From contig CAWJUT010000025.1 of assembly GCA_963846105.1 (NCBI GenBank), positions 341,579 through 405,578 of the forward strand: a stretch of 64,000 nucleotides of DNA, written 5' to 3'. The position numbers were made by a program, and so were the translations under genes. The notes below the pieces were generated by a model. The model had not been told where the DNA came from, searched no databases, and was given only the letters and a program-made list of their open reading frames with translations. The DNA comes from an uncultured delta proteobacterium (GTDB lineage Bacteria; Desulfobacterota; Binatia; UTPRO1). Positions 1 to 64,000 of this stretch are shown piece after piece (position 1 is the first letter of the stretch; every line of letters starts with the position of its first letter).

Positions 1-2107
1 CGAATCACGGCTGGATGGTGCGCGATCAGGCCGAGACGACGGACAACGACGACGTGCCCTACATCTCGCGCGAGGAGGACAACATCCCCGAGCAGCCCAA
101 CCGGCCGAAGCTCGTCATCGATTTCGACGCTCCGTCCTGCAACACCAACGCCGACTGCGTCGACACGAACCCGTGCAGCGTGAACGAGCGCTGTACCTCG
201 GGCTTCTGCGTCGTCGATCCGCTCAACTGCGACGATTCCGACGCCTGCACCGACGACATCTGCGACCCGTCACAGGGATGCCTGCACCCGGTCGGGGAGT
301 GCAACGACGGCTTCGACTGCACCATCGACAGCTGCACCCCGCAGGGCGGCTGCGTCAACACACCGGTCGACGCCGCCTGCACCGCCGAGGGCTGCGCGGT
401 CGGCACCTGCGTCGCCGACCCCGACGACGAGGACGTCGACCCGGTGACCGGCTGCATCGTCACCTCGATCAATCCCGACGGGACGCCGTGCAACCCCGAC
501 ACCAATCAATGCACCGACGACGAATGTCTGGCGGGTGTCTGTACCCACCCGAACGCGACGGCGGGAACGGACTGTGACGGATGGCGACGGGTGTACGCAG
601 GACACGGAGTGCGATGGAAGCGGAATGTGCGCGGGCGGCGCCCGACCGTGTGCACGCCGCTCTCGCAGTGCCACGACGCCGGGGTGTGCGACACCGGGAC
701 GGGGCTGTGCTCGAACCCGCCGAAAGGCAGCGGCGCGACGTGCAACGACAGCGACGCGTGCACGCAGACCGACGAGTGCAACGGTGCGGGGACGTGCGTG
801 GGAAGCAATGCGGTGATCTGCACGCCGCTCTCGCAGTGCCACGACGCGGGGGTGTGCGACAGCGGGACGGGGCTGTGCTCGAACCCGCCGAAAGGCAGCG
901 GCGCGACGTGCAACGATAGTAATGCGTGCACGCAGACCGACGAGTGCAACGGTGCGGGGACGTGCGTGCGGAAGCAATGCGGTGATCTGCACGCCGCTCT
1001 CGCAATGCCATGACGCGGGGGTGTGCGACAGCGGGACGGGGCTGTGCTCGAACCCGCCGAAAGGCAGCGGCGCGACGTGCAACGACACCGACGCGTGCAC
1101 GCAGACCGACCAGTGCAACGGTGCGGGCACGTGCGTCGGAAGCAATGCGGTGATCTGCACGCCGCTCTCGCAGTGCCACGACGCGGGGGTGTGCGACAGC
1201 GGGACGGGGCTGTGCTCGAACCCGCCGAAAGGCAACGGCGCGGCGTGCAACGACAACGACGCGTGCACGCAGAGCCGACACCTGCGATGGAGCCGGGATG
1301 TGCGTCGGAGGGAGCCCCGTCGTCTGCACGCCGCTCGATCAGTGTCACCTGGCTGGCGTCTGTGACTCCGGATCAGGCGTGTGCTCGAATCCCATCAAGA
1401 GCAACGACACACCCTGCGACGACGGCAACGGCTGCACGCTCGACGACGCCTGCCAGGCCGGGAGCTGCGTCGGTGACCCGATGACGTGCGGGGACAACGT
1501 CGTGCAGGCGGGCTGCGGCGAGGAGTGCGACGTCGGGCCCGGGGGCGGCGGCGATTGCACGGCGCAGTGTCAGTACATCTGCGGACCGGCGCCGATTCCG
1601 GGCTGCCGCAGACCGGTGCTCCCGGCGAAGGCTTCGATCCTTCTCAAGGACAAGACGCCGGACAAGAAGGACGTGCTGCGCTGGAAGTGGGTGAAGGGCG
1701 CCGAGACCCTGCAAGCGACGTTCGGGAATCCGGTCGCGTCGACGGAATACCTGATCTGCCTCTACGACGAATCGGCGGCGCCGCAGCCGCTGTTGCGCGC
1801 CACGATACCCGCGGGCGGCACGTGCGCCGGCAAGCCCTGCTGGAAGGCGCTGACGACCAAAGGCTACCAGTACAAGGACAAGCTCCTCGATCCCGACGGC
1901 ATTCTGATGCTCAAGCTGCGCGCCGGCCTGGCGGGGGCGTCGAAGGTCATCCTCAAGGGGAAGGGCGTGAACCTCTCGATGCCGACGTTGCCGCTCACAC
2001 CGACGGTGACCCTGCAGGTGCGGAACGACAACGGCGAGTGTTGGGACGCGGAGTTCAGCACGCCGCTCCAGAACCTCGCCGACAGATTCAAAGCGAAAGC
2101 GGACTGA
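1..2107 (+). CDS. Secreted cysteine-rich repeat protein (5' partial, with frameshifts). It has an N-terminal Cys-rich region, 4 tandem 57-aa repeats (CTPLSQCHDAGVCDSGTGLCSNPPKGSGATCND.DACTQTDECNGAGTCVGSNAVI), a Myxo-disulfide-like repeat, then the shared ~165-aa C-terminal domain
   Basis: ORFs 15..1013, 922..1365 and 1298..2107 in three frames carry the same repeat unit, so this is one gene interrupted by indels. The C-terminus matches the C-termini of ORFs 7042..9342, 17536..17892 and 27036..28148 (WKW, LCxYD, PCW, KGKG.NL.MP, QxxN..G.CW, FKxKAD). Confidence 0.6.
650..1325 (+). repeat. Tandem direct repeat, period ~170 bp, 4 near-identical copies, coding
   Basis: The motif ctgcacgccgctctcgcagtgccacgacgc... 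recurs at ~651, ~820, ~988 and ~1157, with a diverged fifth copy at ~1325. A 1-nt difference between copies creates the frameshifts. Confidence 0.8.
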
Positions 2108-2128
2108 ACGACTGACCGATTGTTTCGA

Positions 2129-2164
2129 GGCGGGAGCGTCCGGCGCGGGCCGGCCGCTCCCGCC
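2129..2164 (+). terminator. GC-rich hairpin 22 nt after the stop codon: 10-bp perfect stem GGCGGGAGCG / CGCTCCCGCC, with a weak T tract
   Basis: Inverted repeat read directly from the sequence. The U-tract is poor (ttgatg), as is common in high-GC genomes. Confidence 0.35.
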
Positions 2165-2383
2165 TTGATGCGCATCGAGCGGGCTTCGCGCGCCGACGCT
2201 GGCCCACGCTGATGGTCGTCGTCCATGATGGTCGTCGGACGTACGCGAGTAGCTTCGGGGTGTAGGAATTACAGCCTCGGGGCGTTTTTTCCTCGCCTCG
2301 GTCCACTGCGCAGTCCGAGTTCGACCGAAGATCCTGCGCTTCCCGGCGACAAGTCGCGGGGCACGGCCCTTGCTCTCACCTCC

Positions 2384-2761
2384 ATGGCACTGGCCATGGA
2401 CGAAACGACCTACATGGAAAACGAGCGCCGGCTATCGTCACCCGAGCCGTCTGCGGTGGGCGCAGTCGAGCGTGGCGTCGAAGCCGCGCAACGCATCGTG
2501 GTGGAAGGCCTCGAGCTCCTCCGACTGGAAGCCGAGGAGAGGCTTTCCCGGACCGTTCGCGGCGCGGCACTCTTGAGTTTGGGAGGCGCGCTCGCCCTCA
2601 TCGGATGGTGTGCGCTTATGCTCGTCGTCGTGCTGGTCGTGCGTGAACGTTGGTCCCTCATCGGGGGACTCGCGGTCGTCGGCGCCGCGCATCTCGCAAT
2701 CGGTGCCGGCGCGATCGCCTACGCCCTGGCCGACACGGGCAAGAGGAGGCAGCAGACGTGA
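2384..2761 (+). CDS. Small membrane protein with 2 TM helices, resembling the putative holin-X family (PF07332-like)
   Basis: Hydrophobic segments LLSLGGALALIGWCALMLVVVLVV and LIGGLAVVGAAHLAIGAGAIAYALA. ATG at 2384 within ORF 2225..2761; the start is uncertain. Confidence 0.45.
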   Translation: MALAMDETTYMENERRLSSPEPSAVGAVERGVEAAQRIVVEGLELLRLEAEERLSRTVRGAALLSLGGALALIGWCALMLVVVLVVRERWSLIGGLAVVGAAHLAIGAGAIAYALADTGKRRQQT

Positions 2762-2961
2762 ACGGCGACGACGTAGAAGAGCAACGCGAGCTGCTGCGAC
2801 AATCGATCGAGCGCAACGAGGCGGAGCTTCGTGGAGCGGTCGACGAGCTGACCACTGCGGTCAAGAACGAGCTCACCTTGCGAAAGCAGATCACCGAGCA
2901 TCCGATTCCCTGGTTGCTCGGGGGCTTCGCCTTGGGTCTGTGGCTCGGCCGCAGCGGGTGA
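2759..2961 (+). CDS. Small coiled-coil protein with a C-terminal TM anchor (DUF3618/DUF883-like)
   Basis: GTG start overlapping the upstream stop (GTGA). C-terminus PIPWLLGGFALGLWLGRSG. Confidence 0.4.
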
Positions 2962-2979
2962 CACGGAAGGAGAGCGATC

Positions 2980-3195
2980 ATGGCAGAGGGTACGTCCAGT
3001 TCATGGCATGAAGAGGAGGAGCTCCATGGCGACGGGTACGCCGACGCCATCAAAGCCCGCGCAACCAAGGTCCGCTCGGGGCTCGAGAGCTTCGACGGCG
3101 AGCTTCGCACGTTGGTGAAAGAACGACCGTTCGTCGCCCTGGTGGGTGCCGTTCTCGGAGGCTATCTGCTCGCGCGCCTCTTGGCGCGACGCTAG
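2980..3195 (+). CDS. DUF883 (YqjD/ElaB-like) membrane-anchored stress protein
   Basis: C-terminal motif RPFVALVGAVLGGYLLARLLARR, typical of DUF883. Coiled-coil N-terminus. Confidence 0.5.
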   Translation: MAEGTSSSWHEEEELHGDGYADAIKARATKVRSGLESFDGELRTLVKERPFVALVGAVLGGYLLARLLARR

Positions 3196-3203
3196 GGGGT
3201 TCC

Positions 3204-3569
3204 ATGACAGAGTCGTCGAAAGAACCAACCGAGAAGTCGAAATCCGGCAATGGGTCGGACGCGTCGCGCTTCGCACGCCTGCAGAAGCAGGGACGTCAAG
3301 TCCAGCGGGAGGCACGCGCTCTCGCCACGGGTCTCGAAGAGGCCGCCGACGAGATCGAAGGCTTCCTGCGCGAGCAAATGGAGCAGCGTCCGTACGGAGT
3401 GCTCGCCGCCGCGGCGGGAGTCGGCTACGTGCTCGGCGGCGGTATCCCGTCGCCGCTGACGCGGCTGCTGCTCGACTACGCGACTCGCTTCGCGTTCACG
3501 GTCGCGGTCATGCAAACCAAGAGGAGAGTGGATCATGATGAATCTCAAGGTCAAAGACCTCGTGGATAG
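3204..3569 (+). CDS. Hypothetical coiled-coil protein with a C-terminal Gly-rich TM segment (DUF883-like)
   Basis: RPYGVLAAAAGVGYVLGGG segment. Lies in the same cluster as the other small stress proteins. Confidence 0.35.
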   Translation: MTESSKEPTEKSKSGNGSDASRFARLQKQGRQVQREARALATGLEEAADEIEGFLREQMEQRPYGVLAAAAGVGYVLGGGIPSPLTRLLLDYATRFAFTVAVMQTKRRVDHDESQGQRPRG

Positions 3570-3810
3570 TCTGTACGGCAGCACGGAGAGCCTCCCGAGC
3601 CGGGACGACATCATTCGTGCTCTCAATCTGATGCCGGCGCGCAGTGTGACCGACCAGCTCGTGCCGGCGATCGGCATCTTCACGGTGGGCATCATGCTCG
3701 GCGCCGGCCTCGCCATGCTGCTGGCGCCGAAGACCGGTGCCGAAATGCGCCAGGCGATCGGGGAGCGCGTCAACAGCTTCCGTGAAGGGATCAGTCAGAC
3801 GCCCGCTTGA
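3535..3810 (+). CDS. YtxH-like (DUF948) small membrane protein
   Basis: TM helix IGIFTVGIMLGAGLAMLLAPKTGAEMRQ matches the YtxH motif LLAPKSGKE.R. Confidence 0.45.
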   Translation: MMNLKVKDLVDSLYGSTESLPSRDDIIRALNLMPARSVTDQLVPAIGIFTVGIMLGAGLAMLLAPKTGAEMRQAIGERVNSFREGISQTPA

Positions 3811-4008
3811 AAATTTGTCTGCTCGGCGCGTGTAGCGTTTTCACTCCGCGCGCCGATCGCCGTGCCAGCCGGCGCTCGCGGGCGGACGCGTGAGAATTCG
3901 CCACAGTCCCGCGTGCGCTGGCGCGGTGCTTGCGTCCCCTCCTCTCGGTCCGCAGAAGACGCTGAACGTCTCGATTCCGTGACCGGGAGTCCGAAGGGAG
4001 GACGACAG

Positions 4009-4239
4009 ATGCGACGACTCATAGGTGTCTGCAGTGTGACGCTCGTGGCTCTCGCGACCTTTGCTGGTTGCGGCGGGTCACGTGAGACCATCGTTCGGCG
4101 CGAGACCGTGGAAACGGTGCCGGCGCCGGTAGTCGTAGAGAGGCGTACGACGGTCGAGGCGGTTCCGCCGCCCCCCGCTGTCATCGAGAAGAAGACCACG
4201 GTTCGGACGGAGCGGACGACCGAGTACGAAACCGAGTAG
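4009..4239 (+). CDS. Small lipoprotein with a periodic T-V-E-x-V-P-A-P-V-V motif
   Basis: ATG at 4009 with a GGGAGGA RBS. Signal peptide plus lipobox FAGC. Paralogous to ORF 6673..7002. Confidence 0.5.
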   Translation: MRRLIGVCSVTLVALATFAGCGGSRETIVRRETVETVPAPVVVERRTTVEAVPPPPAVIEKKTTVRTERTTEYETE

Positions 4240-4356
4240 CGAGCGCGCGACGGGGGACCGACGCGCGTCATGCGTCGGTCCCCCGTGCACGTTTTTCGTG
4301 ATCCGCGGGCGTATGCGCGAGCGTTCGCCCTGCCGGCTCGCGCCTTCGACGCGACG

Positions 4357-5870
4357 CTAGGGAATCTGCGTCGCAGTCCCCCCCAACTGCAGGCGCGCGA
4401 GGCCAGGAATGCCGCCGGCGGCGTTCACGGCGCTCGAGCTCGTCGGACCGATGCAGAAGAGCGTCGCCAGCGTCGGGTTCGACACGCCATTCTCGTCGGG
4501 CGGATCGGCCGCGCCGACCGCTGTCACGCTGCCGCCGACCACGCCGTTGTCGAGGAAGCACGGGCGGCGCTTGAGGATCGTGCACGTGGCGTTGAGATTG
4601 GCGCACTCGGCGTCCATGAAGCAGCCCTGGAAGGACGCGTCGCCGCTGCAGAACTGCTCGACCGGTCCGCCGGCACACTCGCCGTCGTTCGGATCCGCCG
4701 CGGTTGCGACACAGGTCTCGTCCTCGCACTCGTTCGGCGCCGGAGCCTGTCCCGGAGTCGAGCACGCGCCGCCCGGGCATTCGCTGTTGACCGCGCACGG
4801 GGCGCCGTTGTTGGGGCCGAGACGGCAGCGCCGGCCGCCGCACACGCCCGGCTGCCCGCCGCTCAGCGGGCAGTCGGCGTTGGTCGAGCACGGCTCGGCG
4901 GCGGCGGTGTTGCAGGTATCGCAGAAGCACCGCGCGCTCGGTCGTGCACGGCACGGGGGGTTGGCGTCGGAGAGTGTGGCGCTCACCGAGCCCGTGCTGG
5001 TCGAGAGGTTGATCGGCAGCGCCGCGATCTGGCCGTTCGGGAACGGCGGACACTCGAAGCTGGTGCTTCCGAAGAAGCTGTTCTTGTGCGTCCCGGAGAC
5101 GTCGCAGGCCAATCCTTGACGCGGCCCGTTGTCACACGTGCCGCCGGGCTGGCCGTCGGCCGGTGTGGGGTCGCCCTCGCACTGCGGGCACGGCGCCGCG
5201 ATCTCGAGGCCGCTGAACACGCGCGAGATGAGTCTCACGGTCGAGACGCTGCTGCCCTCCTCGATGTTGACGGTCCCGGTGATCTCGCTGTTCACCTCGT
5301 TGGTGACGCAGGCGGAGACGCCGCCCGCCGCGAGCGCCAGCGGCGCGCCGAAGAAGAACTTGCAGGCCGCGCCGCCACAGTCGGCGCTGGAGGTGCACTT
5401 GACCGCGAGGTCGTTGCTGCAGCGCTGGTTGTCGGCCGTGCCGGCATCGCGATCCGGATTCGGAATCGGCCCGCTGACGTTGCACTGTCCGCAGGGGCGC
5501 GTCGCACTCTGGCAGCCCGTGACGCTGACCGTGATCTTGCCGCGGTCGATGACACCCGCTCCGTGTCCCTGACCCGTCCACCCGGGGTCGAGCTGGGCGT
5601 TGTTGACGTCGCCCTCGAACGAGAGGGCGCTCGGGCAGGCTGATCCAGGAGTCGGCGTGATCGTCGGGCTCACCGACGTATCGGTGGCGTCGGGCGTCGG
5701 CGTGACCGTGGGCGACGTCGGCGTGCCGGCCGTCGGTGTGGCGGTCCGGGCCGGGGTGTCGGGTCCGGGGTGCCGGTCGAGCTGTTTTCGTTGTCGCCGC
5801 AATGGGCGATCGCGATCGCCATCGCGATCAAGCCAGCGGCGCGTGCGCCTGCTCGTAGCCTCATGTGCAT
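4357..5870 (-). CDS. Lipoprotein with a Pro/Thr linker and a large Cys-rich extracellular domain (frameshifted near the N-terminus)
   Basis: The N-terminus MHMRLRAGARAAGLIAMAIAIAHCG (lipobox) is in the frame of ORF 5670..5870. It continues into the 510-aa ORF 4357..5889, which is rich in Cys pairs. Confidence 0.5.
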
Positions 5871-6133
5871 GGTCTCCTCCGTGACACATCGTGAACGTAC
5901 TGCCGGTGAGCTTCGCCGATCAACGTACTTCGCGCACCAAACTATTTCGCTTCGGACGACGCATCGCGGCGCGATGCGCGGTCGCGAACGGCACTGCGCC
6001 CGCCGCGCGTATCAGCCGTCGATGGACCTTGCAACTTCTACAACGGGGCTTACCTCCGTCCACCCGGTCGAGACTGCCATCGTCGTGAAAGCAGGGACTT
6101 GGCCTTGGCACAGATCCTGCGATTGCGACCGGC

Positions 6134-6553
6134 ATGCTGCAGGTCGCTTCCATGGTGCTCGATGGGGTGTGGACCTCGATCGATCACGTGCTCGACTCGG
6201 TGCTTGCGATGCGCGCGCGCTTCGCGGTGCTGCTCGCGACCGGAAGCGAAGGCAGCGCCATCGTCATCGAAGCACGGGAGGGCTGGGTAACGCTGAGCGG
6301 GGAGGTCGCCTCGTCGATGGGGGCAGAACGGGCGGTGAGCGCGGTGCAGGCGATCGCGCCCATCGGCGTCGCCGATCGTTTGCGGGTCGCGTCCGTCAAG
6401 CCGCGGCGCTACGCCGATGACGAGATCCGGCGCGCGGTGCAAGTCCAACTCGGCGGCCTGCGCGCGCTGCGACTGAGCGGCATCCGTGTCGCCGCGGTGT
6501 ACGACGGACTGGTGCTGCTCACGGGAACCGCAGTCAGCACGCCGTCCACTTGA
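6134..6553 (+). CDS. BON-domain protein (OsmY-like), two BON repeats
   Basis: VTLSGEVAS...AERAVSAV and VYDGLVLLTGTAVS motifs. Confidence 0.55.
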   Translation: MLQVASMVLDGVWTSIDHVLDSVLAMRARFAVLLATGSEGSAIVIEAREGWVTLSGEVASSMGAERAVSAVQAIAPIGVADRLRVASVKPRRYADDEIRRAVQVQLGGLRALRLSGIRVAAVYDGLVLLTGTAVSTPST

Positions 6554-6672
6554 GTGCGCTCGAGGCCGTGGCTGGCGTTCCAGGGGTTCGGCGCGTGACG
6601 ACCGAGGTCACGATCCAGACCGCCGATGAGGTCGGCGCCGTCGCCGCCTAGTTCTTCAGAAAAGGAGGCTCC

Positions 6673-7002
6673 ATGCACAGACACAAGCAGAGACAGAGAC
6701 AGACCACACTGACCACGTTCGCATCCCTTGCGACGCTGCTCGCGCTCCCGATGTTTCTGGTTCCGACTTCCGCCGAGGAGACCATCTACGAGCGCCGGAC
6801 GCACGAGGAGCAGCGCCATACGCTCGAGGTCGCGCCGGCCCCTGTGGTGAAAGAGCGCACGATCGTCGAGGCTCAGCCGCCGGTCGCGGAGAAGCGTACC
6901 ACCGAAACGATCGTCCGCGAGGGTGACAAGGACGACATCGACGATCTCGAGAGCGACAACGACAACGACGACGACGACGACAACGACACGACTAGCCGGT
7001 GA
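6673..7002 (+). CDS. Small secreted protein, paralog of 4009..4239, with a poly-Asp/Asn acidic tail
   Basis: Signal peptide LTTFASLATLLALPMFLVPTSA. Repeats of APAPVVKERTIVEAQPPVAEKRTTETIVRE. Encoded by a GAC/AAC repeat at 6950..6990. Confidence 0.5.
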   Translation: MHRHKQRQRQTTLTTFASLATLLALPMFLVPTSAEETIYERRTHEEQRHTLEVAPAPVVKERTIVEAQPPVAEKRTTETIVREGDKDDIDDLESDNDNDDDDDNDTTSR

Positions 7003-7041
7003 TCGTGGCGCGCGCGGCGCGCGTCGCGTAGGCGGCGGATA

Positions 7042-9342
7042 GTGGGGGACCTCCCTCGCTATCCGCCGGCCGAATTTCGCCGCATTCCCTATGGCATCTG
7101 CATCGTCCCGGCAGCGATACGATCGCCACTCGAACTTCGGACGACGCATGATAGTACTGTCCAGGTGCATCGTCCGAAGCTCCTCTGGTTCCTCCCGCTC
7201 CTGGTCGTCCTGATCGGAGTTGCGAAGCCGATCGGATCCGCGTGGGCGGCGGCGGATTTGAGTCCGCAGGTTTCGGACGTCTCGGTATTCGTGAGTGACG
7301 TCGATCCGGGGGATGTGGCCGAAGGATGTGCCGGCGGTACGACGGCGCGCACGCTCGTCCGCTTCACGCTGCGCGCCGACAACCTCGGGCCGGACGATCT
7401 CGTGGTCGGCGCGCCGAATTGTCCTGACTGTCACGAGAATCCCGGCGTGACGTGCGGCAATCCGCTGTTCACGTGCAGTACCGCGCATGGGCATGCGCAC
7501 TTCTCGAGCTTCGTGCGGCCCGAGCTTCTCGACGAGCACGGCACGGTCGTCGCGCAAGGCTACAAGTTCGGCTTCTGCCTGCTCGATTCCATCTGTGCGA
7601 CGCCCCAGTACACCGACTGTCTCGCGAACCAGGGCATCACCGCGGGCTGCTCCGACGTCTACCTCGCCGGGCTCCCTTGCCAGTACGTCGACATCACGGA
7701 CGCCAATCTCGCGCCCGGCGTCTATTCATTGCGTGTCACGCTGGACCCGCAAGGCACTCTCGCGGAGGCCAACGAGGACAACAACACCGCGGAGGCGCCG
7801 GTGCGCATCGGCGCGCCACCTCCCACCTGTCCGGTGCACGTCGCCGCGGACGTTCCGCGGCAGATCCCCGACGATGGGTCGGTCGGCTCGACGGTGACGG
7901 TGGGCACGACCGGTCCATTGACTTCCCTGAAGGTGGTTGGGTTGCGCGGGACGCACTCCTCGGTTGGTGATCTCGAGATTCACCTCAAGAGCCCTTCCGG
8001 CACCGACGTGGTGGTGATGAATCAGGTGTGCGGCGACGACGACGATTTCGAGCTCGATCTCGACGCCGCCGCCTGTGATCCCATCGGTTGCCCGCCGACC
8101 GGCGGCTCGGTGTGGCTCCCCAGTCAGTCCCTGGCGGCATTCAATGGTGAGAACGCCGCCGGCACGTGGACGTTGACCGCCTTCGACCGGACGGCAGGCG
8201 GTACGGGGACGCTCGATGGCTGGGGATTGGAGATCTGCGTCCCCGGAACCGGCTGTCCCGTGTACACCTCGACCGACGTCCCGATGAGCATCCCCGAGCT
8301 CGGAGAGGTGCTCTCCTCGCTCGACGCTTCGCCCGGGACGATCAGCGATCTGAACGTCATCGACCTCCGCGGCACGCACTCGTTCATGAGCGATCTCGAG
8401 CTTCACCTCATCAGTCCTGCCGGGACCGACATCAATGTCATGAATCGCGTGTGCGGGACCGACGATGATTTCGACCTCGATCTCGACGACAGCGCGTGCC
8501 GGGACATCACCTGTCCGCCGACCGACGGGCTGCTCCACAAATCGAGCAGTCCGCTTTCCGCCTTCCTCGGGGAGGATGCCGGCGGCAAATGGACGCTCAA
8601 GATCATCGACCTCGCCGACGGTGACGGAGGTCAGCTCGACGGCTGGGGCCTGCAGATCTGCAGCTGCGGCAACGGCGTGCTCGATCCCAGCGAGCAGTGT
8701 GACGACGGCAACACCTCGAGCGGCGACTGCTGTTCGGCGAAGTGTCAAACCGAAGTGGTGTGCCCCGCGTGCCAGTCGTGCGACCCACTGTCGCTGAGTT
8801 GCGTCGCCGCGCCGAGGGTGGGTTGCCGCAAGCCGGTCGAGCCCAGGAAGGCGAGCCTCGCGATCTCCGACGGCAAACGGCCGTCCTCCGACCGGTTGCA
8901 GTGGCGCTGGCGAGCCGGCGCCGCCACGATTCCGAGCGACTTCGGTGACCCACGTACCGATGAGGGTTACGCGCTCTGTGTCTACGATCGATCCAAGGTC
9001 ACACCGAGCTTGCTGTATGCGGGGGGAGCCGCAGAGGGCACGTGCGGAACGGATAGATGCTGGCGCGGGCTCGGAAGGCCACCGGGCAAGCGCGGGTTCT
9101 CGTTCAGCAACCGCGCCGGTACGCCCACCGGCTTGACGAAGGTCGGGCTCAAGCCCGGTGTGCAGGGTCGTGCTCAAGCGACGGTGTTGGGGCGAGGCCA
9201 GCATCTCATCTTGCCGACGATGCCGCTTCCCCTTCCTCTCCAGGTGCAGCTCCACGGCGTCAACGCCTGCTGGGAAGCCGAATACGCCGAGGACGGCGTC
9301 AGCAGGAACGAGCCGGGCCGCTTCCGCGCCAGGGCGGAGTGA
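7042..9342 (+). CDS. Secreted multidomain protein: lysyl-oxidase-like catalytic domain, two proprotein-convertase P-domains, a Myxo cysteine-rich repeat, and the shared ~165-aa C-terminal domain
   Basis: LOX hallmarks: HxHxH copper site (STAHGHAHFSSF), Lys in KFGFCLLD, and DVYLAGLPCQYVDITDANLAPGVYSLRVTLDP...EDNNTAE (compare CQWIDITDV...NNVV of LOX). Two P-domain repeats with GTWTL/GKWTL ... LDGWGLEIC. CSCGNGVLDPSEQCDDGNTSSGDCC. C-terminus aligns with the other three copies. Confidence 0.8.
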   Translation: MGDLPRYPPAEFRRIPYGICIVPAAIRSPLELRTTHDSTVQVHRPKLLWFLPLLVVLIGVAKPIGSAWAAADLSPQVSDVSVFVSDVDPGDVAEGCAGGTTARTLVRFTLRADNLGPDDLVVGAPNCPDCHENPGVTCGNPLFTCSTAHGHAHFSSFVRPELLDEHGTVVAQGYKFGFCLLDSICATPQYTDCLANQGITAGCSDVYLAGLPCQYVDITDANLAPGVYSLRVTLDPQGTLAEANEDNNTAEAPVRIGAPPPTCPVHVAADVPRQIPDDGSVGSTVTVGTTGPLTSLKVVGLRGTHSSVGDLEIHLKSPSGTDVVVMNQVCGDDDDFELDLDAAACDPIGCPPTGGSVWLPSQSLAAFNGENAAGTWTLTAFDRTAGGTGTLDGWGLEICVPGTGCPVYTSTDVPMSIPELGEVLSSLDASPGTISDLNVIDLRGTHSFMSDLELHLISPAGTDINVMNRVCGTDDDFDLDLDDSACRDITCPPTDGLLHKSSSPLSAFLGEDAGGKWTLKIIDLADGDGGQLDGWGLQICSCGNGVLDPSEQCDDGNTSSGDCCSAKCQTEVVCPACQSCDPLSLSCVAAPRVGCRKPVEPRKASLAISDGKRPSSDRLQWRWRAGAATIPSDFGDPRTDEGYALCVYDRSKVTPSLLYAGGAAEGTCGTDRCWRGLGRPPGKRGFSFSNRAGTPTGLTKVGLKPGVQGRAQATVLGRGQHLILPTMPLPLPLQVQLHGVNACWEAEYAEDGVSRNEPGRFRARAE

Positions 9343-9398
9343 CGAATTCTTGCGATCCGCGCCGACGGCTGTCGATGAGGGTGGGGCGCGGACTGGAC

Positions 9399-9780
9399 TA
9401 GTAGTAAAGATGATAAGAATAGAAAAGAGAGGATGTGAAGAGTGAGGAAAGGAAGTGGTATGGTTAGGTTAGTGTTAGGAATGAAAGAGTATATGGAAGG
9501 TTAAGTAGAAGATATGGAGTTTGAGAGAAGATGAAAGCTATTAAGATAATTAATAGAGGAGGCTAAGGGGTAGGAGGGCAGTGTAAGAAGGTAGATAAAT
9601 GTATGAGGAGATGAGTTAATGGGAAGAAGATAATATTGAATGGGATGAAGAGGAAAAAGATTTAGAGGAGGAGTGGAGGAAAGAGAGGAAATGGGTAGTA
9701 TAGAGATAGTTGAAGTAGGTAGGAAAAAAAGATAGGATAGTAGAGGATGATCTGGAGGGAGAGATAAGAGAGCTGAAGGA
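9399..9780 (+). other. C-depleted purine-rich (GA/T) low-GC tract. On the + strand 9399..9537 has zero C, and there are only ~5 C in ~380 nt. Non-coding
   Basis: Direct base inspection. Flanking DNA is ~35% C. The reverse-strand ORF 9501..10052 translates to low-complexity P/S/L sequence. Confidence 0.6.
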
Positions 9781-10742
9781 AGAGCGAGACGGGGAGATAG
9801 AAGAGGATGGCGAGGAATTGGCGCAAAGCCTGACCGAACTCTGGCGTGATCGATGAGTATAGAATCTAGGTGCACCCGTCGTGCTTGGAGACGGCTAGCC
9901 ATATTTCGCCGGGGCCCAGCCGCGTCCGTCTTATGGCTAATGATAGGATTGGCGAGGATGTGATCAGGTTGGCCTACGTTCTGCTTAATCTCGCGACTAG
10001 CAGGATGGAAATAGCAGCTGAAGTCTGGTATTGGGAAGACGTTGTTAAGCAACTGATGGTTGCTAATAGGCCACTGAAGACACGGCGAGTGCTTGCGATT
10101 ACAGTTTAGCGGCTGCTCTTACGAGGAATGAGGGGCTTGCAGGGCGCATGCAGCGGCGCGTACTGTGGACTCATGGTGATGACAGGGATCAGACTGGCTC
10201 CTCAGGCCACGCTGACACCATGGCACGCTGTGCTGACGCTATGGGGGAGAGGAGAACAGAAAGAAGCGCGAAGGAAGGGCGGAGGTCCGATAAGGGGGTT
10301 ACGTCCCCCGGGTAAGACCCTTCATGTCGCCTATGACTCTATGACCATGCCGTGACGGGCGGACGCTCCGGTAGCATTACCTGACCGGCGCGATCCACGT
10401 CCCGCTCGATTCTTCCGCTCGATCGTACCCGGATACTCGCTGGCGAGGACACCTGGCCGTCTGGGCTCAGTTCCTCATCCGGCTTCCGGGCGTATACGTT
10501 TACAGGGGTGATGGCACGGAGGCTCGCCCAAACGGCTCAGGTACCACCTCGGGATGCTCGAGGGCGACGACATCGCTATCGGTGGAGGTCCGTAGGCGGT
10601 GCGACCACCCGAGTGGGGCACGCGCACGGGAGGCCCCCGGACGACGGCGGGATGTCGCCTGCTTTCCGACCCTGCACGCCATGAGATACGCCAGTTCATA
10701 TGCAGGAAACTATCTCGCGCAGTTGCGGGAAGGTGTCGTGCG

Positions 10743-11336
10743 ATGCGTCGACCGCGGTGTCGCGCTCGTCACGCACGTGGGTGCGCCGGCCACGTGCCAC
10801 TGTGCAGCGCCGGCGGCCGCGAGCGGCGACCTTCTCCGATCCGGCCACGCGGCACATCTGGCTGCAAGCATCCGCTGTTCGCCGGTCTGCGGCCCGTCGA
10901 AACTCGGAGGATTCTCCGCATGATGCGCGTGGAGATGGCGCCTGCCGGCGCGAGCATTCTCCGCCACGGCGAGCGCGGCGCGGAGCTCTACGTCCTCGTG
11001 AGCGGCCGTGCCGAGGTCCGGCTGGGCGAGGACCGTTTGCTCGACACCATCGTGCACGGCGACGCGTTCGGCGAAATGGCCGCGATCCGCGACAGCGCGC
11101 GCTGTGCCGACGTCATCGTCGTCGAGGATGCCGCGTATCTCGTCCTCGACGCCGCCTGCATCCTGCGTCTGGGCCGCGAGTGCCCGCGCATCGCCGCAAC
11201 GTTCTTCGAGAACCTCGCCTGCAGCTTGAGCGACCGCCTCGAACGCACGACGCACCGGCTCGCCACCGCGCGCCACGGAGGCAATCTCTCCAGCGGGACG
11301 CGCGAGATCGAAACGCAGGGAGGAGGGTCGTCATGA
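10743..11336 (+). CDS. Cyclic-nucleotide-binding (Crp-like cNMP) domain protein
   Basis: HPLFAGL...ILRHGERGAELYVLVSGRAEVRL...GDAFGEMAAIRDSARCADVIVVEDAAYLVL matches the cNMP-binding fold. The start is uncertain. Confidence 0.6.
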   Translation: MRRPRCRARHARGCAGHVPLCSAGGRERRPSPIRPRGTSGCKHPLFAGLRPVETRRILRMMRVEMAPAGASILRHGERGAELYVLVSGRAEVRLGEDRLLDTIVHGDAFGEMAAIRDSARCADVIVVEDAAYLVLDAACILRLGRECPRIAATFFENLACSLSDRLERTTHRLATARHGGNLSSGTREIETQGGGSS

Positions 11337-12067
11337 CGGCGAGCCGACAAGACGGCCTGACGGTGGGCTACGAAACCCACCGGCGAGAGCTTACGACGTA
11401 TCTGACCCGAATGGTCGTGCGCGAAGACGTGGCGCAAGAGCTGGTGCAGGAGACCGCGGTGCGCGCGCTCGAAGCCTCTCGGTTGCCCGACGATCCCCGC
11501 GAGCTCCGCGCCTGGCTCTTTCGCATCGCCACCAACCTCGCGATCGATCATCTGCGCCGTCATTCGACGTTCAAGGAATCGTTGCTCCTCGACGACAAGG
11601 AACGCGCGTCTCGAGATGGAGCGTTCGTCGCGGAGAGTCGACTGCTGCGTGGCTCGCCGGAGGTGAAGTCGATCGCGCGCGAGCACCTGGTGATTTGCTT
11701 CGCGTGTACGCTGCGCAATCTGCGGCCCGAGCAGTCGGCCGCCTTGCTGCTAAAGGAAGTCTACGGCTTCACTGTCGCCGAGACGGGCGAGCTGATGGGG
11801 GCGACGTTCGGGCAGGTGAAGAACTGGATTCAAACGGCGCGCGCAACGCTCGAAGCAAAATATGCGCAGACCTGCGCGCTCGTTGCACAGAAAGGTGTCT
11901 GCTACCAGTGCGTCGAACTCGATGGGTTCTTCGACGCGAACCGCGGCGATCCCACGCTGGGACGCCGGAGATCTAGACGCGCGCCTCGCGATCCTCAGGG
12001 AGCGAAAGGACACCCCGTTGGGAACGTGGCATCGCCTGATGATGCGTCTCGTAGACGAAGTGTTTGA
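11333..12067 (+). CDS. ECF-type RNA polymerase sigma-70 factor with a C-terminal Cys-containing extension
   Basis: ATG at 11333 overlaps the upstream stop (ATGA), with a GGGAGGAGGG RBS. Region 2 (ELVQETAVRAL...WLFRIATNLAIDHLRR) and region 4 (EVYGFTVAETGELMGATFGQVKNWIQTAR), then CALVAQKGVCYQCVELDGFF. Confidence 0.75.
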   Translation: MTASRQDGLTVGYETHRRELTTYLTRMVVREDVAQELVQETAVRALEASRLPDDPRELRAWLFRIATNLAIDHLRRHSTFKESLLLDDKERASRDGAFVAESRLLRGSPEVKSIAREHLVICFACTLRNLRPEQSAALLLKEVYGFTVAETGELMGATFGQVKNWIQTARATLEAKYAQTCALVAQKGVCYQCVELDGFFDANRGDPTLGRRRSRRAPRDPQGAKGHPVGNVASPDDASRRRSV

Positions 12068-12178
12068 CGAGACATGAAAGGATGCAGCCGAGAGGAAGTG
12101 TCGCGGCGCTCCTCGATCTGTTCGTGAAGCGGCTGGTGGTCGCTCCGCTGGGAGGCGGAGACTGACGTCGAGGCCGAG

Positions 12179-13460
12179 GTGTCGTCGGGCGGTCTGGCCT
12201 TCACGGTGCACTGCCGGCCGCAGCCGCTCGCGATATGTCTTCTGTTGGTATTGTGGCTGAGCGCATCCGAGGTCTCGGCTGACGTCCAACCCGGCGACGT
12301 CATCCGGCCATCGAGCGCGGAGCGAGTGAGGAACGTCGTATCACCGGGTGTGTTTTGGTGTGTGGAGCGTGGTCTCCCGATGAGAAGGATTGCGTCGCGA
12401 TCGTTCGAGTGGCCGCCCGCATACAAGGAAGCCACGGAGAAATATGCATCCCAAGTGCGACTCACCTCCGATGGGCTTCATCTCGAGGGCTACGTGGCGG
12501 GCGCCCCGTTTCCGCACCTCGATGCGAATGATCCGCAAATCGCCAATAAGCTGATCTGGAATTTCAACTACAAGTTCTACAACGGCGACGACTTCGACCT
12601 CCGCAACTTCGACGCTGATACTGGATCCATCACGGCCGACCGCGAGTTCGCCATCGAGCGTCACTTCCTGATCGCACACTTCCGGCGGCTTTGGTACGTC
12701 AACCGGCTCTACATCGATCCGAAGCCTAACCTAGTCCCGAATACGGAAGAGATAGCCTACAAGGAGACGCTCCACCCACTAATCGAGCCGTTCGACCTGA
12801 AGGGCGTGGGCTTTACCTACTACCGTTACCTCGACCCGGCGCGGCAGGACGACAGCTGGCTCTACTTGCCAACGCTACGGCGAGTGCGTCGGCTATCAAC
12901 CGCCCAGTGTTCGACGCACTCTTCGGCGAGGAGTTCGATCAAGACAGCTACTACGGGTACAGCGGACAGCCGGCCTGGACGGACTGGCGATTCCTCGGCG
13001 AGAAGGAGATGCTCGCGGTGTGGCAGGCACAGAATTTCCCGACGAAATGGTAGCTGCGCTCGGCTGACTGGGCATTCGACGAGGTGTGGGAGAAACGCCT
13101 GTCTACGTCGTCGAGGGGGTATGGAAACTTCCGCAGTACGCGTACTCCAAACGGGTCCTGGTCATCGACAAGGAGCTCTATGGGATTCCGTACGCGGATA
13201 TGTACGACCGGGCGGGTGAGCTTTGGAAGACCATCATCCACGCCGCCAAGGTCGGGACAAAGACGATTCCAACGGCGACGAAGGCCTCCTATCCCTACAA
13301 CATGGCGTTCGCGTCTGCGATCACGATGGTCGACGTCCAACTCGGACACGCGACGCGGGTCGCGTTGCCGAGCCACCGCTTTCCCGGCGAGGATGGGTGG
13401 TACTCAACTTTGGAGATGAAATGGGGACGACCGCAGAGCAGTTCTCGATCGCCGAACTGA
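12179..13460 (+). pseudogene. Secreted DUF1329-like protein, disrupted by frameshift(s)
   Basis: ORFs 12179..13219 and 13086..13460 are overlapping frames of one gene (IWNFNYKFYNGDDFDLRNF...YVVEGVWKLPQYAYSKRVLVIDKELYGIPYADMYDRAGELWK). The family assignment is tentative. Confidence 0.4.
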
Positions 13461-13975
13461 TTCGCGCCGGCAATTGAAAGACACGCCGGTCGCCATCTGG
13501 AGCGGCTCGCCAAGGAGCGTACTCAAACGGGACAGGTGCTCACCACGTGAAAGCCGGATACGATACAGGCACCGAGCGCCATCCTGCGGCGCTCTCTTCG
13601 GTAGACTTCCGCTGGCAGTCAAGCACAGAAGACCTGTCGCGCCTAGAGGTAGGTCGAGCTGCGCGAGTACCGGGCGGCAGAAGCCGATCACGCGCGGGCG
13701 GAGCGGCGCGAGCGGCGCACGCCCGTGGGGACACCGTCGCTGACGTCCCACTCGGCTCTGGCCCGAAGCGCGCAGTCAGGAAGTCGACGAAGGCCCGCAC
13801 CTTCGCTGAGAGATGGTGGGTGACGAATACAGCGCCCAGATCCCAGTCGAGCGATCCTCGTACGGCACGAGAACGGCATGGAGCGTAAGCGCCGCAGATC
13901 TGGACCGACGAAGAAAAGAGGTAGCTGCACGAGGCCCACGCCGCGCACCGCAGCCAGACGCAGGAGGTCACCGTC

Positions 13976-14246
13976 GTGACTGCGCAGGCTGGGCCGACCT
14001 GCACCGGCGGATCTTGCGATCGATGTCCTCGCCTGCATCTGTGGCGGCCGCCTGCGGTTGATCGCGAAGATCAAGACCCAGTCGTCGTCGAGCGCATCCT
14101 CCGCCACGTTGGCCTCCCGACCGCCACGCCCGAGCCCGCCCCGGCTCGCCCGCCGCCTGTGTCTGGCGACTGCTTCGCCTTGGAGCTCACCACCTGAGTC
14201 GTCTCACCGCGGCCCCACTTGGATCGCCGCGTCGCTCGCGCCTTGA
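13976..14246 (+). mobile_element. Possible remnant of an IS91-family (Y2) transposase C-terminus
   Basis: Reading across two frames gives C..C.RCGGRLRLIAKI...DPVVVERILRHVGLPTATPEPAPARPP. This resembles the C-terminal zinc-ribbon tail of IS91/IS801 transposases. The surrounding 13.4-14.6 kb has no intact ORF. Confidence 0.25.
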
Positions 14247-15672
14247 CGAAGCTGCCGGGCGCGTGCGCGCGTCGTGGTATGCCCGTCCACTGAAAGGCAG
14301 TGCGCTGACTCTCGACCACCGATCGTCACGGTCGAGACGCGCGGAGCCACCGAATGACGGAATGTCGAGCATCAGCGGCCGCCAGTCGACGGAGATGCCG
14401 ACCGCCTCGGCAGCTCGAAGGACGGTCACGGCGACGAAGCATACGGGCTCTCGAAGTGGACGACGCTATGAGCGGACAATCGGAGTGCAGCGGATCGAAT
14501 GCGCGAGGGACGCGTCGGCATAGCGTCGAGGCGCTCCTAAGACCATTGCGCGCCGCTCGTTGACGACGAACTCTCTCGTCACGATGAAGGTGCCGTGGGC
14601 GGAGACGTCTACTTTGACGTTGCCCGCCGCCCAGCGTCCGGTCTCGCGACGTGAAACTCGATCGTAGCCGGACCCTGCGGTCCGATCGTTTTTTCCATCG
14701 CGTCGATGACGGTTACCTTTCCGTTCTCGGTCATCCAGCGCTCCTTGAACACGATGGTGCGCGGAGGGATCCCACGGTAAAGGTGAAGAGGTTAGGGGTA
14801 GTGGAGTGGACTCAAAAGGTGGCGCAGCTCACCGGAGTTGGCTCCGCTGCTGCCGCCACGGCTACGAGCTTCGACTGCGACGTCGGTGCTCGCGTCGTGA
14901 CGGACTGTCGACAGTCCACGGCGAGACTATACGACGTCATCGCCGCGAGTTCATAGCGTGAAGCGTAAGGTAGCGACGAGCGCTCGCTGTGATAAGCGTT
15001 CGCTCGGATGCGCGCGAGTTCCGTGGCCGGCCCGGAGAGCTGCTCAGGAGTAGGCGACGAGCTCGAATGAGCGGTAGTAGTGGGTTATGCTGTGGTGCGG
15101 GAGGAGTATGCGTAGATGCTGCAGAGTTTGAACTGGTGTGGATACTATTATTAGCGCAGTAACTGTGTGGTTTTAACGAAGAGAGGTGATGATGAGCGTG
15201 AGGATTAGCAACTTCACGGCACGGGGGATGGTTATACCGGGAACGCGTTGCATGACGACGAGAAGAGACGCGAGCAGAAGCAAGTACACTACTGCCGCGA
15301 GCGTCGCTGAGGCGGGATTCCGCCAGCGTGTATGCGCGGTCCGACGATCGCGGTGAGCGCGCCGAAGGCGGCGGCCGGTGGTCCGCGGAAGAAGGCCCCG
15401 AGATCCGCCTCGTTGGAGGGCACGTTCGCGTAGCCGTAGATTTGGAAGACGAACTCATACGCGATGACGCCTGCCGCGCCGAAAGCAAGCGCCGACATCC
15501 ATTCGTACAAAGGGTCGGATGTCGTTGCCATGAACGTCGTAGCTACGCTGGGACTTGCTACAGGATGCCTGCCCAACTCCGCAAGGCGTTTGGAGATAAA
15601 TGGATTCACCTAGTCATATGCGTCTCGTAAAGCTTCTGGCGTAAGCAGCCCCGCCGTTCTAGTCTCTCGGCG

Positions 15673-17892
15673 ATGCGTGCCGGTCCCCGTCGTTCCCGTC
15701 ACCTCGTCGTGCTCGCGGCCGTGAGCCTCCTGGTGGCGCCTTCTGTCGGCGCGACCACCTATAGTGTCGGTCCCTCGGGGAGCGATGATTTCGCCAGCAT
15801 CCAGCCCGCGCTCGACGTTGCCGTCGCCGGCGACACGATCAACGTCCACGAGAAACCGACCCCGTACTTCGAAAAGATCACGTTCCCGGCGAGCGGCAAC
15901 GCAATCGACGGCCACATCACGCTGCAGGCGGCTGCGGGAGAGTCGCCCGTGATCGACGGCACGGCAGTGCCCGGCGACAACATCGTCCTCATCGACTCGC
16001 GCAGCTACGTGAAGCTCGTCGGCTTCGAGATCCGCAACAACCTCGGGGTGAACGACGGCTCGGGCGTGCGGATCCTGGGAGCCGGCTCGCACATCGAGAT
16101 CCGCGACAACCGCATCCACGACATCCGCGGCCAGCACGCCATGGGGATCACCGTCTACGCCACGCGCCGACCAGCCCATCTCGAACCTGATCATCGACGG
16201 CAACGAGATCTACGACTGCGACCCGGCTGAGAGCGAGGCCTTGACGCTTGAACGGCAACGTCACCGACTTCGAGGTGACGAACAACGTGTCCGCGACGTG
16301 AACAACATCGGGATCGACTTCATCGGCGGCGAGACCGACATCAACCCCGAACCCGACGAAGGTCGCGCGCAACGGCGTCTGTCGCGGCAACCAGGTCGAC
16401 GCGGGCGCGCGTCAGCATGGCGGGGGCTACGCGGGCGGGATCTACGTCGACGGCGGCAAGAGACATCGTGATCGAGAACAACGTCGTCACGGAGTCCGAC
16501 CTCGGCATCGAGGTCGGCGCCGAGAACAGCCGGCATCGTGGCGAGCGGGATCGTGGTCCGGAACAACGTCCTCTATCGGAACGAGAAGGCGGGCCTGGTC
16601 TTCGGGGGCTTCGACGCCGAGCGTCGGGCGCGTCCGCGACAGCTCCTTCACGAACAATACGCTCTTCGGCAACGACACCCTCGGGGCGGGCTTCGGCGAG
16701 CTCTGGATCCAGTACGCCGAGGACAACCAGGTCCGGAACAACATCTTCTTCGCGTCCGGACAACCGCGCTTGCTCACCTCCGACGCCGGCAACGTCGACA
16801 ACGCGCTCGACTACAACGTCTGGCACCGCGACGGATCGCCGGTCGAGTTCGTGTGGAACGGCACGTCATACGCGGATTTCAACGCCTATCGGCTCGCGAC
16901 CGGCCAGGACGCCAACAGCGGCTCGTTCGACCCGTGCTCGTCGACACGGTCGGCCCCACCTTCGATTTCCATCTGACGGCCGCGTCGGGCGCCATCAATG
17001 CCGGTGACCCGGCGTTCGTGCCGGGCGTGGGCGAGACCGACCTCGATGGCGGCACGCGCGTCAACGGCCCGCGCGTCGACGTCGGCGCCGACGAGGTCAC
17101 CGCCTGCGGCAACGGCGTCACCGAGCCTCCGGAGCTCTGCGACGACGGCGATCTCGAGAGCGGCGACGGCTGTGACGCCAATTGCACCCCGACGGGTTGC
17201 GGCAACGCCGATCACCACGGCTGGCGAGCAGTGCGACGACGGCAACGTGAGCGCGGGAGACTGCTGCTCGGCGACGTGTCAGTTCGAGACGACCGGGTCA
17301 CCCTGCAGCGACGGCAACCCGTGCACCACCACCGACGCCTGCACGAGCGGCGTCTGCGCCGGCGTCGAGGCGCCCGAGCCAGTTTGCCGGGTGGCGATCA
17401 CCGGCTCGCTCACGCTGCGCGACCGCTCGCCCGAGCACCGCGGATCTGCTCAACTGGAAGTGGACGAAGGGAGCAGCCACGACGGTCGGTGACTTCGGCG
17501 ACCCGATCGGCGGCGCGACGTCCTACGATCTCTGCGTGTACGACGAGAGCGCGGGCGTGCCGAGTCTTCTTCTGCGGGCGGCGCTCCCCGCCGGCGGGAC
17601 GTGCCACGGCAAGCCGTGCTGGAAGCTCGCGGGCTCGACCGGCATACGGTACGGCGACCGTGACGGGACTCCCAACGGCGTCACCAAGGCCACACTCAAG
17701 AGCGGCATCGGCGGCAAGGCGAGCGTGAAGGTCAAAGCCAAGGGCCTGAACCTCGCGATGCCGGCGCTCTCCCTCGATCAGGACACCCACGTCACCGTGC
17801 AGCTCAAGAACAGCCAGGGCGTCTGCTGGGGGTCGAGCTATCCCGCACCCGCGATCCGGAACGACAGCGCGCAGTTCAAGGACAAGCTATGA
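15673..17892 (+). CDS. Secreted right-handed parallel beta-helix (pectate-lyase/NosD-like) protein with Myxo cysteine-rich repeats and the shared ~165-aa C-terminal domain (multiple frameshifts)
   Basis: Signal peptide MRAGPRRSRHLVVLAAVSLLVAPSVGA, followed by TYSVGPSGSDDFASIQPALDVAVAGDTINV. Beta-helix repeats IRNN..NDGSGVRI, IRDNRIHD. CGNGVTEPPELCDDGDLESGDGCD and GEQCDDGNVSAGDCCSATC. Fragments 15673..16230, 16417..17007, 16538..17728, 16998..17492 and 17536..17892 lie in different frames. Confidence 0.65.
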
Positions 17893-18389
17893 GCATCGAG
17901 CTGAACGGCATCGCGCACATCCAGCTGACGGTGAACGACGCCGCGCGCGCCGTGCCGTTCTGGGAGAAGCTCTGTCACTTCCTCGGCATGCAGACGCTCG
18001 TCCGCAATGCGGACACCGTCTATTGCATCGGCAGCCGGACGGGCGTTCTGGTGCGCGGCGCGGCCGCGGCGAACGGCGGGCCGTTCGACCAGAATCGCGC
18101 CGGCCTCCACCACTTCTGCTTCCGGGCGCGCAGCCGCGAGGACGTGGACGCGATCCATCGCTTCCTCACCGACGAGCTCGCGGCGCGGATCATCCATCCG
18201 CCCGAGGACAGCCCGCACTTCGCTCCCGGCTACTACTCGGTCCTCTTCGAGGATCCCGATGGCATCCGCGTCGAGGTGAATCACGTTCCAGGACGGGGCC
18301 ACCTCGGCCCGGGCGGCAGACTCGGCGAGGGCGGGGCCGGACCCGCGGATCGATACGGCAGCGAAGGCCTGGGCGGCGGAGGCCGCTGA
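17889..18389 (+). CDS. VOC family protein (glyoxalase/bleomycin-resistance/dioxygenase fold)
   Basis: IAHIQLTVNDAARAVPFWEKL...HHFCFRA...YYSVLFEDPDGIRVEV. ATG overlaps the upstream stop. Confidence 0.75.
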   Translation: MSIELNGIAHIQLTVNDAARAVPFWEKLCHFLGMQTLVRNADTVYCIGSRTGVLVRGAAAANGGPFDQNRAGLHHFCFRARSREDVDAIHRFLTDELAARIIHPPEDSPHFAPGYYSVLFEDPDGIRVEVNHVPGRGHLGPGGRLGEGGAGPADRYGSEGLGGGGR

Positions 18390-18399
18390 GGGGCGTTCC

Positions 18400-19200
18400 A
18401 TGGTGGAGTCTACGCTCAGCTACCTCGCGGAGATGGCGGAGAGGCCGTTCTTCTACCTGTACGACGTCTCGGCGGACACGCCGCGCAGGAACACCAAGGG
18501 TGACCGCCGGCGCGTCGCCATCCACGACGCGCGTGACCTCGACCCGCGGCCCTCGCTCGACCGCGAAGGATTCGCGCTCGCGCGCCTCACGACCGCGGTC
18601 GACGACCTCTACGACCCGGACGCGGTCCGCGCGCGCTACTATCCCGAGGTCGCGGCGCTCGTGAAGGACTTGACCGGCGCGGCACGCGTCGTCGCGTTCG
18701 ACCACAACGTGCGCTGCGCGACGCGGGCCGAGCGCAACGAGAGCGGCGCGCAGATGCCGGTGCGCTTTCCCCACAACGACTACACCGAAGGCTCGGGCCC
18801 GCAGCGCGTGCGCGATCTCTTTCCCGATGAAGCGGAACGACTCGTCTCCCGGCGCTTCGCGGTGGTCAACGTGTGGAAGCCGATTCGCGGGCGGGTCGAG
18901 GAGTCGCCGCTCGCCGTCTGCGACGCCCGCACCATCAGCATGCGCGATCTCGTCCTTACCGATCTCCGCTATCGCGACCGGCTGGGCGAGATCTACTCGC
19001 TCCGCTTCAACCCCGCACACCGCTGGTTCTACTTCTCCCACATGCAGGCGAACGAGGCGATGCTCCTCAAGTGCTTCGACTCCGACGCGTCGCTTGCGCG
19101 CTTCACCGCGCACTCGGCGTTCGACGATCCGACCAGTCCGCCCGATGCGCCGCCGCGCGAGTCGATCGAGGTGCGGACGCTGGCGTTCTTCGCGGACTGA
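18400..19200 (+). CDS. CmcJ/NvfI (AsaB)-like oxidoreductase family protein
   Basis: FDHNVR...PVRFPHNDYTEGSGPQRVRDL...VVNVWKPIRG...SLRFNPAHRWFYFSHMQANEAMLLKCFDSD, recalled family similarity. Confidence 0.45.
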   Translation: MVESTLSYLAEMAERPFFYLYDVSADTPRRNTKGDRRRVAIHDARDLDPRPSLDREGFALARLTTAVDDLYDPDAVRARYYPEVAALVKDLTGAARVVAFDHNVRCATRAERNESGAQMPVRFPHNDYTEGSGPQRVRDLFPDEAERLVSRRFAVVNVWKPIRGRVEESPLAVCDARTISMRDLVLTDLRYRDRLGEIYSLRFNPAHRWFYFSHMQANEAMLLKCFDSDASLARFTAHSAFDDPTSPPDAPPRESIEVRTLAFFAD

Positions 19201-19264
19201 GAGACGGGCGCGCTACTTCTCGTCGAGAGTCACACCACTCGTCGCGCAGCGCTGGAGTCGCGCA

Positions 19265-20739
19265 TCACTCGAGGCCGAAGACCGCGTCGGTGACGTCCGA
19301 GCCGATGGTGAGCGCCGCGTCGCCGAGGCACGTCGGGTCGGGCGTCTCGAAGAGGCAGCCGAGCAGCCCGGTGGTGTCGCTGCAGGTGCCGATCCGTGCA
19401 TCGACCTTGGACTGCGCGGTCGCGATGTCGCCGGCGAGCGCGCTGGCGCAATCGACCGGCATCGCCGCGGTGATGTTGTCGACCTCGCAGCGGCCGAGCA
19501 GCTTCTCGATGCGATCGATGCCCGTCTGGATGCCCTTCAAGAGCCTCTTCTGACAGCTCCCGGCGGCACTGCTGCCGGCGGTGTTGAGGGGAAGATCCGG
19601 CGGCGTCGTGCCGACGGCGGCCGCGAGCATCGCTCCCGTCGCCTCGTTCTGGCGACATTCGAGGCAATCGACCAGCGCCGTCATGCTGGTCAGGTTGATC
19701 GCGCCGCATCCGCCGCCGCACGTGGGGGGCATGCCGAGAAGGGAAGGTGTGAGGCCGCTGCCGGTGCAGAGCGCGTCGTGGCTGCCGCCGATGTTGGCGT
19801 GGAAGCGCGCCGCCGCCTGCTGGATCTTCAAGTCGCGCGCGCCGGCGTCGCACGCGAGGCCGTTCACCTCGTCGAGGTAGCAGCGTCCGAACTCGCGGAG
19901 ATGCGTCTTGCCGTAGCGGCGGGTGGCGCGCTCGACCTGGCGAAGACAGGCGGCCCGGCTCGCCGGCGGTGCCACCACCGGGACGAAGCTGATGGCGTTG
20001 ATCGGCACGTCGAGCGTGCCCTCGTCGGGATCGTCGGACTCGATGCGAAGCGTTCCCGAGGCGATCACGACGCTGGCGGGCGTGAACGTCACGTCGATGG
20101 TGATGCTCTGGCCGAGTGGAATGTTGAGCGGCGCCGGCGGCCCGCTCACCGCGAGCGAGCTGTGCGCGCCGGCGAGCAGGCCGTAGGAGTTGATCGTGAT
20201 CGGGGAAGTCGCTGCCGTTGTTGAACACCTGGACGGCGACCGTTCCGACCTCGCCCACCTCCGTGATCATGTTGACACTGGAATGCGAGATCCGGATGTC
20301 GAGCGGCTCCAGGCACGACGCGACCATCGGGGTGATGTAGGTGTGATAGTCGGGCGGCGCGTCGATGGCGTCGAAGAAGTTGTTGCACGAGTAGCCGGGC
20401 AGCGTCATGAAGGTGAGGATCTCGTCGACGTTGGTGAACCCGTCGCCGTCGGTGTCCATGCCCTCGACGTCTTGCAGCGACTGGTTGATCGTCTTGCCGA
20501 GGTAGAGCTGCTGCTCGACGGCGTTGCCGTACGGATTGCGCGCGCCGGTGCCCGTCCAGCGATAGTGACAGCGTACCGCACGCGTTGAGGTTGTCGCCGG
20601 GGCCGATGCCGTAGGTGCTCGTGAAGACGTCGAAGTACGTGGGCCGCGCCTGCACCGTCGCCGATGCCGCCAGCACCACGATCGCGATCGCGGCGGCGAC
20701 CGCGTAGCGGACGCCGTTCCGGCTCGTCATGGGTAGGCC
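19265..20739 (-). CDS. Secreted Cys-rich protein with a Ca-binding DTDGDGFTNVDEI motif and a C-terminal C-x-K...LK-x4-C module (two or more frameshifts)
   Basis: Signal peptide MTSRNGVRYAVAAAIAIVVLAASATVQA at 20739. Spans frames 20146..21249, 19230..20459 and 19265..20149. C-terminus CLRQVERATRRYGKTHLREFGRC...CQKRLLKGIQTGIDRIEKLLGRC. Confidence 0.5.
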
Positions 20740-23147
20740 ACCCCCGTGAAGCCGGGCGCCAGGCCGCCGATCGCCGCCTCCATGCATGCCCGTGTCGCCG
20801 CGACGGTGCCGCTCGTCGCGCAGCCGGCGAGACCGCTCAAGTCGTCGCAGCTCGCGATCCGCGCTTCCGCTTTCGCGGCCGCTTTGGCGATGTCGCCGTC
20901 GGGGTCGGTGGCGCAGTCGACGACCGGATCGTTCGCGCCCGTTTGGTTCGCCTCCTCGCATTTCGCGAGCGTCCGCGTCCACCCGTTCGCGAGACCCGTC
21001 GCGGCCTTCGAAAGCGCGTGCTGGCACGACTGCGCCGCTCCCGGCAGCGTCGCCGGCACGGCCGGCGGACGCACGCCGTAGGCGGCTTCGAGCGTCTCCG
21101 CGCCGAGAGCCTCGGCCATGCAGACCGCGCACGACGCCAGGTCGTTCATGTCGAACAGCGACGTCGTCGGCGCACGGGACCGGGCAGGTCGCGCCGTGGC
21201 CGAGCGTGATCGGCGTCAGGTTGCTGCCCGCGCAGCGCCGATCCTTCAAGCCGCCGATCTTCTCGCGGAGCTTGGTCTCGGCGGCGGCGATGCGCGCGTC
21301 GCGCCCGATGGCGTCGCAGGTGAGACCCGACGCTTCGGTCTGCGTAGCACTTCGCCCACTCCTTCAGGTACTTCGTGCGCAGACGCTGGTGCAGGCGTGC
21401 GAGCGTCTTGTGGCAGCGGTTCACGGCGGTCGCGTCCGACTCGACGAAGGCGTGCGCCATCGCGACCGGCTCGGACTTGTTGTGTTGGTCCCACAGGTCG
21501 AAGAGCACGTTGCCGGCGGCGGTGGTGACGTTCTCGTCGCGCAGGAACTCGACGTACTCGCGCGACGCCGTCTGGTAGTAGAGCGTCACCTCGGCCTGCA
21601 CCGCGGACGGTCCCACCGGGTAGACCGCCTCGTCCCAGTACTGCCCGTCGGCGTAGGTCGCGCCGACCGGCTCGCCGTCGAACGCCTCGAAGGCGGCGTT
21701 GGTGAAGCCGCGCGGCGGGATGCGGTTGTCCTTCACGCGGACGTTGTTCAGCACCAGATGGAGGCTCGGTCCCGCGGGCTGCCCGAAGAGCGCGGCGACG
21801 GTCGGGCTCATGCCGTGCATCGTCTCCCACACGTGCAGGTAGGGATCGTAGTCGGCGTCCATCGGCACGGCGTCGTAGCCGAGCAGATCGGCGGTGGCGA
21901 AGACGTAGCGCCCGGACTCGAAGACGACGGCGCGCTCGGCGTCGAACGCGCGCACGTGCAGCCACATGCGCCGGCCGTCCGGGTAGCCGGTCGGCAGCTT
22001 GTGGCCGGTCTCGTTCGTGACGCGCACCGTCAACGTGCCGCCCGCGAGCGTCAGCGAGAGCGTCGCGGCCTTGCGGAGCATGCTTCGGTCGCCTTGGCGA
22101 CGGTCTCCTGCAAGAGCGCCGCGTCCACCTCGCCGCCGAACGCGGGATGGTGCGGCAGGACGTCGGGAATGAAGGTGTTGCCGCCGACGAAGTCGTGCAG
22201 CGGCACGTCGTCGCGCACGGTGCCCGCGGTCGGCGTCGTTGCCGTCGACGGCCGGCATGTGGCAGTCCTGGCAGGTCGAGACGACGGTCGCGGTTGCGGC
22301 CGAACTGCGGCGCCGAGACGCCGGTCGCCGCGTACTCGCTCGCCGCCCACTCGTCGTAGGTCGACTGCTCGGGGAAGCCGAGCGTCGGATCGCCCGGCGT
22401 GTCGAGGGCGTTGAGCTCGTACTCGCCGCAGCATGTTGCGGGTGAACGCCGGATTGCGGACGTTGTGGCAGGTGCCGCACATGTCGGCGCTGCGATGGAA
22501 CGGCGAGACGAGTGTCTCCGCCGTCGGCTGGTGCGGATCGAAGCCGAGGTCGGCGATGACGTCGAAGGGTCCGCGCAGGCGGTCGAGCGGATCGATCACC
22601 ATCATCGCCGAGCCGAGCGTCGGCACCGGTGCCGTGAGCGCCGCGAGGATCGCGGCGTCCTCGGGCGGGTTCTCGGCGGCCGCGAACGGATCGACCAGGC
22701 GATGGCAGACGCGGCACTGGACGCCGTGGCGATCGTCGGCGGTCATCGCCGAGCCGTCCTCGGGCACGGAGCGTCCCTCGAGCCAGCCCTTCGGGTAGAT
22801 GGCAGCGCAGGCAGGTCTCGCCGGAGTGCGGCGAGGTCCTGGTTGGCGACCGCGAGCGCCGCCAACATCAGCGGATCGCGCCCGGACTGCGCCATCATCG
22901 AGCCCTGCCAGCCGCGGAACGGCTCGACGGCTGGCAAGCCGTAGTTGGCGTGGCACGGGGTGCAGGTTCGACGGCGCGAGGAAGTTGTCGGTGATGGTGA
23001 GCGGCTGCGTGCCGGGCAGGTCGGAAATCGTTGATCGTGGTGGGGTAGGGCGCAGCGCCGGCGACGCTCGCGACGGCGAGGAGAGAAGAAGGGCGGGGAG
23101 CGCCGTCAGCGCTCCCCGCGCTCCTGGGTCCGGTGGTGGTCGTCATG
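20727..23147 (-). CDS. Secreted multiheme c-type cytochrome with at least 4 CxxCH motifs and a C-terminal Cys-rich module (three or more frameshifts)
   Basis: N-terminus MTTTTGPRSAGSADGAPRPSSLLAVASVAGAAPYPTT at 23147. Heme motifs CTPCH, CRVCH, CGTCH and CQDCH occur in three different frames (22743..22937, 22051..22956, 21146..22717). Other motifs: FRGWQGSMMAQSGRDPLMLAALAVANQD and TNETGHKLPTGYPDGRRMWLHV. C-terminal CHKTLARLHQRLRTKYLKEWAKC plus ORF 20727..21149. Confidence 0.55.
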
Positions 23148-23163
23148 CCTTGCACGGCAGAGG

Positions 23164-25116
23164 ACGACTGCCCTGCTTACGGGCAGTCGTTGTCTGCGAG
23201 GAGCGCGCTGCTGAACGTCACGTTGCCGTCGAAGCAGTTGCCGTGATCGACGCCGCAGGCGCCGCCGGGGCACTCGGAGCCGTCGGCGCACGCGGCGCCG
23301 TCGTTGCTGCCGCCCACGCAGCGACTCCTCGAAGATCACGAACAGCAGATCCGCGGAGAGCGGCGTGTCGTTCGGCGGCGTGGTGTCCGGGGCCTGCGGC
23401 GTTGAACTGCAGGATGTTGTCGAACACGTCGTTGTCGAAGGAGGCCTGATCGGGGCTCGTGGGACTGAAGACCGGCGAGCCGGCGAGCGCGTTGATCGCC
23501 TCCTGGTCGACGACCGCGAGGCCGAACGAGTTGTTGTTGGTGATGATGTTGTGGTGGATGCTCGTCGTGTCGGTCGAGAGCATGAGCATGCCGGTGCCGT
23601 CGGGGATGAGGCCGACGGTGCCGCTGCCGACGTTCACGATGTTGTTCGCGATCGAGACGTTGTTGAAGATCTCGTGGTCGTTCGAGAGCTGCACCGGCAG
23701 GCCGGGCAGCTTGAAGATCAGGATGCCGCCGGCTGTTGCCCGTCGCGTAGTTGTTGTGGACGCTGGCGTTCGCCGAGTTCTCGATCTCGATGCCCGGCAG
23801 GGCTGGCGGTCGCCGTGTTGAAGCGCAGCGTGATGTCGGTCGACTGGCCGACGTAGATCGCGGCGTCGAGGACGTCGGTCGCGAAGCAACCCTCGACGAG
23901 GACGTCGTCACTCTCGACCGGGAAGATCGCATAGGTGGAGTTGGCGTTGCCGTCGCCGATGATGTCGCGGAACGACACGCCGAGCGCGCCCTGCACGAAG
24001 ATGCCGTTGTCGTCCCAATCGAAGACCTCGAGGCTCTGGAAGTGGAGCCCGTTCACGCCCGCCGCGAAGATGCCGTTGGAGTCGGGAGGCGTGCCCGGCG
24101 GAATGATGCGCGGCCGGTCGCCGGTCGCGCCGCCGCAGCCGACGATCTGGAGGTTGTCCTGGCCGACGTTGATCGTGATCTCCTCGGCATAGTCGCCGGA
24201 CCCGAGCAGGATCTTGTCACCGGCCGTGGCGCCGCTCACCGCCGTGCCGAGCGCACCGGGTCCGTTGGCGACGAACGTCCCGGTCTCGCCGTACTGCTGC
24301 CCGACGGTGTCGAGGGCGCGTGTCCAGCCCTCGCAGACGACGCACGCCTGGAGGCCGGGGATCGTATTGTGACCGGCGCACGAGAAGATGGTGTCGAGCG
24401 CGCCGAAGAGCTGGGCTTGCTCGCAACCGCCGGCGACCTTGGCTTCCGCTTTCTCCTGGAGCTTGGCGAGCTTCTCGGCGGCCTTCGAGGTCGGTCGGGG
24501 GAACGAACGAGCCTCCCGACCACCCACCGATGCAGATCGGCGCCAGATTGCCCGCCGTGCCGAGCTTCATCTGGTTGTCGAGGCACTTGCTGATCGTCTT
24601 GATCGCGCCGATCGTGTACTTGATGCCTTCGCCCTGGATCTTCTTGATGCAGGTCGCTCTGCCGGGCTCGTTCGAGTACTGCGCCGGCGTGCCGGTCAGG
24701 ATGCCGAGCAGGACGTCGGCGGTCGCGTTGTGCTGTGACAGCATGCAGGTGCCGATGACGCTGTCGTCGGTGAGGCCCGAATAGGAGGAAGTAAGACCTC
24801 CCTGGACGGTGTCGTCGCCGCAGTCGGCCGCGATCTTCTCCGCCGCCTTCAAGACCGGCTTCTCGATCTTGGTGACGTCGTCGGGCTCGGGGCAGAGGCC
24901 CGGAACGCCTTGCAGCATGCACTTGCCGAGGGTCTTGAGCTTGGTCTTGTAGAACTTGGTCGCCACCTTGGCGATCGTCTTCTGACACTTCACCGAGCCC
25001 GGATCGGCGCTGAAGATGGCTGGCGCCGTGCTGTCGGGACACGTGGCGAGAGCGAAGGCGCTGGCGGGCATCGCAAGGACGGCGGCCAGGCTGACGGCCA
25101 GGGCGGAACGGCTCAT
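23164..25116 (-). CDS. Secreted right-handed beta-helix protein with an N-terminal C-x-K-x-I...LK-x4-C module (frameshifted)
   Basis: Signal peptide MSRSALAVSLAAVLAMPASAFA. CQKTIAKVATKFYKTKLKTLGKC. Beta-helix repeats GDYAEEITINVGQDNLQIVG, NNIVNVGSGTVGLIPDG and HHNIITNNNSFGLAVVD. Spans frames 24217..25116, 23718..24527 and 23218..23889. Confidence 0.6.
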
Positions 25117-25364
25117 GGGGAATCCTCCTCTTCGTGGAATCGGCGGTTGGCTTCGGCACCACTGGCGGCACGGCAGAGAGGGGCACCAGTAGTAGGCACA
25201 TAGCGTAGATGCTCGGTCGCTGTAAAGGTGTGGCGTTCGTTGGCAGGCGGCTTTCGCGTCAGTTGAAGGGTCACAGGTCCGCAGCGGCGGCGGCCGCGTC
25301 GAAAAAGGTGGAACCGACGCTAGCGCCCGTGCTATGGCCCATGCTCTCAGAGGAGGTCCCCCTC

Positions 25365-26972
25365 ATGCCGTCCTTCTCGATCGTTGCCGCCGTCACGTTT
25401 GCGCTCGTCGTCGCGTTGGTCCGTCCCGCCGGCGCCGACTTCCCGCCCGGATTTCTCTGGGGGACCGCGATCAGCGGCTTCCAGACCGAGATGGGAGTCG
25501 ATCCCGCGAACGACGATACCAACAGCGACTGGTGGGCCTGGGTCCACGATCCCGACAACCTCGCGAACGACTGGGTGAGCGGCGACTTCCCCGAGGACGG
25601 TCCCGGATTCTTGTCGCGTTACGCTGACGACCTCCATCTCGTACGGCGACGCGTCAAAGTCACCACCTTTCGCCTCGGCCTCGAATGGAGCCGGATCTTT
25701 CCCACCTCGACCGCCGGTGTCGACACGTCGGGCGGCATCACGCTGGCGACGCTGCAGCAACTCGACGCGCTCGCCGATCAGACCGAGGTCGCGCGCTATC
25801 GCGCCATCCTCGCGGCGATCCACGCCGAGGGCATGGTGCCGTTCGTGACCCTGCTGCACTACGTGATGCCGCTCTGGGCTCACGATCCGATCGCGGTCCG
25901 CGACGCCCTGAGTGGAATCGACCCCGAAGCGCCGATCCCCGGGGGCATCGGCCCCGCGGGCTGGCTGGACGCCGGCCTGGTCACCGAGTTCGAGAAGTAC
26001 GCCGCCTACGTCGGCTGGAAGTTCGGCGATCTCGCCGACCGCTGGGCGCCGCTCAACGAGCCGGTGCCCGTGGCCGCGAGCGGCTACGCGAACATCCCGG
26101 ACGTCCTGGCGACATTCTTTCCTCCAGGGGTCTTCACCTTCACTGGGATCATTGCCGTGCTGACCAACGAGATCGAAGGGCACGCCGCCGCCTATGACGC
26201 GCTCAAGGCGTGGGACACCGCCGACGCCGACGGCGACAGCGTGCTGTGCGAGGTCGGCCCGGTGCACAACATGGTCGCCTTCGAGCCTCTCCGGAACAAC
26301 AATCCCGACGACATCCTCGGCGCGCAGCACGCCGACTATCTCTTCAACCGTCTCTTCTTGAACTCCATCATTCTCGGGCAGACCGACCCGAACGCGAACG
26401 GCATCCTCGATCCGGGTGAGTCGCGGCCCGACCTCGTCGGCAAAGCCGACTTCGTCGGCGTCAACTACTACTTCCGCGGCAAGACCCTCGGCATCGGCGG
26501 GTCGCCCACCCCGACGATCCCGATCTTCGATTTCCTCCCGATCACCAGCTACAGCACGCCGGAAAACCCCACGACCAACCCCTGTCCGTCGCGCTGCACC
26601 GAATTCGGATGGGAGATCTATCCGCAAGGGCTCGGCGAGGTGCTGACGACGGCGGGAAGCTATGGCCTTCCTCTCTATGTGACCGAGAACGGTCTCGCCG
26701 ACGCCGACGACGATCAACGCGCGTCGTTCCTGGTGCAGCACCTCGTCGTGCTCGAGAACGCGATCGCGAACGGCCTCGACGTGCGCGGCTACTTCCACTG
26801 GAGCTTCATCGACAACTACGAATGGGTCTCGGGTTACTTCCCTCGTTTCGGTCTCTTTCGCTACGACCCGGACCGCCTGAGACCCAAGGCACGCCGCAGC
26901 GCGAACACCTACAAGAGGATCATCAGGAAGAACGCGGTCCCGCCGCGGCTTGCTCTGCGCTACCCGTTCTGA
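25365..26972 (+). CDS. Glycoside hydrolase family 1 (beta-glucosidase/beta-glycosidase), secreted
   Basis: AGGAGG RBS then ATG at 25365. Signal peptide. FPPGFLWGTAISGFQTEMG, FRLGLEWSRIFP, LNEP (acid/base) and YVTENGLAD (nucleophile). Confidence 0.85.
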   Translation: MPSFSIVAAVTFALVVALVRPAGADFPPGFLWGTAISGFQTEMGVDPANDDTNSDWWAWVHDPDNLANDWVSGDFPEDGPGFLSRYADDLHLVRRRVKVTTFRLGLEWSRIFPTSTAGVDTSGGITLATLQQLDALADQTEVARYRAILAAIHAEGMVPFVTLLHYVMPLWAHDPIAVRDALSGIDPEAPIPGGIGPAGWLDAGLVTEFEKYAAYVGWKFGDLADRWAPLNEPVPVAASGYANIPDVLATFFPPGVFTFTGIIAVLTNEIEGHAAAYDALKAWDTADADGDSVLCEVGPVHNMVAFEPLRNNNPDDILGAQHADYLFNRLFLNSIILGQTDPNANGILDPGESRPDLVGKADFVGVNYYFRGKTLGIGGSPTPTIPIFDFLPITSYSTPENPTTNPCPSRCTEFGWEIYPQGLGEVLTTAGSYGLPLYVTENGLADADDDQRASFLVQHLVVLENAIANGLDVRGYFHWSFIDNYEWVSGYFPRFGLFRYDPDRLRPKARRSANTYKRIIRKNAVPPRLALRYPF

Positions 26973-27035
26973 GTCGATTTCGTTTGACCCACGCCGCGCC
27001 AATGCGGCAGCATCGGCGCGAGGAGAGATCGAGCC

Positions 27036-28148
27036 ATGCATGACCGTCGACGCGGCCTGACCCCGCTCGTGTTCGCCATCGCAGCGACGTTCGCCACCGC
27101 CGCAAACGTCCACGCGTTCTCCGGGGGCATCACGACCTTCAGCTTCGGCGCCGGCGGATGCAACTCGTGTCACTTCGGCGGCACGATCCCGACAGTGATG
27201 CTGACCGGGCCGACGACGGTGCTGCCGAGCTCGTCCAACGAGTTCACGTTCCAGGTCTTCGAGGTCGGGTCGCAGACGCATGCCGGTCTCAACGTGTCGG
27301 CGCTCGACGGCGTGCTCACCACCGGCGGCGGCAACTCCGCCAACACCCAGGTGCTGGTCGGAACGGGCTCGCGCAACGAGATCACGCATACGGGGCCCAA
27401 GATGGCGGCCGCGGGTGTCACGACGTTCTCCTTCTTCTGGACGGCGCCGGCCTCGTTCAACAACATATCGCTGAACGCGTGGGGAAACGCGGTCAACTTC
27501 AATGGCACTTCCGCGGGGGACGCCGCGCAGTTCGCCAGCCTGGAAGTACTGAACGCGCTCGGCACCACAACGCCGACGCCCACTCCGACGGCGACGCCGC
27601 TCACCTGCGACGCGGCGCCGATTGCCGGCTGCCGGACGCCCGCCATCGGGCAGAAGGCGTTCCTGCTCTTGAAGGATCAGCCCGACGACAACAAGGACAA
27701 GCTCATCTGGAAGTGGATCAAGGGCTCGGCGACGGCGAAGGTGCCGGACTTCGGAACGCCGCTCACGACCACCGACTACCTCCTCTGCGTCTACGACGGC
27801 ACGTCGACCAAGATCGCGGAGGGGCTCGCACCGGCCAATGGTCTCTGCAACGCCTCGAACCCGACCGCCTGCTGGTCCGACAAGCCGACCGGCTTCAAGT
27901 ACAAGGACAAGGATCTCACGCCCCACGGCTTGCAGCAGATCCTGCTCAAGGAGGGGTTGGTCGAGAAGGCGAAGATCATCGTCAAAGGGAAGGGCCTGAA
28001 TCTGGATATGCCGTCCATGCCGGTCACACAGCCGCTCACCGTTCAACTGAGGAACGGCGCCGGCGTCTGCTGGGAGGCGGTGTACAGCTCGCCGGCGATC
28101 AAGAACGAGATGGGGCCGCCGGGCTTCTTCAAGGACAAGGCCGACTGA
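27036..28148 (+). CDS. Secreted protein: N-terminal monoheme (CxxCH) beta-sandwich-like domain, PT linker, and the shared ~165-aa C-terminal domain
   Basis: Signal peptide LTPLVFAIAATFATAANVHA. GCNSCHFGG. TTTPTPTPTATP linker. C-terminus CRTPAIGQKAFLLLKDQPDDNKDKLIWKWIKG...LCVYD...PTACW...KGKGLNLDMP...VQLRNGAGVCW...FFKDKAD. Confidence 0.6.
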   Translation: MHDRRRGLTPLVFAIAATFATAANVHAFSGGITTFSFGAGGCNSCHFGGTIPTVMLTGPTTVLPSSSNEFTFQVFEVGSQTHAGLNVSALDGVLTTGGGNSANTQVLVGTGSRNEITHTGPKMAAAGVTTFSFFWTAPASFNNISLNAWGNAVNFNGTSAGDAAQFASLEVLNALGTTTPTPTPTATPLTCDAAPIAGCRTPAIGQKAFLLLKDQPDDNKDKLIWKWIKGSATAKVPDFGTPLTTTDYLLCVYDGTSTKIAEGLAPANGLCNASNPTACWSDKPTGFKYKDKDLTPHGLQQILLKEGLVEKAKIIVKGKGLNLDMPSMPVTQPLTVQLRNGAGVCWEAVYSSPAIKNEMGPPGFFKDKAD

Positions 28149-28184
28149 TATTGGCGGCAGCCGCGCGCGTCATGTCATGAGTAC

Positions 28185-29354
28185 GTGACCATGGCGCGCG
28201 CGGAGCTCGACGTCGATCTCTACGACGACGCGGCGATCGTCGATCCCTATCCGCTCTATCGCGAGATCCGCGACCGCGGGCCCGCGGTCTGGCTCTCGGC
28301 ACACGGCGCCTGGGCGATCGGACGCTTCCACGACGTCCGTGCCGCCTTGCTCGCGGACGCGCGGCTGATCTCCGGTCGCGGGGTCGCGATGAACGAGGTC
28401 GTGAACGGCCAGGTCTCCCGGGTGACGCTCACCACCGACGGCGACGTGCATCGGCAGTTGCGCGGCATCTTGATGAAGCCGATGACGCCGAGCGCGATCC
28501 GCGAGATCCAGGCCGAGGTCCAGCGGCTTGCCGATGAGCTCATCACGCGGCTGGCCGCCCGGGACTCGTTCGACGGCATCGCCGATCTCGCCCAGGAGCT
28601 GCCGGTCGCGGTGGTCTCGCATCTGGTGGGACTTCCGGACGACGGCCGACAGCGCATGCGGGCGTGGGCGGCGGCGACCTTCGACGCGCTCGGCGCCATG
28701 AACGCGCGCGCGGAAGGGGCGTTCGCGATGCTCATGGAGATGGTCGTGTACGCGCGCAAGCTCGAGCGGCGGCACCTGCGGCCCGACGGCTGGGCGGCAC
28801 GCTTGTTCGACGCCGCCGATCGGGGACTCGTCGACGCGGGCGACGTCCCCGGCATGTTGATCGACTACATCGCCCCGAGCCTCGACACGACGATTCTCGG
28901 CACCGGTCATCTCCTGTTCCAGCTCGGCCGGCATCCCGAGCAATGGGATCTCGTGCGCGCGCGTCCCGAGCTGATCGCGCGCGCCGTCGACGAGGCGCTG
29001 CGCTTCGAGACGCCGGTGCGGGCCTTCAGTCGCGTGTGCGCGGACGACTACGACGTCGACGGCACGCTGATCCCGGCCGGCGACCGGGTGCTCATCGTCT
29101 TCGCGTCGGCCAACCGTGACGAGCGTCGCTACGCCGATCCCGACCGCTTCGACGTCACGCGCGACGCCAAGGATCACGTCGGCTTCGGGCACGGGGTGCA
29201 CCGCTGTGCGGGCGCGTACGTGGCGCAGCTCGAGATGCAGTCGCTGCTGCGCGCCATGGCCGAGCGCGTGCGCCGCATCGAGGTCGCGGCGCCCGTCCTC
29301 GCCCTCAACAACGTGCTGCGCGGCTACCAGAGCTTCCGCGCGTCCTTCGGCTGA
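28185..29354 (+). CDS. Cytochrome P450
   Basis: Heme-binding loop FGHGVHRCAGAYVAQLE. ETLR and PxRF regions present. Confidence 0.9.
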   Translation: MTMARAELDVDLYDDAAIVDPYPLYREIRDRGPAVWLSAHGAWAIGRFHDVRAALLADARLISGRGVAMNEVVNGQVSRVTLTTDGDVHRQLRGILMKPMTPSAIREIQAEVQRLADELITRLAARDSFDGIADLAQELPVAVVSHLVGLPDDGRQRMRAWAAATFDALGAMNARAEGAFAMLMEMVVYARKLERRHLRPDGWAARLFDAADRGLVDAGDVPGMLIDYIAPSLDTTILGTGHLLFQLGRHPEQWDLVRARPELIARAVDEALRFETPVRAFSRVCADDYDVDGTLIPAGDRVLIVFASANRDERRYADPDRFDVTRDAKDHVGFGHGVHRCAGAYVAQLEMQSLLRAMAERVRRIEVAAPVLALNNVLRGYQSFRASFG

Positions 29355-29417
29355 GGGCGGGGTCGGTTGGCGACCGTTTGCTCGGCGCCGCCTTTCGGCA
29401 CATAAGCGTCAGACGCG

Positions 29418-30760
29418 ATGACGACGACGTTTCAGGAGTTCAAGCTCATTCCGGCGCTGACCGAGGCGGTGGCGGACATGGGCTACACCCGTCCGACGCC
29501 GATCCAGGCCGAAGCCATCCCGGTCGGCCTCGCCGGGCGCGATCTGATCGGCTGCGCGTCGACCGGCACCGGCAAGACCGCCGCCTTCCTGCTTCCGATC
29601 CTGCAGCGCATGCACACCGGCGCGCGCGGGAAGTGCCGCGCCCTCATCCTCTCGCCGACCCGCGAGCTGGCCATGCAGATCGACGAGCAGGCGCTGGCGA
29701 TCGGCTACCACGTCGGCATCACCGCGGTGTCGGTGGTGGGCGGCGTCGACATGCGGCCGCAGGAGCGCGCGCTGCGCGCCGGCGCGGAGCTGGTGGTGGC
29801 GACGCCGGGCCGCCTGCTCGACCACATGCGTTTCGACTACGTCGATTTCTCCGCCGTCGAGGTGCTGGTGCTCGACGAAGCGGATCGCATGCTCGACATG
29901 GGCTTCCTCCCCGACATCCGCCGCATTCTGCGCGCGCTTCCCGACCGAGCGACAGACGCTGATGTTCTCGGCGACGATGCCGCCCGAGATCCGGCATCTC
30001 GCGGGCGACATCCTGCGCGATCCCGTGACCGTCATGGTCGGGGAGTCAGAAGCCGGCGAGCGGCATCGTGCAGAGCGTCTACCCGGTGGCGCAGGAGCGC
30101 AAGGCGCCGCTCCTCACCACGCTGCTCAAGCGCGAGGCGATGCGCTCGGTGCTGGTGTTCGTCAAGCGCAAGGCGGATGCCGACCGCCTGGCGCGTACCG
30201 TCACCCGCAGCGGCGTGCCCGCGACCAGCATCCATTCCGACCGCCGTCAGGAGGATCGGATCGCGGCGCTCGAAGCGTTCCGGCGCGGGCAGTACCCGGT
30301 GCTGATCGCCACCGACGTGGCGGCGCGCGGCATCGACGTCGAGGGCATCTCGCACGTCGTCAACTTCGACGTCCCGTTCTCGCCCGACGACTACATCCAT
30401 CGCGGCGGCCGCACCGCGCGCGCCGGCGCGGTCGGCGAGGTGCTGACCTTCGTCACGCCCGAGGAAGAGCGCGATCTGCTCGCGATCGAGAAGACGATCG
30501 GCAGCACACTACCGCGCGTCATCGTGCCGAATTTCGATCACGGCACGCACGAGCACGTGCCACCGCCGACAGCGGGCTTCCACGACCGGCGGCGGAGTGG
30601 ACGCGGCGGGCGTGGACGTGAACGGGGGCGCGGCGCGCCCGCGCCCGCGACGCCGCACGCTGCGAGCACCGGTGACGGTGGCGCGCCGAGCCGTCCGCGG
30701 CGCCGGCGGCGGCGTGGCGGCCGGGGCGGCGCGACCAACGCCCCATCGGCGAAGGAGTAG
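29418..30760 (+). CDS. DEAD-box ATP-dependent RNA helicase with an Arg/Gly-rich C-terminal tail (two frameshifts)
   Basis: Q-motif, GTGKT (Walker A), VLDEADRMLDMGF (DEAD), SAT (ERLMFSATMP), HRGGRTARAG. Spans frames 29418..30305, 29962..30621 and 30068..30760. Confidence 0.8.
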
Positions 30761-30767
30761 TACCGCG

Positions 30768-31793
30768 ATGGCAGGTCGTCGATCGCGTGCGCCGCGCGGC
30801 GGGGCGCGACCTCTACGACATGTCGCCCGGCGCGGCCGGTCCCGCAAGACAGCCGCGCCAAAGCGCGCGCGCCCGCGCACGCCGCGCCGGCGCGAGACGG
30901 CCAGCGCGAAGCGCGCGCCGACCGTGCGGCTCGGTATCGTGCAGATGCGCTGCGGTCCGGATCCGCAACGCAACCTCGAGGTGGCGATGCGCCACGTTCG
31001 CGCCGCGGCGGCGCGCGGCGCGGAGATCGTCTGTCTCCCCGAGCTCTTCCGGTCGCAGTACTTCTGCCAGGCCGAGGATCACGCCAACTTCGCGCTCGCC
31101 GAGCCGGTTCCGGGACCGACGACGCACGTCCTCGGCGATCTCGCGCGCGAGCTCGGCGTGGTGATCGTGGCGTCGCTCTTCGAGCGCCGCGCCGCGGGCG
31201 TCTATCACAACACCGCCGCCGTGCTCGACGCCGACGGCGCCATGGTCGGCAAGTACCGCAAGATGCACATCCCGGACGACCCGCTCTACTACGAAAAGTT
31301 CTACTTCACGCCCGGCGATCTCGGGTTCCAGGCGTGGCGGACGCGCAAGGCGTGCGTCGGTACGCTGGTGTGCTGGGACCAGTGGTACCCCGAGGCGGCG
31401 CGCCTGACGGCGCTGCGCGGCGCCGAGATCATCGTCTACCCGACCGCGATCGGCTGGCATCCCGCGGAAAAAGCCGAGTACGGCCGCGCCCAGCACGCCG
31501 CGTGGGAGACGGTGCAGCGCGGCCACGCGATCGCCAACGGCGTGTTCGTCGCGGTGCCGAACCGTGTCGGACACGAGACCCCGGTCGGCGGTCCCGGCAT
31601 CGAGTTCTGGGGGCAGAGCTTCGTCGTCGATCCGACCGGACGCGTGCTGGCACGTGCCAGCACCGACCGCGAGCAGGTGCTGGTGGTGGCGTGCGACCTC
31701 GGCGCGCTCGACCAGGCACGGACGCACTGGCCCTTCCTGCGCGACCGCCGGGTCGACGCCTACGGCGACATCACCCGACGGCTGGTCGACTGA
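30768..31793 (+). CDS. aguB: N-carbamoylputrescine amidohydrolase (carbon-nitrogen hydrolase family)
   Basis: GAAGGAG RBS then ATG at 30768. Nitrilase-superfamily motifs: catalytic Cys in VGTLVCWDQWYPE, and E...K. Lies immediately upstream of an agmatine deiminase gene. Confidence 0.8.
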   Translation: MAGRRSRAPRGGARPLRHVARRGRSRKTAAPKRARPRTPRRRETASAKRAPTVRLGIVQMRCGPDPQRNLEVAMRHVRAAAARGAEIVCLPELFRSQYFCQAEDHANFALAEPVPGPTTHVLGDLARELGVVIVASLFERRAAGVYHNTAAVLDADGAMVGKYRKMHIPDDPLYYEKFYFTPGDLGFQAWRTRKACVGTLVCWDQWYPEAARLTALRGAEIIVYPTAIGWHPAEKAEYGRAQHAAWETVQRGHAIANGVFVAVPNRVGHETPVGGPGIEFWGQSFVVDPTGRVLARASTDREQVLVVACDLGALDQARTHWPFLRDRRVDAYGDITRRLVD

Positions 31794-31795
31794 CC

Positions 31796-32890
31796 GTGGG
31801 CGAGAAGCCAACCCCACGCGCGCTCGGATACCGCATGCCGGCCGAGTGGGAGCCGCACGCGGCGACGTGGCTCTCGTGGCCGCGCCGCGAGGGCATCAGC
31901 TTCCCCGGGCACTTCAAGCCGATTCCCGGCTTGTGGCTCCGCATGGTCGAAGCGTTGAGCCACGGCGAGCAGGTGCACATCAACGTCAGCGACGAGGGGC
32001 ACGAACGCGAGGTGCAAGCGCTGCTCAGCCGCTCGTCACGTGTGCAGCGCGCGCAGGTGTTCCTGCATCGCATTCCCACCGACGAGCCGTGGTGCCGCGA
32101 CCACGGGCCGATCTTCGTGGTGCGTGACGGTGCGGCAGCCGGTGGCGACCCGGCCGGTGCTCCGGGCACGGTCTCGCGTGAGGTAGCGATCGTCGATTGG
32201 CGCTACAACGCCTGGGGCGACAAGTACCCGCCCTACGATCGCGACGACCAGGTGCCGGCGCACGTCGCCGCCCTGCTCGGCGTGCCGCGCTTCACGCCGG
32301 GTCTCGTGCTCGAGGGCGGCTCGATCGACGTCAACGGACGCGGCACCCTCCTCACCACCGAGTCGTGTCTGCTCAATCCCAACCGCAACCCCGGGCTCGC
32401 GCGCGGCGAGATCGAAGCCGCGCTGCGCGACTTCCTCGGCGTGCGCACGATCGTCTGGCTCGGCGAGGGCATCGAGGGCGACGACACCGATGGGCACGTC
32501 GACGATCTGAGTCGCTTCGTCGCGCCCGACACCGTCGTCACGGTGGTCGAGGACGATTCCGCCGATCCGAACTATCGCGTGCTGCGTGACAACCTCGAGC
32601 GCCTGCGCGCGGCGCGCGACCAGGACGGCCGTCCGCTCGACGTCATCACCCTGCCGACGCCCGGCGTCGTCACCTGCGAGGGGACGCGCCTGCCGGCGAG
32701 CTATGCAAACTTCTATGTCGCCAACGAGGTGGTGCTGGTACCGGTCTTCGGGCACGCCAACGACGCCCGCGCGCTCGCGACGCTCGGCCGCTGCTTTCCG
32801 TCGCGGCAGGTGCTCGGCATCGAGGCCACCGATCTGGTGTGGGGTCTCGGCGCCTTCCACTGCGTGACGCAGCAGCAACCAGCCGGTTGA
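31796..32890 (+). CDS. aguA: Agmatine deiminase
   Basis: TPRALGYRMPAEWEPHAATWLSWP..., CRDHGPIFVV, catalytic Cys near the C-terminus (GAFHCVTQQQP). GTG start 5 nt after the aguB stop. Confidence 0.8.
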   Translation: MGEKPTPRALGYRMPAEWEPHAATWLSWPRREGISFPGHFKPIPGLWLRMVEALSHGEQVHINVSDEGHEREVQALLSRSSRVQRAQVFLHRIPTDEPWCRDHGPIFVVRDGAAAGGDPAGAPGTVSREVAIVDWRYNAWGDKYPPYDRDDQVPAHVAALLGVPRFTPGLVLEGGSIDVNGRGTLLTTESCLLNPNRNPGLARGEIEAALRDFLGVRTIVWLGEGIEGDDTDGHVDDLSRFVAPDTVVTVVEDDSADPNYRVLRDNLERLRAARDQDGRPLDVITLPTPGVVTCEGTRLPASYANFYVANEVVLVPVFGHANDARALATLGRCFPSRQVLGIEATDLVWGLGAFHCVTQQQPAG

Positions 32891-32970
32891 CGATCTGCTG
32901 GACGGGGGCGATTCCGCACTCGATCGAGTGCGATCTTTCCGGTTGACTGGATCGCCGGGCAGCCGCCAAG

Positions 32971-34857
32971 ATGGATGGACGCGACCGGACCGCCGGCCGT
33001 GTGGAGGATAGACCGACGCCGAACGTGCCGTCCCACAAGAGCTTTCTGCATCTGCGTGCGCTGCTGATCGCCGCCATCGGTGCGCTGATCGTGGTCGCCG
33101 GCGCGCCTTCGGCGCGTGCCCAGGGGCTTCCCGATCCGGACGAGGCGAAGGCTGCGAGTACGTGTCACAAAGCGATCGGCAAGGCGGCTGCGTCTTTCGC
33201 CAGCAAGAAACTGAAGCACCTCCGCAAATGCATCGACACGGTCTTCGCCTGCGTGCAGCTGAAGAACAGCTCCGTCGAGTGTCTCGACAAGGCCGACGTC
33301 ACCTGCACCAAGGAGTTCAACAAGATCCAGTCGACCGACATTCCCAAGCTCGAGGAGGCGATCGCGAGACGCTGCAGCGCCGACAAGATCTCCTACGACT
33401 CGCTGAGCATGGCGACCGGCGCGGACCTCGACGCGCTCACCAATGAATGCCCGGGTTTGCAAGTCCCGCCGCCGTTCAACTCGCTGGACAAGTACCTGGA
33501 GTGCGTCCGGAAGCATCACGAGTGCAACGCGGAGGAGTTGCTGCGCTACGAGGCGCCGCGTGCCGAGGAGCTGCTCGCGATGGTGAACCATCCGCTGCGC
33601 AGCGACTTCTGCGTGCCGCCGACACCGACGCCCACCCGCACGCGCACGCCGACGCCGACGCGCACCCGTACGCCGACGCCGACCATGACGCCCTCGCTGC
33701 CGCCGTCGACGGAGACGCCCACGCCGCCGCCGCCGACGGCAACCGCCGAGACGCCGACACCCAGCCCGACTCCGACGGAGACGGCCACCGAGACGCCGTC
33801 ACCGACGCCGACGCCTACCAGTACGGCTCCGACGCCGACGCCCACCGTCACGGCGACGCCGAACCCGTTCAACTTCACGTTCGTGACCTCGACCACTGCA
33901 CAACGGCAACCTGGGCGGTCTCGTTCGGCGCCGACGCGATCTGCGCCGCGCGCGCGCTCGACGCCTCGCCGGCGCTGCCTGCCGGGACCTACAAGGCCTG
34001 GCTGTCGACCGACGCCGTCGATGCCTTCACGCGCCTCGGCGGCGGCGCAGGGATTCATCAGGGTCGACGGGACGCCGTTCGCGAACACGGTCTCGGACAT
34101 CGTCACCAACAAGATCTTCAATCCGATCCACCTCGATGAGAACGGCGTCGACGTCGGGCACGGCCCCGGTCTGGACGGGGACCACGAAGAACGGCACCGA
34201 GTCGGTGGGATCCAAGTGCACCGACTGGACGGTCTCGGCGTCGGGCGAGCGGACTGGCGGGCACACGCAAGGCGGACCGGCGTCCTGGACGCAGGATCAG
34301 AACACCGACTGCGTCGGCTCGCGGCGACTGCGCTGCTTCATGGTCGACCGCACCGCCAACCTCGCGCCGCCGCCGGCGTCGGGAAACATCGCGTTCGCGA
34401 CGCTCGCGGGCTTCACGCCGGGAGGCGCCGGGCTGGTCGCGGCCGACGAGCTGTGCGCGAACGAGGCGTCCGGCGGCGGGCCTTCCGGGCACCTACAAAG
34501 CGTTGATGGCGACCAGCACAGCGTCCGCGGCGTCGCGCTTCACCCCCGCCGCCGCCTACGTCCGGCCCGACGGCACTCTGATCGGCTCGGGCGCGAGATC
34601 ACCGCCGGCGGGCATCATCCCGAGCGGCATCTGGCAGACCGCCAACGGCACGTACTGAACAGCGCCAGCGAGGCGGCGTGGACCGGAGCGTCGACGCCGG
34701 GGCCGTCGGCACGCTCGACATCGACCTGCGACGACTGGACACTGACCACTTCGCTCCAGGGCACCTTCGGATTCGCGACCTACGCGATGCGGCCTGGTGG
34801 AACTTCGGCACCCGCAACTGCAACGTCGGACTGCACGTCTACTGCCTCCAGGAGTAG
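32971..34857 (+). CDS. Secreted protein: N-terminal C-x-K-x-I...LK-x4-C Cys module, long Pro/Thr linker, and two tandem DUF1554-like domains (three or more frameshifts)
   Basis: Signal peptide ALLIAAIGALIVVAGAPSARA. CHKAIGKAAASFASKKLKHLRKC. PTPTRTRTPTPT linker. DUF1554 hallmarks FVTSTT..GNLGG..GADAICAA...YKAW.S, VWTGTT...C.DWT, RLRCFMVD, and a terminal HVYCLQE. Spans frames 32971.., 33447.., 34136.. and a fourth. Confidence 0.55.
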
Positions 34858-34995
34858 CGGCGCCTTCTTCGACGGCTGGGTCGTAGGTTCGGTTTCCGAC
34901 CCACGGCCGATCGCTGTCCCGGCTGGACTCAGCGCGGGGACGGGATCACCATACGCGCCGGTCGAACCCATTCCCGCTACCCAAAGGAGAGGCCC

Positions 34996-35601
34996 ATGAA
35001 GCTCTACTACGTTCCGCAGACGCGCGCCGGACGGCCACGCTGGCTGCTCGAGGAGATCGGAGCTCCGTACGAGCTCGTTCGCCTCGACATGTCGAAGGGC
35101 GAGCACAAGAAGTCCGAGTATCTGAAGATCCATCCCCACGGCGTCGTGCCGGCGTTCGTCGACGGTGACGTCGCGATGTTCGAGTCGGCGGCGATCTGCA
35201 TGTACCTCGCCGACAAATTCCCCGAGAAGCGTCTCGCGCCGCCCGTCGGTACGCCGGCGCGCGCGCTCTACTACCAGTGGATGGTGTACACGATGGCGAC
35301 CCTGGAGCCGCCGCTGGTGCAGGTCTTCATGAACACCGTGATGCTGCCGGAGGCCGAGCGCTCGGCGGAAGCGGTGGAGAAGGGACGCACGCAGTTCAAG
35401 GCTGTCGCCGGTGTGCTCGAGCAAGCGCTCAGCGGGCGCACGTTCATCCTCGGCGAGCAGTTCTCGGCCGCCGACGTCATGGTCGGCAGCACGCTGCTCT
35501 GGGCGAACTTCATGGGGCTGGTCGCCGGGTACCCGGCGCTCGAGGACTACGTGAAGCGTCTCTCCGAGCGGCCCGCGGTGCAGCGCGCCCGCGCCGACTG
35601 A
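34996..35601 (+). CDS. Glutathione S-transferase
   Basis: MKLYYVPQTRAGRPRWLLEEIG...HPHGVVPAFVDGD..MFESAAICMYLADKF, N-terminal thioredoxin fold plus alpha-helical C-domain. Confidence 0.9.
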   Translation: MKLYYVPQTRAGRPRWLLEEIGAPYELVRLDMSKGEHKKSEYLKIHPHGVVPAFVDGDVAMFESAAICMYLADKFPEKRLAPPVGTPARALYYQWMVYTMATLEPPLVQVFMNTVMLPEAERSAEAVEKGRTQFKAVAGVLEQALSGRTFILGEQFSAADVMVGSTLLWANFMGLVAGYPALEDYVKRLSERPAVQRARAD

Positions 35602-35996
35602 GCCGCGAGGAAGAGGCGCATCGGGAGCAGCTCGCGCGTCACCGGATTCAGCATCAGACCCAGGCTCTCGAGGGTGAAGGCGCCGAGAAGTGGCGTCGCA
35701 CCCTCGGGGGCGAAGACGACCTGCGAGGTCCGGCCCTTCGTGCCGAGATCGAAGAACGCCTCGCCGACGTCGTAGGCCTGGTGCGTGCCATCGGCGAGCG
35801 TGAACTCCTGGCGTTCCAGCCGGATGATGCCGAGACTCTCCAGCGTGCCAGCCGGCACCGTGCTGTAGATCGCGCCGGTGTCGATGAGAAACTCCAGCTC
35901 GACTGCGCCGAGGTCGGGCCTTCGCGGATTGGACACCCTGACGGAAGTGAAGGTGATCCCCACGGTCGGCACGATAGGAGGTTTGGTTCCCGCCAT
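35547..35996 (-). CDS. Retropepsin-like (clan AA) aspartic protease domain protein
   Basis: LIDTGA active-site motif, ~150 aa. The 3' end overlaps the GST gene, so the end is uncertain. Confidence 0.5.
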   Translation of the reverse strand: MAGTKPPIVPTVGITFTSVRVSNPRRPDLGAVELEFLIDTGAIYSTVPAGTLESLGIIRLERQEFTLADGTHQAYDVGEAFFDLGTKGRTSQVVFAPEGATPLLGAFTLESLGLMLNPVTRELLPMRLFLAAQSARARCTAGRSERRFT

Positions 35997-36096
35997 CGAG
36001 ACTACGAGTACCCCTGTCCGCGGGCCGATGGCAACTCGCCGTTGACGTGCTGGGCGGCCGAGATGCGCCGACCGGCATTGCGTCCGACACGCGGCT

Positions 36097-36612
36097 GTGG
36101 CTATGCAGGGCGCCATGGCAACCAGGAGCGCGCGCCAGCCTCCAGCGAGAAGGAAGGCCCGGCCGAAGGTCGAGCCTCGCGCGATCTACACTCCGCGTCC
36201 ATTGCTCACCCGTGAGGAGATGACCAAGGCGGTGATCGAGCTCGCCAACACGCTCGCGCCGGCCGACATCGATGATCTCTTCGCCGAGGAGCAATCGGTG
36301 CGCGACCGTGCCGCGCGCCTCGATGGTGCGCCGGGACGCCTCCTGCGCGCTCAGCTCGACCTCGCGCTCATGTGTCTACGCGACCATCAGAAACGCACGT
36401 GCCCCCAGATTCCCTTCTACACGATCAGTCTGCTGGCGGCGGGCGTCGCTTATCTCGGCGAGAAGATCGATCTGATCCCGGACGACTTGCCGCACGACGG
36501 CACCCTCGACGACGCGCTCGTGATGGCGATCGCGTTCGAGCTCGCCAAGGATGGTCTGCGCCGCTACTGCACGTGGAAGGGCGTCTCGCTCGATCCTGAC
36601 GCGCAGCGATGA
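36097..36612 (+). CDS. YkvA/DUF1232 family membrane protein
   Basis: DLIPDDLPHDGTLDDALVMAIAFELA matches the DUF1232 motif DxIPDxIPxxGYLDDxxV. Confidence 0.55.
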   Translation: MAMQGAMATRSARQPPARRKARPKVEPRAIYTPRPLLTREEMTKAVIELANTLAPADIDDLFAEEQSVRDRAARLDGAPGRLLRAQLDLALMCLRDHQKRTCPQIPFYTISLLAAGVAYLGEKIDLIPDDLPHDGTLDDALVMAIAFELAKDGLRRYCTWKGVSLDPDAQR

Positions 36613-37426
36613 AGCTCGGCCTCTGTCTCCGCAACATGGGGCCGCAGTCGACCCCTCAGGTCGTGCTCGCATGCGCGCGCGCCGCGGAAGCCGCCGGTCT
36701 CGACGATCTCTGGGTCGCCGACCACATCGCGATCCCGCCGGACAACGCCGAGGGCTCGGGCGGACGCTATCTCGATCCCCTGGCTACGCTGGCATTCCTG
36801 GCCGGCGCGACGACGCGGATTGCGCTCGGAACCGGCGTCCTCGTGCTTCCCTACCGTCCGCCGCTCGCGACCGCCAAATGGGTGGCGACGATCCAGGAGC
36901 TCTCGGGCGGACGTCTTCTCTTCGGCGTCGGTGTCGGGTGGATGGAGCCCGAGTTCCGTGCGCTCGGTGTTCCGTACGCCAAGCGCGCCGCGATCACCGA
37001 TGCGACGCTCGAGTTTCTCCGCCGTTGCTTCGAGCGCGACGAGGTCGAGGCCAACGGGCAGCCGTTTCTCTTCCTGCCTCGACCAGCGCGGCCGCCGATC
37101 ATCGTCGGCGGCGCGCCCCCCACGCGCTGCGGCGTGCCGTCCGCTTCGGCGACGGTTGGATGCCGATGGGAACGGAGCCGAAGGCGGTGCGGGCGCCGAT
37201 CGCCGAGCTGCGCGAGCTCGCCGCGGCGGCGGGACGCCCGGCGCCCGAGGTCGTCCAGCTCACCACCCTGCCGCTCGACGATCCGCCGGCGGCGGCGGCG
37301 TTGGCGCGCGCGTTCGCGGAGGTCGGCGTGACGCGGCTCGCGCACGGCGTGGCGTTATCCCGATGCGGCGGCGTTCGCGCGCGCCGTGGAGGTGATCGCG
37401 GGGCCGGTGCGGGCAGCGCTCGACTA
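36609..37426 (+). CDS. LLM-class (luciferase-like) flavin/F420-dependent oxidoreductase (frameshifted)
   Basis: MKLGLCL...DDLWVADH...RIALGTGVLVLPYRPPL..AKWVATIQELSGGRLLFGVGVGWMEPEF. The C-terminal part continues in frame 36551.. Confidence 0.7.
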
Positions 37427-37448
37427 GTCGGCGTCGCCGACGCGCGCC

Positions 37449-37982
37449 TCAGCGCTCGCGTGTCGTCAAAGCCGCGACGATCGCATCGCACGCCTGATCG
37501 GCGAGCGCGGCCATCTCGTCGTCGGTACGGTCCTGAATGGGATGCGGCACGAAGACGCGCGCCACGTCCGGCATGCCGAGCGCGTCGGCCTGGACCTGCG
37601 CCGCGCCCCGGAACTCGTCGGAGGCGACGAAGACCGCCGGCTTCCCTTCACCCTCGAAGAATGTCGTGTCGTGCACACTGCACGTCGTGCACGACCCTCA
37701 ATCGGCGAGCGCCTCGATCACGAAGTCGCACTGGGTCGCGATCTGCCGGCGCAGGTCCTGCGGCGCCGGTCGCGTGAAGGTGGGCTTGCTGTAGCGCTGC
37801 ACGTCGATGCCGCGCGCGCGCAGGTGCGTCTCGAGGCGATCGAGGAACACGTCGCCGCGCGGCTTGCGGATGTCGAGCAAGCCGACGACGCCGCTGAGCG
37901 CCGCGGGGCGCCGCACCGGCGTCCGCCGGACCGGGCTGCGCTCGTCGGTCGGATCGAGCACGATACGATCACTCATGGGCAA
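37449..37982 (-). CDS. Candidate UGSC-family selenoprotein. The in-frame TGA at ~37698..37700 is read as Sec: ...FVIEALAD-U-GSCTTCSVHD...
   Basis: ORFs 37698..37982 and 37449..37676 are in the same frame, separated only by one TGA. The motif U-G-S-C is created. A 9-bp perfect hairpin (GUCGUGCAC-N10-GUGCACGAC) starts 2 nt after the UGA, consistent with a bacterial SECIS. Confidence 0.5.
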
Positions 37983-38088
37983 ACCTCGCTTGATGGTTAC
38001 GTCTTGCGTGGCGTGAAATGCAAGCCCGCTACTCGTACCCCCGTGCCCAACGTTCCTGATCGCCTGCCACCCGTGCTAGGCTCCGGCC

Positions 38089-38658
38089 ATGGGGCAAGCG
38101 CGCAGGAAGGCAACCTACGACGACCTCATCGCGGTTCCCGAGCACCTGGTGGCGGAGATCATCGACGGCGAGCTCTACACCAGTCCGCGTCCCGCAACCC
38201 CTCACGCGCTCGCCGAGATCGCACTCGGCAGCGTGCTCTTCGATCGCTTCAATCGGCCGACCGACGGCCCTGACGCGCCGGGCGGCTGGTGGATCCTGAA
38301 CGAGCCCGAGCTGCATCTCGGCGAGGACGTGCTCGTGCCTGACCATGCCGGGTGGCGGCGCGAGCGCTTGGCTGTCTTCCCGAAGACGGCCGCGTTCACG
38401 CTCGCACCCGACTGGGTGTGCGAGATCGTGTCGCCACACACGGGCACGCTCGATCGCAAGCGCAAGATGCCGATCTACGCGCGCGAGCAGGTGCGCCACC
38501 TGTGGATCGTCGATCCGATTCTTCGCACGCTCGAGGTCTATCGGCTCGAGGGCGAGCGGTGGGTGGTCGTCGGAGCGCACGGCGGAGCGGAGACGGCGCG
38601 CGCCGAGCCTTTCGAGCGTGTGGAGCTCGACATGGCGCGCTGGTGGGGCGAGTCGTAG
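38089..38658 (+). CDS. Uma2 family (DUF820) putative restriction-endonuclease-like protein
   Basis: ATYDDL..VPEHLVAEIIDGELY.SP.P...H, VPDHAGW, APDWVCEIVSP, YAREQVRHLWIVDP. Confidence 0.85.
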   Translation: MGQARRKATYDDLIAVPEHLVAEIIDGELYTSPRPATPHALAEIALGSVLFDRFNRPTDGPDAPGGWWILNEPELHLGEDVLVPDHAGWRRERLAVFPKTAAFTLAPDWVCEIVSPHTGTLDRKRKMPIYAREQVRHLWIVDPILRTLEVYRLEGERWVVVGAHGGAETARAEPFERVELDMARWWGES

Positions 38659-38671
38659 GCTCCGAGCTTCC

Positions 38672-40306
38672 CTAGACCTCGATCTTCCGCGTCGTCATCT
38701 GCGAGCCCATGTCGCCGGCGACCCAGCCGCCGATGATCGCCGAGAACATGCCGGCGTCGCTGCCGGCGACGACGATGGTGAGCTGGTCGTCGGTGCGGAA
38801 CTTCGCGAGCGGCATGTCGAGCATGGCGGCCGGCGGCTCGCCGGTGATGCCGAAGATCTTGAGGGGCATGCCTTCGGCGCAGCGCTCGTCCGGCAGCAAC
38901 TCGCGGAGCGGCCGCGCCGTCACCGCCTGGATGGCGCGGCGGATCTCGGCCTTGCCCCAGCCGTCGGCGGCGCACTTCTGCACGTGCTCGGGCGCCAGCA
39001 CCAGGACGGCGTCGACCAGCCCATGGAGCTTGTGATGCATGACGGTCGCGAGCGCGCGCTCCAGCGACTCGCAGAGGCTCTGCGCGGTGCGGCTCGCCTG
39101 ATCCATGACGGCCCGCGGCGCTTCACCGGCGAAGAGCGTCACCGTCGAGTCCTCACGCGCGAAGCCGCGCTCGACGTGGAGCGGGTCCCACGGGCTCGCC
39201 TCTTCGTTCTCCGCGAAGCAGTAGGTGTACTTGCCGGGGTGTCCGAGCGTGCACTTGTCGATCTCGCCAGGACGGCCGCCGCCGAGATTGCGAATCACCA
39301 GCGGCAGCGCGCGCCCGATGGTCGCGTTGGCGCGGTTGCCTTGTCCGAGCGCGTTGTGGCCGGCGTTCATGCCGATCGCGTGGCGGATCGGTCCGTTGAC
39401 GATGATGAGCGGCGCCGGGAAGTAGGTCGTGGCGACGACGCCGTGCAGGTTGAAGCGCTCCTCGCACGCCGCTTCGACGCTGGCGAGCACGACCGGGAAG
39501 TACTCCGGCTTGCAGCCCGCCATGACGGCGTTGATCGCCACCTTCTCGACCGTGACCGGCACGAGGTTCGGCGGCACGACGGCGACGATCTCCTGCGGAT
39601 GCCGGCGCGTGCCCTCGAGCATGCGGAGCACGCGGCCTTCGGTGGGCGGTACGATGGGAAGGCCGTCGGTGAGCCCCTTGGCGAAGAAGAGCTCGACGGC
39701 GTCGTCGAGGTCGCCGACCTCGATCCGCCGTGCCACGAGGGTAGCGCCGGCGCGTTCCGCCTCGAGGCGCTTGGCGATGTCGGGATCGAACGTGCGCGAC
39801 CCGCAGCCCGGACGGAAGTCAGGCACGGCGTCGGCGGGGGCGATGATCTCCGGCGCCGCGACGCCGAGCTCGGCGGCGGCCGCGCCCGCGAGCGCGTCGA
39901 AGTCGGCGCGCGCCCAGCCCTCGAACGCCGCCCGGACGTTTCCCGCGAGATCGGTGAGCACCAGAGTGGGGACGACCTCGATCTCGTAGGCCGCCGAGAC
40001 CCGGCACGCCGAGTCATCGAGAAGCGGGAAGCCGAGACCGTGGCGCGCCGCGAAGGCCTCGGTGTCGGCGCGCGCGCTCTGGCAAACGCCGCGCACGCGC
40101 ACGCCCGCCGGTCCGAGGCTGCGATGCAGGCGCTCGACGAGCGGCAGCACCAGCTCGCAGGTGGCGCAATTGTGCTTCCAGAAGACCAGCAGCTCGAGGC
40201 GCACGGCGCCCGCGGCGGTAGCGGCGCCGCTCGCGAACCCATGCGCCGCGCCGCTGAATTCGTCGAGCGTGAAGGGCGGGGCCGCGAGCCCGGGCGCGAG
40301 CCGCAT
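38672..40306 (-). CDS. Fusion protein: N-terminal thioredoxin-fold domain (CxxC = CATC) plus a large uncharacterised C-terminal domain
   Basis: VRLELLVFWKHNCATCELVLPLVERL...VRGVCQS...AARHGLGFPLLDDS (redoxin/TlpA-like). The C-terminal ~400 aa (…CTLGHPGKYTYCFAENEE…) has no family recognised by me. Confidence 0.55.
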   Translation of the reverse strand: MRLAPGLAAPPFTLDEFSGAAHGFASGAATAAGAVRLELLVFWKHNCATCELVLPLVERLHRSLGPAGVRVRGVCQSARADTEAFAARHGLGFPLLDDSACRVSAAYEIEVVPTLVLTDLAGNVRAAFEGWARADFDALAGAAAAELGVAAPEIIAPADAVPDFRPGCGSRTFDPDIAKRLEAERAGATLVARRIEVGDLDDAVELFFAKGLTDGLPIVPPTEGRVLRMLEGTRRHPQEIVAVVPPNLVPVTVEKVAINAVMAGCKPEYFPVVLASVEAACEERFNLHGVVATTYFPAPLIIVNGPIRHAIGMNAGHNALGQGNRANATIGRALPLVIRNLGGGRPGEIDKCTLGHPGKYTYCFAENEEASPWDPLHVERGFAREDSTVTLFAGEAPRAVMDQASRTAQSLCESLERALATVMHHKLHGLVDAVLVLAPEHVQKCAADGWGKAEIRRAIQAVTARPLRELLPDERCAEGMPLKIFGITGEPPAAMLDMPLAKFRTDDQLTIVVAGSDAGMFSAIIGGWVAGDMGSQMTTRKIEV

Positions 40307-40315
40307 GCGCCGCCT

Positions 40316-41099
40316 CAGCGCAGGTGGAAGAGGCCGGAGGTCGGCCCGCCGTCCACCGAGAGCGTCTGGCCGGTCACGTACGACGATGCCTCCGACGCGA
40401 AGAAGATGCACGGCCAGGCGATCTCTTCGACCCGTCCGAGGCGGTCGAGCGCCGTCGAGCGCTCGACGGCGCGGCGGATCTCGGGGGTCGGCCAGGTGCG
40501 ATCGCCGGATTCGGGCGTGTCGATCGGACCAGGGGCGATGCAGTTGACGAGGATGCCGTGGCGGCGCCCACTCGGCGGCGTGCGAGCGTGTGAGGTTGAT
40601 CACGCCGGCTTTGGCGGCGCCGTAGTGACTCATGCCCGGGGAGCCGTCGACGCCCGCCTCGGACGACATGTTGATGATACGGCCGGGGGTCTTGGCGGCG
40701 ATCCAGCGTCGCACCGCGGCGCGCGAGCAGAGAAACGTCCCGGTCAGGTTGATCGCGACGATGGTCGCGAATCCGTTCGGGCTCATCTCCTCGGCGCGCT
40801 GAAAGAAGCTCGCGCCATGGTTGTTGATGAGCACGTCGAGCCGTCCGAAGGCGTCGTAGGCGCGGGCGACCATCGCCTCGACCTGCGCGGCGTCACGGAC
40901 GTCGCAGATCGACGCTCTCGACGGTGCCCCCGCCGGAACGGATGTCCGCCGCCACCGGATCGAGATGCTCGGCGCTGCGGCTGGCGATCAGCACCTGCGC
41001 GCCACGGGCCGCGAACTCGCGCGCGATCGCGGCGCCGATGCCGGTGCCGCCGCCGGTCACGATCACCGCCTTGCCGGCGACACTGAAGGGATCGTGCAC
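40316..41099 (-). CDS. Short-chain dehydrogenase/reductase (SDR) (frameshifted)
   Basis: AVIVTGGGTGIGAAIA (TGxxxGIG), NNHG, S...YGAAK catalytic motif, PGPIDT. Fragments lie in frames 40893..41099 and 38672..40873. Confidence 0.75.
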
Positions 41100-41108
41100 G
41101 GGAGGCTA

Positions 41109-42040
41109 CTACGACTGCTTGCCGGTAGGATCGCGCGGCGGTGGCGACCAGCGACCGTCTTGCCCGATCGTGCGCTCGATCGAGCGCTCGGCCTCGGCCA
41201 TCTCGCGCGCCCAGTCGCGTACCTTGCGCGGTGCGCCGACGAACTCGTCGTAGAGCGGGCGGGCGAGCTCACGGCGGCTGATGCCGTCGGGCGCGACCAT
41301 GATGTCGATCTGCGCGCTCGCGAGGTCGAAGCCGCTGTGGACGAGATCCTCGGCGTCCATGCCGTAGGCGGCGAGCGTTTGCCGGAGCGCACCGGCGTTG
41401 GTGCCGAAGCGCCGGGCGACCTCGTGGATGTTCTGGATCTTGTAGCCGTCGTTGGCGGTGATGCCGAGATGATAGGCGCAGAACAGCTCGAAGGGATCGA
41501 TGGTGCTGCCGGGCGGCATCGCGGGCGCGTGCGGACGGCGCTGCTCAGGCTCCGGGCGTCGTGGCGGACGTGGCTCGCGTTGCTGCCAGCGCTGCGTCTG
41601 CGCGTACTGCGTGGTGTTACCGCCCTGGCCGCCCGCCCAGCGCCCGCGACCGCCGGGACCTCCGCCCTGCGCGCCGTTTCCCCAGCGCGCGCCCTGAGCC
41701 TGGTTGCCGTCCCAACGACCGGGCTGCTGAGGCGCGCCATCGGGCCGGCGCGGGTTCGCGCCGCCTTGCCAGCGCGGGCGACCTGACGACGGCGTGCCGT
41801 ACCCTGCGTAGGCTCGCTGCGGCGGCTGTCCTCCGTAGCCTCGTTGCGGCGGCTGGCCTCCGTAGGCTCGCTGCGGCGGCTGGCCTCCGTAGCCTCGTTG
41901 CGGCGGCTGCCCTCCGTAGGCTCGTTGCGGCGGCTGCCCGTTCGAGCGGTCCAGCAGGCCCGGAGCGCGGCTGACCCGGCTGTCCTCCCCCGTCGCGCTG
42001 CTCTCCAGGACGGCGGCGCCCTCTCCGTTTCCGCCCGCTC
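41109..42040 (-). CDS. Hypothetical protein with a disordered N-terminus of QPPQR[AG]YGG repeats and a conserved C-terminal ~135-aa domain
   Basis: Translation of the 27-bp tandem repeat at 41805..41945 plus ORF 41109..41519 (IDPFELFCAYHLGITANDGYKIQNIHEVARRFG). The frame and start are uncertain. Confidence 0.35.
41805..41945. repeat. 27-bp tandem repeat, about 5 copies (ggctg[tg]cctccgtag[gc]ctcg[tc]tgcggc)
   Basis: Direct inspection. It encodes the QPPQRAYGG/QPPQRGYGG units on the minus strand. Confidence 0.8.
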
Positions 42041-42143
42041 ATCTGCAGCGGACTATGCCTGATTGCCATGCGTGCGTCGAGTGGAAACCACTGCGGACGC
42101 CGCCGCTTGTCGGAGCGCTCGGCCATCCTCTAGGCTGCGCGCG

Positions 42144-42878
42144 ATGCTCGGGTATCTGCTCGATCGTGCGCGTCGTCTACGCACGCCCGGCCACTCGGAG
42201 GCTCCGCACGTTCCCGGCGGCGGGATCGTGCGCGAGCTCGTGTTCGGGGCGAACGATGGTCTCGTCGCCGCCTTCGCCGTCGTCTCCGGTGTGCACGGCG
42301 CGGCGGTCTCCGTCCGGATCGTGTTCCTGGCCGGGTTGGCCGAGCTGCTCGGCGGCACGATCGCGATGGGCCTCGGCGGCTATCTCGCGCTCAAGAGTGA
42401 GCGCGAATACTACGAGGCCGAGCGCCGGCGCGAAGAGCGGGAGATCGACCTCTATCCCGAGACGGAACGTCGCGAGGTCGCCGAGATCTTCCGCGCCAAG
42501 GGATTCCGCGACGACGTGCTCGATGCCATGGTTGCGCACGTCACCGCCGAGCGCGAGCGCTGGGTGGAGACGATGATGCGCGACGAGCTCGGGCTCACGC
42601 TCGATCGGCACCGCTCACCGCTCGGCTCGGGCGCCGCGACTGGGCTCGCGTACGCCTTCGGCGCCGCGATGCCCACCCTGCCGTACGGGTTCTTCGACGC
42701 CGCCGCCGCGTTCCGCTGGTCGATCGCGCTCACCCTCGTGACGCTGTTCGCCGTCGGCGCGGCCAAGACGGTGGTCACCGGGCTTTCCTGGTGGCGGTCC
42801 GGAATGGAGGCAATGGTGATCGGTCTCCTTGCCGCCGCCGCTACCTTCGCGACCGGCTGGTTGGTAGGAGGCCACTGA
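42144..42878 (+). CDS. VIT1/CCC1 family iron/manganese transporter
   Basis: FGANDGLVAAFAVVSGV...EREYYEAERRREEREIDLYPETERREV...five TM segments. Confidence 0.8.
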   Translation: MLGYLLDRARRLRTPGHSEAPHVPGGGIVRELVFGANDGLVAAFAVVSGVHGAAVSVRIVFLAGLAELLGGTIAMGLGGYLALKSEREYYEAERRREEREIDLYPETERREVAEIFRAKGFRDDVLDAMVAHVTAERERWVETMMRDELGLTLDRHRSPLGSGAATGLAYAFGAAMPTLPYGFFDAAAAFRWSIALTLVTLFAVGAAKTVVTGLSWWRSGMEAMVIGLLAAAATFATGWLVGGH

Positions 42879-42911
42879 CGCCGGAATGGCCGGGCACGGG
42901 GGGGCTAGACC

Positions 42912-43328
42912 ATGTGGAAGGAGTTCAAGGATTTTCTGCTCAAGAGCAACGCGTTTGCACTGGCCGTCGGCGTGATCATCGGCGCCGCTACCGGCAAGGT
43001 GGTGAGCGCGATCGTCGCTGACGTGCTGATGCCGGTCGTCAGCCTGATCATCCCGAGCGGGAGCTGGCGCGAGGCCGAGCTGGTGTTGACGCAGACCACC
43101 GGACCCGACGGCAAAGCGGTGGTGAACGCGATCAAGTACGGCGACCTGCTCGGCAACGTCGTCGACTTCATGATCATCGCGTTCGTGGTGTTTCTCATCA
43201 CCAAGACGTTGCTGCGCGAGAAGGCCGCGCCCTCCGGACCGCCGACCACCAAGACGTGTGCCGAATGTCAGGAGACGATCCCGATCGCGGCGCGGCGCTG
43301 CAAGTTCTGCGCTTCGCCCGCCGGCTGA
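42912..43328 (+). CDS. mscL: Large-conductance mechanosensitive channel MscL with a C-terminal CxxC...CxxC zinc-ribbon-like extension
   Basis: [41 protein letters not shown] (compare [31 protein letters not shown]). Tail [24 protein letters not shown]. Confidence 0.85.
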   Translation: [138 protein letters not shown]

Positions 43329-43380
43329 GCAGCGCGGGAACTGCTCCCGAGTGGCGGCGCGTCGCTGCCGCAGCGGCTTG

Positions 43381-44262
43381 CTATCGAGCAGCGGCGCGCG
43401 ATGCCGGCGCCGCCAGGGGCTGCGCGCCACGCATCTCCGCCAAGGTCTTGGCGATCTGGTCGCGCGCACGTTCGAGAAGTTCGGCGTGATCCTCGTCCGG
43501 GTGGCGTGCGATCGGCTCGCCAACCCGCACACGCAGGCGCACGCCGAACGGCACTGGGAGGAAGTTCCGCTGCATCAGCCGCCACGAGTTCTCGATCGTC
43601 ACCGCCAGGATCTCGGTAGCGGGAGCGGCGGCGAGCAGCGCCAGTGAGCCGCGCGGCTTGAACGCTTTGAGCTCGCCGGCGCGCGCACGCGTGCCCTCGG
43701 GAAAGATCACCGCCGAGACCCGATTGCGCTCGACGCGGCGCCCGAGCGCCGCGATCGACTCGACGGCCTGCGCGGCATCGTCGCGATCGATCAGCGCGTT
43801 GCCGCCGCAGCGGAGGTTGTACGACACGCTCGGGATGCGCCGCGCCAAGGAGCGCTTGGAGACGAACTTCGGGAAGTTGTCGAAGAAGATGTGTCCGAGG
43901 AGCGGGATGTCGAACATGCTCTGGTGATTGGAGATGATGAGATAGGGTCGTCCGCTCACCACGCTCGGCGGCCGCTCGACGGTGATGCGCAACCCGGTCA
44001 GGCGAAACGCCATCACCAGTGAGGTGCAGAGCCATGCAACCGAGTAGTCGTGGGCCCGTTTCCCGAACGCCTTGGCGACGCGCTGGATGACCTCGAAGAC
44101 GAGAAGCACCAAGCCGAAGGCGGGCAGAAAGAGCAGGGTGAACGTCCAGTCGACGATCCGCCGCACGGCGTGGAACGTGCAGCAAAGCTGGTACGGAATC
44201 AAGGACGTCCACTGGTGACGGTCGCCCGCTCGCTGTATGACGGACCATCGCAAACCATTCAC
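43381..44262 (-). CDS. plsC: 1-acyl-sn-glycerol-3-phosphate acyltransferase (LPLAT family)
   Basis: NHQSMFDIP (HX4D variant) and FPEGTR motifs. Confidence 0.75.
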   Translation of the reverse strand: MNGLRWSVIQRAGDRHQWTSLIPYQLCCTFHAVRRIVDWTFTLLFLPAFGLVLLVFEVIQRVAKAFGKRAHDYSVAWLCTSLVMAFRLTGLRITVERPPSVVSGRPYLIISNHQSMFDIPLLGHIFFDNFPKFVSKRSLARRIPSVSYNLRCGGNALIDRDDAAQAVESIAALGRRVERNRVSAVIFPEGTRARAGELKAFKPRGSLALLAAAPATEILAVTIENSWRLMQRNFLPVPFGVRLRVRVGEPIARHPDEDHAELLERARDQIAKTLAEMRGAQPLAAPASRAAAR

Positions 44263-45062
44263 CAGCCGAGATCACGGGGGGAACCAGAATACTGGGCCTG
44301 ATCGCGGACCCCGTCGTCCAGGCCCGCTCGCCCGGCATGGTCAACGCGCTCCTCCAGCGGCGCGGGCGGTTCGGAGCGTTCGTCTTCCTTCCGATGCATG
44401 TCGCGACTGGCGGGCTCGGGGGCGTCATCACGGCTCTTCGGCAGGTGCAGAATTTCGCCGGTGCGATCGTCTCCATGCCCCACAAGGTGGCGATCGTAGG
44501 ACTGCTCGACGAGCTGACGGCCGACGCGCAGTCGGTGGGCGCCGTGAACGTCGTTCGCCGGAACGCCGATGGTCGAATCGTCGGCACGGTGTTCGACGGC
44601 GAAGGATTCGTCGGTGGTCTGCGTTCCGCGGGTCACGAGATCGATGGCGCATCCTGTCTGCTGGCCGGGGCGGGCGGCGCGGCCACCGCGATCGCCTTCG
44701 CGCTTGCGCGCGAGGGCTGTCGGTCGCTTGCGATCACGAACCGTACCGCGTCGAAGGCCGAGGCGCTCGCTTCCCGGGTTCGACAGGCGTTCCCGCATAG
44801 AGATGTCCGGGCAGGCGCCCCGCACGAGGGCCGATATGATATCGCGATCAACGCGACGTCTCTCGGGATGAAGGCCGACGACGAGTTGCCCTTGTCGCCG
44901 GACGTGCTGGAGAGGGCGACCCTCGTCGCGGAGTGCGTCGTCGCGCCCGAGAAGACCAGGCTCCTGGAAGTCGCCCGGGAAAAGGGCTGCGCCATCCACA
45001 CCGGTGTTCCCATGCTGGCCGCCCAGATCGACCTCATGTTGCGCTTCACGGGAGTCGAATGA
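44237..45062 (+). CDS. aroE: Shikimate 5-dehydrogenase (frameshift in a G6 homopolymer near codon 14)
   Basis: ILGLIADPVVQARSPGMVNA..., LLAGAGGAATAIAFAL (NADP site). The ATG at 44237 is in a different frame and joins through gggggg at ~44275-80. Confidence 0.7.
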
Positions 45063-45105
45063 ACCACGAGCCGGCGACGAAGGAATTCCTGAAGGAGACC
45101 ACCCA

Positions 45106-45408
45106 ATGTGTCGAAACATCAAGACGCTGCACAACTTCAAACCGCCGGCCACCGACGAGGAGATCCGTGCGTCGTCGCTTCAGTTCGTCCGGAAGCTGAG
45201 CGGCTTCACGAAGCCCTCGAAGGCGAACGAGCCGGCGTTCGCGCGCGCGGTCGACCAGGTGACGCGTGCCGCGCATGAGCTGCTCGACTCGCTCACCACC
45301 AACGCTCCGCCGCGCAACCGCGAGCTCGAGGCCGCGAAGGCGAGGGCGAGAACCGTGGAGCGTTTTCGTCCACCCGAATGCCGGGCAGCCCACCTGACGC
45401 CCCTTTGA
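45106..45408 (+). CDS. DUF2277 family protein
   Basis: MCRNIKTLHNFKPPATDEEIRASSLQFVRKLSGF. Confidence 0.75.
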   Translation: MCRNIKTLHNFKPPATDEEIRASSLQFVRKLSGFTKPSKANEPAFARAVDQVTRAAHELLDSLTTNAPPRNRELEAAKARARTVERFRPPECRAAHLTPL

Positions 45409-46955
45409 TGGAGCGACCTCGTTACAGTCCACGCCTCGTTCGCGTCGTGGACGGCCTCCTGCTCACCGCGTTGCTCGCCGCCGCCCTCGCATGGCCGGTC
45501 AGCTCGCCGCCGATCAGCACACACGGCGAGGCGCGCGAAGGCCTGGTCATCCAGGACATCGTCGAGAACGGACGTTGGGTGCTGCCCCATCGCAACGGCG
45601 AGCTGCCCTCGAAGCCGCCGCTGTTTCACTGGATCGCTGCCGGGATAGCGAGCGTCGCCGGCGTTTCGGATGTGACCGTGCGCCTGCCGTCGGCGCTCGC
45701 CGCGTGGGTGATGGCGCTCGCGACCTTCGCGCTCGGTGTGCACCTCGGCGGGCGACTCGTGGGCTGGCTCGCGGTCGGAGCCCTGGCCGGCACGCATGGC
45801 TTCTGGACCGCGGCCTCGGAGGCGCGCGTCGACATGGTCTTCGCGGCCGCCGTGACGGTCGCGCTGGTCGCGTTCTTTTTCTGGCACCGTGCCCGCGGCC
45901 GCTGGGCGCGTGCGGCGTGCTATGTCGCCGTGGGCGCCGCGGTGCTCGCCAAGGGTCCGGCCGGCGCGGTCCTGCCGGGCGTGATCATCGTGGCGTTCGT
46001 CCTTCGCGAGCACGCGCGGCGGGGTGGTGGTGGCGCGCTCGCCGTGTGGAGCGACGTACGCGCGCTCTGGTCGTGGCCGCTCGCGCTGCTGGTGGTCACC
46101 GTGGATCTCGGTTGGTACGCGCTCGCATACCGCGCCGGCGGCGACGAGTTCCTGGCCGTGCAGCTCATGCACGAGAACGTGCAGCGTTTCGCCGGCCGCG
46201 GCGTGTTCGGCATGCACGGCGGCCGCCCCGTTCTCGCGATGGCGCTCGAGCTGGTGACGGATCTGGCGCCGTGGAACTTGGTGTTGCCGTGGGCGGCGTT
46301 TCAATGGACGCGCGGTCGGCGCGAGGATGAAGGCGGGCGGTTTCTGCATGCCTGGTGGCTGGCGATTCTCGCGGTCTTCACGCTCGCCTACGGGAAGCGC
46401 AGCATCTATCTACTGCCGCTCTACCCGGCGATCGCGCTGCTTGCGGGCCGCGCGCTTGCCGCCGCGCTCGTCAAGGTTCCCGCCGAGGCGTCTCACCTGT
46501 GGGGGCGCGTCCCGATCCCGGCGCGCGCGCGCCGCGCTTTTCCGGCGCACCCGGCGACGGCGCTGGTCGCGCTCGCGATCGTCGTCTTCGACGTGGTCCT
46601 CCTCGGTGTCGGTCAGGTGGCGCGCGAGTTCAGCGATCGTCGCAAGTCGCTGGTGAGCTTTGCGCGTGAGGTCGACCGGCAACTCCCCGCCGATGCGCGG
46701 CTGCACGCCGGCACTGGGCTCTCCGACAGCGATCTCCAGGTGCTCGCCTATCGACTCGCTCGCGCGATTCCGCGCGGCGCCGCCCTCGTGCCGGTCGCCG
46801 ACACGCCACGTGTCTATTGCCTCTTGCCCGCGCCCGCGGCCGACGCGCTCGCGGAGCCCGGCGCGGAGCGGCTGGTGGTGTCGGAACGACGCGGCGCGCA
46901 GGTCGCGCTCGTCGGCGGACTCCGCGAAGGCGACTGCGCCGCGATCACACGTTGA
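45408..46955 (+). CDS. ArnT/PMT-like glycosyltransferase family 39 (membrane)
   Basis: TGATGG overlap with the upstream stop. EAREGLVIQDIVENGRWVLPHRNGELPSKPPLFHW motif region. 10+ TM segments. Confidence 0.8.
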   Translation: MERPRYSPRLVRVVDGLLLTALLAAALAWPVSSPPISTHGEAREGLVIQDIVENGRWVLPHRNGELPSKPPLFHWIAAGIASVAGVSDVTVRLPSALAAWVMALATFALGVHLGGRLVGWLAVGALAGTHGFWTAASEARVDMVFAAAVTVALVAFFFWHRARGRWARAACYVAVGAAVLAKGPAGAVLPGVIIVAFVLREHARRGGGGALAVWSDVRALWSWPLALLVVTVDLGWYALAYRAGGDEFLAVQLMHENVQRFAGRGVFGMHGGRPVLAMALELVTDLAPWNLVLPWAAFQWTRGRREDEGGRFLHAWWLAILAVFTLAYGKRSIYLLPLYPAIALLAGRALAAALVKVPAEASHLWGRVPIPARARRAFPAHPATALVALAIVVFDVVLLGVGQVAREFSDRRKSLVSFAREVDRQLPADARLHAGTGLSDSDLQVLAYRLARAIPRGAALVPVADTPRVYCLLPAPAADALAEPGAERLVVSERRGAQVALVGGLREGDCAAITR

Positions 46956-46990
46956 CAACGCACGGGCCTATTTCCTAGCTTGGTCGCACG

Positions 46991-49390
46991 ATGCCTCCCG
47001 CGCCGACGTTCTTTCTCGGCCATCCGTGTGACCCGCGCACGGGAGGGCTCACCGCCGAGCGGTTCAATCTCCCCGCCGACCATCTGGTCACGCACGCCGC
47101 CTGCGTGGGCATGACCGGGAGCGGCAAGACTGGACTCTGCGTCGCGTTGCTCGAAGAGGCGGCACTGGCCGGCATCCCCGCGCTCATCATCGATCCCAAG
47201 GGCGACATGGCGAACGTCGCGCTCACGTTTCCCGATCTGGCCGAGGCCGACTTCGCTTCCTGGGTGGCGCCCGGCGAGACCGCCGCGGAAGTCGCGAAAG
47301 CCTGGCGCGTGGGTATCGAGGGTGAAGGCCTCGGCGCGGCCGACATCGCGCGCTTGCGTGCCAGTGCCCGGGTGACCATCTTCACGCCCGGGAGCACGGC
47401 GGGGACGCCGATCGACGTGCTCGCGAGCCTGGCGGCGCCGGCCGATGCCATCCGGAATGATGCCGAGACGCTCGCCGCCCGCGTCACCGCGACGGTATCG
47501 GCGCTGCTCGGTCTCCTCGATCGCCCCGCCGATGTGGTGAAGAGTCCCGAGCAGATTCTGCTCGCGACCATCCTCTCGACGGCCTGGAGCAGTGGCGAGA
47601 GCCTCGATCTCCCCGCGCTCATCGGACGGGTGCAGCAGCCGCCGTTCGATACCCTTGGCGCCCTCGCTCTCGACAACGTCATGCCGCGCAAGGCGCGCGA
47701 CGAGCTCGCGTATGCCATGAACGCCGTCCTGGCAGCTCCAGGTTTCGCGAGCTGGCGCAGCGGCACCGCGCTCGACGTCGAGGCCCTGGCGTTTGCGGGA
47801 GGTAAGCCGCGTCTTGCCGTCCTCTCGATCGCGCACCTGAACGACCGCGAGCGCATGTTCTTCGTGACCCTGCTGCTCCAGGCGGTCGTCACCTGGATGC
47901 GACGTCAGGCGGGTACGCCGGCGCTCCGCCTGCTGCTCTACTTCGACGAGATCATGGGCTATCTGCCGCCGCACCCGGCGGATCCGCCGTCCAAGGGACC
48001 CCTCCTGACACTGCTCAAGCAGGCGCGTGCGTTCGGCGTGGGCTGCGTACTGGTGACACAGAATCCCGTCGATCTCGACTACAAGGCGCTCGCCAACGCC
48101 GGATTGTGGCTGATCGGCAAGCTGCAGACCGAGCAGGATCGCGACCGCTTGCTGGGCGGAATGGGCGGGGGCGCGCGCGCCGCGCTCGGGCCGCTCATCG
48201 CCGCGCTCGCCAAGCGACGCTTCGTCGTGCACGACGTGCACGCGCCCGCTCCGGTGCTGCTGCAGAGTCGCTTCGTGATGTCGTATCTCGCCGGGCCGCT
48301 CACCCTCGAGCAGATCCGGCGTCTGCGGGATGCGGGACTGTCGAGCGACGGCGCGGCGGCCGCGCCTTCCGCGGACCGTGCCGCCGCGCGCGCCACCTCG
48401 GAGGCGTCCGGCGCCGGCCTTGGCCGCTTTCTCGACCGCGACGACGACCGGGCGACCGCGGCCCCGCCCGTTCTTCCCGACGGCATCGCTCAAGTGTTCG
48501 TTCCCGGCGATGGCCCGCTGGCGCCGTACCTCTATCTGCGCGCGACCCTCGGCTACCGGGACGCGAAATCGGCGATCACCGAGACCCGGCAGGTGGCGAT
48601 CGCGAGCCCGTTCACCGGCAGTACCGAGTGGGTGAACGCGGGCCTCTTGCCCGCGGACACGAAACCGACGACGAAGCCACCGGCGGGCGCGCGTTTCGCG
48701 GCTGCCGACGCGGTGCTCTCCACCGAAAAGACATGGCGTACGCTCGGCAAGAGCGCCGACGAGTTTTTGCTTCGCGAGTGCCTGCTCTCCCTGGCGCGCA
48801 ACGCCGCCCTCAAGCTCGTCGCGCGTCCCGGCGAGACGCCGGACGAGTTTCGTGCCCGCTGCCGGCAGGCAGCGGACGCACGCGCCGGCGAGGAGGTCGC
48901 CGCTCTCGACGCCAAGGTGGCAGCGCGGCGTGGCCAGATCGAGTCGCGTCTCGACCGCAAGCGCGCCGAGCTCGAGCGCGACACCGCGACCCGTGACGCG
49001 CGTGCCGCCGAAGAGAAGCTGTCGTGGCTACGCACCGCGGGCGATGCGCTCTTCTCTCTCGCTGGCGGCGGACGCAGTCGCACCGCGCTCGGCAAGATCG
49101 GCTCCGGCGTTTCGCGCTCGGCGACGCAGCGCCGGATGCGCCAGGGCGCCGATCTCGAGGTGGAGGACACCGGGGAGGAAGTCGCCAAGCTCGAAGCCGA
49201 CCTGTGCGTGCTCGATGCCGAGGTCGAGCGCGAGCACGACGCGGTGCGCGCCCGTGCCGCGATCGACGATCGCGTCGAGACGATCAGCATCGCGCCCCAG
49301 CGCAGCACGATGACGATCGAGGCCATGGGCGTCCTGTGGGCGCCCGCTGATCTCGCGAGTGCGCTCGTGAGCCCGCGCGGGAGCGTGTGA
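46991..49390 (+). CDS. HerA/DUF853-like P-loop NTPase with a long C-terminal coiled-coil region
   Basis: Walker A GMTGSGKTG. LIIDPKGD. Walker B region LLLYFDEIMGY. VLVTQNPVDLDYKALANAGLWLIGKLQTEQDRD. Confidence 0.65.
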   Translation: MPPAPTFFLGHPCDPRTGGLTAERFNLPADHLVTHAACVGMTGSGKTGLCVALLEEAALAGIPALIIDPKGDMANVALTFPDLAEADFASWVAPGETAAEVAKAWRVGIEGEGLGAADIARLRASARVTIFTPGSTAGTPIDVLASLAAPADAIRNDAETLAARVTATVSALLGLLDRPADVVKSPEQILLATILSTAWSSGESLDLPALIGRVQQPPFDTLGALALDNVMPRKARDELAYAMNAVLAAPGFASWRSGTALDVEALAFAGGKPRLAVLSIAHLNDRERMFFVTLLLQAVVTWMRRQAGTPALRLLLYFDEIMGYLPPHPADPPSKGPLLTLLKQARAFGVGCVLVTQNPVDLDYKALANAGLWLIGKLQTEQDRDRLLGGMGGGARAALGPLIAALAKRRFVVHDVHAPAPVLLQSRFVMSYLAGPLTLEQIRRLRDAGLSSDGAAAAPSADRAAARATSEASGAGLGRFLDRDDDRATAAPPVLPDGIAQVFVPGDGPLAPYLYLRATLGYRDAKSAITETRQVAIASPFTGSTEWVNAGLLPADTKPTTKPPAGARFAAADAVLSTEKTWRTLGKSADEFLLRECLLSLARNAALKLVARPGETPDEFRARCRQAADARAGEEVAALDAKVAARRGQIESRLDRKRAELERDTATRDARAAEEKLSWLRTAGDALFSLAGGGRSRTALGKIGSGVSRSATQRRMRQGADLEVEDTGEEVAKLEADLCVLDAEVEREHDAVRARAAIDDRVETISIAPQRSTMTIEAMGVLWAPADLASALVSPRGSV

Positions 49391-49650
49391 TGCCGTCCTC
49401 CGAGAAACCGCTGCCGAAGATGATGCTCGGCTTCGTGGTGCGCCAGTGCGCGATCGCGCTCGGCCACGCGCCCAGCGCCAAGGAGTTCACGGAGTGGGCC
49501 AACAACCAGGGCGCCGGCCGCGGGCGCTACTGCCTGTTCGGGCGCGTCATCTCCGTGGAGGAGGCGCGGGTGATTCTCCGTCACCCCGGACGCCCGGTCA
49601 CGGTTCGCAGCGCCGGCCCCTATCCGGTGTACGCGCTCGGTCCGCTCTAG
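49387..49650 (+). CDS. Small hypothetical protein, translationally coupled (ATGA) to the upstream ATPase
   Basis: ORF only. No recognised family. Confidence 0.3.
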   Translation: MMPSSEKPLPKMMLGFVVRQCAIALGHAPSAKEFTEWANNQGAGRGRYCLFGRVISVEEARVILRHPGRPVTVRSAGPYPVYALGPL

Positions 49651-49890
49651 CGGCACCCAAGCGCTAGCTCCGCGCCACGGGCAGCGCGGATCAGGTCCCG
49701 GATCCAGTCAGCTGCACATCGGGGAAGCGCAACTTTTTCCTTGACAAGTAGAAACAAGACCTCCGATACTCGCCTCGCATCACCGTCGAGGCTCGAGTGC
49801 CGTACTGCGTCAACGAGTCGGGCTCACCGATGGCGATCGCCAACGTTATCTCATGGACCGCGCCGCGTGATCTCGCGCTGGAGGAATCCG

Positions 49891-51202
49891 ATGAAGAGGC
49901 ACGTACTCGTCACACTGGCCGCCGTCCTGGCGCTCGGCTTCATTGGCAGCACCGCCGATGCGCAGTGCAGCTTCGAGCATCCAGACAAGGCAAAGACGCT
50001 CAAAGCAAGCCTCGTCCAGGCCTTCGTCTCCTGTGACGGCGGCTTTGCGAACACGACGACGGAGTCCGGCATTGCGAGCTGCGCGGCACCGGAGACTTTC
50101 AACGAGCAGGCGGGTTCCCCGGCGGACGGCTGGCTGTGGGACGAGGAGTGGGCACAGGGCTTAGTTTCGTTCAGCGCCCGGAGCATCGTGAAGTTCACCC
50201 AGATCGGCACCACGCTTCCCGGTGCCAATCCCGCGAGCCCGCTCAATCCCGTTGGCGACGTCGCCGATCTCGTCGTTCGTATGGAGCTCACGGGTATCGG
50301 TTCCTCTTCCAACCCTTCTGGTGAGACGGGCAGCGGGACGCTGGCCGCCATCATGCGCGCAACGCTCGACGATCGCATGGGCGGAGACATGACGCTCATC
50401 GACTTCCCCGCACAGTTTCCGTTCGACCTCAACGCGGGCAAGGCGAAACTCAAGACCTCGGCCGCCGCGCTCCTCAACAGCATCGGCCAACCCGCGTCTA
50501 CCTCCATGCACGAGCCTCGAGCTCCTCACCGTGTTCGTCCTGGACGAGAACGGCAACAGATTCGCCAATATGGGCGCGTATCTTCCGCCGGTCTCCAATT
50601 TTGCGCAGTGCCCCTTCGAGCATCCGAAGAAGGCAAAGGGGCTGCAAGCCAGGCTGACCCAGGCCATGGTTTCCTGTGACAATCCGGGCGGCAACACGCC
50701 CAACACGACGACGGAGGCAGGAATCGCGAGCTGTGCGCCGGTCGAGACCTTCAACGAGGACGCCGGCAGTCCGGCGAACGGGTGGGTTTGGGGTCCACCA
50801 TCGTTCGGCAGCGTGAAGCTCAAGGCGTCGAAGAACAAGATCGTGGATCCGCTCAACCCACCGGCGAATTCACGAGATCTCATCGTGTCCTTGAATCTGG
50901 AGAAGATCTTCGACGCCCACGGCGTCGTGGCCAACGCTCCCGGCACACTTGCGATCGTCCTGCGTACCACCTTCGACGACCGCGTGGGTGGCGAGATGAC
51001 GGTCATCGACTACCCGTTCAATTTTGCGTTCACGGTGCAGGGCGGTCAGGCCTCGCTGAAGACGACCGTCAATGCGCTACTGAACGGGATGGGTAAGCCT
51101 GGACTTCCCGGCTGCACCTCGATCGAGATCGTGTCGGCGCACGTTCTCGATGAGAACGGCAACCCGTTCGCGACCCTAGGGACGTTCCTGCCCGGGGTCT
51201 GA
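49891..51202 (+). CDS. Secreted protein made of two tandem copies of an unrecognised ~200-aa domain (one frameshift at ~50500)
   Basis: GGAGG RBS. Signal peptide MKRHVLVTLAAVLALGFIGSTADA. Repeat 1 CSFEHPDKAKTLKASLVQAFVSCDGGFANTTTESGIASCAAPETFNEQAGSPADGW is parallel to repeat 2 CPFEHPKKAKGLQARLTQAMVSCDNPGGNTPNTTTEAGIASCAPVETFNEDAGSPANGW, and ...FVLDENGNRFANMGAYLP is parallel to HVLDENGNPFATLGTFLP. Confidence 0.55.
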
Positions 51203-51372
51203 AAGACCAGAACCGGGGTCAACGGGGCGCGGAGGCACGCGACACCACCTGAATCTCGTCTCCGCATGCGACGCGTCCGGGTTCCACGACGCGCATGAAC
51301 ACCCCGCAACGTCGTGACCGGGACGCTCGTCATCGACCCGGGCGCGGTGGTGCACACCGCGTCGCTTCCGGC

Positions 51373-53378
51373 TATTCGCAGCCGCTGATCTGGTTCGTGC
51401 CAGCGCCGCCGTCACAGCCGTCACGGCCGGGGCCGCCGTCGAGCGTGTCGTCTCCCAGGCCACCCGACAAAGTATCGCCCCCCGACTCGCCGAGCAGCGT
51501 GTCGTTGCCGTCGTCGCCCACGAGGACGTCGTTGCCGCTCTTACCGCCCAGCGTGTCATTGCCGGCTCCGCCGCAGATGATGTCGCTTCCACTGCGCCCG
51601 TTGATGTCGTCGTCGCCGCCGAGGCCGGCGATGATGTCGTCGCCGTTCGTGCCGGTGAGGACGTCGTTGCCGGCGGTGCCGACGAGTGTCGCGACCCGTC
51701 CCTGACAGAGGATCGGGGTTGCCGTGGACGTTGGCGTCGGCGGAGGCCGAACGTTGGAGTGAGAGTCGGTGTCGAGCGTGCGGGGTGCGATGGTGCGCGT
51801 CGGAGTGGGGGTCGGGGTGCTGGATGATGCTGGGTCGAGTGGGGATCGGTGTCAGCGTGGCGGTTGGAGCGATGGTGGGCGTCGGGGTGCGGGTCGTGGG
51901 GGGCACGGTAGGGTGGGGTAGCCGTTCGTGGTCGCCGTCCGCGCGACGGTCGGTGTCGCGGTTCGCGTGGACGTCGGCGCACGGGCGTCGAGGTCGGCGT
52001 CGGCGTGCGGGTCGGTGTTCGCGTCGGCGTGCGCGTCGCCGTCCGTGTGGGCGTCGGGAGTTGGCGTCAGCGACCTCGGCTCGATCCGGTACACCGCGCC
52101 GTTGCCGATCGAGACCACGTACACGTCACCGTCGGGCGAAATCTTGAGATCGGTGACGGCGCCGAAGCCGGATCCGAACCGGACGAGATCACGTTCCGTC
52201 GCGCTGTCCGCGACCAGGTCTTGCAACCCGCCGAACGCCGAGAGGTCGAAAGCCGTCCGCGTCGCGTTCAACGGAAAGCGATAGATCTGACCGGTATTGT
52301 TGTCGCCGACCAGCGCCACCTCGTCATAGGCGGTACCGAGCGAGCTGCCGATGGGGAAGAGGATCGCGGTCGGCGCGACGGTCTGCAGCCACGAGAACTC
52401 GGGGTCGCTGTAGGCCGATCCGGGAATCACGTGCAGGTCGCTCGTTCCTTCGGGGTCACGGCTGACCGGACCCATGATCCGCTCCCAGCCGCTGTTCATG
52501 CCTTCCGGCACGCGGTTGACCTCATCGAAACTGCCCGGACCGTTCTCGGTGTCCCAGAGATCGCCGGTGACCGGATCGAGGGTCAGCCCGAAACAGTTGC
52601 GGACCCCGTAGGCGATGTAGCGCTCGACCGCCGTGTTGCAGGTCTGCTGGGCTGGACAATCGACGTTGTCCGCGCACACCTCCAGCGGGGCCGGGCCGGT
52701 GCAGTAGGGAAGGAGCGGATTCGTCGGATGGGGAACGCCGGCCTGCCCGACCTTGATGATCACCCCGGTGTCGTCAGGCGCTGGACCGGACGAGAAATTC
52801 TCGAGCTGACCGTTGCGATTGAGATCGCCGATCACCGTGTAGAGCGGGCTTCCGTCGGTCGCTGGGCCGATCACGAGGATGCCGCCATCGTGATTGGGTC
52901 CCGGCGTCACCGGAAGATCGATGATCAGCGTACGACTCTCGAGCCGCTGCGTGGCGGGATTCCACGTGTAACGATAGACGCGATTGCCGAGCGGCGTGCC
53001 GCTGTCGGGCAACCCGTCGCCGTCGGGATCGGCGACTTCCGTGTAGTAGAGGAAGACCTTCGGCGGCGAGTCCGCGTTGACGGCGATGCCGAGAAGGCCG
53101 CGCTCGCTATCGATGTTGACGGCCACGTCGAGCACCGGCGTGGGCTGCAGCACGCCACCGACGACCCGGTGAACCTGTCCGGTGTTCTTCTCGAGGACGA
53201 GAAAATCGTCGGGCGCGAGGAATGCCATCGTCGTCGGCAGCTCGAGTCCGGTGGCGACCGGCACCACGGTGAGGTTCGCGTCGACCACCGTCTGCGCGAT
53301 CCCGATCCCGGCTGTGCCGACGAGCGCGAGCGATGCCACGAGGAAGCTCGCGCATCGCGAGCTGAACGAGAACGGCAT
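51373..53378 (-). CDS. Secreted PQQ-dependent (soluble glucose/sorbosone dehydrogenase-like) beta-propeller protein with a PT/DA-rich linker and C-terminal RTX-type Ca-binding repeats (frameshifted)
   Basis: Signal peptide. [10 protein letters not shown] motif. Minus-strand translation of 51380..51720 gives [83 protein letters not shown]. Confidence 0.65.
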
Positions 53379-53456
53379 GACAAAGAAACCTAGCGCAGAT
53401 CCACGTGCTAGGCGAACGGGATCGCCGACACGTCATGCATCACAGCGGGTGGGTGG

Positions 53457-54104
53457 CTACAGGATCTTCTCGGCGAGCCACGTCGAGAGATCCATGAGGC
53501 TCGCCCCATTGATCTCGTGACTCATCGGGTACTCGCGGTAGGTGAGGGGCACCGCGAAGCGTCGCAGCGTCTCGACGGATTGGCGCGCGCGCGCGACGGT
53601 GATGATCTCGTCGCGGTCGCCGTGTTGGACGAGCGTGGTGAGCAGGCGATGTCCGTCGCCGGGCGTGAGCTTGTCGCTCAGCGCCGGCGGGAGCCAGGAG
53701 CTCAGCGCCGCGAGACCCGCAAAACGCGTCGGATCGCTGAGCGCCAGCCGGTAGGCCATCACGCCGCCCTGGCTGAAGCCGAGGAGCACGAGCTTGCGAG
53801 GGTCGATCGCGTAGCGTGCGCGCGCCTGTGCGAGAAAGGTGTCGAGCGCGTCCGCCGCCCGATCGATCGACCCCGCCTCCACCACCTGACCGACGCCGCC
53901 GAGCGGAAACCAGCCGAAGCCGAGAGCGCCGTCGAGCGGAACGTTGACGGTGCCCTGCGGGCAGATCATCTGGAAGCGACCGCCCGCGAGATACGGGGCG
54001 AGACCGAGCAAGTCGAGCGCGTTGGCGCCCCAGCCGTGCAACGCGAGGATCGTCGGATGCGGACCGCTTCCAGCGGGCTGATAGTGCACATGCACGAGAT
54101 CCAC
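53457..54104 (-). CDS. Phospholipase/carboxylesterase family alpha/beta hydrolase
   Basis: ILALHGWGAN ... LLGFSQGG (nucleophile elbow) ... HGDRDEII. Confidence 0.85.
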   Translation of the reverse strand: MDLVHVHYQPAGSGPHPTILALHGWGANALDLLGLAPYLAGGRFQMICPQGTVNVPLDGALGFGWFPLGGVGQVVEAGSIDRAADALDTFLAQARARYAIDPRKLVLLGFSQGGVMAYRLALSDPTRFAGLAALSSWLPPALSDKLTPGDGHRLLTTLVQHGDRDEIITVARARQSVETLRRFAVPLTYREYPMSHEINGASLMDLSTWLAEKIL

Positions 54105-54181
54105 GTTCGCTTCTCCGTTCGTTTTGGCGGCGCTGCCTGCCTCTGCTACCTTCTTGTGATGGACGTGCGCAAGGTGCGGCG

Positions 54182-54877
54182 GTGAAGCTCCTCCTCTTCG
54201 ATCTCGACGGGACGATCCTGCACACGCGTCACACGCCCGGGCTCGTCCCGTTTCACAACCAGATGCTGGAGACCTTCGGTGTCGAGGTGACGCCGAACGG
54301 ATTCCGCCCCGATGGCAAGACCGATCCGGTGATCATCGCCGAGCTCCTCGAACAGGCCGGCGAGGCGTTGCGCCCGGACGCCGCGGCGCTCGAGACGTTC
54401 AGTGAGCGTTACGCGGCCCGGCTGGCGAGCGCGCTGGCGCAGGGCACGACGCGAGTGGCGCCCGTGCCCGGGGTGCGTGCGGTGCTGGAGACGGTCGCCG
54501 GCGACAGCCGCTTCGGGCTCGGCGTGCTCACCGGCAACCTCGAGCCGGCGGCGCACCTGAAGCTCCGGGCCGCCGGACTCGACGGGTTCTTCATCGCCGG
54601 CGCCTTCGGCAGCGACTCTGGGGTGCGCGCGCAGCTTCCGGAGTTCGCGCGTGCCCGCTTCGCCGCCGCGACCGGTCGCGACCTCCGGCTCGACGACTGC
54701 GTGATCATCGGCGACACCGAGCTCGATCATGCCGCGGCGGCCCGCAACGGCATGGCGTGCGTGCTGGTCGCGAGCGGGCGGACGCCGTTCGGCGCGCTCG
54801 CGGCGCTCGGTGCGGCGGCGGTCTTTCCCGATTGGAGCGACGCGGCCGCGATCTGCGCCGCGCTCGGCCGTCTGTGA
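54182..54877 (+). CDS. HAD-superfamily hydrolase (phosphoglycolate-phosphatase-like)
   Basis: LLLFDLDGTIL (motif I), GVLTGN (motif II), IIGDTELD (motif IV). Confidence 0.85.
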   Translation: MKLLLFDLDGTILHTRHTPGLVPFHNQMLETFGVEVTPNGFRPDGKTDPVIIAELLEQAGEALRPDAAALETFSERYAARLASALAQGTTRVAPVPGVRAVLETVAGDSRFGLGVLTGNLEPAAHLKLRAAGLDGFFIAGAFGSDSGVRAQLPEFARARFAAATGRDLRLDDCVIIGDTELDHAAAARNGMACVLVASGRTPFGALAALGAAAVFPDWSDAAAICAALGRL

Positions 54878-54912
54878 GCGCGATGCGCGCCCGTCGAGAT
54901 CGCTCCGGTGCC

Positions 54913-55434
54913 ATGGGGAAGGGTGGCCCGAAAGCCGGTGCCGGCCTCGCCGGCGCCTACCGCGTCGTCGTCGAGAAGGACTTCCTCAAGTTCTCGGCGG
55001 CGCATTTCATCGCCTATCGCGGCTTTCGCGAGCCGCTCCACGGACACAACTACCAGGTCTCGGTTGCGATCAGCGGCACGGTCGGCCCTGATGGCTACGT
55101 GCTCGATTTCGGCATCGTCAAGCAGATCGCCAAGGAAGCGTGCAGCGATCTCGACGAGCGCGTGCTGGTGCCGGCCGAGAGCGATTGCCTCACGGTCACC
55201 CGCGACGGGCCGAGCGTCATGCTCGAGTACGAGGACGGCGCGCGCTTCGTGTTCCCCTCGACCGACGTCGTCTTGCTTCCGATCGTGCACGCGTCGGCCG
55301 AGGAGCTCGCGGCGTATCTGCTCGGGCGCTTGCGCCGGGGACTCAAGGCCCACGCGGTGCGGGGACTGACGGAGATCGAGGTCGGGGTGGGCGAAGCGCC
55401 GGGACAAGCCGCCTACTGTCGCGCGCGCTTCTGA
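54913..55434 (+). CDS. 6-pyruvoyl-tetrahydropterin synthase / QueD-like (6-carboxytetrahydropterin synthase)
   Basis: FSAAHF...HGHNYQVSVAISG and CSDLDERVLVP motifs. Confidence 0.8.
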   Translation: MGKGGPKAGAGLAGAYRVVVEKDFLKFSAAHFIAYRGFREPLHGHNYQVSVAISGTVGPDGYVLDFGIVKQIAKEACSDLDERVLVPAESDCLTVTRDGPSVMLEYEDGARFVFPSTDVVLLPIVHASAEELAAYLLGRLRRGLKAHAVRGLTEIEVGVGEAPGQAAYCRARF

Positions 55435-55442
55435 GTCGCGAG

Positions 55443-56588
55443 AGCATGCAGACGCGGGACGCGGCGCCGTCTTCCGAGGTGTCCGCCAGGAGCCACGCCT
55501 CCGGCAAACGCCCGGAGCCGCTGCCGCAGGTCGAGGTCGCGCGCGTGCTCGCGATGAGCGCGATCTTTCTGTTTCACCTGTGGTCGGTGGTGCCCGACGG
55601 TGTCGGCGAGTGGGCACGGGTGGCGTTGAGCCGCGGTCATCTGGGCGTGGTGGTGTTCAACATGATGACCGGGCTCGTCCTCGCGTGGCCGCATCTCGGT
55701 CCGACACGTCGTCCTCTTCCAGCCTGGGGTGAATTCCAACGCCGGCGTTTTCTGCGCATCGTGCCGGCGTACTACCTCACGCTCGGAGTCTGGGTCGCGA
55801 TCGCCGCGATGGCGGCGTGGGCTCTGGCCGGCGACCGGCGCCCTCCGAGCGCGGCGAGCGTGGTTGCGCACGTCCTCTTTCTGCACACGCTCTCACCGGC
55901 GGACTTCTTCTCCATCGTACCCGCCTACTGGTGGCTCGGACTGCTGGCGCAGCTCTACTTCGCGTTTCCTCTGCTGCTCCGCGTCGGACGGGCGAGCGGT
56001 CGGTGGCTCGCCATCGTCGCCGCCGCATGCTGGGGAGGCTGGCTGCTCGTCGACGCGATCGCGCGCGCGCGGCCACACTCGACGATCGCCCTCGTGAACT
56101 ACCTCGGCTACTACAACCTGCCATACCGGCTGCCGGAGTTCGCGTTCGGCGTCGGGCTCGCGCGCCTGCTGAGCAGCGAGCAGGGAAGCGCGGCGCCCCG
56201 TCTTGCGCCGGCGACCGCGAGCATCCTGCTCCCGGTCTGCGCGCTGCTGGCGTTGCTGCCGCGGCCGGACTCGGCACCGCTGGCGCACTTCGCGCAGGTC
56301 GCCGGATGCGCGGCGGTGCTGGTGGCGCTGCTCTCTCTTCCGCTCGCCGCACGCCTGGGGAGCACGCCGGTCGTGCGCTATCTGGCCGCGGTGTCGTTCG
56401 GCTTCTACCTGATGCACCAACCGATCCTCGGCTACGGGTCCGATCTTCTCACGGGCATGCTCGCGCCGCGCCCGCGTTTCTGGGTGCTGCTCGCCAGCGC
56501 CGGTGCCCTGACGCTCGCGCTCACGGCCGTGCTCGACCGGCTCGCCGCCACCGTCGCGACACGCCTCGACGGCACGACGCGGAGCTGA
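55443..56588 (+). CDS. Acyltransferase family 3 (OatA-like) integral membrane protein
   Basis: ~10 TM segments. FLFHLWS, FLRIVPAYY motif region. Confidence 0.75.
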   Translation, partial: SMQTRDAAPSSEVSARSHASGKRPEPLPQVEVARVLAMSAIFLFHLWSVVPDGVGEWARVALSRGHLGVVVFNMMTGLVLAWPHLGPTRRPLPAWGEFQRRRFLRIVPAYYLTLGVWVAIAAMAAWALAGDRRPPSAASVVAHVLFLHTLSPADFFSIVPAYWWLGLLAQLYFAFPLLLRVGRASGRWLAIVAAACWGGWLLVDAIARARPHSTIALVNYLGYYNLPYRLPEFAFGVGLARLLSSEQGSAAPRLAPATASILLPVCALLALLPRPDSAPLAHFAQVAGCAAVLVALLSLPLAARLGSTPVVRYLAAVSFGFYLMHQPILGYGSDLLTGMLAPRPRFWVLLASAGALTLALTAVLDRLAATVATRLDGTTRS

Positions 56589-56594
56589 GAAAAG

Positions 56595-57881
56595 GTGCCC
56601 GTGGATCTGACCGCCTTGCAGGCGTTCGTTGCCGAGCTCGCGGAGGAGAGCGGCGAGCTGATCCGGCGCTACTACCGGAGTCCCGGGCTCCGCGTCGACG
56701 TCAAGGACGACCAGACGCCGGTCACCGATGCCGACCGCGGCGCCGAAGAGCTCATGCGCCGCAAGATCCACGCGCGCTTTCCGGATCACGGCATCGTCGC
56801 CGAGGAATTCGGGAACGAGCGCGCCGACGCCGAGTACGTCTGGGTGCTCGATCCGATCGACGGCACGAAGTCGTTCGTCACCGGCGTCCCGCTCTTCGGC
56901 ACGCTGATCGGTCTTCTCCACCGCGGCGACGCCGTGCTCGGCGCGATCCATCAGCCGATCCTCCGCGAGCTCTGCGTCGGCGACGGCCGGACGACGACCC
57001 TGAACGGCGCGCGCGTCCGTGTGCGACCGACGACGCGTCTCGCCGATGCCGTGCTGCTCGTCTCGGACACCACGACGGCGGCGCGCTACCAGGACGCCGC
57101 GGGCTGGGAGCGCTTGGTCGCGCAGGCGCGATTGTTGCGTACCTGGGGCGATTGCTACGGGTACCTCCTGGTCGCGACCGGGCAGGCCGACGTCATGGTC
57201 GATCCGATCGCGAACCCCTGGGACGTGATTCCGGTGGTGCCGGTGGTGAGGGGCGCGGGCGGCGTCATCACCGACTGGCGCGGCGGCGACGCGGTACGCG
57301 GCAGCTCGGCGATCGCCGCCAACCCGGTCATGCATCCCCAGGTGCTCGAGACGCTCGCGCCGCCGAACCCGCACACGGGCACGACACCCTCGGAGTGGGT
57401 CGTCCGCTTCGCGGACCTGGTGCCGCGCGGCGGGACGGTCCTCGACGTCGCGGCAGGGGCCGGGCGGCACGCGCGCTTCTTTCTCGGACGCGGCCACCGG
57501 GTGGTCGCGATCGACCGTGACGTGCGTGCGCTCGGCGCCGTCGCCGGGCTCGAGACCGTGCGTGCGGATCTCGAGGACGGAAGCCCGTGGCCGCTCGCGG
57601 AGCGCCGCTTCGATGGGATCGTAGTGACGAGCTATCTCAACCGGCCGCTGCTGCCGTTGCTCGTCGAGCGCCTAGCGTCCGGCGGCGTCCTCATCTACGA
57701 GACGTTCGCGCGTGGCCACGAGCGTTTCGGAAAGCCGAGCAATCCAGCCTTCCTGCTCGAGCCCGGCGAGCTGCTGCGCGCGGTCGCGGGCCGGCTCCGT
57801 GTGGTGGCGTTCGAGGACGTCACGCTCGCCGACCGGGTGGTGCAGCGCATCGTCGCCGTGAACGATCCCGTTCCAGGGTAG
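56595..57881 (+). CDS. Fusion: inositol-monophosphatase/HisN-like phosphatase plus a C-terminal class I SAM-dependent methyltransferase-like domain
   Basis: VLDPIDGTKSFVTGVPLFGTLIGL, WDVIPVVPVVRGAGGVITDW (IMPase). VLDVAAGAGRHARFFLGRGHRVVAIDRD (MTase motif I). Confidence 0.75.
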   Translation: MPVDLTALQAFVAELAEESGELIRRYYRSPGLRVDVKDDQTPVTDADRGAEELMRRKIHARFPDHGIVAEEFGNERADAEYVWVLDPIDGTKSFVTGVPLFGTLIGLLHRGDAVLGAIHQPILRELCVGDGRTTTLNGARVRVRPTTRLADAVLLVSDTTTAARYQDAAGWERLVAQARLLRTWGDCYGYLLVATGQADVMVDPIANPWDVIPVVPVVRGAGGVITDWRGGDAVRGSSAIAANPVMHPQVLETLAPPNPHTGTTPSEWVVRFADLVPRGGTVLDVAAGAGRHARFFLGRGHRVVAIDRDVRALGAVAGLETVRADLEDGSPWPLAERRFDGIVVTSYLNRPLLPLLVERLASGGVLIYETFARGHERFGKPSNPAFLLEPGELLRAVAGRLRVVAFEDVTLADRVVQRIVAVNDPVPG

Positions 57882-57885
57882 GACC

Positions 57886-59427
57886 TCAGACCCGGCGCTC
57901 GCGACCTTCCCAGTAGGGGGCGCGGATCTCGCGCTTCAGGAGCTTTCCCGAAGGATTGCGCGGCACCTCGGCGACGAAGTCGACGGTGCGCGGCCGCTTG
58001 TAGTCGGCGACACGCGAACGACAGAAGTCGATGATGTCGTCGGCGCTGGCGCGCACGCCGGGCTTGAGCTGCACGACCGCCTTCAGCTCTTCCCCCCACT
58101 CCTCGTTCGGGACGCCGATGACGGCGACATCGAGCACGGCCGGGTGCTCGTGGATGACCTCCTCGATCTCGGCGGGGTAGATGTTGACGCCGCCCGAGAT
58201 CACCATGTCGGTCTTGCGATCGACGATGTAGAGGAAGCCTTCCTCGTCGAGATAGCCCATGTCGCCGACCGTCATGTAGTCGCCGCGGAAGGCCGCTTTC
58301 GTCTTCTCCGGATCCTTGTAGTACTGCATCGTCTTCACCAGCGAGTTGGTGATGTAGATGTTGCCGACCTCGCCGGGCGCGAGCTTCTTGCCCTCGTCGT
58401 CGAGAATGACGATCTCGTTGCCGTCGAGCACCTTACCGCAGCTCGCCGGACGCTTGGTCTGCTCCGACGGCGGCAGGATGGTGTTGAGGCCGGCGTCCGT
58501 CGATCCGTAGTACTCGTAGATGCAGTTGCCGAAGTACTCGACCGCCGCCCGCTTGGTCTCGAGCGGAAAGGGCGCGGCGCCGACGATGAGCGAGTGCAGC
58601 GACGAGACGTCGTAGCGACGCTTGACCTCGTCGGGCAGCGCCAGGACGCGCTTCACGATCGTCGGCACCACGAAGCTCGAGGTGACCTTCTCGCGGTCGA
58701 TCAACGCCAGGAACTCCTCGGGGTCGAACTTCTCCATGATCACGAGCGTGCCGCCGAGCACGATGGTGAGCACCGAGCCGAGCGTCGGGGCGCTGTGATA
58801 GAGGGGCGCCGGCACGATGTGCACCTCGCTCCCCATCTGCAGACCGAAGCCTCCGACGATGGCGAACAGCAGCGACGGATCGACCCCGCCCGGGCGGAAG
58901 ACGCCCTTCGGACGGCCGGTCGTGCCCGAGGTGTAGATCATGGAGTTCATCCCCGGCGGCGGTTGGTCGGCGGGCTCGCCGGTCGGCTGTTTCGCGATCA
59001 GGGCCTCGTAGTCGGTGAAGCGGGAGTCGCCGGCGTGCCCGCCCACGGCGATGTAGCCGCCGTGCGTGACGCCGGTCAGCTGGTCGATCACCGAAGCGAT
59101 CTCGGGTACGAACTCGTCGCCGCTGATCACGGCGCGCGCGTCGGAGTTGTTGACGATGTACTCGATCTCGCGGCCGCGCAGCCGGTAGTTGAGCGGCACC
59201 ATCACCGCGCCGATCTTGATCGCGGCGCTCGAGACCTCGAGGAACTGATGGCAGTTGTGCAGCATGACCGCGAGCTTGTCGCCGCGCCCGATGCCGAGCC
59301 CACGCAGCGCGTTCGCGAGCTGGTTGATGCGGCCGTTCCAGTCGGTCCAGGTGTAGCGCACGTCGCCGAAGACGACGGCGGTGCGGTCGGGGAACATCTT
59401 GGCGTTGGCGGGGGCTCCGATCTCCAT
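57886..59427 (-). CDS. AMP-dependent acyl-CoA synthetase/ligase
   Basis: IYTSGTTGRPKGV, YGSTD..., GYLDEEGFLYIVDRKTDMVISGGVNIYPAEIE. ATG at 59427 with a GGAG RBS. Confidence 0.9.
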   Translation of the reverse strand: MEIGAPANAKMFPDRTAVVFGDVRYTWTDWNGRINQLANALRGLGIGRGDKLAVMLHNCHQFLEVSSAAIKIGAVMVPLNYRLRGREIEYIVNNSDARAVISGDEFVPEIASVIDQLTGVTHGGYIAVGGHAGDSRFTDYEALIAKQPTGEPADQPPPGMNSMIYTSGTTGRPKGVFRPGGVDPSLLFAIVGGFGLQMGSEVHIVPAPLYHSAPTLGSVLTIVLGGTLVIMEKFDPEEFLALIDREKVTSSFVVPTIVKRVLALPDEVKRRYDVSSLHSLIVGAAPFPLETKRAAVEYFGNCIYEYYGSTDAGLNTILPPSEQTKRPASCGKVLDGNEIVILDDEGKKLAPGEVGNIYITNSLVKTMQYYKDPEKTKAAFRGDYMTVGDMGYLDEEGFLYIVDRKTDMVISGGVNIYPAEIEEVIHEHPAVLDVAVIGVPNEEWGEELKAVVQLKPGVRASADDIIDFCRSRVADYKRPRTVDFVAEVPRNPSGKLLKREIRAPYWEGRERRV

Positions 59428-59545
59428 GACTCCGGCTCCTTCGCGTGGCGCTCCCGGGTGGTCCGCGTCGTGGGAGCGTGCGGGTCCCCCTATAGGAGCC
59501 GCCGGATGGGGAGTCGATTTGGTCGGTGCCGCGCGCTCGCATCTC

Positions 59546-61857
59546 CTACCGGCAGCGGCCCCCTTTGCACCGGTTCGAGCAGCACGCCGAGTTGGCGCTG
59601 CAGGTCGCGCCTGTCGGGGCGCATGTCGGCGTGCAGGCTGGGGTCGAGGAGCAGTTGGTGTCGTTGCAATCGACCGCCAGGTCGCAGTCGTTGTCGACGC
59701 CGTCGGTGCAGATCTCGTTCGGGACGGGGCAATCCACGGCGCACGTGCACGGGGTCTCGTCACCGTTGCAGGTGTGGTCGCCACACGTCGGCGGCGGACC
59801 GCAGTCGAGGCTGCAGGTGGTCCCGTTCTCGAGGCCGGTGCACGAGCCGTCGCCGCAGCAGTAGCCGGCGGCGGGGGTGTTGGTGCAGCGGAACGGCGTG
59901 GTGGTGCAGCGGTTGTCGGCGCAGGAGACCGGGTTCACCCCGCCGCCGTCGCCGCAGCAATAGCGCCCGGACGGCTTCCCGCCCTGCTGCCCGCGGCAGT
60001 CCTGCGAGCAGCTCACGCAATCCTCGCCGTTTCCGGCTTCGCACACGCCGTTGCCGCAGCTCGCGCCGCTGCCGGAGACGCAATCATCGGGGCAGCCCGT
60101 GCAGACCTCGCCGCTCTCGCAGCCGCCGTCGTGATCGCAGATCGGGCACCCGCTGCAGCTCGCGTAGCTGACGGTGCAGCTCGCGGTGCAGGTCGGCGTG
60201 CCGCCGGTGCACTGCTGCGACGCGCAGGTCGCGCCGCCGAGATCGGCGCCGTCGCACTGCTCGCCGGTCTCGCGCATGCCGTTGCCGCAGTCGCGACAGT
60301 TCGTGGTGTTGAACTGGCAAGCGGCGGTACACGCGAGCGTGCCGCTGTCGAAGCCGAGACTCGTACAGGTGGCGCCGCCCAGGTCGGCGCCGTCGCAGAC
60401 CTCGCCGCCGTCGCGGACGCCGTTGCCGCACCCGCTCTCGCACGCATCCCCGATGCCGTCGCCGTCGGTGTCGAGCTGATTGGAGTTCGCGACCGACGGA
60501 CAGTTGTCGACCGTGTCCTGGACGCCGTCGCCGTCGGAGTCGGCGCAGACGCCGAGCGAGACGACGTCCGGCAGGGAGCCGGAGTCCGGGGTATGGTAGC
60601 GGTTGCACTCGGTCTGCGTCATGGCGCGGTTGGCGCCGTTGTCGACCCCGTACATGATGTATTCGCCGCTGATGGTGTTGTGGTTCAGGCCGACGTTGTG
60701 GCCGTACTCGTGGACCCAGAGCACCGCCTCCGATCCGAGCTCGGTGCGGCGCACCACCGCGGCGCCATAGCCGCCGATCCATGCGCAGCCGATGATGTTG
60801 GTGCCGGGCCCGGCGCAGTAGTTGATGGCGCGGACCACTTTGAAACGTGCGGTGGTGTTGTTGAGCACGCTGATGAGCTCGCGTTGGTGTCGATGGCATC
60901 GAGCCCGTCGCTCGCCGATCCGAACGTCTTGGCATTGTCCTTGCGAACGTACTCGACGCAGCACGCGACCTCTTCGGTCGCGATCGGGTCGCTGCGCCCG
61001 ACACGGGTCGAGCCTTCGCCGAGCACGGTGTCGAGTCGCGCGTCGGTCATCGGGCTCGTCACCGCCGGGTGGTTGGCGTAGTCGAGTCGATTCGCGTGCG
61101 CGGTGCTCTGCGTGTCGCTGGCGGCGGCGACGACAGCCTCGGCGGAGGCGTCCACGCCCGTGGTCGCGGCGGCTCCGCCGGCGTCGGCGTCCACGTCCGG
61201 AGCCGCCGGCGGGGCCTCGGTGCCGCGCCAGCGCTTGAGCGCGTGCTGAGCGGCACGACGAAGGTTGCGTCCGCCGCGCGCCGGGACGACACGCCCGCCC
61301 GCGATTGCGCTGAGCCGCGTGCCCGCCGACGGCGCTCGAGACTCCGCCAGGCCGAGGAGCGCCATCTCGAGCAGATCATCCCGCAGCGACGCCGGCCGGT
61401 CTGAGCGCGACGCGGCGCCCGCCAATACTCCGCCCTTGCCGCCATGGGTGGTCATCGCGATCAGCGCCTGCAGGGCACGCCCATGACCGCGCTTCGCGAT
61501 GTGTCCGAGCGCCTGCGGCGCGAGCAGCAACGCGCGATCCTCCTCCGGAACACTCACATCCGCTGGCGGCCGACTGAGTTGATCGAGCAGACCTTCGGTG
61601 GCTTCGTCGCCTCCGAGAAAGGTGAGAAACGCGACCACGTTGTCGCGCCGAGGAAAGTCCGGATCGGCGAGGAGGCGCAGCAGCTCCGGTACGCCTTCCT
61701 CGCCCACCGCCTCCGCCGCGATCTCGGCGGTCATGCCGTGAATGTAGGTTTCCAGCGCTGCGGCGCGTACGCGCTCCTCGAGGGTCTCGGCGCGCGCCAC
61801 CGAGGCCGCCGTCGCCAGCCCGACGACGAGAGTCGCGAGTGTCAGGAGCGCATGCAT
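59546..61857 (-). CDS. Secreted metzincin zinc metalloprotease (HEYGHNVGLNH...IMYG) with thrombospondin-type-3 Ca-binding repeats, many Cys-rich CGNG repeats, and an N-terminal helical-repeat region (frameshift ~60900)
   Basis: Signal peptide MHALLTLATLVVGLATAASVARA at 61857. The HExxHxxGxxH zinc site plus Met-turn. DSDGDGVQDTVDNCPSVANSNQLDTDGDGIGDACE. Repeated CGNGVRDGGEVCDGADLGGATC. Confidence 0.65.
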
Positions 61858-62018
61858 GCGGCGGCGGGCGCAGGTCGGGATGTCGATCGAGATGGATTTC
61901 AACGGTTCCTCCTCGGGAAGATGCGAAGCTGCAGGGAGATGCTACCTCTACGCGCGCAATCCGGGCAATCGAAAAAGCGCTTGTCACCACCGCGCGTTCA
62001 CGGTAGCCGAAGCCCTTC

Positions 62019-62348
62019 ATGGCGTCGGCCCATGCGTTTGCGCAGTCGGCCCGGCTCGTCGTTGCGCTCGCGCTCGTGGCCGGTTGCCGATCCCAGCTCC
62101 CCGATCCGCAGTCGGCGGGCGCGCAGATCTATCAGGTGCGCTGCTCGGGCTGTCATCGGCTCTTCGAGCCGGGATTGATGACGCGCGCGATGTGGGAGAT
62201 GCAGGTCGATCGCATGGAGCCCTTGATGGTCCGTCGTGGCGTGAATCCGCTCACCGAGCAGGAGCGCTACCTGATCTTGAGCTACCTCTCGGCGCACAGC
62301 AGCGACGCCTCCGCGTCCTCCGCTACCGTGACGCCCAGGCAGCGATGA
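62019..62348 (+). CDS. Small c-type cytochrome (monoheme) lipoprotein
   Basis: Signal peptide plus lipobox LVAGC. CSGCH heme motif. Confidence 0.7.
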   Translation: MASAHAFAQSARLVVALALVAGCRSQLPDPQSAGAQIYQVRCSGCHRLFEPGLMTRAMWEMQVDRMEPLMVRRGVNPLTEQERYLILSYLSAHSSDASASSATVTPRQR

Positions 62349-63959
62349 TGCAGGTTCGTCTCAGCGAGGTCCCGCTCGAACGCGTGCCTGCCGACCTGCT
62401 GGCGTTCGCGCTCACCAGCGACGCGCTCGCCGCCGGTCCGGCGCTGCGGCGTCTCGAACGTCTCCTCGGCCGGCGTGTTCGCGACCAGCTCAAGCACCGC
62501 CGCTTCACGGCGGGCGAGGGCACGTCGATGCTGCTCGACGCCGGCCGGCGCATGCGCGCGCGTCATGTCGCGGTCATCGGTCTCGGCGCGGCGAAGGTCC
62601 TGGGTCTCGACACCTGGAGGCACGCCGCGGGTCAGGTGGTGGTACGGGCGCGCGAGGCCGGGGCGACCACCGCGGCGCTCGCGCTCGCGCATCGGCCGGG
62701 CGACCTCGTCGGCGTCGTCGGCGCCGCTCGCCGAGGGTGCCATCCTCACGTCGTACGGATTCAACGAGTATCGCCGCGACGCGGAGCGCGTGCCTCTCCG
62801 ATCGCTGGTCATCGCCGGTCTCGAAGCGCGGCGCGATCGCGCTCTCGTCGCCGCGCTCCGGCGCGCGACGGTGCTGGCCGCGGCGACCAACCAGGCGCGC
62901 ACCTGGATCAACTTGCCGGCCGCCGTCATGACGCCAACGGCGTTCGCGGCCGAGGCGGCACGCGTCGGGCGCGCCGCCGGGCTCGCGGTACGCGTCGACG
63001 GTCCGGAGGAGATCGCCGGCCTCGGCATGGGGGCGCTCCTCGGCGTCTCGAGCGGCAGCGCGGAGCCGCCGCGCTTCATCCGCTTGACCTATCGACCGAA
63101 GGGGAAGCCCGCCAAGCGCATCGCCCTCGTCGGCAAGGGCATCACGTTCGACAGCGGCGGACTCTCGCTCAAGACCGCCGACGGTATGGAGCACATGAAG
63201 CGCGACATGGCCGGCGGCGCGGCGGTGGTCGCCGCCATGTGCGCGATCGCGGCGCTGCGCCCGTCAATCGAGGTGCGGGCGTACGTGCCGGCGAGCGAGA
63301 ACATGCCCGGTGGTGCCGCGATGAAGCCGGGCGACGTGTTGCGGACCGCGGCAGGGACGACGGTCGAGGTCCTCAACACCGATGCCGAGGGACGACTGGT
63401 GCTCGCTGACGCGCTCGCGGTCGCCCTGCGGGACGCCCCCGATGCGATCATCGACCTTGCCACGCTGACGGGCGCGGTGCGGACCGCGCTCGGGACCCGG
63501 GTGGGTGCGGTGATGGGCAACGACGCCGGACTCGTGCGCGCGCTCGTCGCTGCCGGCGCCGCCGGCGGCGAGCGACTCTGGGAGCTGCCGCTCGTGGCAG
63601 CCTACCGCGCCGACCTCGACAGCACGGTCGCCGATCTTCGCAACGTCGCGCCCGAGGGGTATGGCGGCTCGATCCACGCCGGGCTCTTCTTGCAGGAGTT
63701 CGTCGGTGGACGGCCGTGGGCGCATCTCGATATCGCCGGTGTGGCGTTCAGCGACAAGGATCTGCCCTGTTCGCCGCGCGGCGCGGTCGGCTTCGGCGTC
63801 CGGCTGCTGGCGCGCTACGTCAGCGCGCACGCCGAGGTCGCGAGCGAGTCCGAGGTCGGAACGTCGGGCGCGGTCAGGCCGCGGCGGCGCGCACCGCTTC
63901 GAGGTCGGCGACGGTCTTCGGGACCGCCGCGGAGAGCACGCGCGCGCCGTCGGCGGTGA
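62345..63959 (+). CDS. pepA: Leucyl aminopeptidase, M17 family (one frameshift ~62700; 3' end uncertain)
   Basis: VGKGITFDSGGLSLK, NTDAEGRLVLADAL, and the M17 active-site region. N-terminus lies in frame 61856.. Confidence 0.75.
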
Positions 63960-64000
63960 CCAGCACGTCGTCCTCGATGCGGATGCCGATGCCGCGCCAC
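63873..64000 (-). CDS. Xaa-Pro aminopeptidase / M24-family peptidase C-terminus (3' partial gene at the window edge)
   Basis: Minus-strand translation ...WRGIGIRIEDDVLVTADGARVLSAAVPKTVADLEAVRAAAA*. Confidence 0.5.

Follow-up and report, generated by a model that had tools for sequence, protein, structure and literature searches.

Lysyl oxidases (LOX) build the extracellular matrix of animals. Bacterial relatives of these enzymes have been known since 2015 and none of them has an established function. They are found in five bacterial phyla (Grau-Bove 2015), and their description as rare in bacteria, made in an earlier sequence-only reading of the present DNA, is overstated. The only prokaryotic LOX with published biochemistry that we found is the Haloterrigena turkmenica enzyme (HTU-LOX), which is copper-dependent, BAPN-sensitive and active on lysine peptides, polymers and small amines (PMC6452851). 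In myxobacterial LOX proteins, the K, the Y and the three His residues are conserved (PMC6508830), and the papers found on the Sorangium cellulosum LOX (WP_012233967.1) and on other deltaproteobacterial or myxobacterial LOX make no mention of P-domains. A literature search for papers on LOX in connection with Binatia or with P-domains returned none.

The gene described here is located in a window of 64,000 nucleotides, which is the whole stretch of DNA that was analysed. In the public annotation, the ORF extends from 7042 to 9342 on the forward strand, stop codon included, and codes for 766 aa; the exact protein sequence is already present in NCBI/ENA. The true start is probably the GTG codon at 7165 (aa 42) and not 7042, since the full-length homologs count 718-731 aa and carry a signal peptide at their beginning. 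From this codon, the reading of the sequence predicts a Sec-type signal peptide (7165..7245, + strand) made of (M)HRPK, the hydrophobic stretch LLWFLPLLVVLIGVA and KPIGSAWA, with a cleavage before AADLS. A comparable N-terminal segment precedes the conserved LPDLVPE in the full-length homologs. The LOX domain begins at about aa 70, right behind the signal peptide and without a propeptide. A scan for promoter and terminator around the gene was uninformative.

The limits of the LOX domain (aa 70-262; 7249..7827, + strand) and of the two P-domains that follow it were set with purpose-built HMMs. Pfam Lysyl_oxidase (PF01186) was found at aa 147-252 (E=3.4e-22, 79.5 bits for a cutoff of 20.4); of the 204 positions of the profile, this match spans 82-190, and the fold match covers the N-terminal half instead. 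Human LOXL2 is the best match both in sequence and in fold: its sequence (5ze3) was aligned to aa 148-252 by HMMER with E=1.1e-14, and 5ze3 is also the top PDB match of the AF2 model in Foldseek (E=2.7e-10, 206 columns, 29-30% identity, rmsd 3.3-3.8). The mean pLDDT of this full-length model is 86, with about 90 for the LOX domain, and its pTM of 0.49 makes the inter-domain geometry uncertain. The motifs HGHAH (aa 149-153), GYKFGFC (173-179, including K175), DVYLAG (205-210, including Y207), CQYVDITD (213) and NNTAE (247) are present. Counting residue pairs on the printed HMMER alignment, the predicted copper-binding triad H149-G-H151-A-H153 (7486..7500) corresponds to LOXL2 H626/H628/H630, whereas the predicted LTQ lysine K175 (7564..7566) and LTQ tyrosine Y207 (7660..7662) correspond to LOXL2 K653 and Y689. 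The E242...N247-N248 segment (7765..7785), in the 'NNT.E' region, is aligned with E-S-D-Y-S-N-N of LOXL2, which we take to be the LOXL2 Ca2+ site.

The enzyme thus shares with LOXL2 and animal LOX the fold, the HxHxH site, the LTQ Lys and Tyr and the E...NN segment. Animal LOX have a conserved disulfide framework of ten Cys. In the present clade, ten cysteines of the LOX domain (96, 127, 130, 138, 145, 179, 185, 193, 203 and 213) are invariant in an alignment of 73 sequences. Five of them, in the C-terminal half (C179, C185, C193, C203 and C213), align with LOXL2 cysteines, and those of the N-terminal half form a clade-specific pattern, with a CPxC...C...C cluster and, unlike LOXL2, no Cys directly before HxHxH. 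Moreover, SRCR domains and propeptide are missing, and the catalytic domain is N-terminal and fused to P-domains and a C-terminal domain (CTD), whereas it is C-terminal in LOXL2. As in other bacterial LOX, the 'first' His of the WxWHxCHxHYH motif is absent (PMC4448552). HTU-LOX is likewise a prokaryotic member of the LOX family and demonstrates that homologs of this kind can be active; compared by its description, it differs in that it was studied as a LOX domain with an inhibitory N-terminal segment and has neither P-domains nor CTD.

Behind the oxidase, Pfam P_proprotein (PF01483) was detected in two stretches (E=5.2e-26, 91 bits for a cutoff of 21), corresponding to P-domain 1 (aa 263-404; 7828..8253, + strand) and P-domain 2 (aa 405-545; 8254..8676, + strand), the second being a tandem duplicate of the first with 54% identity. 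The P-domains of furin, Kex2 and the Aeromonas sobria serine protease were matched by Foldseek at prob 1.00, and P-domain 1 was modelled with a pLDDT of about 90. Pfam, HMMER and Foldseek are therefore in agreement with the sequence-only reading of a LOX catalytic domain with an HxHxH site and LTQ Lys/Tyr pair followed by two P-domains; all the motifs that it quoted are present, and no other fold gave a better match. Among the listed homologs, P-domains are otherwise carried by secreted metalloproteases and serine proteases. No Peptidase_S8 or other protease domain was detected in the protein at E<=1 (Pfam, NCBIfam), so that it is not a proprotein convertase and the P-domain is a borrowed accessory. 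In contrast to kexin/furin convertases, the P-domains stand in tandem behind an oxidase instead of a subtilisin-like catalytic domain, and they contain a loop rich in Cys and Asp, VCGxDDDFxLDLD...C...CPP.

The part of the protein beyond the P-domains (aa 541-766) had been overlooked. It starts with a Cys-rich acidic repeat and linker (aa 541-586; 8662..8799, + strand), in which NCBIfam TIGR02232 (myxo_disulf_rpt) matches aa 541-572 with E=1.2e-8 and 34.6 bits for a cutoff of 20.8. A weak match to DUF4215 stayed below threshold (22.3 for 27), the model is of low confidence here (pLDDT 47-60), and a 2026 preprint on Cys-rich repeats does not cover this module.

The remainder is an all-beta CTD (aa 587-766; 8800..9339, + strand) ending in FRARAE-COOH, which is the least understood part of the protein. 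Searched alone, it gave nothing at E<=10 in Pfam and NCBIfam, no PDB match by sequence and, with Foldseek against the PDB, a best hit of only E=0.047 and TM<=0.35; the CTD-only model has a pLDDT of 93.3 and a pTM of 0.88. A word-indexed homolog search with the CTD alone also returned nothing, and the family surfaced in an exhaustive profile search, where this domain of about 175 aa matched 7,497 representative protein clusters at E<=1e-3. It ends within 3 aa of the protein terminus in 136 of 150 cases, with the motif F-[KR]-x-[KR]-[AS]-D, and its partners are many extracellular domains including propellers, GH5, S8, CBM96 and beta-helix. Four copies are found within the window. Where the host lineage has a name, it is in most cases a Binatia or 'Deltaproteobacteria' MAG.

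The CTD of type IX secretion (T9SS) offers an analogy, as it is strictly C-terminal and beta-rich, has a conserved terminal motif and is carried by many unrelated secreted cargo domains. Unlike it, the present CTD is about twice as large and has no sequence or fold match to known domains. We tentatively suggest, as a possibility short of an even chance, that the CTD is an undescribed sorting or surface-anchoring module that, across Binatota and their uncultured relatives, defines a large shared secretome; LOX would be one cargo, displayed on the cell surface or matrix and cross-linking or modifying envelope or matrix proteins. If so, the LOX-P-CTD proteins would be the first lysyl oxidases of bacteria for which an extracellular address is defined; the CTD would deserve a family of its own, and there would be reason to look for the machinery that recognises it. 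A signal of this kind, for anchoring or sorting, would also bring order to the way in which many secreted proteins of Binatota-like genomes are annotated. The larger practical gain lies in the CTD, which concerns thousands of proteins and has no database entry.

One search yielded about 62 clusters (90% identity) combining LOX and P_proprotein, all from MAGs or metagenomes. In NCBI, several of them already bear the automatic name 'lysyl oxidase family protein', so the LOX call itself is ordinary: the enzyme part is an ordinary member of a known family, and only the set of accessory domains is undescribed. The fusion, which had been considered unusual, recurs too often for this term; the uncommon feature is the two-P form, a minority variant of the LOX-P-CTD family represented by 9 sequences, including the query, as against 49 with one P-domain. 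Concerning the host, the nearest named relatives of a conserved enzyme of the window (74-78% identity) are found in Candidatus Binatia MAGs. Judging from the relatives of this one enzyme, the host is most likely a member of the Binatota and not a myxobacterium. Candidatus Binatia are uncultured and, to our knowledge, not known for fruiting bodies or predation. The proposed role on fruiting-body or prey proteins presumed a myxobacterium, and with a likely Binatota host it is left without support.

Taken together, the protein is likely to be a secreted, catalytically competent Cu/LTQ-dependent amine oxidase of the LOX family, placed at the N-terminus of a non-catalytic chain made of two P-domains, a disulfide-rich repeat and the CTD. 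From its sequence, the precursor would be exported by Sec and its signal peptide cut after ...SAWA. The LOX domain would then fold with five disulfides and, given the conservation of the residues, bind Cu(II) via H149/H151/H153. By homology with animal LOX, a copper-dependent self-processing would oxidise Y207 and join it to the side chain of K175, giving the LTQ quinone; no accessory gene should be needed for this step, as in the known LOX family. According to the chemistry of the family, LTQ would oxidatively deaminate primary amines to aldehyde, NH3 and H2O2. The substrates are most plausibly lysine epsilon-amino groups of extracellular proteins, and the protein-borne aldehydes could condense into cross-links. 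The P-domains, beta-sandwich modules otherwise found on secreted proteases, would probably give the catalytic head stability or spacing, or help it to engage protein substrates. The CTD would most likely tether or target the enzyme to a common extracellular site, for example envelope or matrix, a role suggested by its distribution, as thousands of secreted proteins that are otherwise unrelated carry it at their very C-terminus. The present protein shows that some uncultured lineages from soil routinely combine a LOX head with P-domains of the protease type and a shared C-terminal module. This suggests an enzyme that works on macromolecules outside the cell and is probably tethered. The LOX-P-CTD protein also offers a well-defined construct with which such an enzyme can be tested biochemically for the first time.

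The assignment of peptidyl-lysine as substrate is not assured because of the relaxed specificity of the archaeal HTU-LOX, which oxidises many small amines and for which a role in nitrogen availability was proposed by its authors (PMC6452851). By analogy, the present enzyme could be a scavenging or catabolic amine oxidase acting mainly on free small amines and polyamines in soil, with NH3 serving as nitrogen source, the aldehydes being oxidised further and proteins staying unmodified. An aldehyde dehydrogenase (Aldedh) gene is divergently adjacent to the LOX gene in five one-P-domain homolog loci, and one homolog locus (L081) includes an ammonium transporter within 6 kb, as this reading would suppose. 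However, the adjacency of Aldedh is a matter of lineage synteny: these Aldedh proteins are 85-90% identical as against 55-60% for the LOX proteins, and the whole upstream block (Aldedh, PAS kinase, AMP-ligase) is common to the five loci. An Aldedh homolog is absent from the window and is adjacent in neither of the two two-P-domain ortholog loci, and the N-termini of the Aldedh proteins show, by eye, no obvious signal peptide. A long tethering stalk with protease-type P-domains also seems over-elaborate for a scavenger of small molecules, and we regard this role as rather unlikely.

Gene context as a guide to the substrate was rejected, the Aldedh block being explained by the close relatedness of the loci. 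No conserved adjoining gene for a substrate or partner was found in the window or in the homolog loci examined, and the window has no synteny with the locus of the closest full-length ortholog. DUF7450 is located upstream in both two-P ortholog loci and is absent from the window.

The H2O2 formed in the reaction could itself be the relevant product, as it is for secreted quinoprotein lysine oxidases of the LodA type. The protein would in that case be a functional analogue of LodA, an H2O2-generating factor of antagonism or biofilm remodelling. Such a role would be consistent with the stoichiometric release of H2O2 in LOX chemistry and with the predicted secretion of the protein, but neither the window nor the homolog loci contain an adjacent catalase, peroxidase or immunity gene, and we hold it to be improbable.

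A secreted and catalytically competent amine oxidase is also in agreement with the conservation of the active site. H149/H151/H153, K175, Y207 and N247/N248 are invariant in 73/73 homologs of the alignment. In 14 distant LOX proteins (bacterial LOX and human LOXL2), the His triad, K175, Y207 and N247/N248 are present in all, and E242 in 13. Compared with a 97.6%-identical sister assembly, pN/pS is about 0.15 overall, 0.07 for the LOX domain and 0.08 for the CTD, values that rest on small counts. Purifying selection acts on the gene and is strongest in the LOX domain. A catalytically dead LOX-like binding scaffold is a generic option whenever a divergent homolog of an enzyme is fused to binding modules, with nothing specific in its favour here, and the invariant copper and LTQ residues together with the selection on the LOX domain make it very improbable.

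It is scarcely credible that the domains of this ORF belong to unrelated genes fused by an error of assembly or gene calling: corrupted stretches do lie close by in the assembly and the gene is split in the sister assembly (L090; 508 + 174 aa), but independent datasets give the same domain order in 9 sequences with two P-domains and 49 with one, about 60 independent clusters repeat the LOX-P(1-3)-CTD layout, which is therefore not a misassembly, the ORF is collinear with full-length orthologs of 59-63% identity, and the CDS differences with L090 are balanced in spectrum, the two indels breaking the frame of L090 and not that of the window. Despite the error-prone stretches nearby, the LOX CDS itself looks clean.

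A C-free tract just downstream of the LOX gene corresponds, by comparison with the sister assembly, to a corrupted RibD_C gene. Rfam, tandem-repeat and metagenome 27-mer searches with this C-poor tract were all negative. Most of the changes are C>A, which led us to reject an enzymatic C-to-U deamination, and the tract is probably a sequencing artefact.

The open reading frame coding for the 766-residue LOX (lysyl oxidase) protein lies at exactly 7042..9342 of the + strand. Pfam analysis of its product revealed a Lysyl_oxidase match (PF01186, E=3.4e-22, residues 147-252) and a P_proprotein match in two stretches (PF01483, E=5.2e-26). By sequence, human LOXL2 (5ze3, E=1.1e-14) was the sole match among solved structures. 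With the alignment beginning at position 308 of the chain and residue 318 taken as the first of the crystallised construct, H149, H151 and H153 (numbered, as all residues below, from the GTG at 7042) correspond to H626, H628 and H630 of LOXL2, K175 to K653 and Y207 to Y689. The lysyl oxidase domain with two P-domains proposed in the sequence-only reading is borne out by these Pfam matches and by the LOXL2 alignment, and all the motifs which it quoted were found in place.

The conservation of these residues was analyzed in two alignments. Among 73 homologs with a LOX domain (numbering in that alignment shifted by -41), the three histidines, K175, Y207, E242, N248 and all ten LOX-domain cysteines are invariant, and N247 is kept in at least 90%. 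The Lys/Tyr pair expected to form the LTQ cofactor is present, both residues being aligned to LOXL2. The second alignment was restricted to the catalytic core and included distant bacterial LOX proteins, one of them from the cultured myxobacterium Polyangium spumosum, as well as the LOXL2 segment; H149, H151, H153, K175, Y207, N247 and N248 were found in 14/14. It also highlighted a clade-specific cluster of four cysteines (C127, C130, C138 and C145). Other LOX proteins carry a cysteine directly before the HxHxH motif, whereas the query clade does not. Also missing in the query is the 'first' histidine of the WxWHxCHxHYH motif known from animals; bacterial LOX proteins without it have already been reported (PMC4448552; PMC6508830).

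AlphaFold2, given the alignment of 73 sequences, produced a confident model (mean pLDDT 86); its pTM is low (0.49), as is to be expected of domains joined by a flexible chain. In agreement with PF01186 as the Pfam family of the catalytic domain, the first Foldseek match in the PDB was LOXL2 (E=2.7e-10, 206 columns, about 30% identity) and not another fold; the next were the P-domains of the Aeromonas sobria protease, furin and Kex2 (probability 1.00). The gene is a real, intact and correctly recognised member of the LOX family and its product, as an enzyme, adds a new member to a known family.

Ahead of the catalytic domain there are just two in-frame start codons, GTG 7042 and GTG 7165. The second would give a protein of 725 residues; full-length orthologs have 718-731, with a short hydrophobic N-terminus followed by a conserved LPDLVPE. 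The N-terminus from 7165 reads as a Sec signal peptide, (M)HRPKLLWFLPLLVVLIGVAKPIGSAWA, ahead of AADLS, and the protein is predicted to be exported. The LOX domain directly follows this putative signal peptide, without a propeptide.

The P-domains (P1, residues 263-404; P2, residues 405-545) are tandem duplicates, 54% identical. A cysteine-rich acidic repeat (NCBIfam TIGR02232, residues 541-572) comes next, and then a C-terminal domain (CTD, residues 587-766) for which no Pfam or NCBIfam match was obtained even at E<=10. This uncatalogued CTD is the most novel element of the protein. The window holds three further + strand copies, at 1580-2104, 17386-17880 and 27606-28145, with 34-39% identity to that of LOX and carried by other predicted secreted proteins. 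In the gene at 16.5-17.9 kb, the Cys-repeats and CTD are spread over three different frames, suggesting a frameshifted gene or assembly errors, and the ORF at 1298-2107 may represent the end of another ORF, the one with Dicty_CTDC repeats at 15-1013.

A profile made from the four window copies and searched against 1.84 billion representative proteins retrieved 7,497 clusters at E<=1e-3, of which 2,168 reached E<=1e-30. In the best 150 of the 7,497 clusters, the CTD ends at most 3 residues from the protein C-terminus in 136/150, with a terminal F-[KR]-[DA]-[KR]-[AS]-D motif (FRARAE in the query); the 60 preceding residues contain about four cysteines on average and the proteins measure 162 to 1,734 residues. 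Pfam analysis of 66 of the longer ones revealed very different extracellular modules, including beta-propellers, CBM96, beta-helix, subtilase S8, GH5 cellulase, SASA esterase, and disintegrin-like or DUF4215 repeats. The model of the CTD alone is very confident (pLDDT 93.3, pTM 0.88) and all-beta; neither Foldseek (best E=0.047, TM<=0.35) nor a profile-sequence search gave a significant PDB neighbour. Promiscuous, strictly C-terminal and preceded by a disulfide stalk, the domain is distributed as an anchoring, targeting or common-ligand-binding module would be.

PF01186 and PF01483 were combined in about 62 clusters at 90% identity in one homolog search, all from metagenomes or MAGs. Several are named in NCBI as 'lysyl oxidase family protein' or 'proprotein convertase P-domain-containing protein', in bins labelled Candidatus Binatia, Limnocylindrales and Terriglobales. 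A domain census of 118 homolog matches and the query counted 49 LOX-P-CTD proteins, nine LOX-P-P-CTD (query included), two LOX-P-P-P, two LOX-CTD and 24 in which LOX was detected but neither a P-domain nor a CTD. Two P-domains mark a minority variant of the architecture. The closest full-length relatives are 59-63% identical to the query, and the identical 766-residue sequence is already deposited, unnamed, in NCBI/ENA, where its contig measures 588 kb. Grau-Bove et al. found prokaryotic LOX proteins to be single-domain except three (PMC4448552), and Pestov et al. note that a Sorangium LOX has a C-terminal region rich in Cys (PMC6452851); no description of LOX with P-domains was found in the literature searched. 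The architecture is therefore undescribed there, yet widespread and automatically annotated in databases.

The best-supported reading of the query is a Sec-exported Cu/LTQ amine oxidase, in which the LTQ cofactor would form autocatalytically from Y207 and K175 and primary amines would be converted to aldehydes, NH3 and H2O2. Among prokaryotic LOX proteins, published biochemistry was found for one alone, which is active and BAPN-sensitive and whose broad specificity extends to Lys-peptides and polymers (PMC6452851). Since the other P-domain proteins among the homologs are secreted proteases and the tail is of a tethering type, we favour substrates of macromolecular type, with peptidyl lysine oxidised at the cell surface or in the matrix; scavenging of small amines seems unlikely. 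Antagonism based on the peroxide is less probable still and found no support.

The fruiting-body and prey scenarios of the sequence-only reading presuppose a myxobacterium and are unsupported. The window has a G+C content of about 68%. The nearest named relatives of its acyl-CoA synthetase (57886-59784, - strand) are in Candidatus Binatia MAGs (74-78% identity), CTD-bearing loci occur mostly in Binatia or 'Deltaproteobacteria' MAGs, and Binatia is assigned by NCBI to candidate phylum Binatota; an uncultured member of the Binatota is thus the probable host.

The integrity of the gene was assessed against L090, an independent sister assembly (8,570 nt) collinear with 6995-15495. The LOX coding sequences differ by 52 substitutions of balanced spectrum, 36 synonymous and 16 non-synonymous. 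With small counts, pN/pS is about 0.15 overall, 0.07 in LOX, 0.08 in the CTD and about 0.3 in the P-domains. Two indels (window 7194 and 8579) break the frame of L090 and not that of the window. Through these indels, the gene in L090 (276-2347) is split into ORFs of 508 and 174 residues and its N-terminus is lost, reflecting either assembly errors there or a pseudogene in that strain. In the window the gene is intact and constrained, and a pseudoenzyme or assembly chimera is effectively excluded.

A C-poor tract (9399-9784, + strand; 5 C in 386 nt, against a 68% GC genome) begins 57 nt past the LOX stop codon (9340-9342). No match for it was obtained in Rfam, tandem-repeat or metagenome searches. 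It is homologous to a RibD_C (PF01872) gene that is intact in L090 (2488-3018; 176 residues), and in the window almost all C of the + strand have given way to other bases. Differences over 9400-9800 were C>A 77, C>T 14 and C>G 8, a spectrum which does not fit enzymatic deamination. The loss of C is weaker beyond this interval and can be followed as far as about 10200; it peaks again at 14800-15200, with many indels and, in 15000-15200, 23 C>T changes. Of the 295 differences scattered over 6995-15495 when the main tract is set aside, 152 are C>N, suggesting systematic cytosine-specific errors or a cytosine modification affecting base-calling. The likeliest origin of the tract is an error of sequencing or assembly, specific to one strand, which destroyed the RibD_C gene in this assembly and left the LOX coding sequence untouched.

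Genomic context, in the window and at ortholog loci, points to no substrate. The LOX gene is directly preceded by that of a small predicted secreted protein whose tail is strongly acidic (…DDLESDNDNDDDDDNDTTSR; 6673-7002, +), and this in turn by that of a BON-domain protein (6134-6553, +); past the corrupted stretch come the genes of a cNMP-binding protein and of an ECF sigma factor. These neighbours recur beside none of the orthologs examined. A DUF7450 gene is found upstream of LOX in L001/L084 and L081, on the same strand and immediately before the two-P LOX in L081 (6650-7939) and L084 (7259-7903). The L081 protein has a long Pro/Thr-rich N-terminal region. In those two genomes the DUF7450 protein could be a partner or substrate of LOX; the window has no homolog of it. 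A divergent block of aldehyde dehydrogenase (Aldedh), PAS histidine kinase and AMP-binding ligase genes adjoins LOX in five one-P loci (L082, L083, L085, L087 and L088). Among them Aldedh is 85-90% identical versus 55-60% for LOX, a contrast which indicates synteny by lineage, with a secreted LOX that evolves fast, rather than a functional operon.

About 5 kb upstream of its ortholog (P0005), L081 encodes a second, stand-alone LOX of 228 residues (2683-3369), 36% identical to the window LOX domain, with HGHFH and the conserved lysine. In the window, a Cys-rich 510-residue ORF (4357-5889, -) with a Pro/Thr-rich linker and no Pfam match looks like another secreted protein; a high-GC3 ORF overlaps it on the opposite strand and may be the coding one instead. 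A 733-residue ORF (38672-40873, -), combining a partial N-terminal short-chain dehydrogenase match with an AhpC/TSA domain, may be an over-extended call or a fusion.

Follow-up and report, generated by a model that had tools for sequence, protein, structure and literature searches.

A cytosine-poor tract in the DNA of an uncultured delta proteobacterium can be securely identified, on the evidence of its alignments, as a C-erased pseudogene of a mobile RibD_C gene. The tract lies in the window, that is, the whole stretch of 64,000 nucleotides (64 kb) that was analysed. In the alignment with an intact copy of the gene, the rewriting affects one base on one strand, starts at a junction, has a 5' to 3' polarity on the + strand and occurs in two states of intensity.

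The scarcity of cytosine at 9399–9780 (+ strand), on which the preliminary description had centred, was borne out by a recount. The 382 nt contain A159 C5 G139 T79, while about 127 C are expected. The part said to be free of C, 9399–9537, indeed has none in its 139 nt (A58 C0 G49 T32), and the GC content, earlier put at 35–40%, comes to 37.7%. With regard to the bounds, the start was correct and the end was not, as a weaker loss of C runs on to about 10236 and possibly to about 10300. The five cytosines of the tract are found at 9538, 9563, 9579, 9752 and 9773. The longest C-free runs of the window are 9399–9537 (139 nt) and 9580–9751 (172 nt), the next one being of 35 nt. C makes up 33.3% of the whole 64-kb window, and sliding windows of 380 nt hold a mean of 126.6 ± 15 C (1st percentile 75), against 5 in the tract. 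By the same 380-nt count, the next-lowest regions hold about 75, and the binomial probability of the tract's count is about 1e-58. The GC skew is 0.87–1.0 over about 400 nt. For comparison, 201 other loci with 1.70 Mb in all have no |skew| above 0.75 in any 150-nt window and no non-repetitive run of more than 80 nt free of C or of G. The genome around the segment has 68% GC, and region-wide depletion of C is absent, since the third-position C/(C+G) is normal in the flanking genes.

The origin of the tract was found through homology. A BLAST of the tract, which had been suggested earlier as a check, identifies RibD_C-family genes on plasmids: blastn of 9343–10700 gave same-strand matches to Shinella and other plasmid genes annotated as 'dihydrofolate reductase family protein' (RibD_C, PF01872), at about 70% identity. 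This value follows from the alignment, in which almost every non-C position matches and almost every C position does not. For the ancestor search, window positions 9611–9655 were written as a degenerate pattern, in which A stands for A/C and T for T/C, and scanned over metagenome contigs. The scan found at least 120 soil-metagenome contigs. Among the matches listed, all were ordinary, C-containing intact copies; one identical 45-mer occurred in 86 of 121 matches, the copies were 91–98% identical to one another in nucleotides over about 600–900 bp, and their flanks were unrelated, with 50 to 71% GC. The closest intact copy among the matches listed, L159 (Ga0105107_10090287), was used as a proxy for the ancestor. 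It is colinear with 9394–10236 of the window, through an upstream flank with a ribosome-binding site, the full 528-nt CDS and about 250 nt downstream. The preliminary description did not include the base-for-base match of the tract to a known gene, from which it differs solely at C positions.

The close intact relatives of the dead gene all carry PF01872. Thousands of proteins belong to the family at 85% identity or more, and those with at least 89% amino acid identity bear the taxon names Vicinamibacterales, Dokdonella and Shinella. A gene shared at 91–98% identity in unrelated flanks, and under several taxon names, is therefore a promiscuously transferred soil gene. No flank homology was found between the window and any gene-carrying locus compared. 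Horizontal acquisition, which had been raised earlier, is thus upheld by the RibD_C family homology, the unrelated flanks of the intact copies and the absence of flank homology to the window. A second copy of the gene was not found in the 64 kb window (tblastn). The phage collection gave no blastn match, an intact RibD_C gene was not found in viral contigs, and plasmid blastn of 9990–10900 returned chance-level matches only.

Judging from the alignment with L159, the tract is the 5' part of a foreign segment of about 0.85 kb, 9396–10236, which contains a RibD_C/'dihydrofolate reductase family' gene together with about 60 nt from upstream of it and about 250 nt from downstream. The segment and its neighbours are laid out as follows.

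7165–9342, + strand: gene for a lysyl-oxidase/P-domain/DUF4215 protein, the upstream neighbour
9396–9399, no strand assigned: left junction, a 4-nt CTAG microhomology common to the host flank and the ancestral sequence
9399–9460, + strand: remnant of the ancestral 5' flank with the ribosome-binding region GGAAAGGAAGTGGT, every C site changed
9399–9770, + strand: zone 1, near-saturated cytosine loss, 96% of ancestral C sites changed
9461–9988, + strand: dead RibD_C/'dihydrofolate reductase family' CDS (PF01872 family), from blastn, tblastn and alignments
9771–10236, + strand: zone 2, partial cytosine loss, about 30% of ancestral C sites changed
10237–10300, + strand: C-poor, GA-rich stretch, from composition
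about 10890–12067, + strand: gene for a cNMP-binding protein and then an ECF sigma factor, the downstream neighbours

The flanking genes, described earlier as a convergent/divergent pair, are in fact both on the + strand, in tandem. With its lysyl-oxidase/P-domain/DUF4215 protein, the setting of the segment has a myxobacterial look. The best relative of the lysyl-oxidase protein in species-representative genomes (61% identity) belongs to a 'delta proteobacterium' MAG (L002), in which no conserved neighbourhood was found.

At the left junction, several boundaries coincide. On the right side of CTAG, the window and L159 are colinear; on the left side, their alignment stays at the random level. 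The gene-family homology starts at CTAG, the depletion of C sets in at the base after it, and the C content of 9343–9398 is normal. In the remnant of the 5' flank, GAGGAAAGGAAGTGGTATGG is identical to the sequence of L159 and L165. About 6 of the first 13 or so C sites, within the first 45 nt or so, are single-base deletions, which are rare afterwards.

The dead CDS aligns colinearly with the RibD_C family over the whole gene, from the ATG at 9461 to the ancestral TAA at 9986–9988 (528 nt). It contains many in-frame stops and frameshifts, the first in-frame stop being at codon 15 (TAA at 9503), and tblastn needs three frames and crosses many stops to span it. No intact ORF for the protein of about 176 aa is left. 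By its reading frame, the RibD_C gene copy in the window is evidently a pseudogene. The tract was rightly called non-coding, in that it no longer codes, yet the remains of a gene can still be recognised on its + strand. The 183-aa antisense ORF, which had been dismissed as an artefact, is one, as its database relatives are only antisense ORFs of intact copies. A G-less strand can carry only TAA stops, so a long antisense ORF can arise by chance. Zone 2 takes in the 3' portion of the dead gene and continues for 248 nt into the ancestral 3' flank. The homology to L159, L165 and L142 stops at about 10236–10251. The adjoining 10237–10300 may be a continuation of the damaged segment; the GC skew of 10200–10299 is +0.29 and the AT skew +0.42, and no significant C-tolerant alignment of 10237–10300 was found against any comparison locus. 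Outside 9394 and 10236, C-tolerant alignments did not exceed the scores of shuffled controls.

The pattern of base changes was read from the alignment with L159. At 9399–9790, there are 111 ancestral C, of which 79 changed to A, 12 to T and 10 to G, 3 were deleted and 7 were kept, giving zone 1 outcomes of A 71%, T 11%, G 9%, deleted 3% and kept 6%. Non-C sites in the same interval are identical in 277 of 287 cases (212/216 in 9459–9758). At 9791–10236, there are 131 ancestral C, with 19 changed to A, 1 to T and 13 to G, 5 deleted and 93 kept; 299 of the 318 non-C sites are identical (A 73/78, G 131/140, T 95/100). From these two spectra, the changes are thus transversions to a purine plus 1-nt deletions. 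Overall, 142 of 242 C sites are changed, compared with 29 of 605 non-C sites (P = 7e-65). The G sites are unchanged in 263 of 275 cases (12/275 changed), and the event was therefore strand-specific. The A sites are unchanged in 152 of 158 cases. The changes have the features of strand-coordinated clustered mutation, namely, one base, one strand and clustering far beyond chance.

It might be argued that an element selected for its composition is present here, such as an H-DNA/triplex polypurine tract, a G-less or C-less regulatory RNA or a protein sponge. The strand asymmetry (79% purine) and the many GGA/AGGAGG motifs on the + strand would suit it. However, at its non-C positions the tract matches a protein-coding gene in about 98% of cases, and the composition therefore comes from a sudden mutation of one base and not from selection. 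The earlier suggestion of H-DNA does not agree with the tract, as its 79% purine is interspersed with 21% T, its longest pure purine run is 17 nt and it has no mirror repeat. The suggestion of a G-less transcript or regulatory RNA had to be given up as well: Rfam gave 0 matches at E ≤ 1 over 9000–11000, and folding was no better than that of shuffled sequences (z = +1.31 for the + strand, −1.03 for the − strand), so there is no structure signal. The predicted RNA of the − strand is essentially unstructured. A search of 9300–10700 for tandem, direct and inverted repeats gave weak low-complexity matches only, with no inverted repeat reported; the direct-repeat families are short and of low identity, the longest being 30 nt. 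The scan for sigma-70 promoters and terminators over 9200–11000 returned nothing meaningful. Moreover, the C-less form is not conserved elsewhere, in the phage collection or in the protein libraries. The probability of a selected element is, in our view, close to negligible, and the tract as it now stands is most probably a functionless scar and not a working element. From the first picture of this DNA, non-coding and acquired DNA were retained, and H-DNA and RNA were dropped.

The distribution of the changes along the segment is orderly. In a likelihood scan, the proportion of changed C sites drops from 96% to 30% at one sharp change point, located between 9769 and 9773. Beyond the change point, changed and unchanged C sites are randomly interspersed (runs test P = 0.45). 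In runs of C, the first position became A in 18 of 18 cases. The later positions became A in 10, G in 6 and T in 7 cases, and none of these 23 stayed C (first versus later, P = 9e-5). Isolated C became A in 50 of 55 substitutions. In identical pentamer contexts the outcomes sometimes differ, and the process was therefore partly stochastic. The changes in zone 1 are independent of context; zone 2 has a weak excess at TC sites, of which 13/28 were changed, compared with 23/101 in other contexts (P = 0.018). When alleles common in the family are removed, 9 private non-C changes are left in the gene; 7 of them are at T, and five of these are T→A. Misalignment stabilised by dNTPs, in which the new base would equal a neighbouring base, was rejected as a general rule, with just a GGCT→GGTT tendency being seen.

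Other hypermutated copies were also looked for. None were found among the 120 metagenome loci listed. The antisense ORF led to none in protein libraries of 5.8 billion and 1.84 billion entries, and a pattern demanding non-C at all ancestral C sites found none in viral contigs. Two loci with an excess of G changes, L127 and L175, were rejected as candidates, as they are an ordinary sub-lineage with common alleles. As long as no recurrence is shown, the tract counts as a scar left by one event and not as a system.

It is proposed that the scar arose by lesion bypass. Including its variants, we give about an even chance to a mechanism in which the + strand was made in a single synthesis over a − strand with unreadable guanines, following the A-rule. 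The + strand would have been synthesised once, 5' to 3', from the left junction, on a − strand whose guanines were non-instructive. At an unreadable G, the polymerase would insert A (the A-rule) and occasionally skip, leaving a 1-nt deletion. When a second unreadable G followed immediately, the insertion would be indiscriminate (A, G or T, never C), and this random choice would represent extension from a mismatched terminus. The damage to these guanines may have been loss of the base, heavy oxidation or a bulky adduct, such as ADP-ribosyl-G of the DarT1 or pierisin type. The candidate agents, which are indistinguishable here, would be guanine ADP-ribosylation, oxidative hydantoin lesions and alkylation followed by depurination.

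On this proposal, the fully converted 370 nt would have been single-stranded when the fragment came in, as imported ssDNA or as a 3' tail left by resection, and would thus have been fully exposed to a G-specific agent. The zone of 30% change (about 465 nt) would be the duplex or less exposed part. The few T→A changes may be due to a minor loss of adenines from the − strand, with A-rule bypass. The new + strand would then be fixed by replication, following the logic of lesion segregation, and the event probably took place during the entry or integration of the foreign DNA. The kind of lesion, the timing and an ssDNA intermediate are what we infer from this pattern.

The signature of the A-rule is present in zone 1, with A at 71%, C kept at 6% and deletions at 3%, and with about 6 deletions in the first 45 nt. 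In E. coli, the bypass of a single abasic site gives 49–71% dAMP insertion and 21–68% targeted one-base deletions, depending on context (PMC4167244). The lesion-bypass mechanism is, at the same time, known here from a single example. In the Pfam scan, genes for an ADP-ribosyltransferase, NADAR, a reverse transcriptase, Ku/LigD or a TLS polymerase were not found among the approximately 55 ORFs of the window. To our knowledge, no natural lesion load so far reported comes near the density of damage to 96% of guanines over 370 nt.

Instead of being damaged, the template may have been copied under a shortage of C. In such a case, dCTP would be unavailable, or the polymerase would exclude it, and each G of an undamaged template would force a misincorporation. 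A dCTP-depleting phage-defence response, spores and stationary phase are examples of where such a shortage might occur. The specific avoidance of C, with 0 of 23 at the later positions of C runs and A, G and T otherwise even, is consistent with this, and so are the restriction to one strand, the direction and the start at the junction. The fall from 96% to 30% would then look as if the nucleotide pool or the polymerase had changed. However, misincorporation opposite undamaged G favours T (G:T wobble) far over A. T should therefore have been the main outcome opposite intact G, but it accounts for 11% in zone 1 and 1/38 in zone 2. Unreadable guanines are favoured over undamaged ones for this reason. 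Non-instructive lesions also account better for the private T→A changes and for the 1-nt deletions at C sites, and a dCTP deaminase would raise dUTP/dTTP and push the outcomes towards T. Starvation for dCTP on an intact template is, therefore, considered improbable.

Alternatively, the lesions might have been on the cytosines of the + strand, with the − strand newly made, as through an ssDNA deaminase followed by uracil excision, or through N3-methyl-C. C-specific enzymes that act on ssDNA at near 100% do exist, namely, bacterial deaminase toxins and the APOBEC family, and the excess of changed TC sites in zone 2 would be in line with them. The outcomes do not fit. A-rule bypass of abasic sites, or unprocessed uracil, gives C→T, but C→A was observed at 71% and C→T at 11%. 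The polarity in C runs, in which the first position is A and the next is random, indicates 5' to 3' synthesis of the + strand itself. The methylation of ssDNA would also hit adenines and the cytosines of the other strand, but the G and A sites are intact. Damage to the + strand is, thus, held to be distinctly improbable.

A third possibility is templated retro-mutagenesis, in which an intact copy would be transcribed and then copied by a reverse transcriptase blind to one base, the cDNA replacing the copy in the window. The information transfer would resemble that of diversity-generating retroelements (DGRs), with one base randomised and three copied faithfully, and the abrupt 5' boundary is like a run-off or a priming site. 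Against this, the 64 kb window has no second copy of the gene, and neither a reverse transcriptase nor an Avd-like gene turned up in the Pfam scan of about 55 ORFs. The mutated stretch, of 840 nt or more, is at the gene's 5' end, has stops throughout and diversifies no protein, and the replacement of 96% hardly retains the original base, unlike DGR mutagenesis. This possibility is judged to be very improbable.

The comparison with true DGRs (adenine mutagenesis, from TR to VR) leads to the same view. Both have one template base randomised and the other three copied faithfully. In DGRs, however, the base is A, and here it is C/G, as the changes are at C and 152/158 A sites are unchanged. No RVT-type match was found in the ORFs of the window, and there is no template repeat in cis and no 3' variable repeat in an intact gene. 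The mutated part is the 5' end with the upstream flank, more than 800 nt in length, and the ORF is destroyed. The tract fails every defining feature of a DGR that was tested.

Among other known systems, clustered mutation, A-rule bypass and the APOBEC hypermutation of retroviral cDNA have their logic in common with the tract. Strand-coordinated clustered mutation in damaged ssDNA has been described in yeast and in tumours. In kataegis, in resected-break ssDNA and in lesion segregation, as in the tract, one base on one strand is affected in tight clusters that start at a DNA end or junction. These are explained by lesions in a single-stranded template that is copied once and fixed by replication. 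Kataegis, however, has a few changes per kb, orders of magnitude less dense than the 96% of sites in the tract. In kataegis, the changes are of the APOBEC type, TC→T/G, whereas the tract has transversions of − strand G to T and C, and these lie in a bacterial chromosome on captured foreign DNA. The APOBEC/AID pattern itself, C→T and C→G in TC or WRC, is not what was found, C→T being 11% in zone 1 and 1/38 in zone 2.

Hypermutation by APOBEC3G of the minus-strand cDNA of retroviruses is similar in that one base on one strand of an invader is hypermutated and dead genes are left behind. The intensity also follows the time for which a region stayed single-stranded. APOBEC3G makes only C→U (read as G→A), in a dinucleotide context and at a minority of sites, whereas the tract has transversions that are almost context-free and saturating. 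In fungal RIP, a gene copy is likewise killed by dense, base-specific point mutation, but the changes are C→T on both strands, and the process needs a duplicated sequence and belongs to the fungal sexual cycle.

A-rule bypass in bacteria shares with the tract the dominance of A (71–79%), the rare insertion of C, the one-base deletions and the dependence on context. It is known from single engineered lesions, with survival under 1%, whereas the tract would have more than 140 consecutive sites in one molecule. The DarT1/NADAR system offers the sort of agent that the mechanism calls for, an anti-phage toxin that ADP-ribosylates guanine, although we know of no mutational scar of this kind that has been attributed to DarT1. 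DarT1 is G-specific, ssDNA-specific and motif-free, is able to act on every G in a substrate, and it blocks replication (PMC11543638). Neither a DarT1 nor a NADAR gene is present in the window, and in vitro, adjacent Gs are not doubly modified by DarT1 (PMC11543638). In the tract, both Gs of GG pairs are affected, unlike with DarT1 in vitro, which speaks against the lesion-bypass mechanism.

A technical origin also has to be weighed, in which sequencing, basecalling, polishing, mis-assembly or the in-vitro copying of a damaged template would have produced the tract, and the organism itself would have a normal copy of the gene or, at this site, no copy. The C-less tract is a singleton among the 120 metagenome loci listed, the protein libraries and the viral contigs. 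At least two housekeeping-type genes of the window are frameshifted, a DEAD-box helicase (with the DEAD and Helicase_C domains in different frames) and a split DUF1329 gene. They suggest indel errors, and the assembly may therefore be error-prone. The gene is also extremely abundant in soil metagenomes, inviting assembly tangles, and the 183-aa antisense ORF is apparently uncalled in the source annotation (no self-match).

Several observations speak against an artefact. The non-C bases are about 98% correct inside dense clusters of changed C, and indels are almost nil past the first 45 nt, whereas an unknown base modification would disturb the neighbouring calls. A consensus of reads from two strands should restore C from the unaffected G strand, and cross-mapped reads of abundant intact homologues would add C back and not remove it. 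The outcomes are partly stochastic in identical pentamer contexts, and both junctions lie inside a long contig. An artefact is, on balance, unlikely, though it deserves serious weight. If the tract is one, it is unusual and of relevance to the curators of long-contig MAGs.

We know of no earlier description of a saturating, one-base, one-strand mutation scar in a bacterial chromosome, or of a mutational event of such density and purity in any cellular genome. If the scar is real, one pass of synthesis replaced a single base at more than 140 sites, all of them on the same strand. The choices of the polymerase would still be legible in it: A first, a random base after a mismatch and skips at the start. 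It would mean that bacteria are able to copy a template in which essentially every guanine is unreadable, and that captured foreign DNA can be inactivated by hypermutation instead of cleavage. Compositional scars, in the form of C-less or G-less tracts, would be left behind, and these can be searched for systematically.

The scar may even record a natural guanine-directed attack on incoming ssDNA, followed by error-prone A-rule copying, which we think quite unlikely. The attacker might be, for instance, a glycosylase or a DarT1-like or pierisin-like ADP-ribosyltransferase, and its target foreign DNA that enters by transformation or conjugation or undergoes resection. If such an attack took place, it would be a bacterial counterpart of APOBEC restriction, in which captured genes are mutated to death and not cut, and more C-less or G-less tracts would be expected in the source genome and in related ones.

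The window itself holds two weaker C-poor patches of the same polarity, at 14776–14816 and 15060–15220. No homologues were found that could serve as their ancestors, and plasmid blastn of 14650–15620 gave chance-level matches only. These patches may be further examples of the scar.

The gene of the RibD_C/'dihydrofolate reductase family' is extraordinarily widespread. It is present on at least 120 soil-metagenome contigs (loci L082-L201, e.g. L159:150-770), with a nucleotide identity of 91-98% among the copies, and the flanks of these copies are unrelated, having a GC content of 50-71%. At the protein level, there are thousands of variants at 85% identity or more, the largest of their clusters having 8060 members, and the names attached to them include Acidobacteriota as well as Gamma- and Alphaproteobacteria. 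A conserved block boundary lies near L159:988 and is common to L142, another of the soil copies, and the window, where the dead copy of the gene spans 9461-9988. The gene behaves like a highly mobile cassette.

Throughout window positions 9343-15630, the coding signal is weak and the non-coding gaps are long, as if the region were decaying or acquired. A DUF1329/LolA-like gene at 12179-13460 is divided between two frames:

12179-13219, first part of the DUF1329/LolA-like gene (profile positions 6-203)
13068-13460, second part of the same gene (profile positions 264-342)

Two smaller features are also poor in C on the + strand. A patch of 35-41 nt at 14776-14816, rich in GA/T and surrounded by normal DNA of 65-70% GC, contains a 35-nt run without any C. 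Read on the - strand, its codons lack G, and among them is a TAA which breaks an ORF that goes on as ...VFKERWMTENGKVTVIDAMEK. This patch may be a small instance of the type of damage found in the main C-depleted tract (9399-9780); a homologue with which to test this was sought, and none was found. The second C-poor stretch, at 15060-15220, has about 12% C and a GC content of about 47-50%. Its GC skew reaches +0.54 (P ~5e-10, computed for 15040-15260), and the stretch matches the main tract in polarity. An ancestor of this stretch was sought, and none was found. The stretch is located immediately downstream of a truncated ORF:

15292-15531, - strand, ORF with a premature end, identical to the 80-aa database protein P0121

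Elsewhere in the window, a DEAD-box helicase gene (29406-30760) is broken by a frameshift, which is positioned between about 30050 and 30075 at a site having no long homopolymer. The gene is either a real pseudogene or the product of an assembly indel error. Its parts are as follows:

29406-30305, DEAD domain, in one frame
30029-30760, Helicase_C, in a different frame

In a UGSC-family gene on the - strand (37449-38075), two ORFs are linked by an in-frame TGA at 37698-37700. This TGA is immediately followed by GGG TCG TGC, giving the reading U-G-S-C; it is very likely a selenocysteine codon, downstream of which a SECIS hairpin is expected, and the gene very likely a selenoprotein gene.

The window also encodes a large secreted protein:

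7165-9342, lysyl-oxidase domain, two proprotein-convertase P-domains and a DUF4215 cysteine-rich repeat

Paralogous C-terminal modules are found at several places in the window (e.g. 1154-2107 and 16472-17728), and are present in related Myxococcota and Binatia MAGs too.

Follow-up and report, generated by a model that had tools for sequence, protein, structure and literature searches.

The Myxococcus cysteine-rich repeat (DUF4215/TIGR02232, myxo_disulf_rpt) is an acidic element of ~40 aa in exported proteins of Myxococcota-like bacteria, rich in cysteine and presumably disulfide-bonded. Saposin-like and other small disulfide-stapled helical folds (SAPLIP; the ant venom allergen Sol i 2) follow another design, in which amphipathic helices are stapled by three disulfides outside the cytoplasm. 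PG_binding_1 (PF01471) is a small helical bundle of ~60 aa with no conserved cysteines, found at either terminus of diverse secreted enzymes. The domain described here comes from four genes in a 64,000-nucleotide stretch of DNA of an uncultured delta proteobacterium, the whole of which we call the window. It resembles the first of these in its cysteines, its export and its hosts, the second in its stapled extracytoplasmic helices and the third in its terminal position.

However, it differs from all three. The DUF4215/TIGR02232 repeat has another motif, and its Pfam and NCBIfam HMMs gave no match to the window modules at E<=1. Both elements do occur in the same polypeptides in 5 of 84 proteins, e.g. 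P0048 and P0077, where DUF4215 matches only a separate C-terminal region. Sol_i_2 was the only Pfam near-match of the module (E 0.13), with no significant sequence match and no Foldseek match; moreover, the module has much longer helices (30-40 aa), and two modules in tandem, ~230 aa, make up the functional unit. PG_binding_1 gave no Pfam match to the module and has no tandem six-helix unit.

The original prediction was a cysteine module shared by at least four secreted proteins of the window. All five peptides quoted for it were found in the six-frame translation, and the presence in four genes was borne out, with two further copies that had been missed (B2 and D2), giving seven modules in total (Table 1). 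The module is homologous, as claimed, but the unit extends well beyond the 23 residues from Cys to Cys, which mark only the first helix of a three-helix module of ~100 aa (~95-150 aa in the window copies), normally part of a ~230-aa tandem pair. We use CQK helical di-module as a working name for the family.

Table 1. Module copies and their host genes in the window.
Feature	Position	Strand	Helix 1	Description	Reading frame
Host gene 1 (DUF1554)	32971..34857	+		signal peptide, module A, Pro/Thr linker, two DUF1554 regions	at least 5 frame changes past the Pro/Thr linker (tblastn with P0041)
Module A	33163..33612	+	CHKAIGK...RKC, 33163-33231	single A-type, N-terminus of DUF1554 protein, 10 Cys	in frame
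Host gene 2 (beta-helix)	23180..25116	-		signal peptide, B1-B2, parallel beta-helix (TIGR03805/NosD-like); low-coordinate end approximate	~4 frame changes
Module B1	24691..24987	-	CQKTIAK...GKC, 24919-24987	first of N-terminal pair, beta-helix protein	in frame
Module B2	24285..24651	-	CIKKIQG...SKC, 24583-24651	second of pair, beta-helix protein	frameshift near 24483
Host gene 3	20727..23146	-		putative multiheme c-type cytochrome, C-terminal D1-D2; start approximate	~3 frame changes
Module D1	21075..21415	-	CHKTLAR...AKC, 21347-21415	first of C-terminal pair, cytochrome-family protein	three frames, shifts near 21330 and 21160
Module D2	20730..21026	-	CQHALSK...AKC, 20958-21026	second of pair, C-terminus of cytochrome-family protein	in frame
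Host gene 4 (gene C)	19265..20730	-		signal peptide, CxxCH-containing N-terminal region, choice-of-anchor-D/ASH-like Ig domain, C1-C2	two frame changes
Module C1	19610..19948	-	CLRQVER...GRC, 19880-19948	first of C-terminal pair, gene C, 8 Cys	in frame
Module C2	19274..19555	-	CQKRLLK...GRC, 19487-19555	second of pair, C-terminus of gene C, 6 Cys	in frame

The window is full of frameshifts, which are probably uncorrected long-read indels. Pseudogenisation specific to this locus was rejected as their cause, since unrelated genes of the window appear affected too.

The labels originally given to the host genes held to different degrees. The DUF1554 label was confirmed by PF07588, which matched two stretches of the frame-corrected C-terminal part of host gene 1 (E 1.8e-15, 57.4 bits, above the gathering score of 27.5). 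The Beta_helix match was weak in the window fragment of host gene 2 (1.3e-4) but clear in its intact homologues (P0025; L002:847-2787). In P0025, TIGR03805 scored 169.9 bits (cut-off 141.5) over residues 292-580, outside the N-terminal pair; the kinship with this parallel beta-helix family is that of the host gene, not of the module. The cytochrome label comes from homologues. In the Pfam scan no family was found in the in-frame fragment of host gene 3 itself, which is 44-58% identical to the cytochrome of locus L002 (tblastn); its intact homologues P0002 and P0015 have several CxxCH motifs and weak sub-threshold cytochrome matches, and we regard it as a putative multiheme cytochrome on that basis. 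Gene C, whose start overlaps the stop of the cytochrome gene, has a DTDGDG calcium-type motif in its N-terminal region and an intact homologue at L002:5209-6696; its 294-aa ORF is also present in the protein collection. The window proteins have signal-peptide-like N-termini, and module A is preceded by such a stretch (...IAAIGALIVVAGAPSARA/QG). The tandem pair is found in genes B, C and D. The DUF1554 gene has one module, which looks like a hybrid of modules 1 and 2 of the pair in its homologues P0041, P0046 and P0143.

If a short Cys and Lys pattern recurs in such different proteins, then we can ask: Is it a domain at all? The repeated pattern is a real homologous protein domain of ~100 aa with three helices. 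When HMMs were built with one gene left out, the modules of the omitted gene were the best non-training matches among ~955 fragments, with significant E-values for A (5.6e-4), B1 (2.3e-8), C1 (1.8e-8), C2 (3.8e-6), D1 (2.6e-11, on the rejoined sequence) and D2 (2.2e-12). The outcome named beforehand as refuting the module, HMM E-values short of significance, was thus not seen. Profile-profile comparison of A-type with non-A modules (hhalign) gave a probability of 97.9% and E 6.5e-13 over 107 columns. The signature C-x3-[ILV]-x-[KR]-x14-[KR]-C was found 6 times in the six-frame translation of the window, always within the four genes, and is ~18 times more frequent there than in 100 triplet-block shuffles (mean 0.33, maximum 2).

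Helix 1 runs between Cys1 and Cys23 as C-Q-K-x-[ILV]-x-K-x3-K-[FY]-x5-K-x-[LW]-x-K-C. The short signature, as a strict regular expression, is matched by six of the seven window copies, and the two cysteines bounding helix 1 are present in all seven; column counts in an alignment of 74 modules confirm [ILV] at position 5, K/R at 7, 11, 18 and 22, [FY] at 12 and [LW] at 20. A short loop with G...C-P-D follows, then helix 2 (K-I-x-K-A-x2-K-x4-I-x3-C), a Cys-containing loop and helix 3. The expectation of further conserved cysteines was correct, while the D-P-x-x-D-C segment proved only approximate, the conserved element being G-x(4-6)-C-P-D-A. Lysines of helices 1 and 2 are conserved as well (K7 in 58, K18 in 54 and K51 in 56 of the 74 modules). 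The cysteines and the residues on the helix faces apart, the columns are poorly conserved (mean column identity 18-22%).

Six cysteines are conserved throughout the alignment (A2 columns 0, 22, 58, 117, 169 and 226, present in 73, 74, 72, 74, 63 and 65 of 74 modules), and this six-cysteine pattern extends to the window modules, which carry 5-10 cysteines each. The cysteine count is even in ~70% of modules and pairs. Two further columns, 187 and 229, are facultative and carry cysteine together in 21 of 22 cases (phi 0.63). Judging from these sequence patterns, three disulfides probably link the six conserved cysteines, and an extra fourth the facultative ones; the predicted bonds are Cys1-Cys60 and Cys23-Cys36, which would staple the hairpin of helices 1 and 2, and Cys75-Cys85. 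The charge of helix 1 (~+4.3) is offset by the rest of the module (~-3.7). The module as a whole is roughly neutral, and a simple polycationic surface binder was rejected on this ground.

Structure prediction indicates, very confidently, that the tandem pair folds into one compact all-helical unit. The AF2 model of the window C1-C2 pair is all-helical, with 3+3 main helices (pLDDT 95.6, pTM 0.92), and that of module A alone has three long helices (pLDDT 89.0, pTM 0.84). The search of Pfam and related libraries proposed originally was carried out, and no family covers the module: Pfam-A (2025 copy) and NCBIfam (release 20), run on modules and full-length homologues, reported only partner domains outside it. 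The pair profile had no match at E<=10 among PDB sequences (hmmsearch), and Foldseek returned only generic helical bundles, with a best PDB E of ~1 (1.1) and TM <= 0.37 for the pair and a best E of 0.87 for module A. The BFVD search gave no match, and literature searches on DUF1554 and on TIGR03805/TIGR03806/HNE_0200 turned up nothing relevant to the module. The domain is thus absent from the libraries searched, with no structural relative detected in them, and its predicted all-helical fold is apparently new.

The family had been thought specific to this locus, which was refuted by its distribution in public data. In an exhaustive HMMER search (1.84 billion entries) the profile of the window copies matched 255 representative proteins at E<=1e-3, 33 of them at E<=1e-10. 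Further loci lie in other MAGs: a genome-locus search with the C-type alignment, for which the window's own genome was outside the representative genomes searched, gave five loci in MAGs labelled Myxococcota, Deltaproteobacteria and Thermodesulfobacteriota. A word-indexed homologue search, insensitive for this family, found none with module A and only 6 short hypothetical proteins with the 74-module profile.

Nearly all profile matches have two module stretches, and two proteins have four. As a mobile cassette, the pair has come to lie at one terminus or the other of many unrelated exported proteins. Among its partners are Beta_helix/NosD (18 of 84), DUF4215, ASH, FG-GAP, galactose-binding-like, TSP3, PHB-depolymerase esterase, cytochromes, ELWxxDGT repeats and DUF1554. 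Of the 86 proteins in which a module is N-terminal, 75 showed a hydrophobic leader by a crude heuristic. The claim that the module sits at either end of exported proteins with unrelated cores, shuffled among architectures, is thereby upheld in the homologues from the profile search. Since the pair also occurs internally, a terminal secretion or sorting signal was rejected.

Three of the four window genes did not, however, arise by shuffling at this locus: the same domain layout exists in other genomes. Beta-helix, multiheme cytochrome and heme/Ig protein (gene C) form an operon in this order, and all three products carry the pair. The full operon recurs in L002, L003 and L007, again with the pair on every product, and its cytochrome and gene C part in L001, L004 and L005. 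Each operon protein keeps its own module subtype (B, D or C) across genomes.

What could such a cassette do? The presence of the pair on every operon product favours a non-catalytic adaptor for assembly or tethering. The best explanation overall is a real extracytoplasmic domain, mobile as a tandem pair, for which we tentatively propose the role of a non-catalytic adaptor that would join partner proteins or fix their place outside the cytoplasm. A docking module shared by the three operon products may then assist the assembly of a periplasmic or extracellular redox complex. Some observations count against an adaptor. Many family members are encoded by single genes with no obvious domain-sharing partner nearby, like P0041 among its housekeeping neighbours; proteins that apparently consist of a signal peptide and the pair are explained no less well by binding of a ligand or surface; and the operon partners could share the domain through a shared location and not through mutual binding.

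The rival that survives best, though on balance rather unlikely, is an anchoring or ligand-binding module tethering diverse secreted enzymes to the cell, as CBM, LysM, SLH and PG_binding_1 do. It would bind some component of the envelope or extracellular matrix, with outer-membrane lipid/LPS, exopolysaccharide, peptidoglycan or a mineral surface as candidate targets. A promiscuous appendage at either end of unrelated exported proteins would suit this role, as would the strongly conserved lysines of helices 1 and 2 and the proteins that apparently consist of a signal peptide and the pair alone (P0072 and P0116); if the three operon products were kept at one site, this would likewise account for the domain on all of them. 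Nevertheless, the balance of the basic helix 1 by an acidic remainder suggests internal salt bridges and not a cationic binding face, the libraries searched gave no sequence or fold similarity to known binding modules, and the gene neighbourhood suggests no ligand.

It is distinctly improbable, in our estimate, that the pair is a passive structural element with no binding partner, such as a rigid disulfide-stabilised stalk, a spacer or a folding and stability cap. The compact helical bundle, the low conservation outside cysteines and helix faces, and the Pro/Thr linkers often found between pair and catalytic part are all consistent with one, but a spacer would hardly persist as a stand-alone secreted protein, or be retained by each of the three proteins of a conserved operon in a subtype of its own.

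We give little credence to functional cysteines in a thiol-disulfide redox or metal-binding module, for instance one that would use a C-x2-C of helix 3 beside cytochrome partners. A C-[LV]-x-C motif does lie at the N-terminus of helix 3 in 22 of 74 modules, and two window hosts are heme proteins or of the cytochrome family. This C-x2-C is facultative, however, and its second Cys goes together with another loop Cys, the behaviour to be expected of an additional structural disulfide; redox proteins are a minority of the partners, and the Pfam, NCBIfam and Foldseek searches showed no similarity to thioredoxin-like or metal-binding families. Finally, chance similarity between low-complexity stretches rich in Cys and Lys, or an artefact created by a frameshift-ridden assembly, can be practically dismissed: some copies are only weakly similar in pairwise phmmer (module A has no match to B, C or D, and B1 matches C at 0.0019) and frameshifts are many, but the leave-one-out HMMs, shuffles and profile-profile comparison reject low-complexity similarity, intact homologues exist in other assemblies, and AF2 confidence is very high.

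Recognition of the domain would give an annotation to a "dark" stretch of ~230 aa present in hundreds of secreted proteins, from little-studied and mostly uncultured lineages of Myxococcota or "Deltaproteobacteria" type. The novelty is at the level of a DUF and involves no new biological principle. The conserved three-gene operon, for its part, provides a testable hypothesis for the assembly or positioning of an extracytoplasmic redox complex.

For the adaptor reading, a functional analogy is offered by the cohesin-dockerin system. Like the pair, it is non-catalytic and appended at either end of unrelated secreted proteins, and dockerins on cellulosomal subunits resemble the pair on all products of the operon. 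The dockerin is a Ca-binding EF-hand-like pair and the cohesin a beta-sandwich, and the pair is related to neither in sequence or fold. In its strongest form, the analogy would make the pair a putative self- or cross-recognising docking domain, which unites a NosD-like beta-helix, a multiheme cytochrome and a heme/Ig protein in a redox machine outside the cytoplasm and, in a wider role, recruits diverse secreted proteins into disulfide-stabilised surface complexes. This version we consider unlikely. If it is true, Myxococcota-like bacteria possess a docking system that is cellulosome-like in function and built on an apparently new all-helical fold.

Seven copies of a Cys-rich module, spread over four genes, were delimited in the window, whose G+C content is about 68%. 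The original prediction had quoted five peptides as a recurring unit of secreted proteins, and all five were recovered in the six-frame translation where it had placed them (33163-33231 on the plus strand; 24919-24987, 19880-19948, 19487-19555 and 21347-21415 on the minus strand). Each of them is helix 1 of a longer module. The sharing of a Cys unit by four genes stands, but the copies number seven instead of four or five, and the unit is a module of about 100 aa, usually present as a tandem pair. Among the 953 stop-to-stop fragments of the window, all scored with the module HMM, matches were confined to the four host genes listed in the table. Signal-peptide-like N-termini were read in the DUF1554 protein, the beta-helix protein and gene C. 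No Pfam family was detected on the in-frame fragment of the cytochrome gene. The N-terminal part of gene C (20300-20560, minus strand) has one CxxCH and a calcium-binding-type (thrombospondin type 3-like) motif, DTDGDGFTNVDE; an intact homologue of this gene weakly resembles the NCBIfam 'GEGP motif-containing diheme protein' (E 6e-6, far below cut-off).

Modules, their host genes and three-gene units of other genomes (loci L002, L003 and L007); the last column gives the E-value under a profile built without the modules of the same gene
Feature	Position	Strand	Host gene or remark	Leave-one-gene-out E-value
DUF1554 protein	32971-34857	+	Pfam DUF1554 E 1.8e-15 after frame correction	
Module A	33163-33612	+	DUF1554 protein	5.6e-4
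Parallel beta-helix protein	about 23180-25116	-		
Module B1	24691-24987	-	beta-helix protein	2.3e-8
Module B2	24285-24651	-	beta-helix protein; rejoined across frames	
Putative multiheme cytochrome	20727-23146	-	label from homologues	
Module D1	21075-21415	-	putative multiheme cytochrome; rejoined across frames	2.6e-11
Module D2	20730-21026	-	putative multiheme cytochrome	2.2e-12
Gene C	19265-20730	-	heme/choice-of-anchor-D protein	
Module C1	19610-19948	-	gene C, in frame	1.8e-8
Module C2	19274-19555	-	gene C, in frame	3.8e-6
Three-gene unit	L002:847-6696		intact, tightly packed; flanked by thiE, alr, purH, purD	
Three-gene unit	L003			
Three-gene unit	L007:7024-12957		7.0-Mb ENA/NCBI contig; flanks thiE, alr, purH, purD as in L002	

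The signature C-x3-[ILV]-x-[KR]-x14-[KR]-C has six matches in the six-frame translation, all of them within the four genes; 100 triplet-block shuffles gave a mean of 0.33 and a maximum of 2. Pairwise similarity between modules is uneven (C1 vs D1, 4.8e-10; C2 vs D2, 9.5e-10; B1 vs C, 0.0019), and module A matched no other window module in such comparisons. Profiles decide the matter: each HMM was built without the modules of one gene and then scored for them, and the omitted modules were its top non-training matches. A profile of A-type modules aligned with a profile of 70 non-A modules over 107 columns (97.9% probability, E 6.5e-13). The original prediction was to be abandoned if HMM E-values proved non-significant; the profile E-values are significant, so its recurring module stands as a real domain.

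In an alignment of 74 modules (A2) the consensus of helix 1 is C1-Q-[KR]-x-[ILV]-x-K7-x3-K11-[FY]-x5-K18-x-[LW]-x-[KR]22-C23, followed by G30, C36-P-D-A and K44-I-x-K-A-x2-K51-x4-I56-x3-C60, and then by a Gly-rich loop, C75-P and D...C85-[LV]-x-(C). Cys is found at six columns in 63-74 of these 74 modules; at two further columns it is facultative, and these two are occupied together (21/22, phi 0.63), as would be expected of an optional fourth disulfide. Roughly 70% of modules, and of pairs, have an even Cys number. The basic helix 1 (mean net charge +4.3) is nearly offset by an acidic remainder (-3.7), so that the module as a whole is roughly neutral. AlphaFold2 predicted the in-frame C1-C2 pair of the window, from a 30-sequence alignment, as one compact unit with three main helices per module (pLDDT 95.6, pTM 0.92); module A, from 32 sequences, gave three long helices (pLDDT 89.0, pTM 0.84). 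Judging from helix geometry, C1-C60 and C23-C36 would each staple one end of the hairpin made by helices 1 and 2, and C75-C85 would tie the loop to helix 3.

The reading frame of the window genes shifts every few hundred bases, and every long gene checked has 2-5 frame changes (e.g., 19265-25116 on the minus strand, 32971-34857 on the plus strand, 28149-29351, 25209-26969). Near 20560, one extra base disrupts the C-G-T-C-H heme motif of gene C. The P450 and GH1 Pfam matches span only part of their open frames, which suggests that unrelated genes suffer from frameshifts as well. None of the frame breaks inspected lies at a long homopolymer. The pattern seems to stem from long-read indel errors left uncorrected along the contig, not from pseudogenes.

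In the DUF1554 protein the module is single (33121-33612, plus strand), while the public homologues P0041, P0046 and P0143 carry the tandem pair. The N-terminal third of module A resembles module 1 (34/57 identities to module 1 of P0046 vs 22/57 to module 2), and its C-terminal third with the FC-PTPTPT tail matches module 2. This hybrid-like sequence suggests that recombination truly deleted sequence between the repeats or that the assembly collapsed them. A long Pro/Thr-rich (PTPTPT...) linker lies between module A and the DUF1554 part (33615-33840, plus strand); P0041 and P0046 have a similar linker directly after the pair.

The original prediction took the family to be locus-specific, and this view does not hold: a profile built from the window copies alone (alignment A1) and scored against 1.84 billion representative proteins matched 255 of them (E<=1e-3), of which 33 reach E<=1e-10 and two E<=1e-30. 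Nearly all members found have two matched stretches, i.e. the tandem pair of about 230 aa, and two proteins (P0031, P0077) have four modules. The pair may directly follow the leader peptide, sit inside the protein or form its C-terminus. Beta_helix/NosD is the partner domain in 18 of 84 proteins scanned; further partners are DUF4215, ASH/choice-of-anchor D, FG-GAP, a galactose-binding-like domain, TSP3, PHB-depolymerase-type esterase, cytochromes, ELWxxDGT repeats and DUF1554, and many proteins have no recognised partner. Where the module is N-terminal (86 proteins), a crude heuristic finds a hydrophobic leader in 75, and some proteins (e.g., P0072, P0116) are apparently a signal peptide plus the pair. 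The C-type query led to five genome loci with MAG labels Myxococcota, Deltaproteobacteria, Thermodesulfobacteriota and uncultured Myxococcales, which describe the C-type subfamily and not the range of the family; most other matches come from metagenomes.

On the minus strand of the window (19265-25116) the genes of a TIGR03805/NosD-like beta-helix protein, a putative multiheme cytochrome of about 810 aa and a CxxCH/choice-of-anchor-D protein of about 495 aa (gene C) adjoin in this order, the start of gene C overlapping the cytochrome stop, and all three products have the tandem pair. In the three-gene units of other genomes its placement is constant: the beta-helix protein has it at the N-terminus, its two partners at the C-terminus; loci L001, L004 and L005 have at least the cytochrome and gene C. 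The pair subtype stays protein-specific across genomes. Compared module by module, the pairs of C and D are closest to each other, which indicates that both modules were copied together. Ordinary metabolic genes (glycoside hydrolase family 1, cytochrome P450, carbon-nitrogen hydrolase, glutathione S-transferase, short-chain dehydrogenase, AhpC/TSA) lie between and beside the module-bearing genes (25209-31790, plus strand, and 34858-40987) and lack the module, which places the DUF1554 gene outside the operon. The module is exported and shuffled, as proposed, but three of the four genes share it through an inherited operon and not by local shuffling.

Every product of the conserved operon carries the same non-catalytic domain. 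Such sharing suggests mutual docking of the three proteins or a common site. We tentatively favour the pair as a docking or adaptor module, which would act among the three operon proteins. The main evidence against purely operon-internal docking is that single-gene members occur among housekeeping neighbours (e.g., P0041 in locus L006) and that apparent stand-alone pair proteins exist. Close behind the docking or adaptor function comes anchoring of the proteins to envelope or matrix by the pair. A sorting signal is disfavoured by occurrence at either terminus, a simple cationic binder by the near-neutral charge, and a redox-active CxxC by the facultative, co-occurring extra Cys.

The profile and library search that had been proposed gave, on the library side, no Pfam-A or NCBIfam model matching the module, whether window copies or full-length homologues were scanned; the nearest sub-threshold model was Sol_i_2 (E 0.13). 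The pair profile had no match among PDB sequences at E<=10. Foldseek against PDB returned nothing significant, only generic helical bundles, for the pair (best E 1.1, TM <= 0.37) and for module A (best E 0.87), and nothing significant against BFVD. The module is a domain absent from Pfam-A, NCBIfam, PDB and BFVD, and its newness refers to these libraries only. Some of the same proteins also carry the Myxococcus cysteine-rich repeat DUF4215/TIGR02232, but this repeat, of about 40 aa, is a different element from the module.
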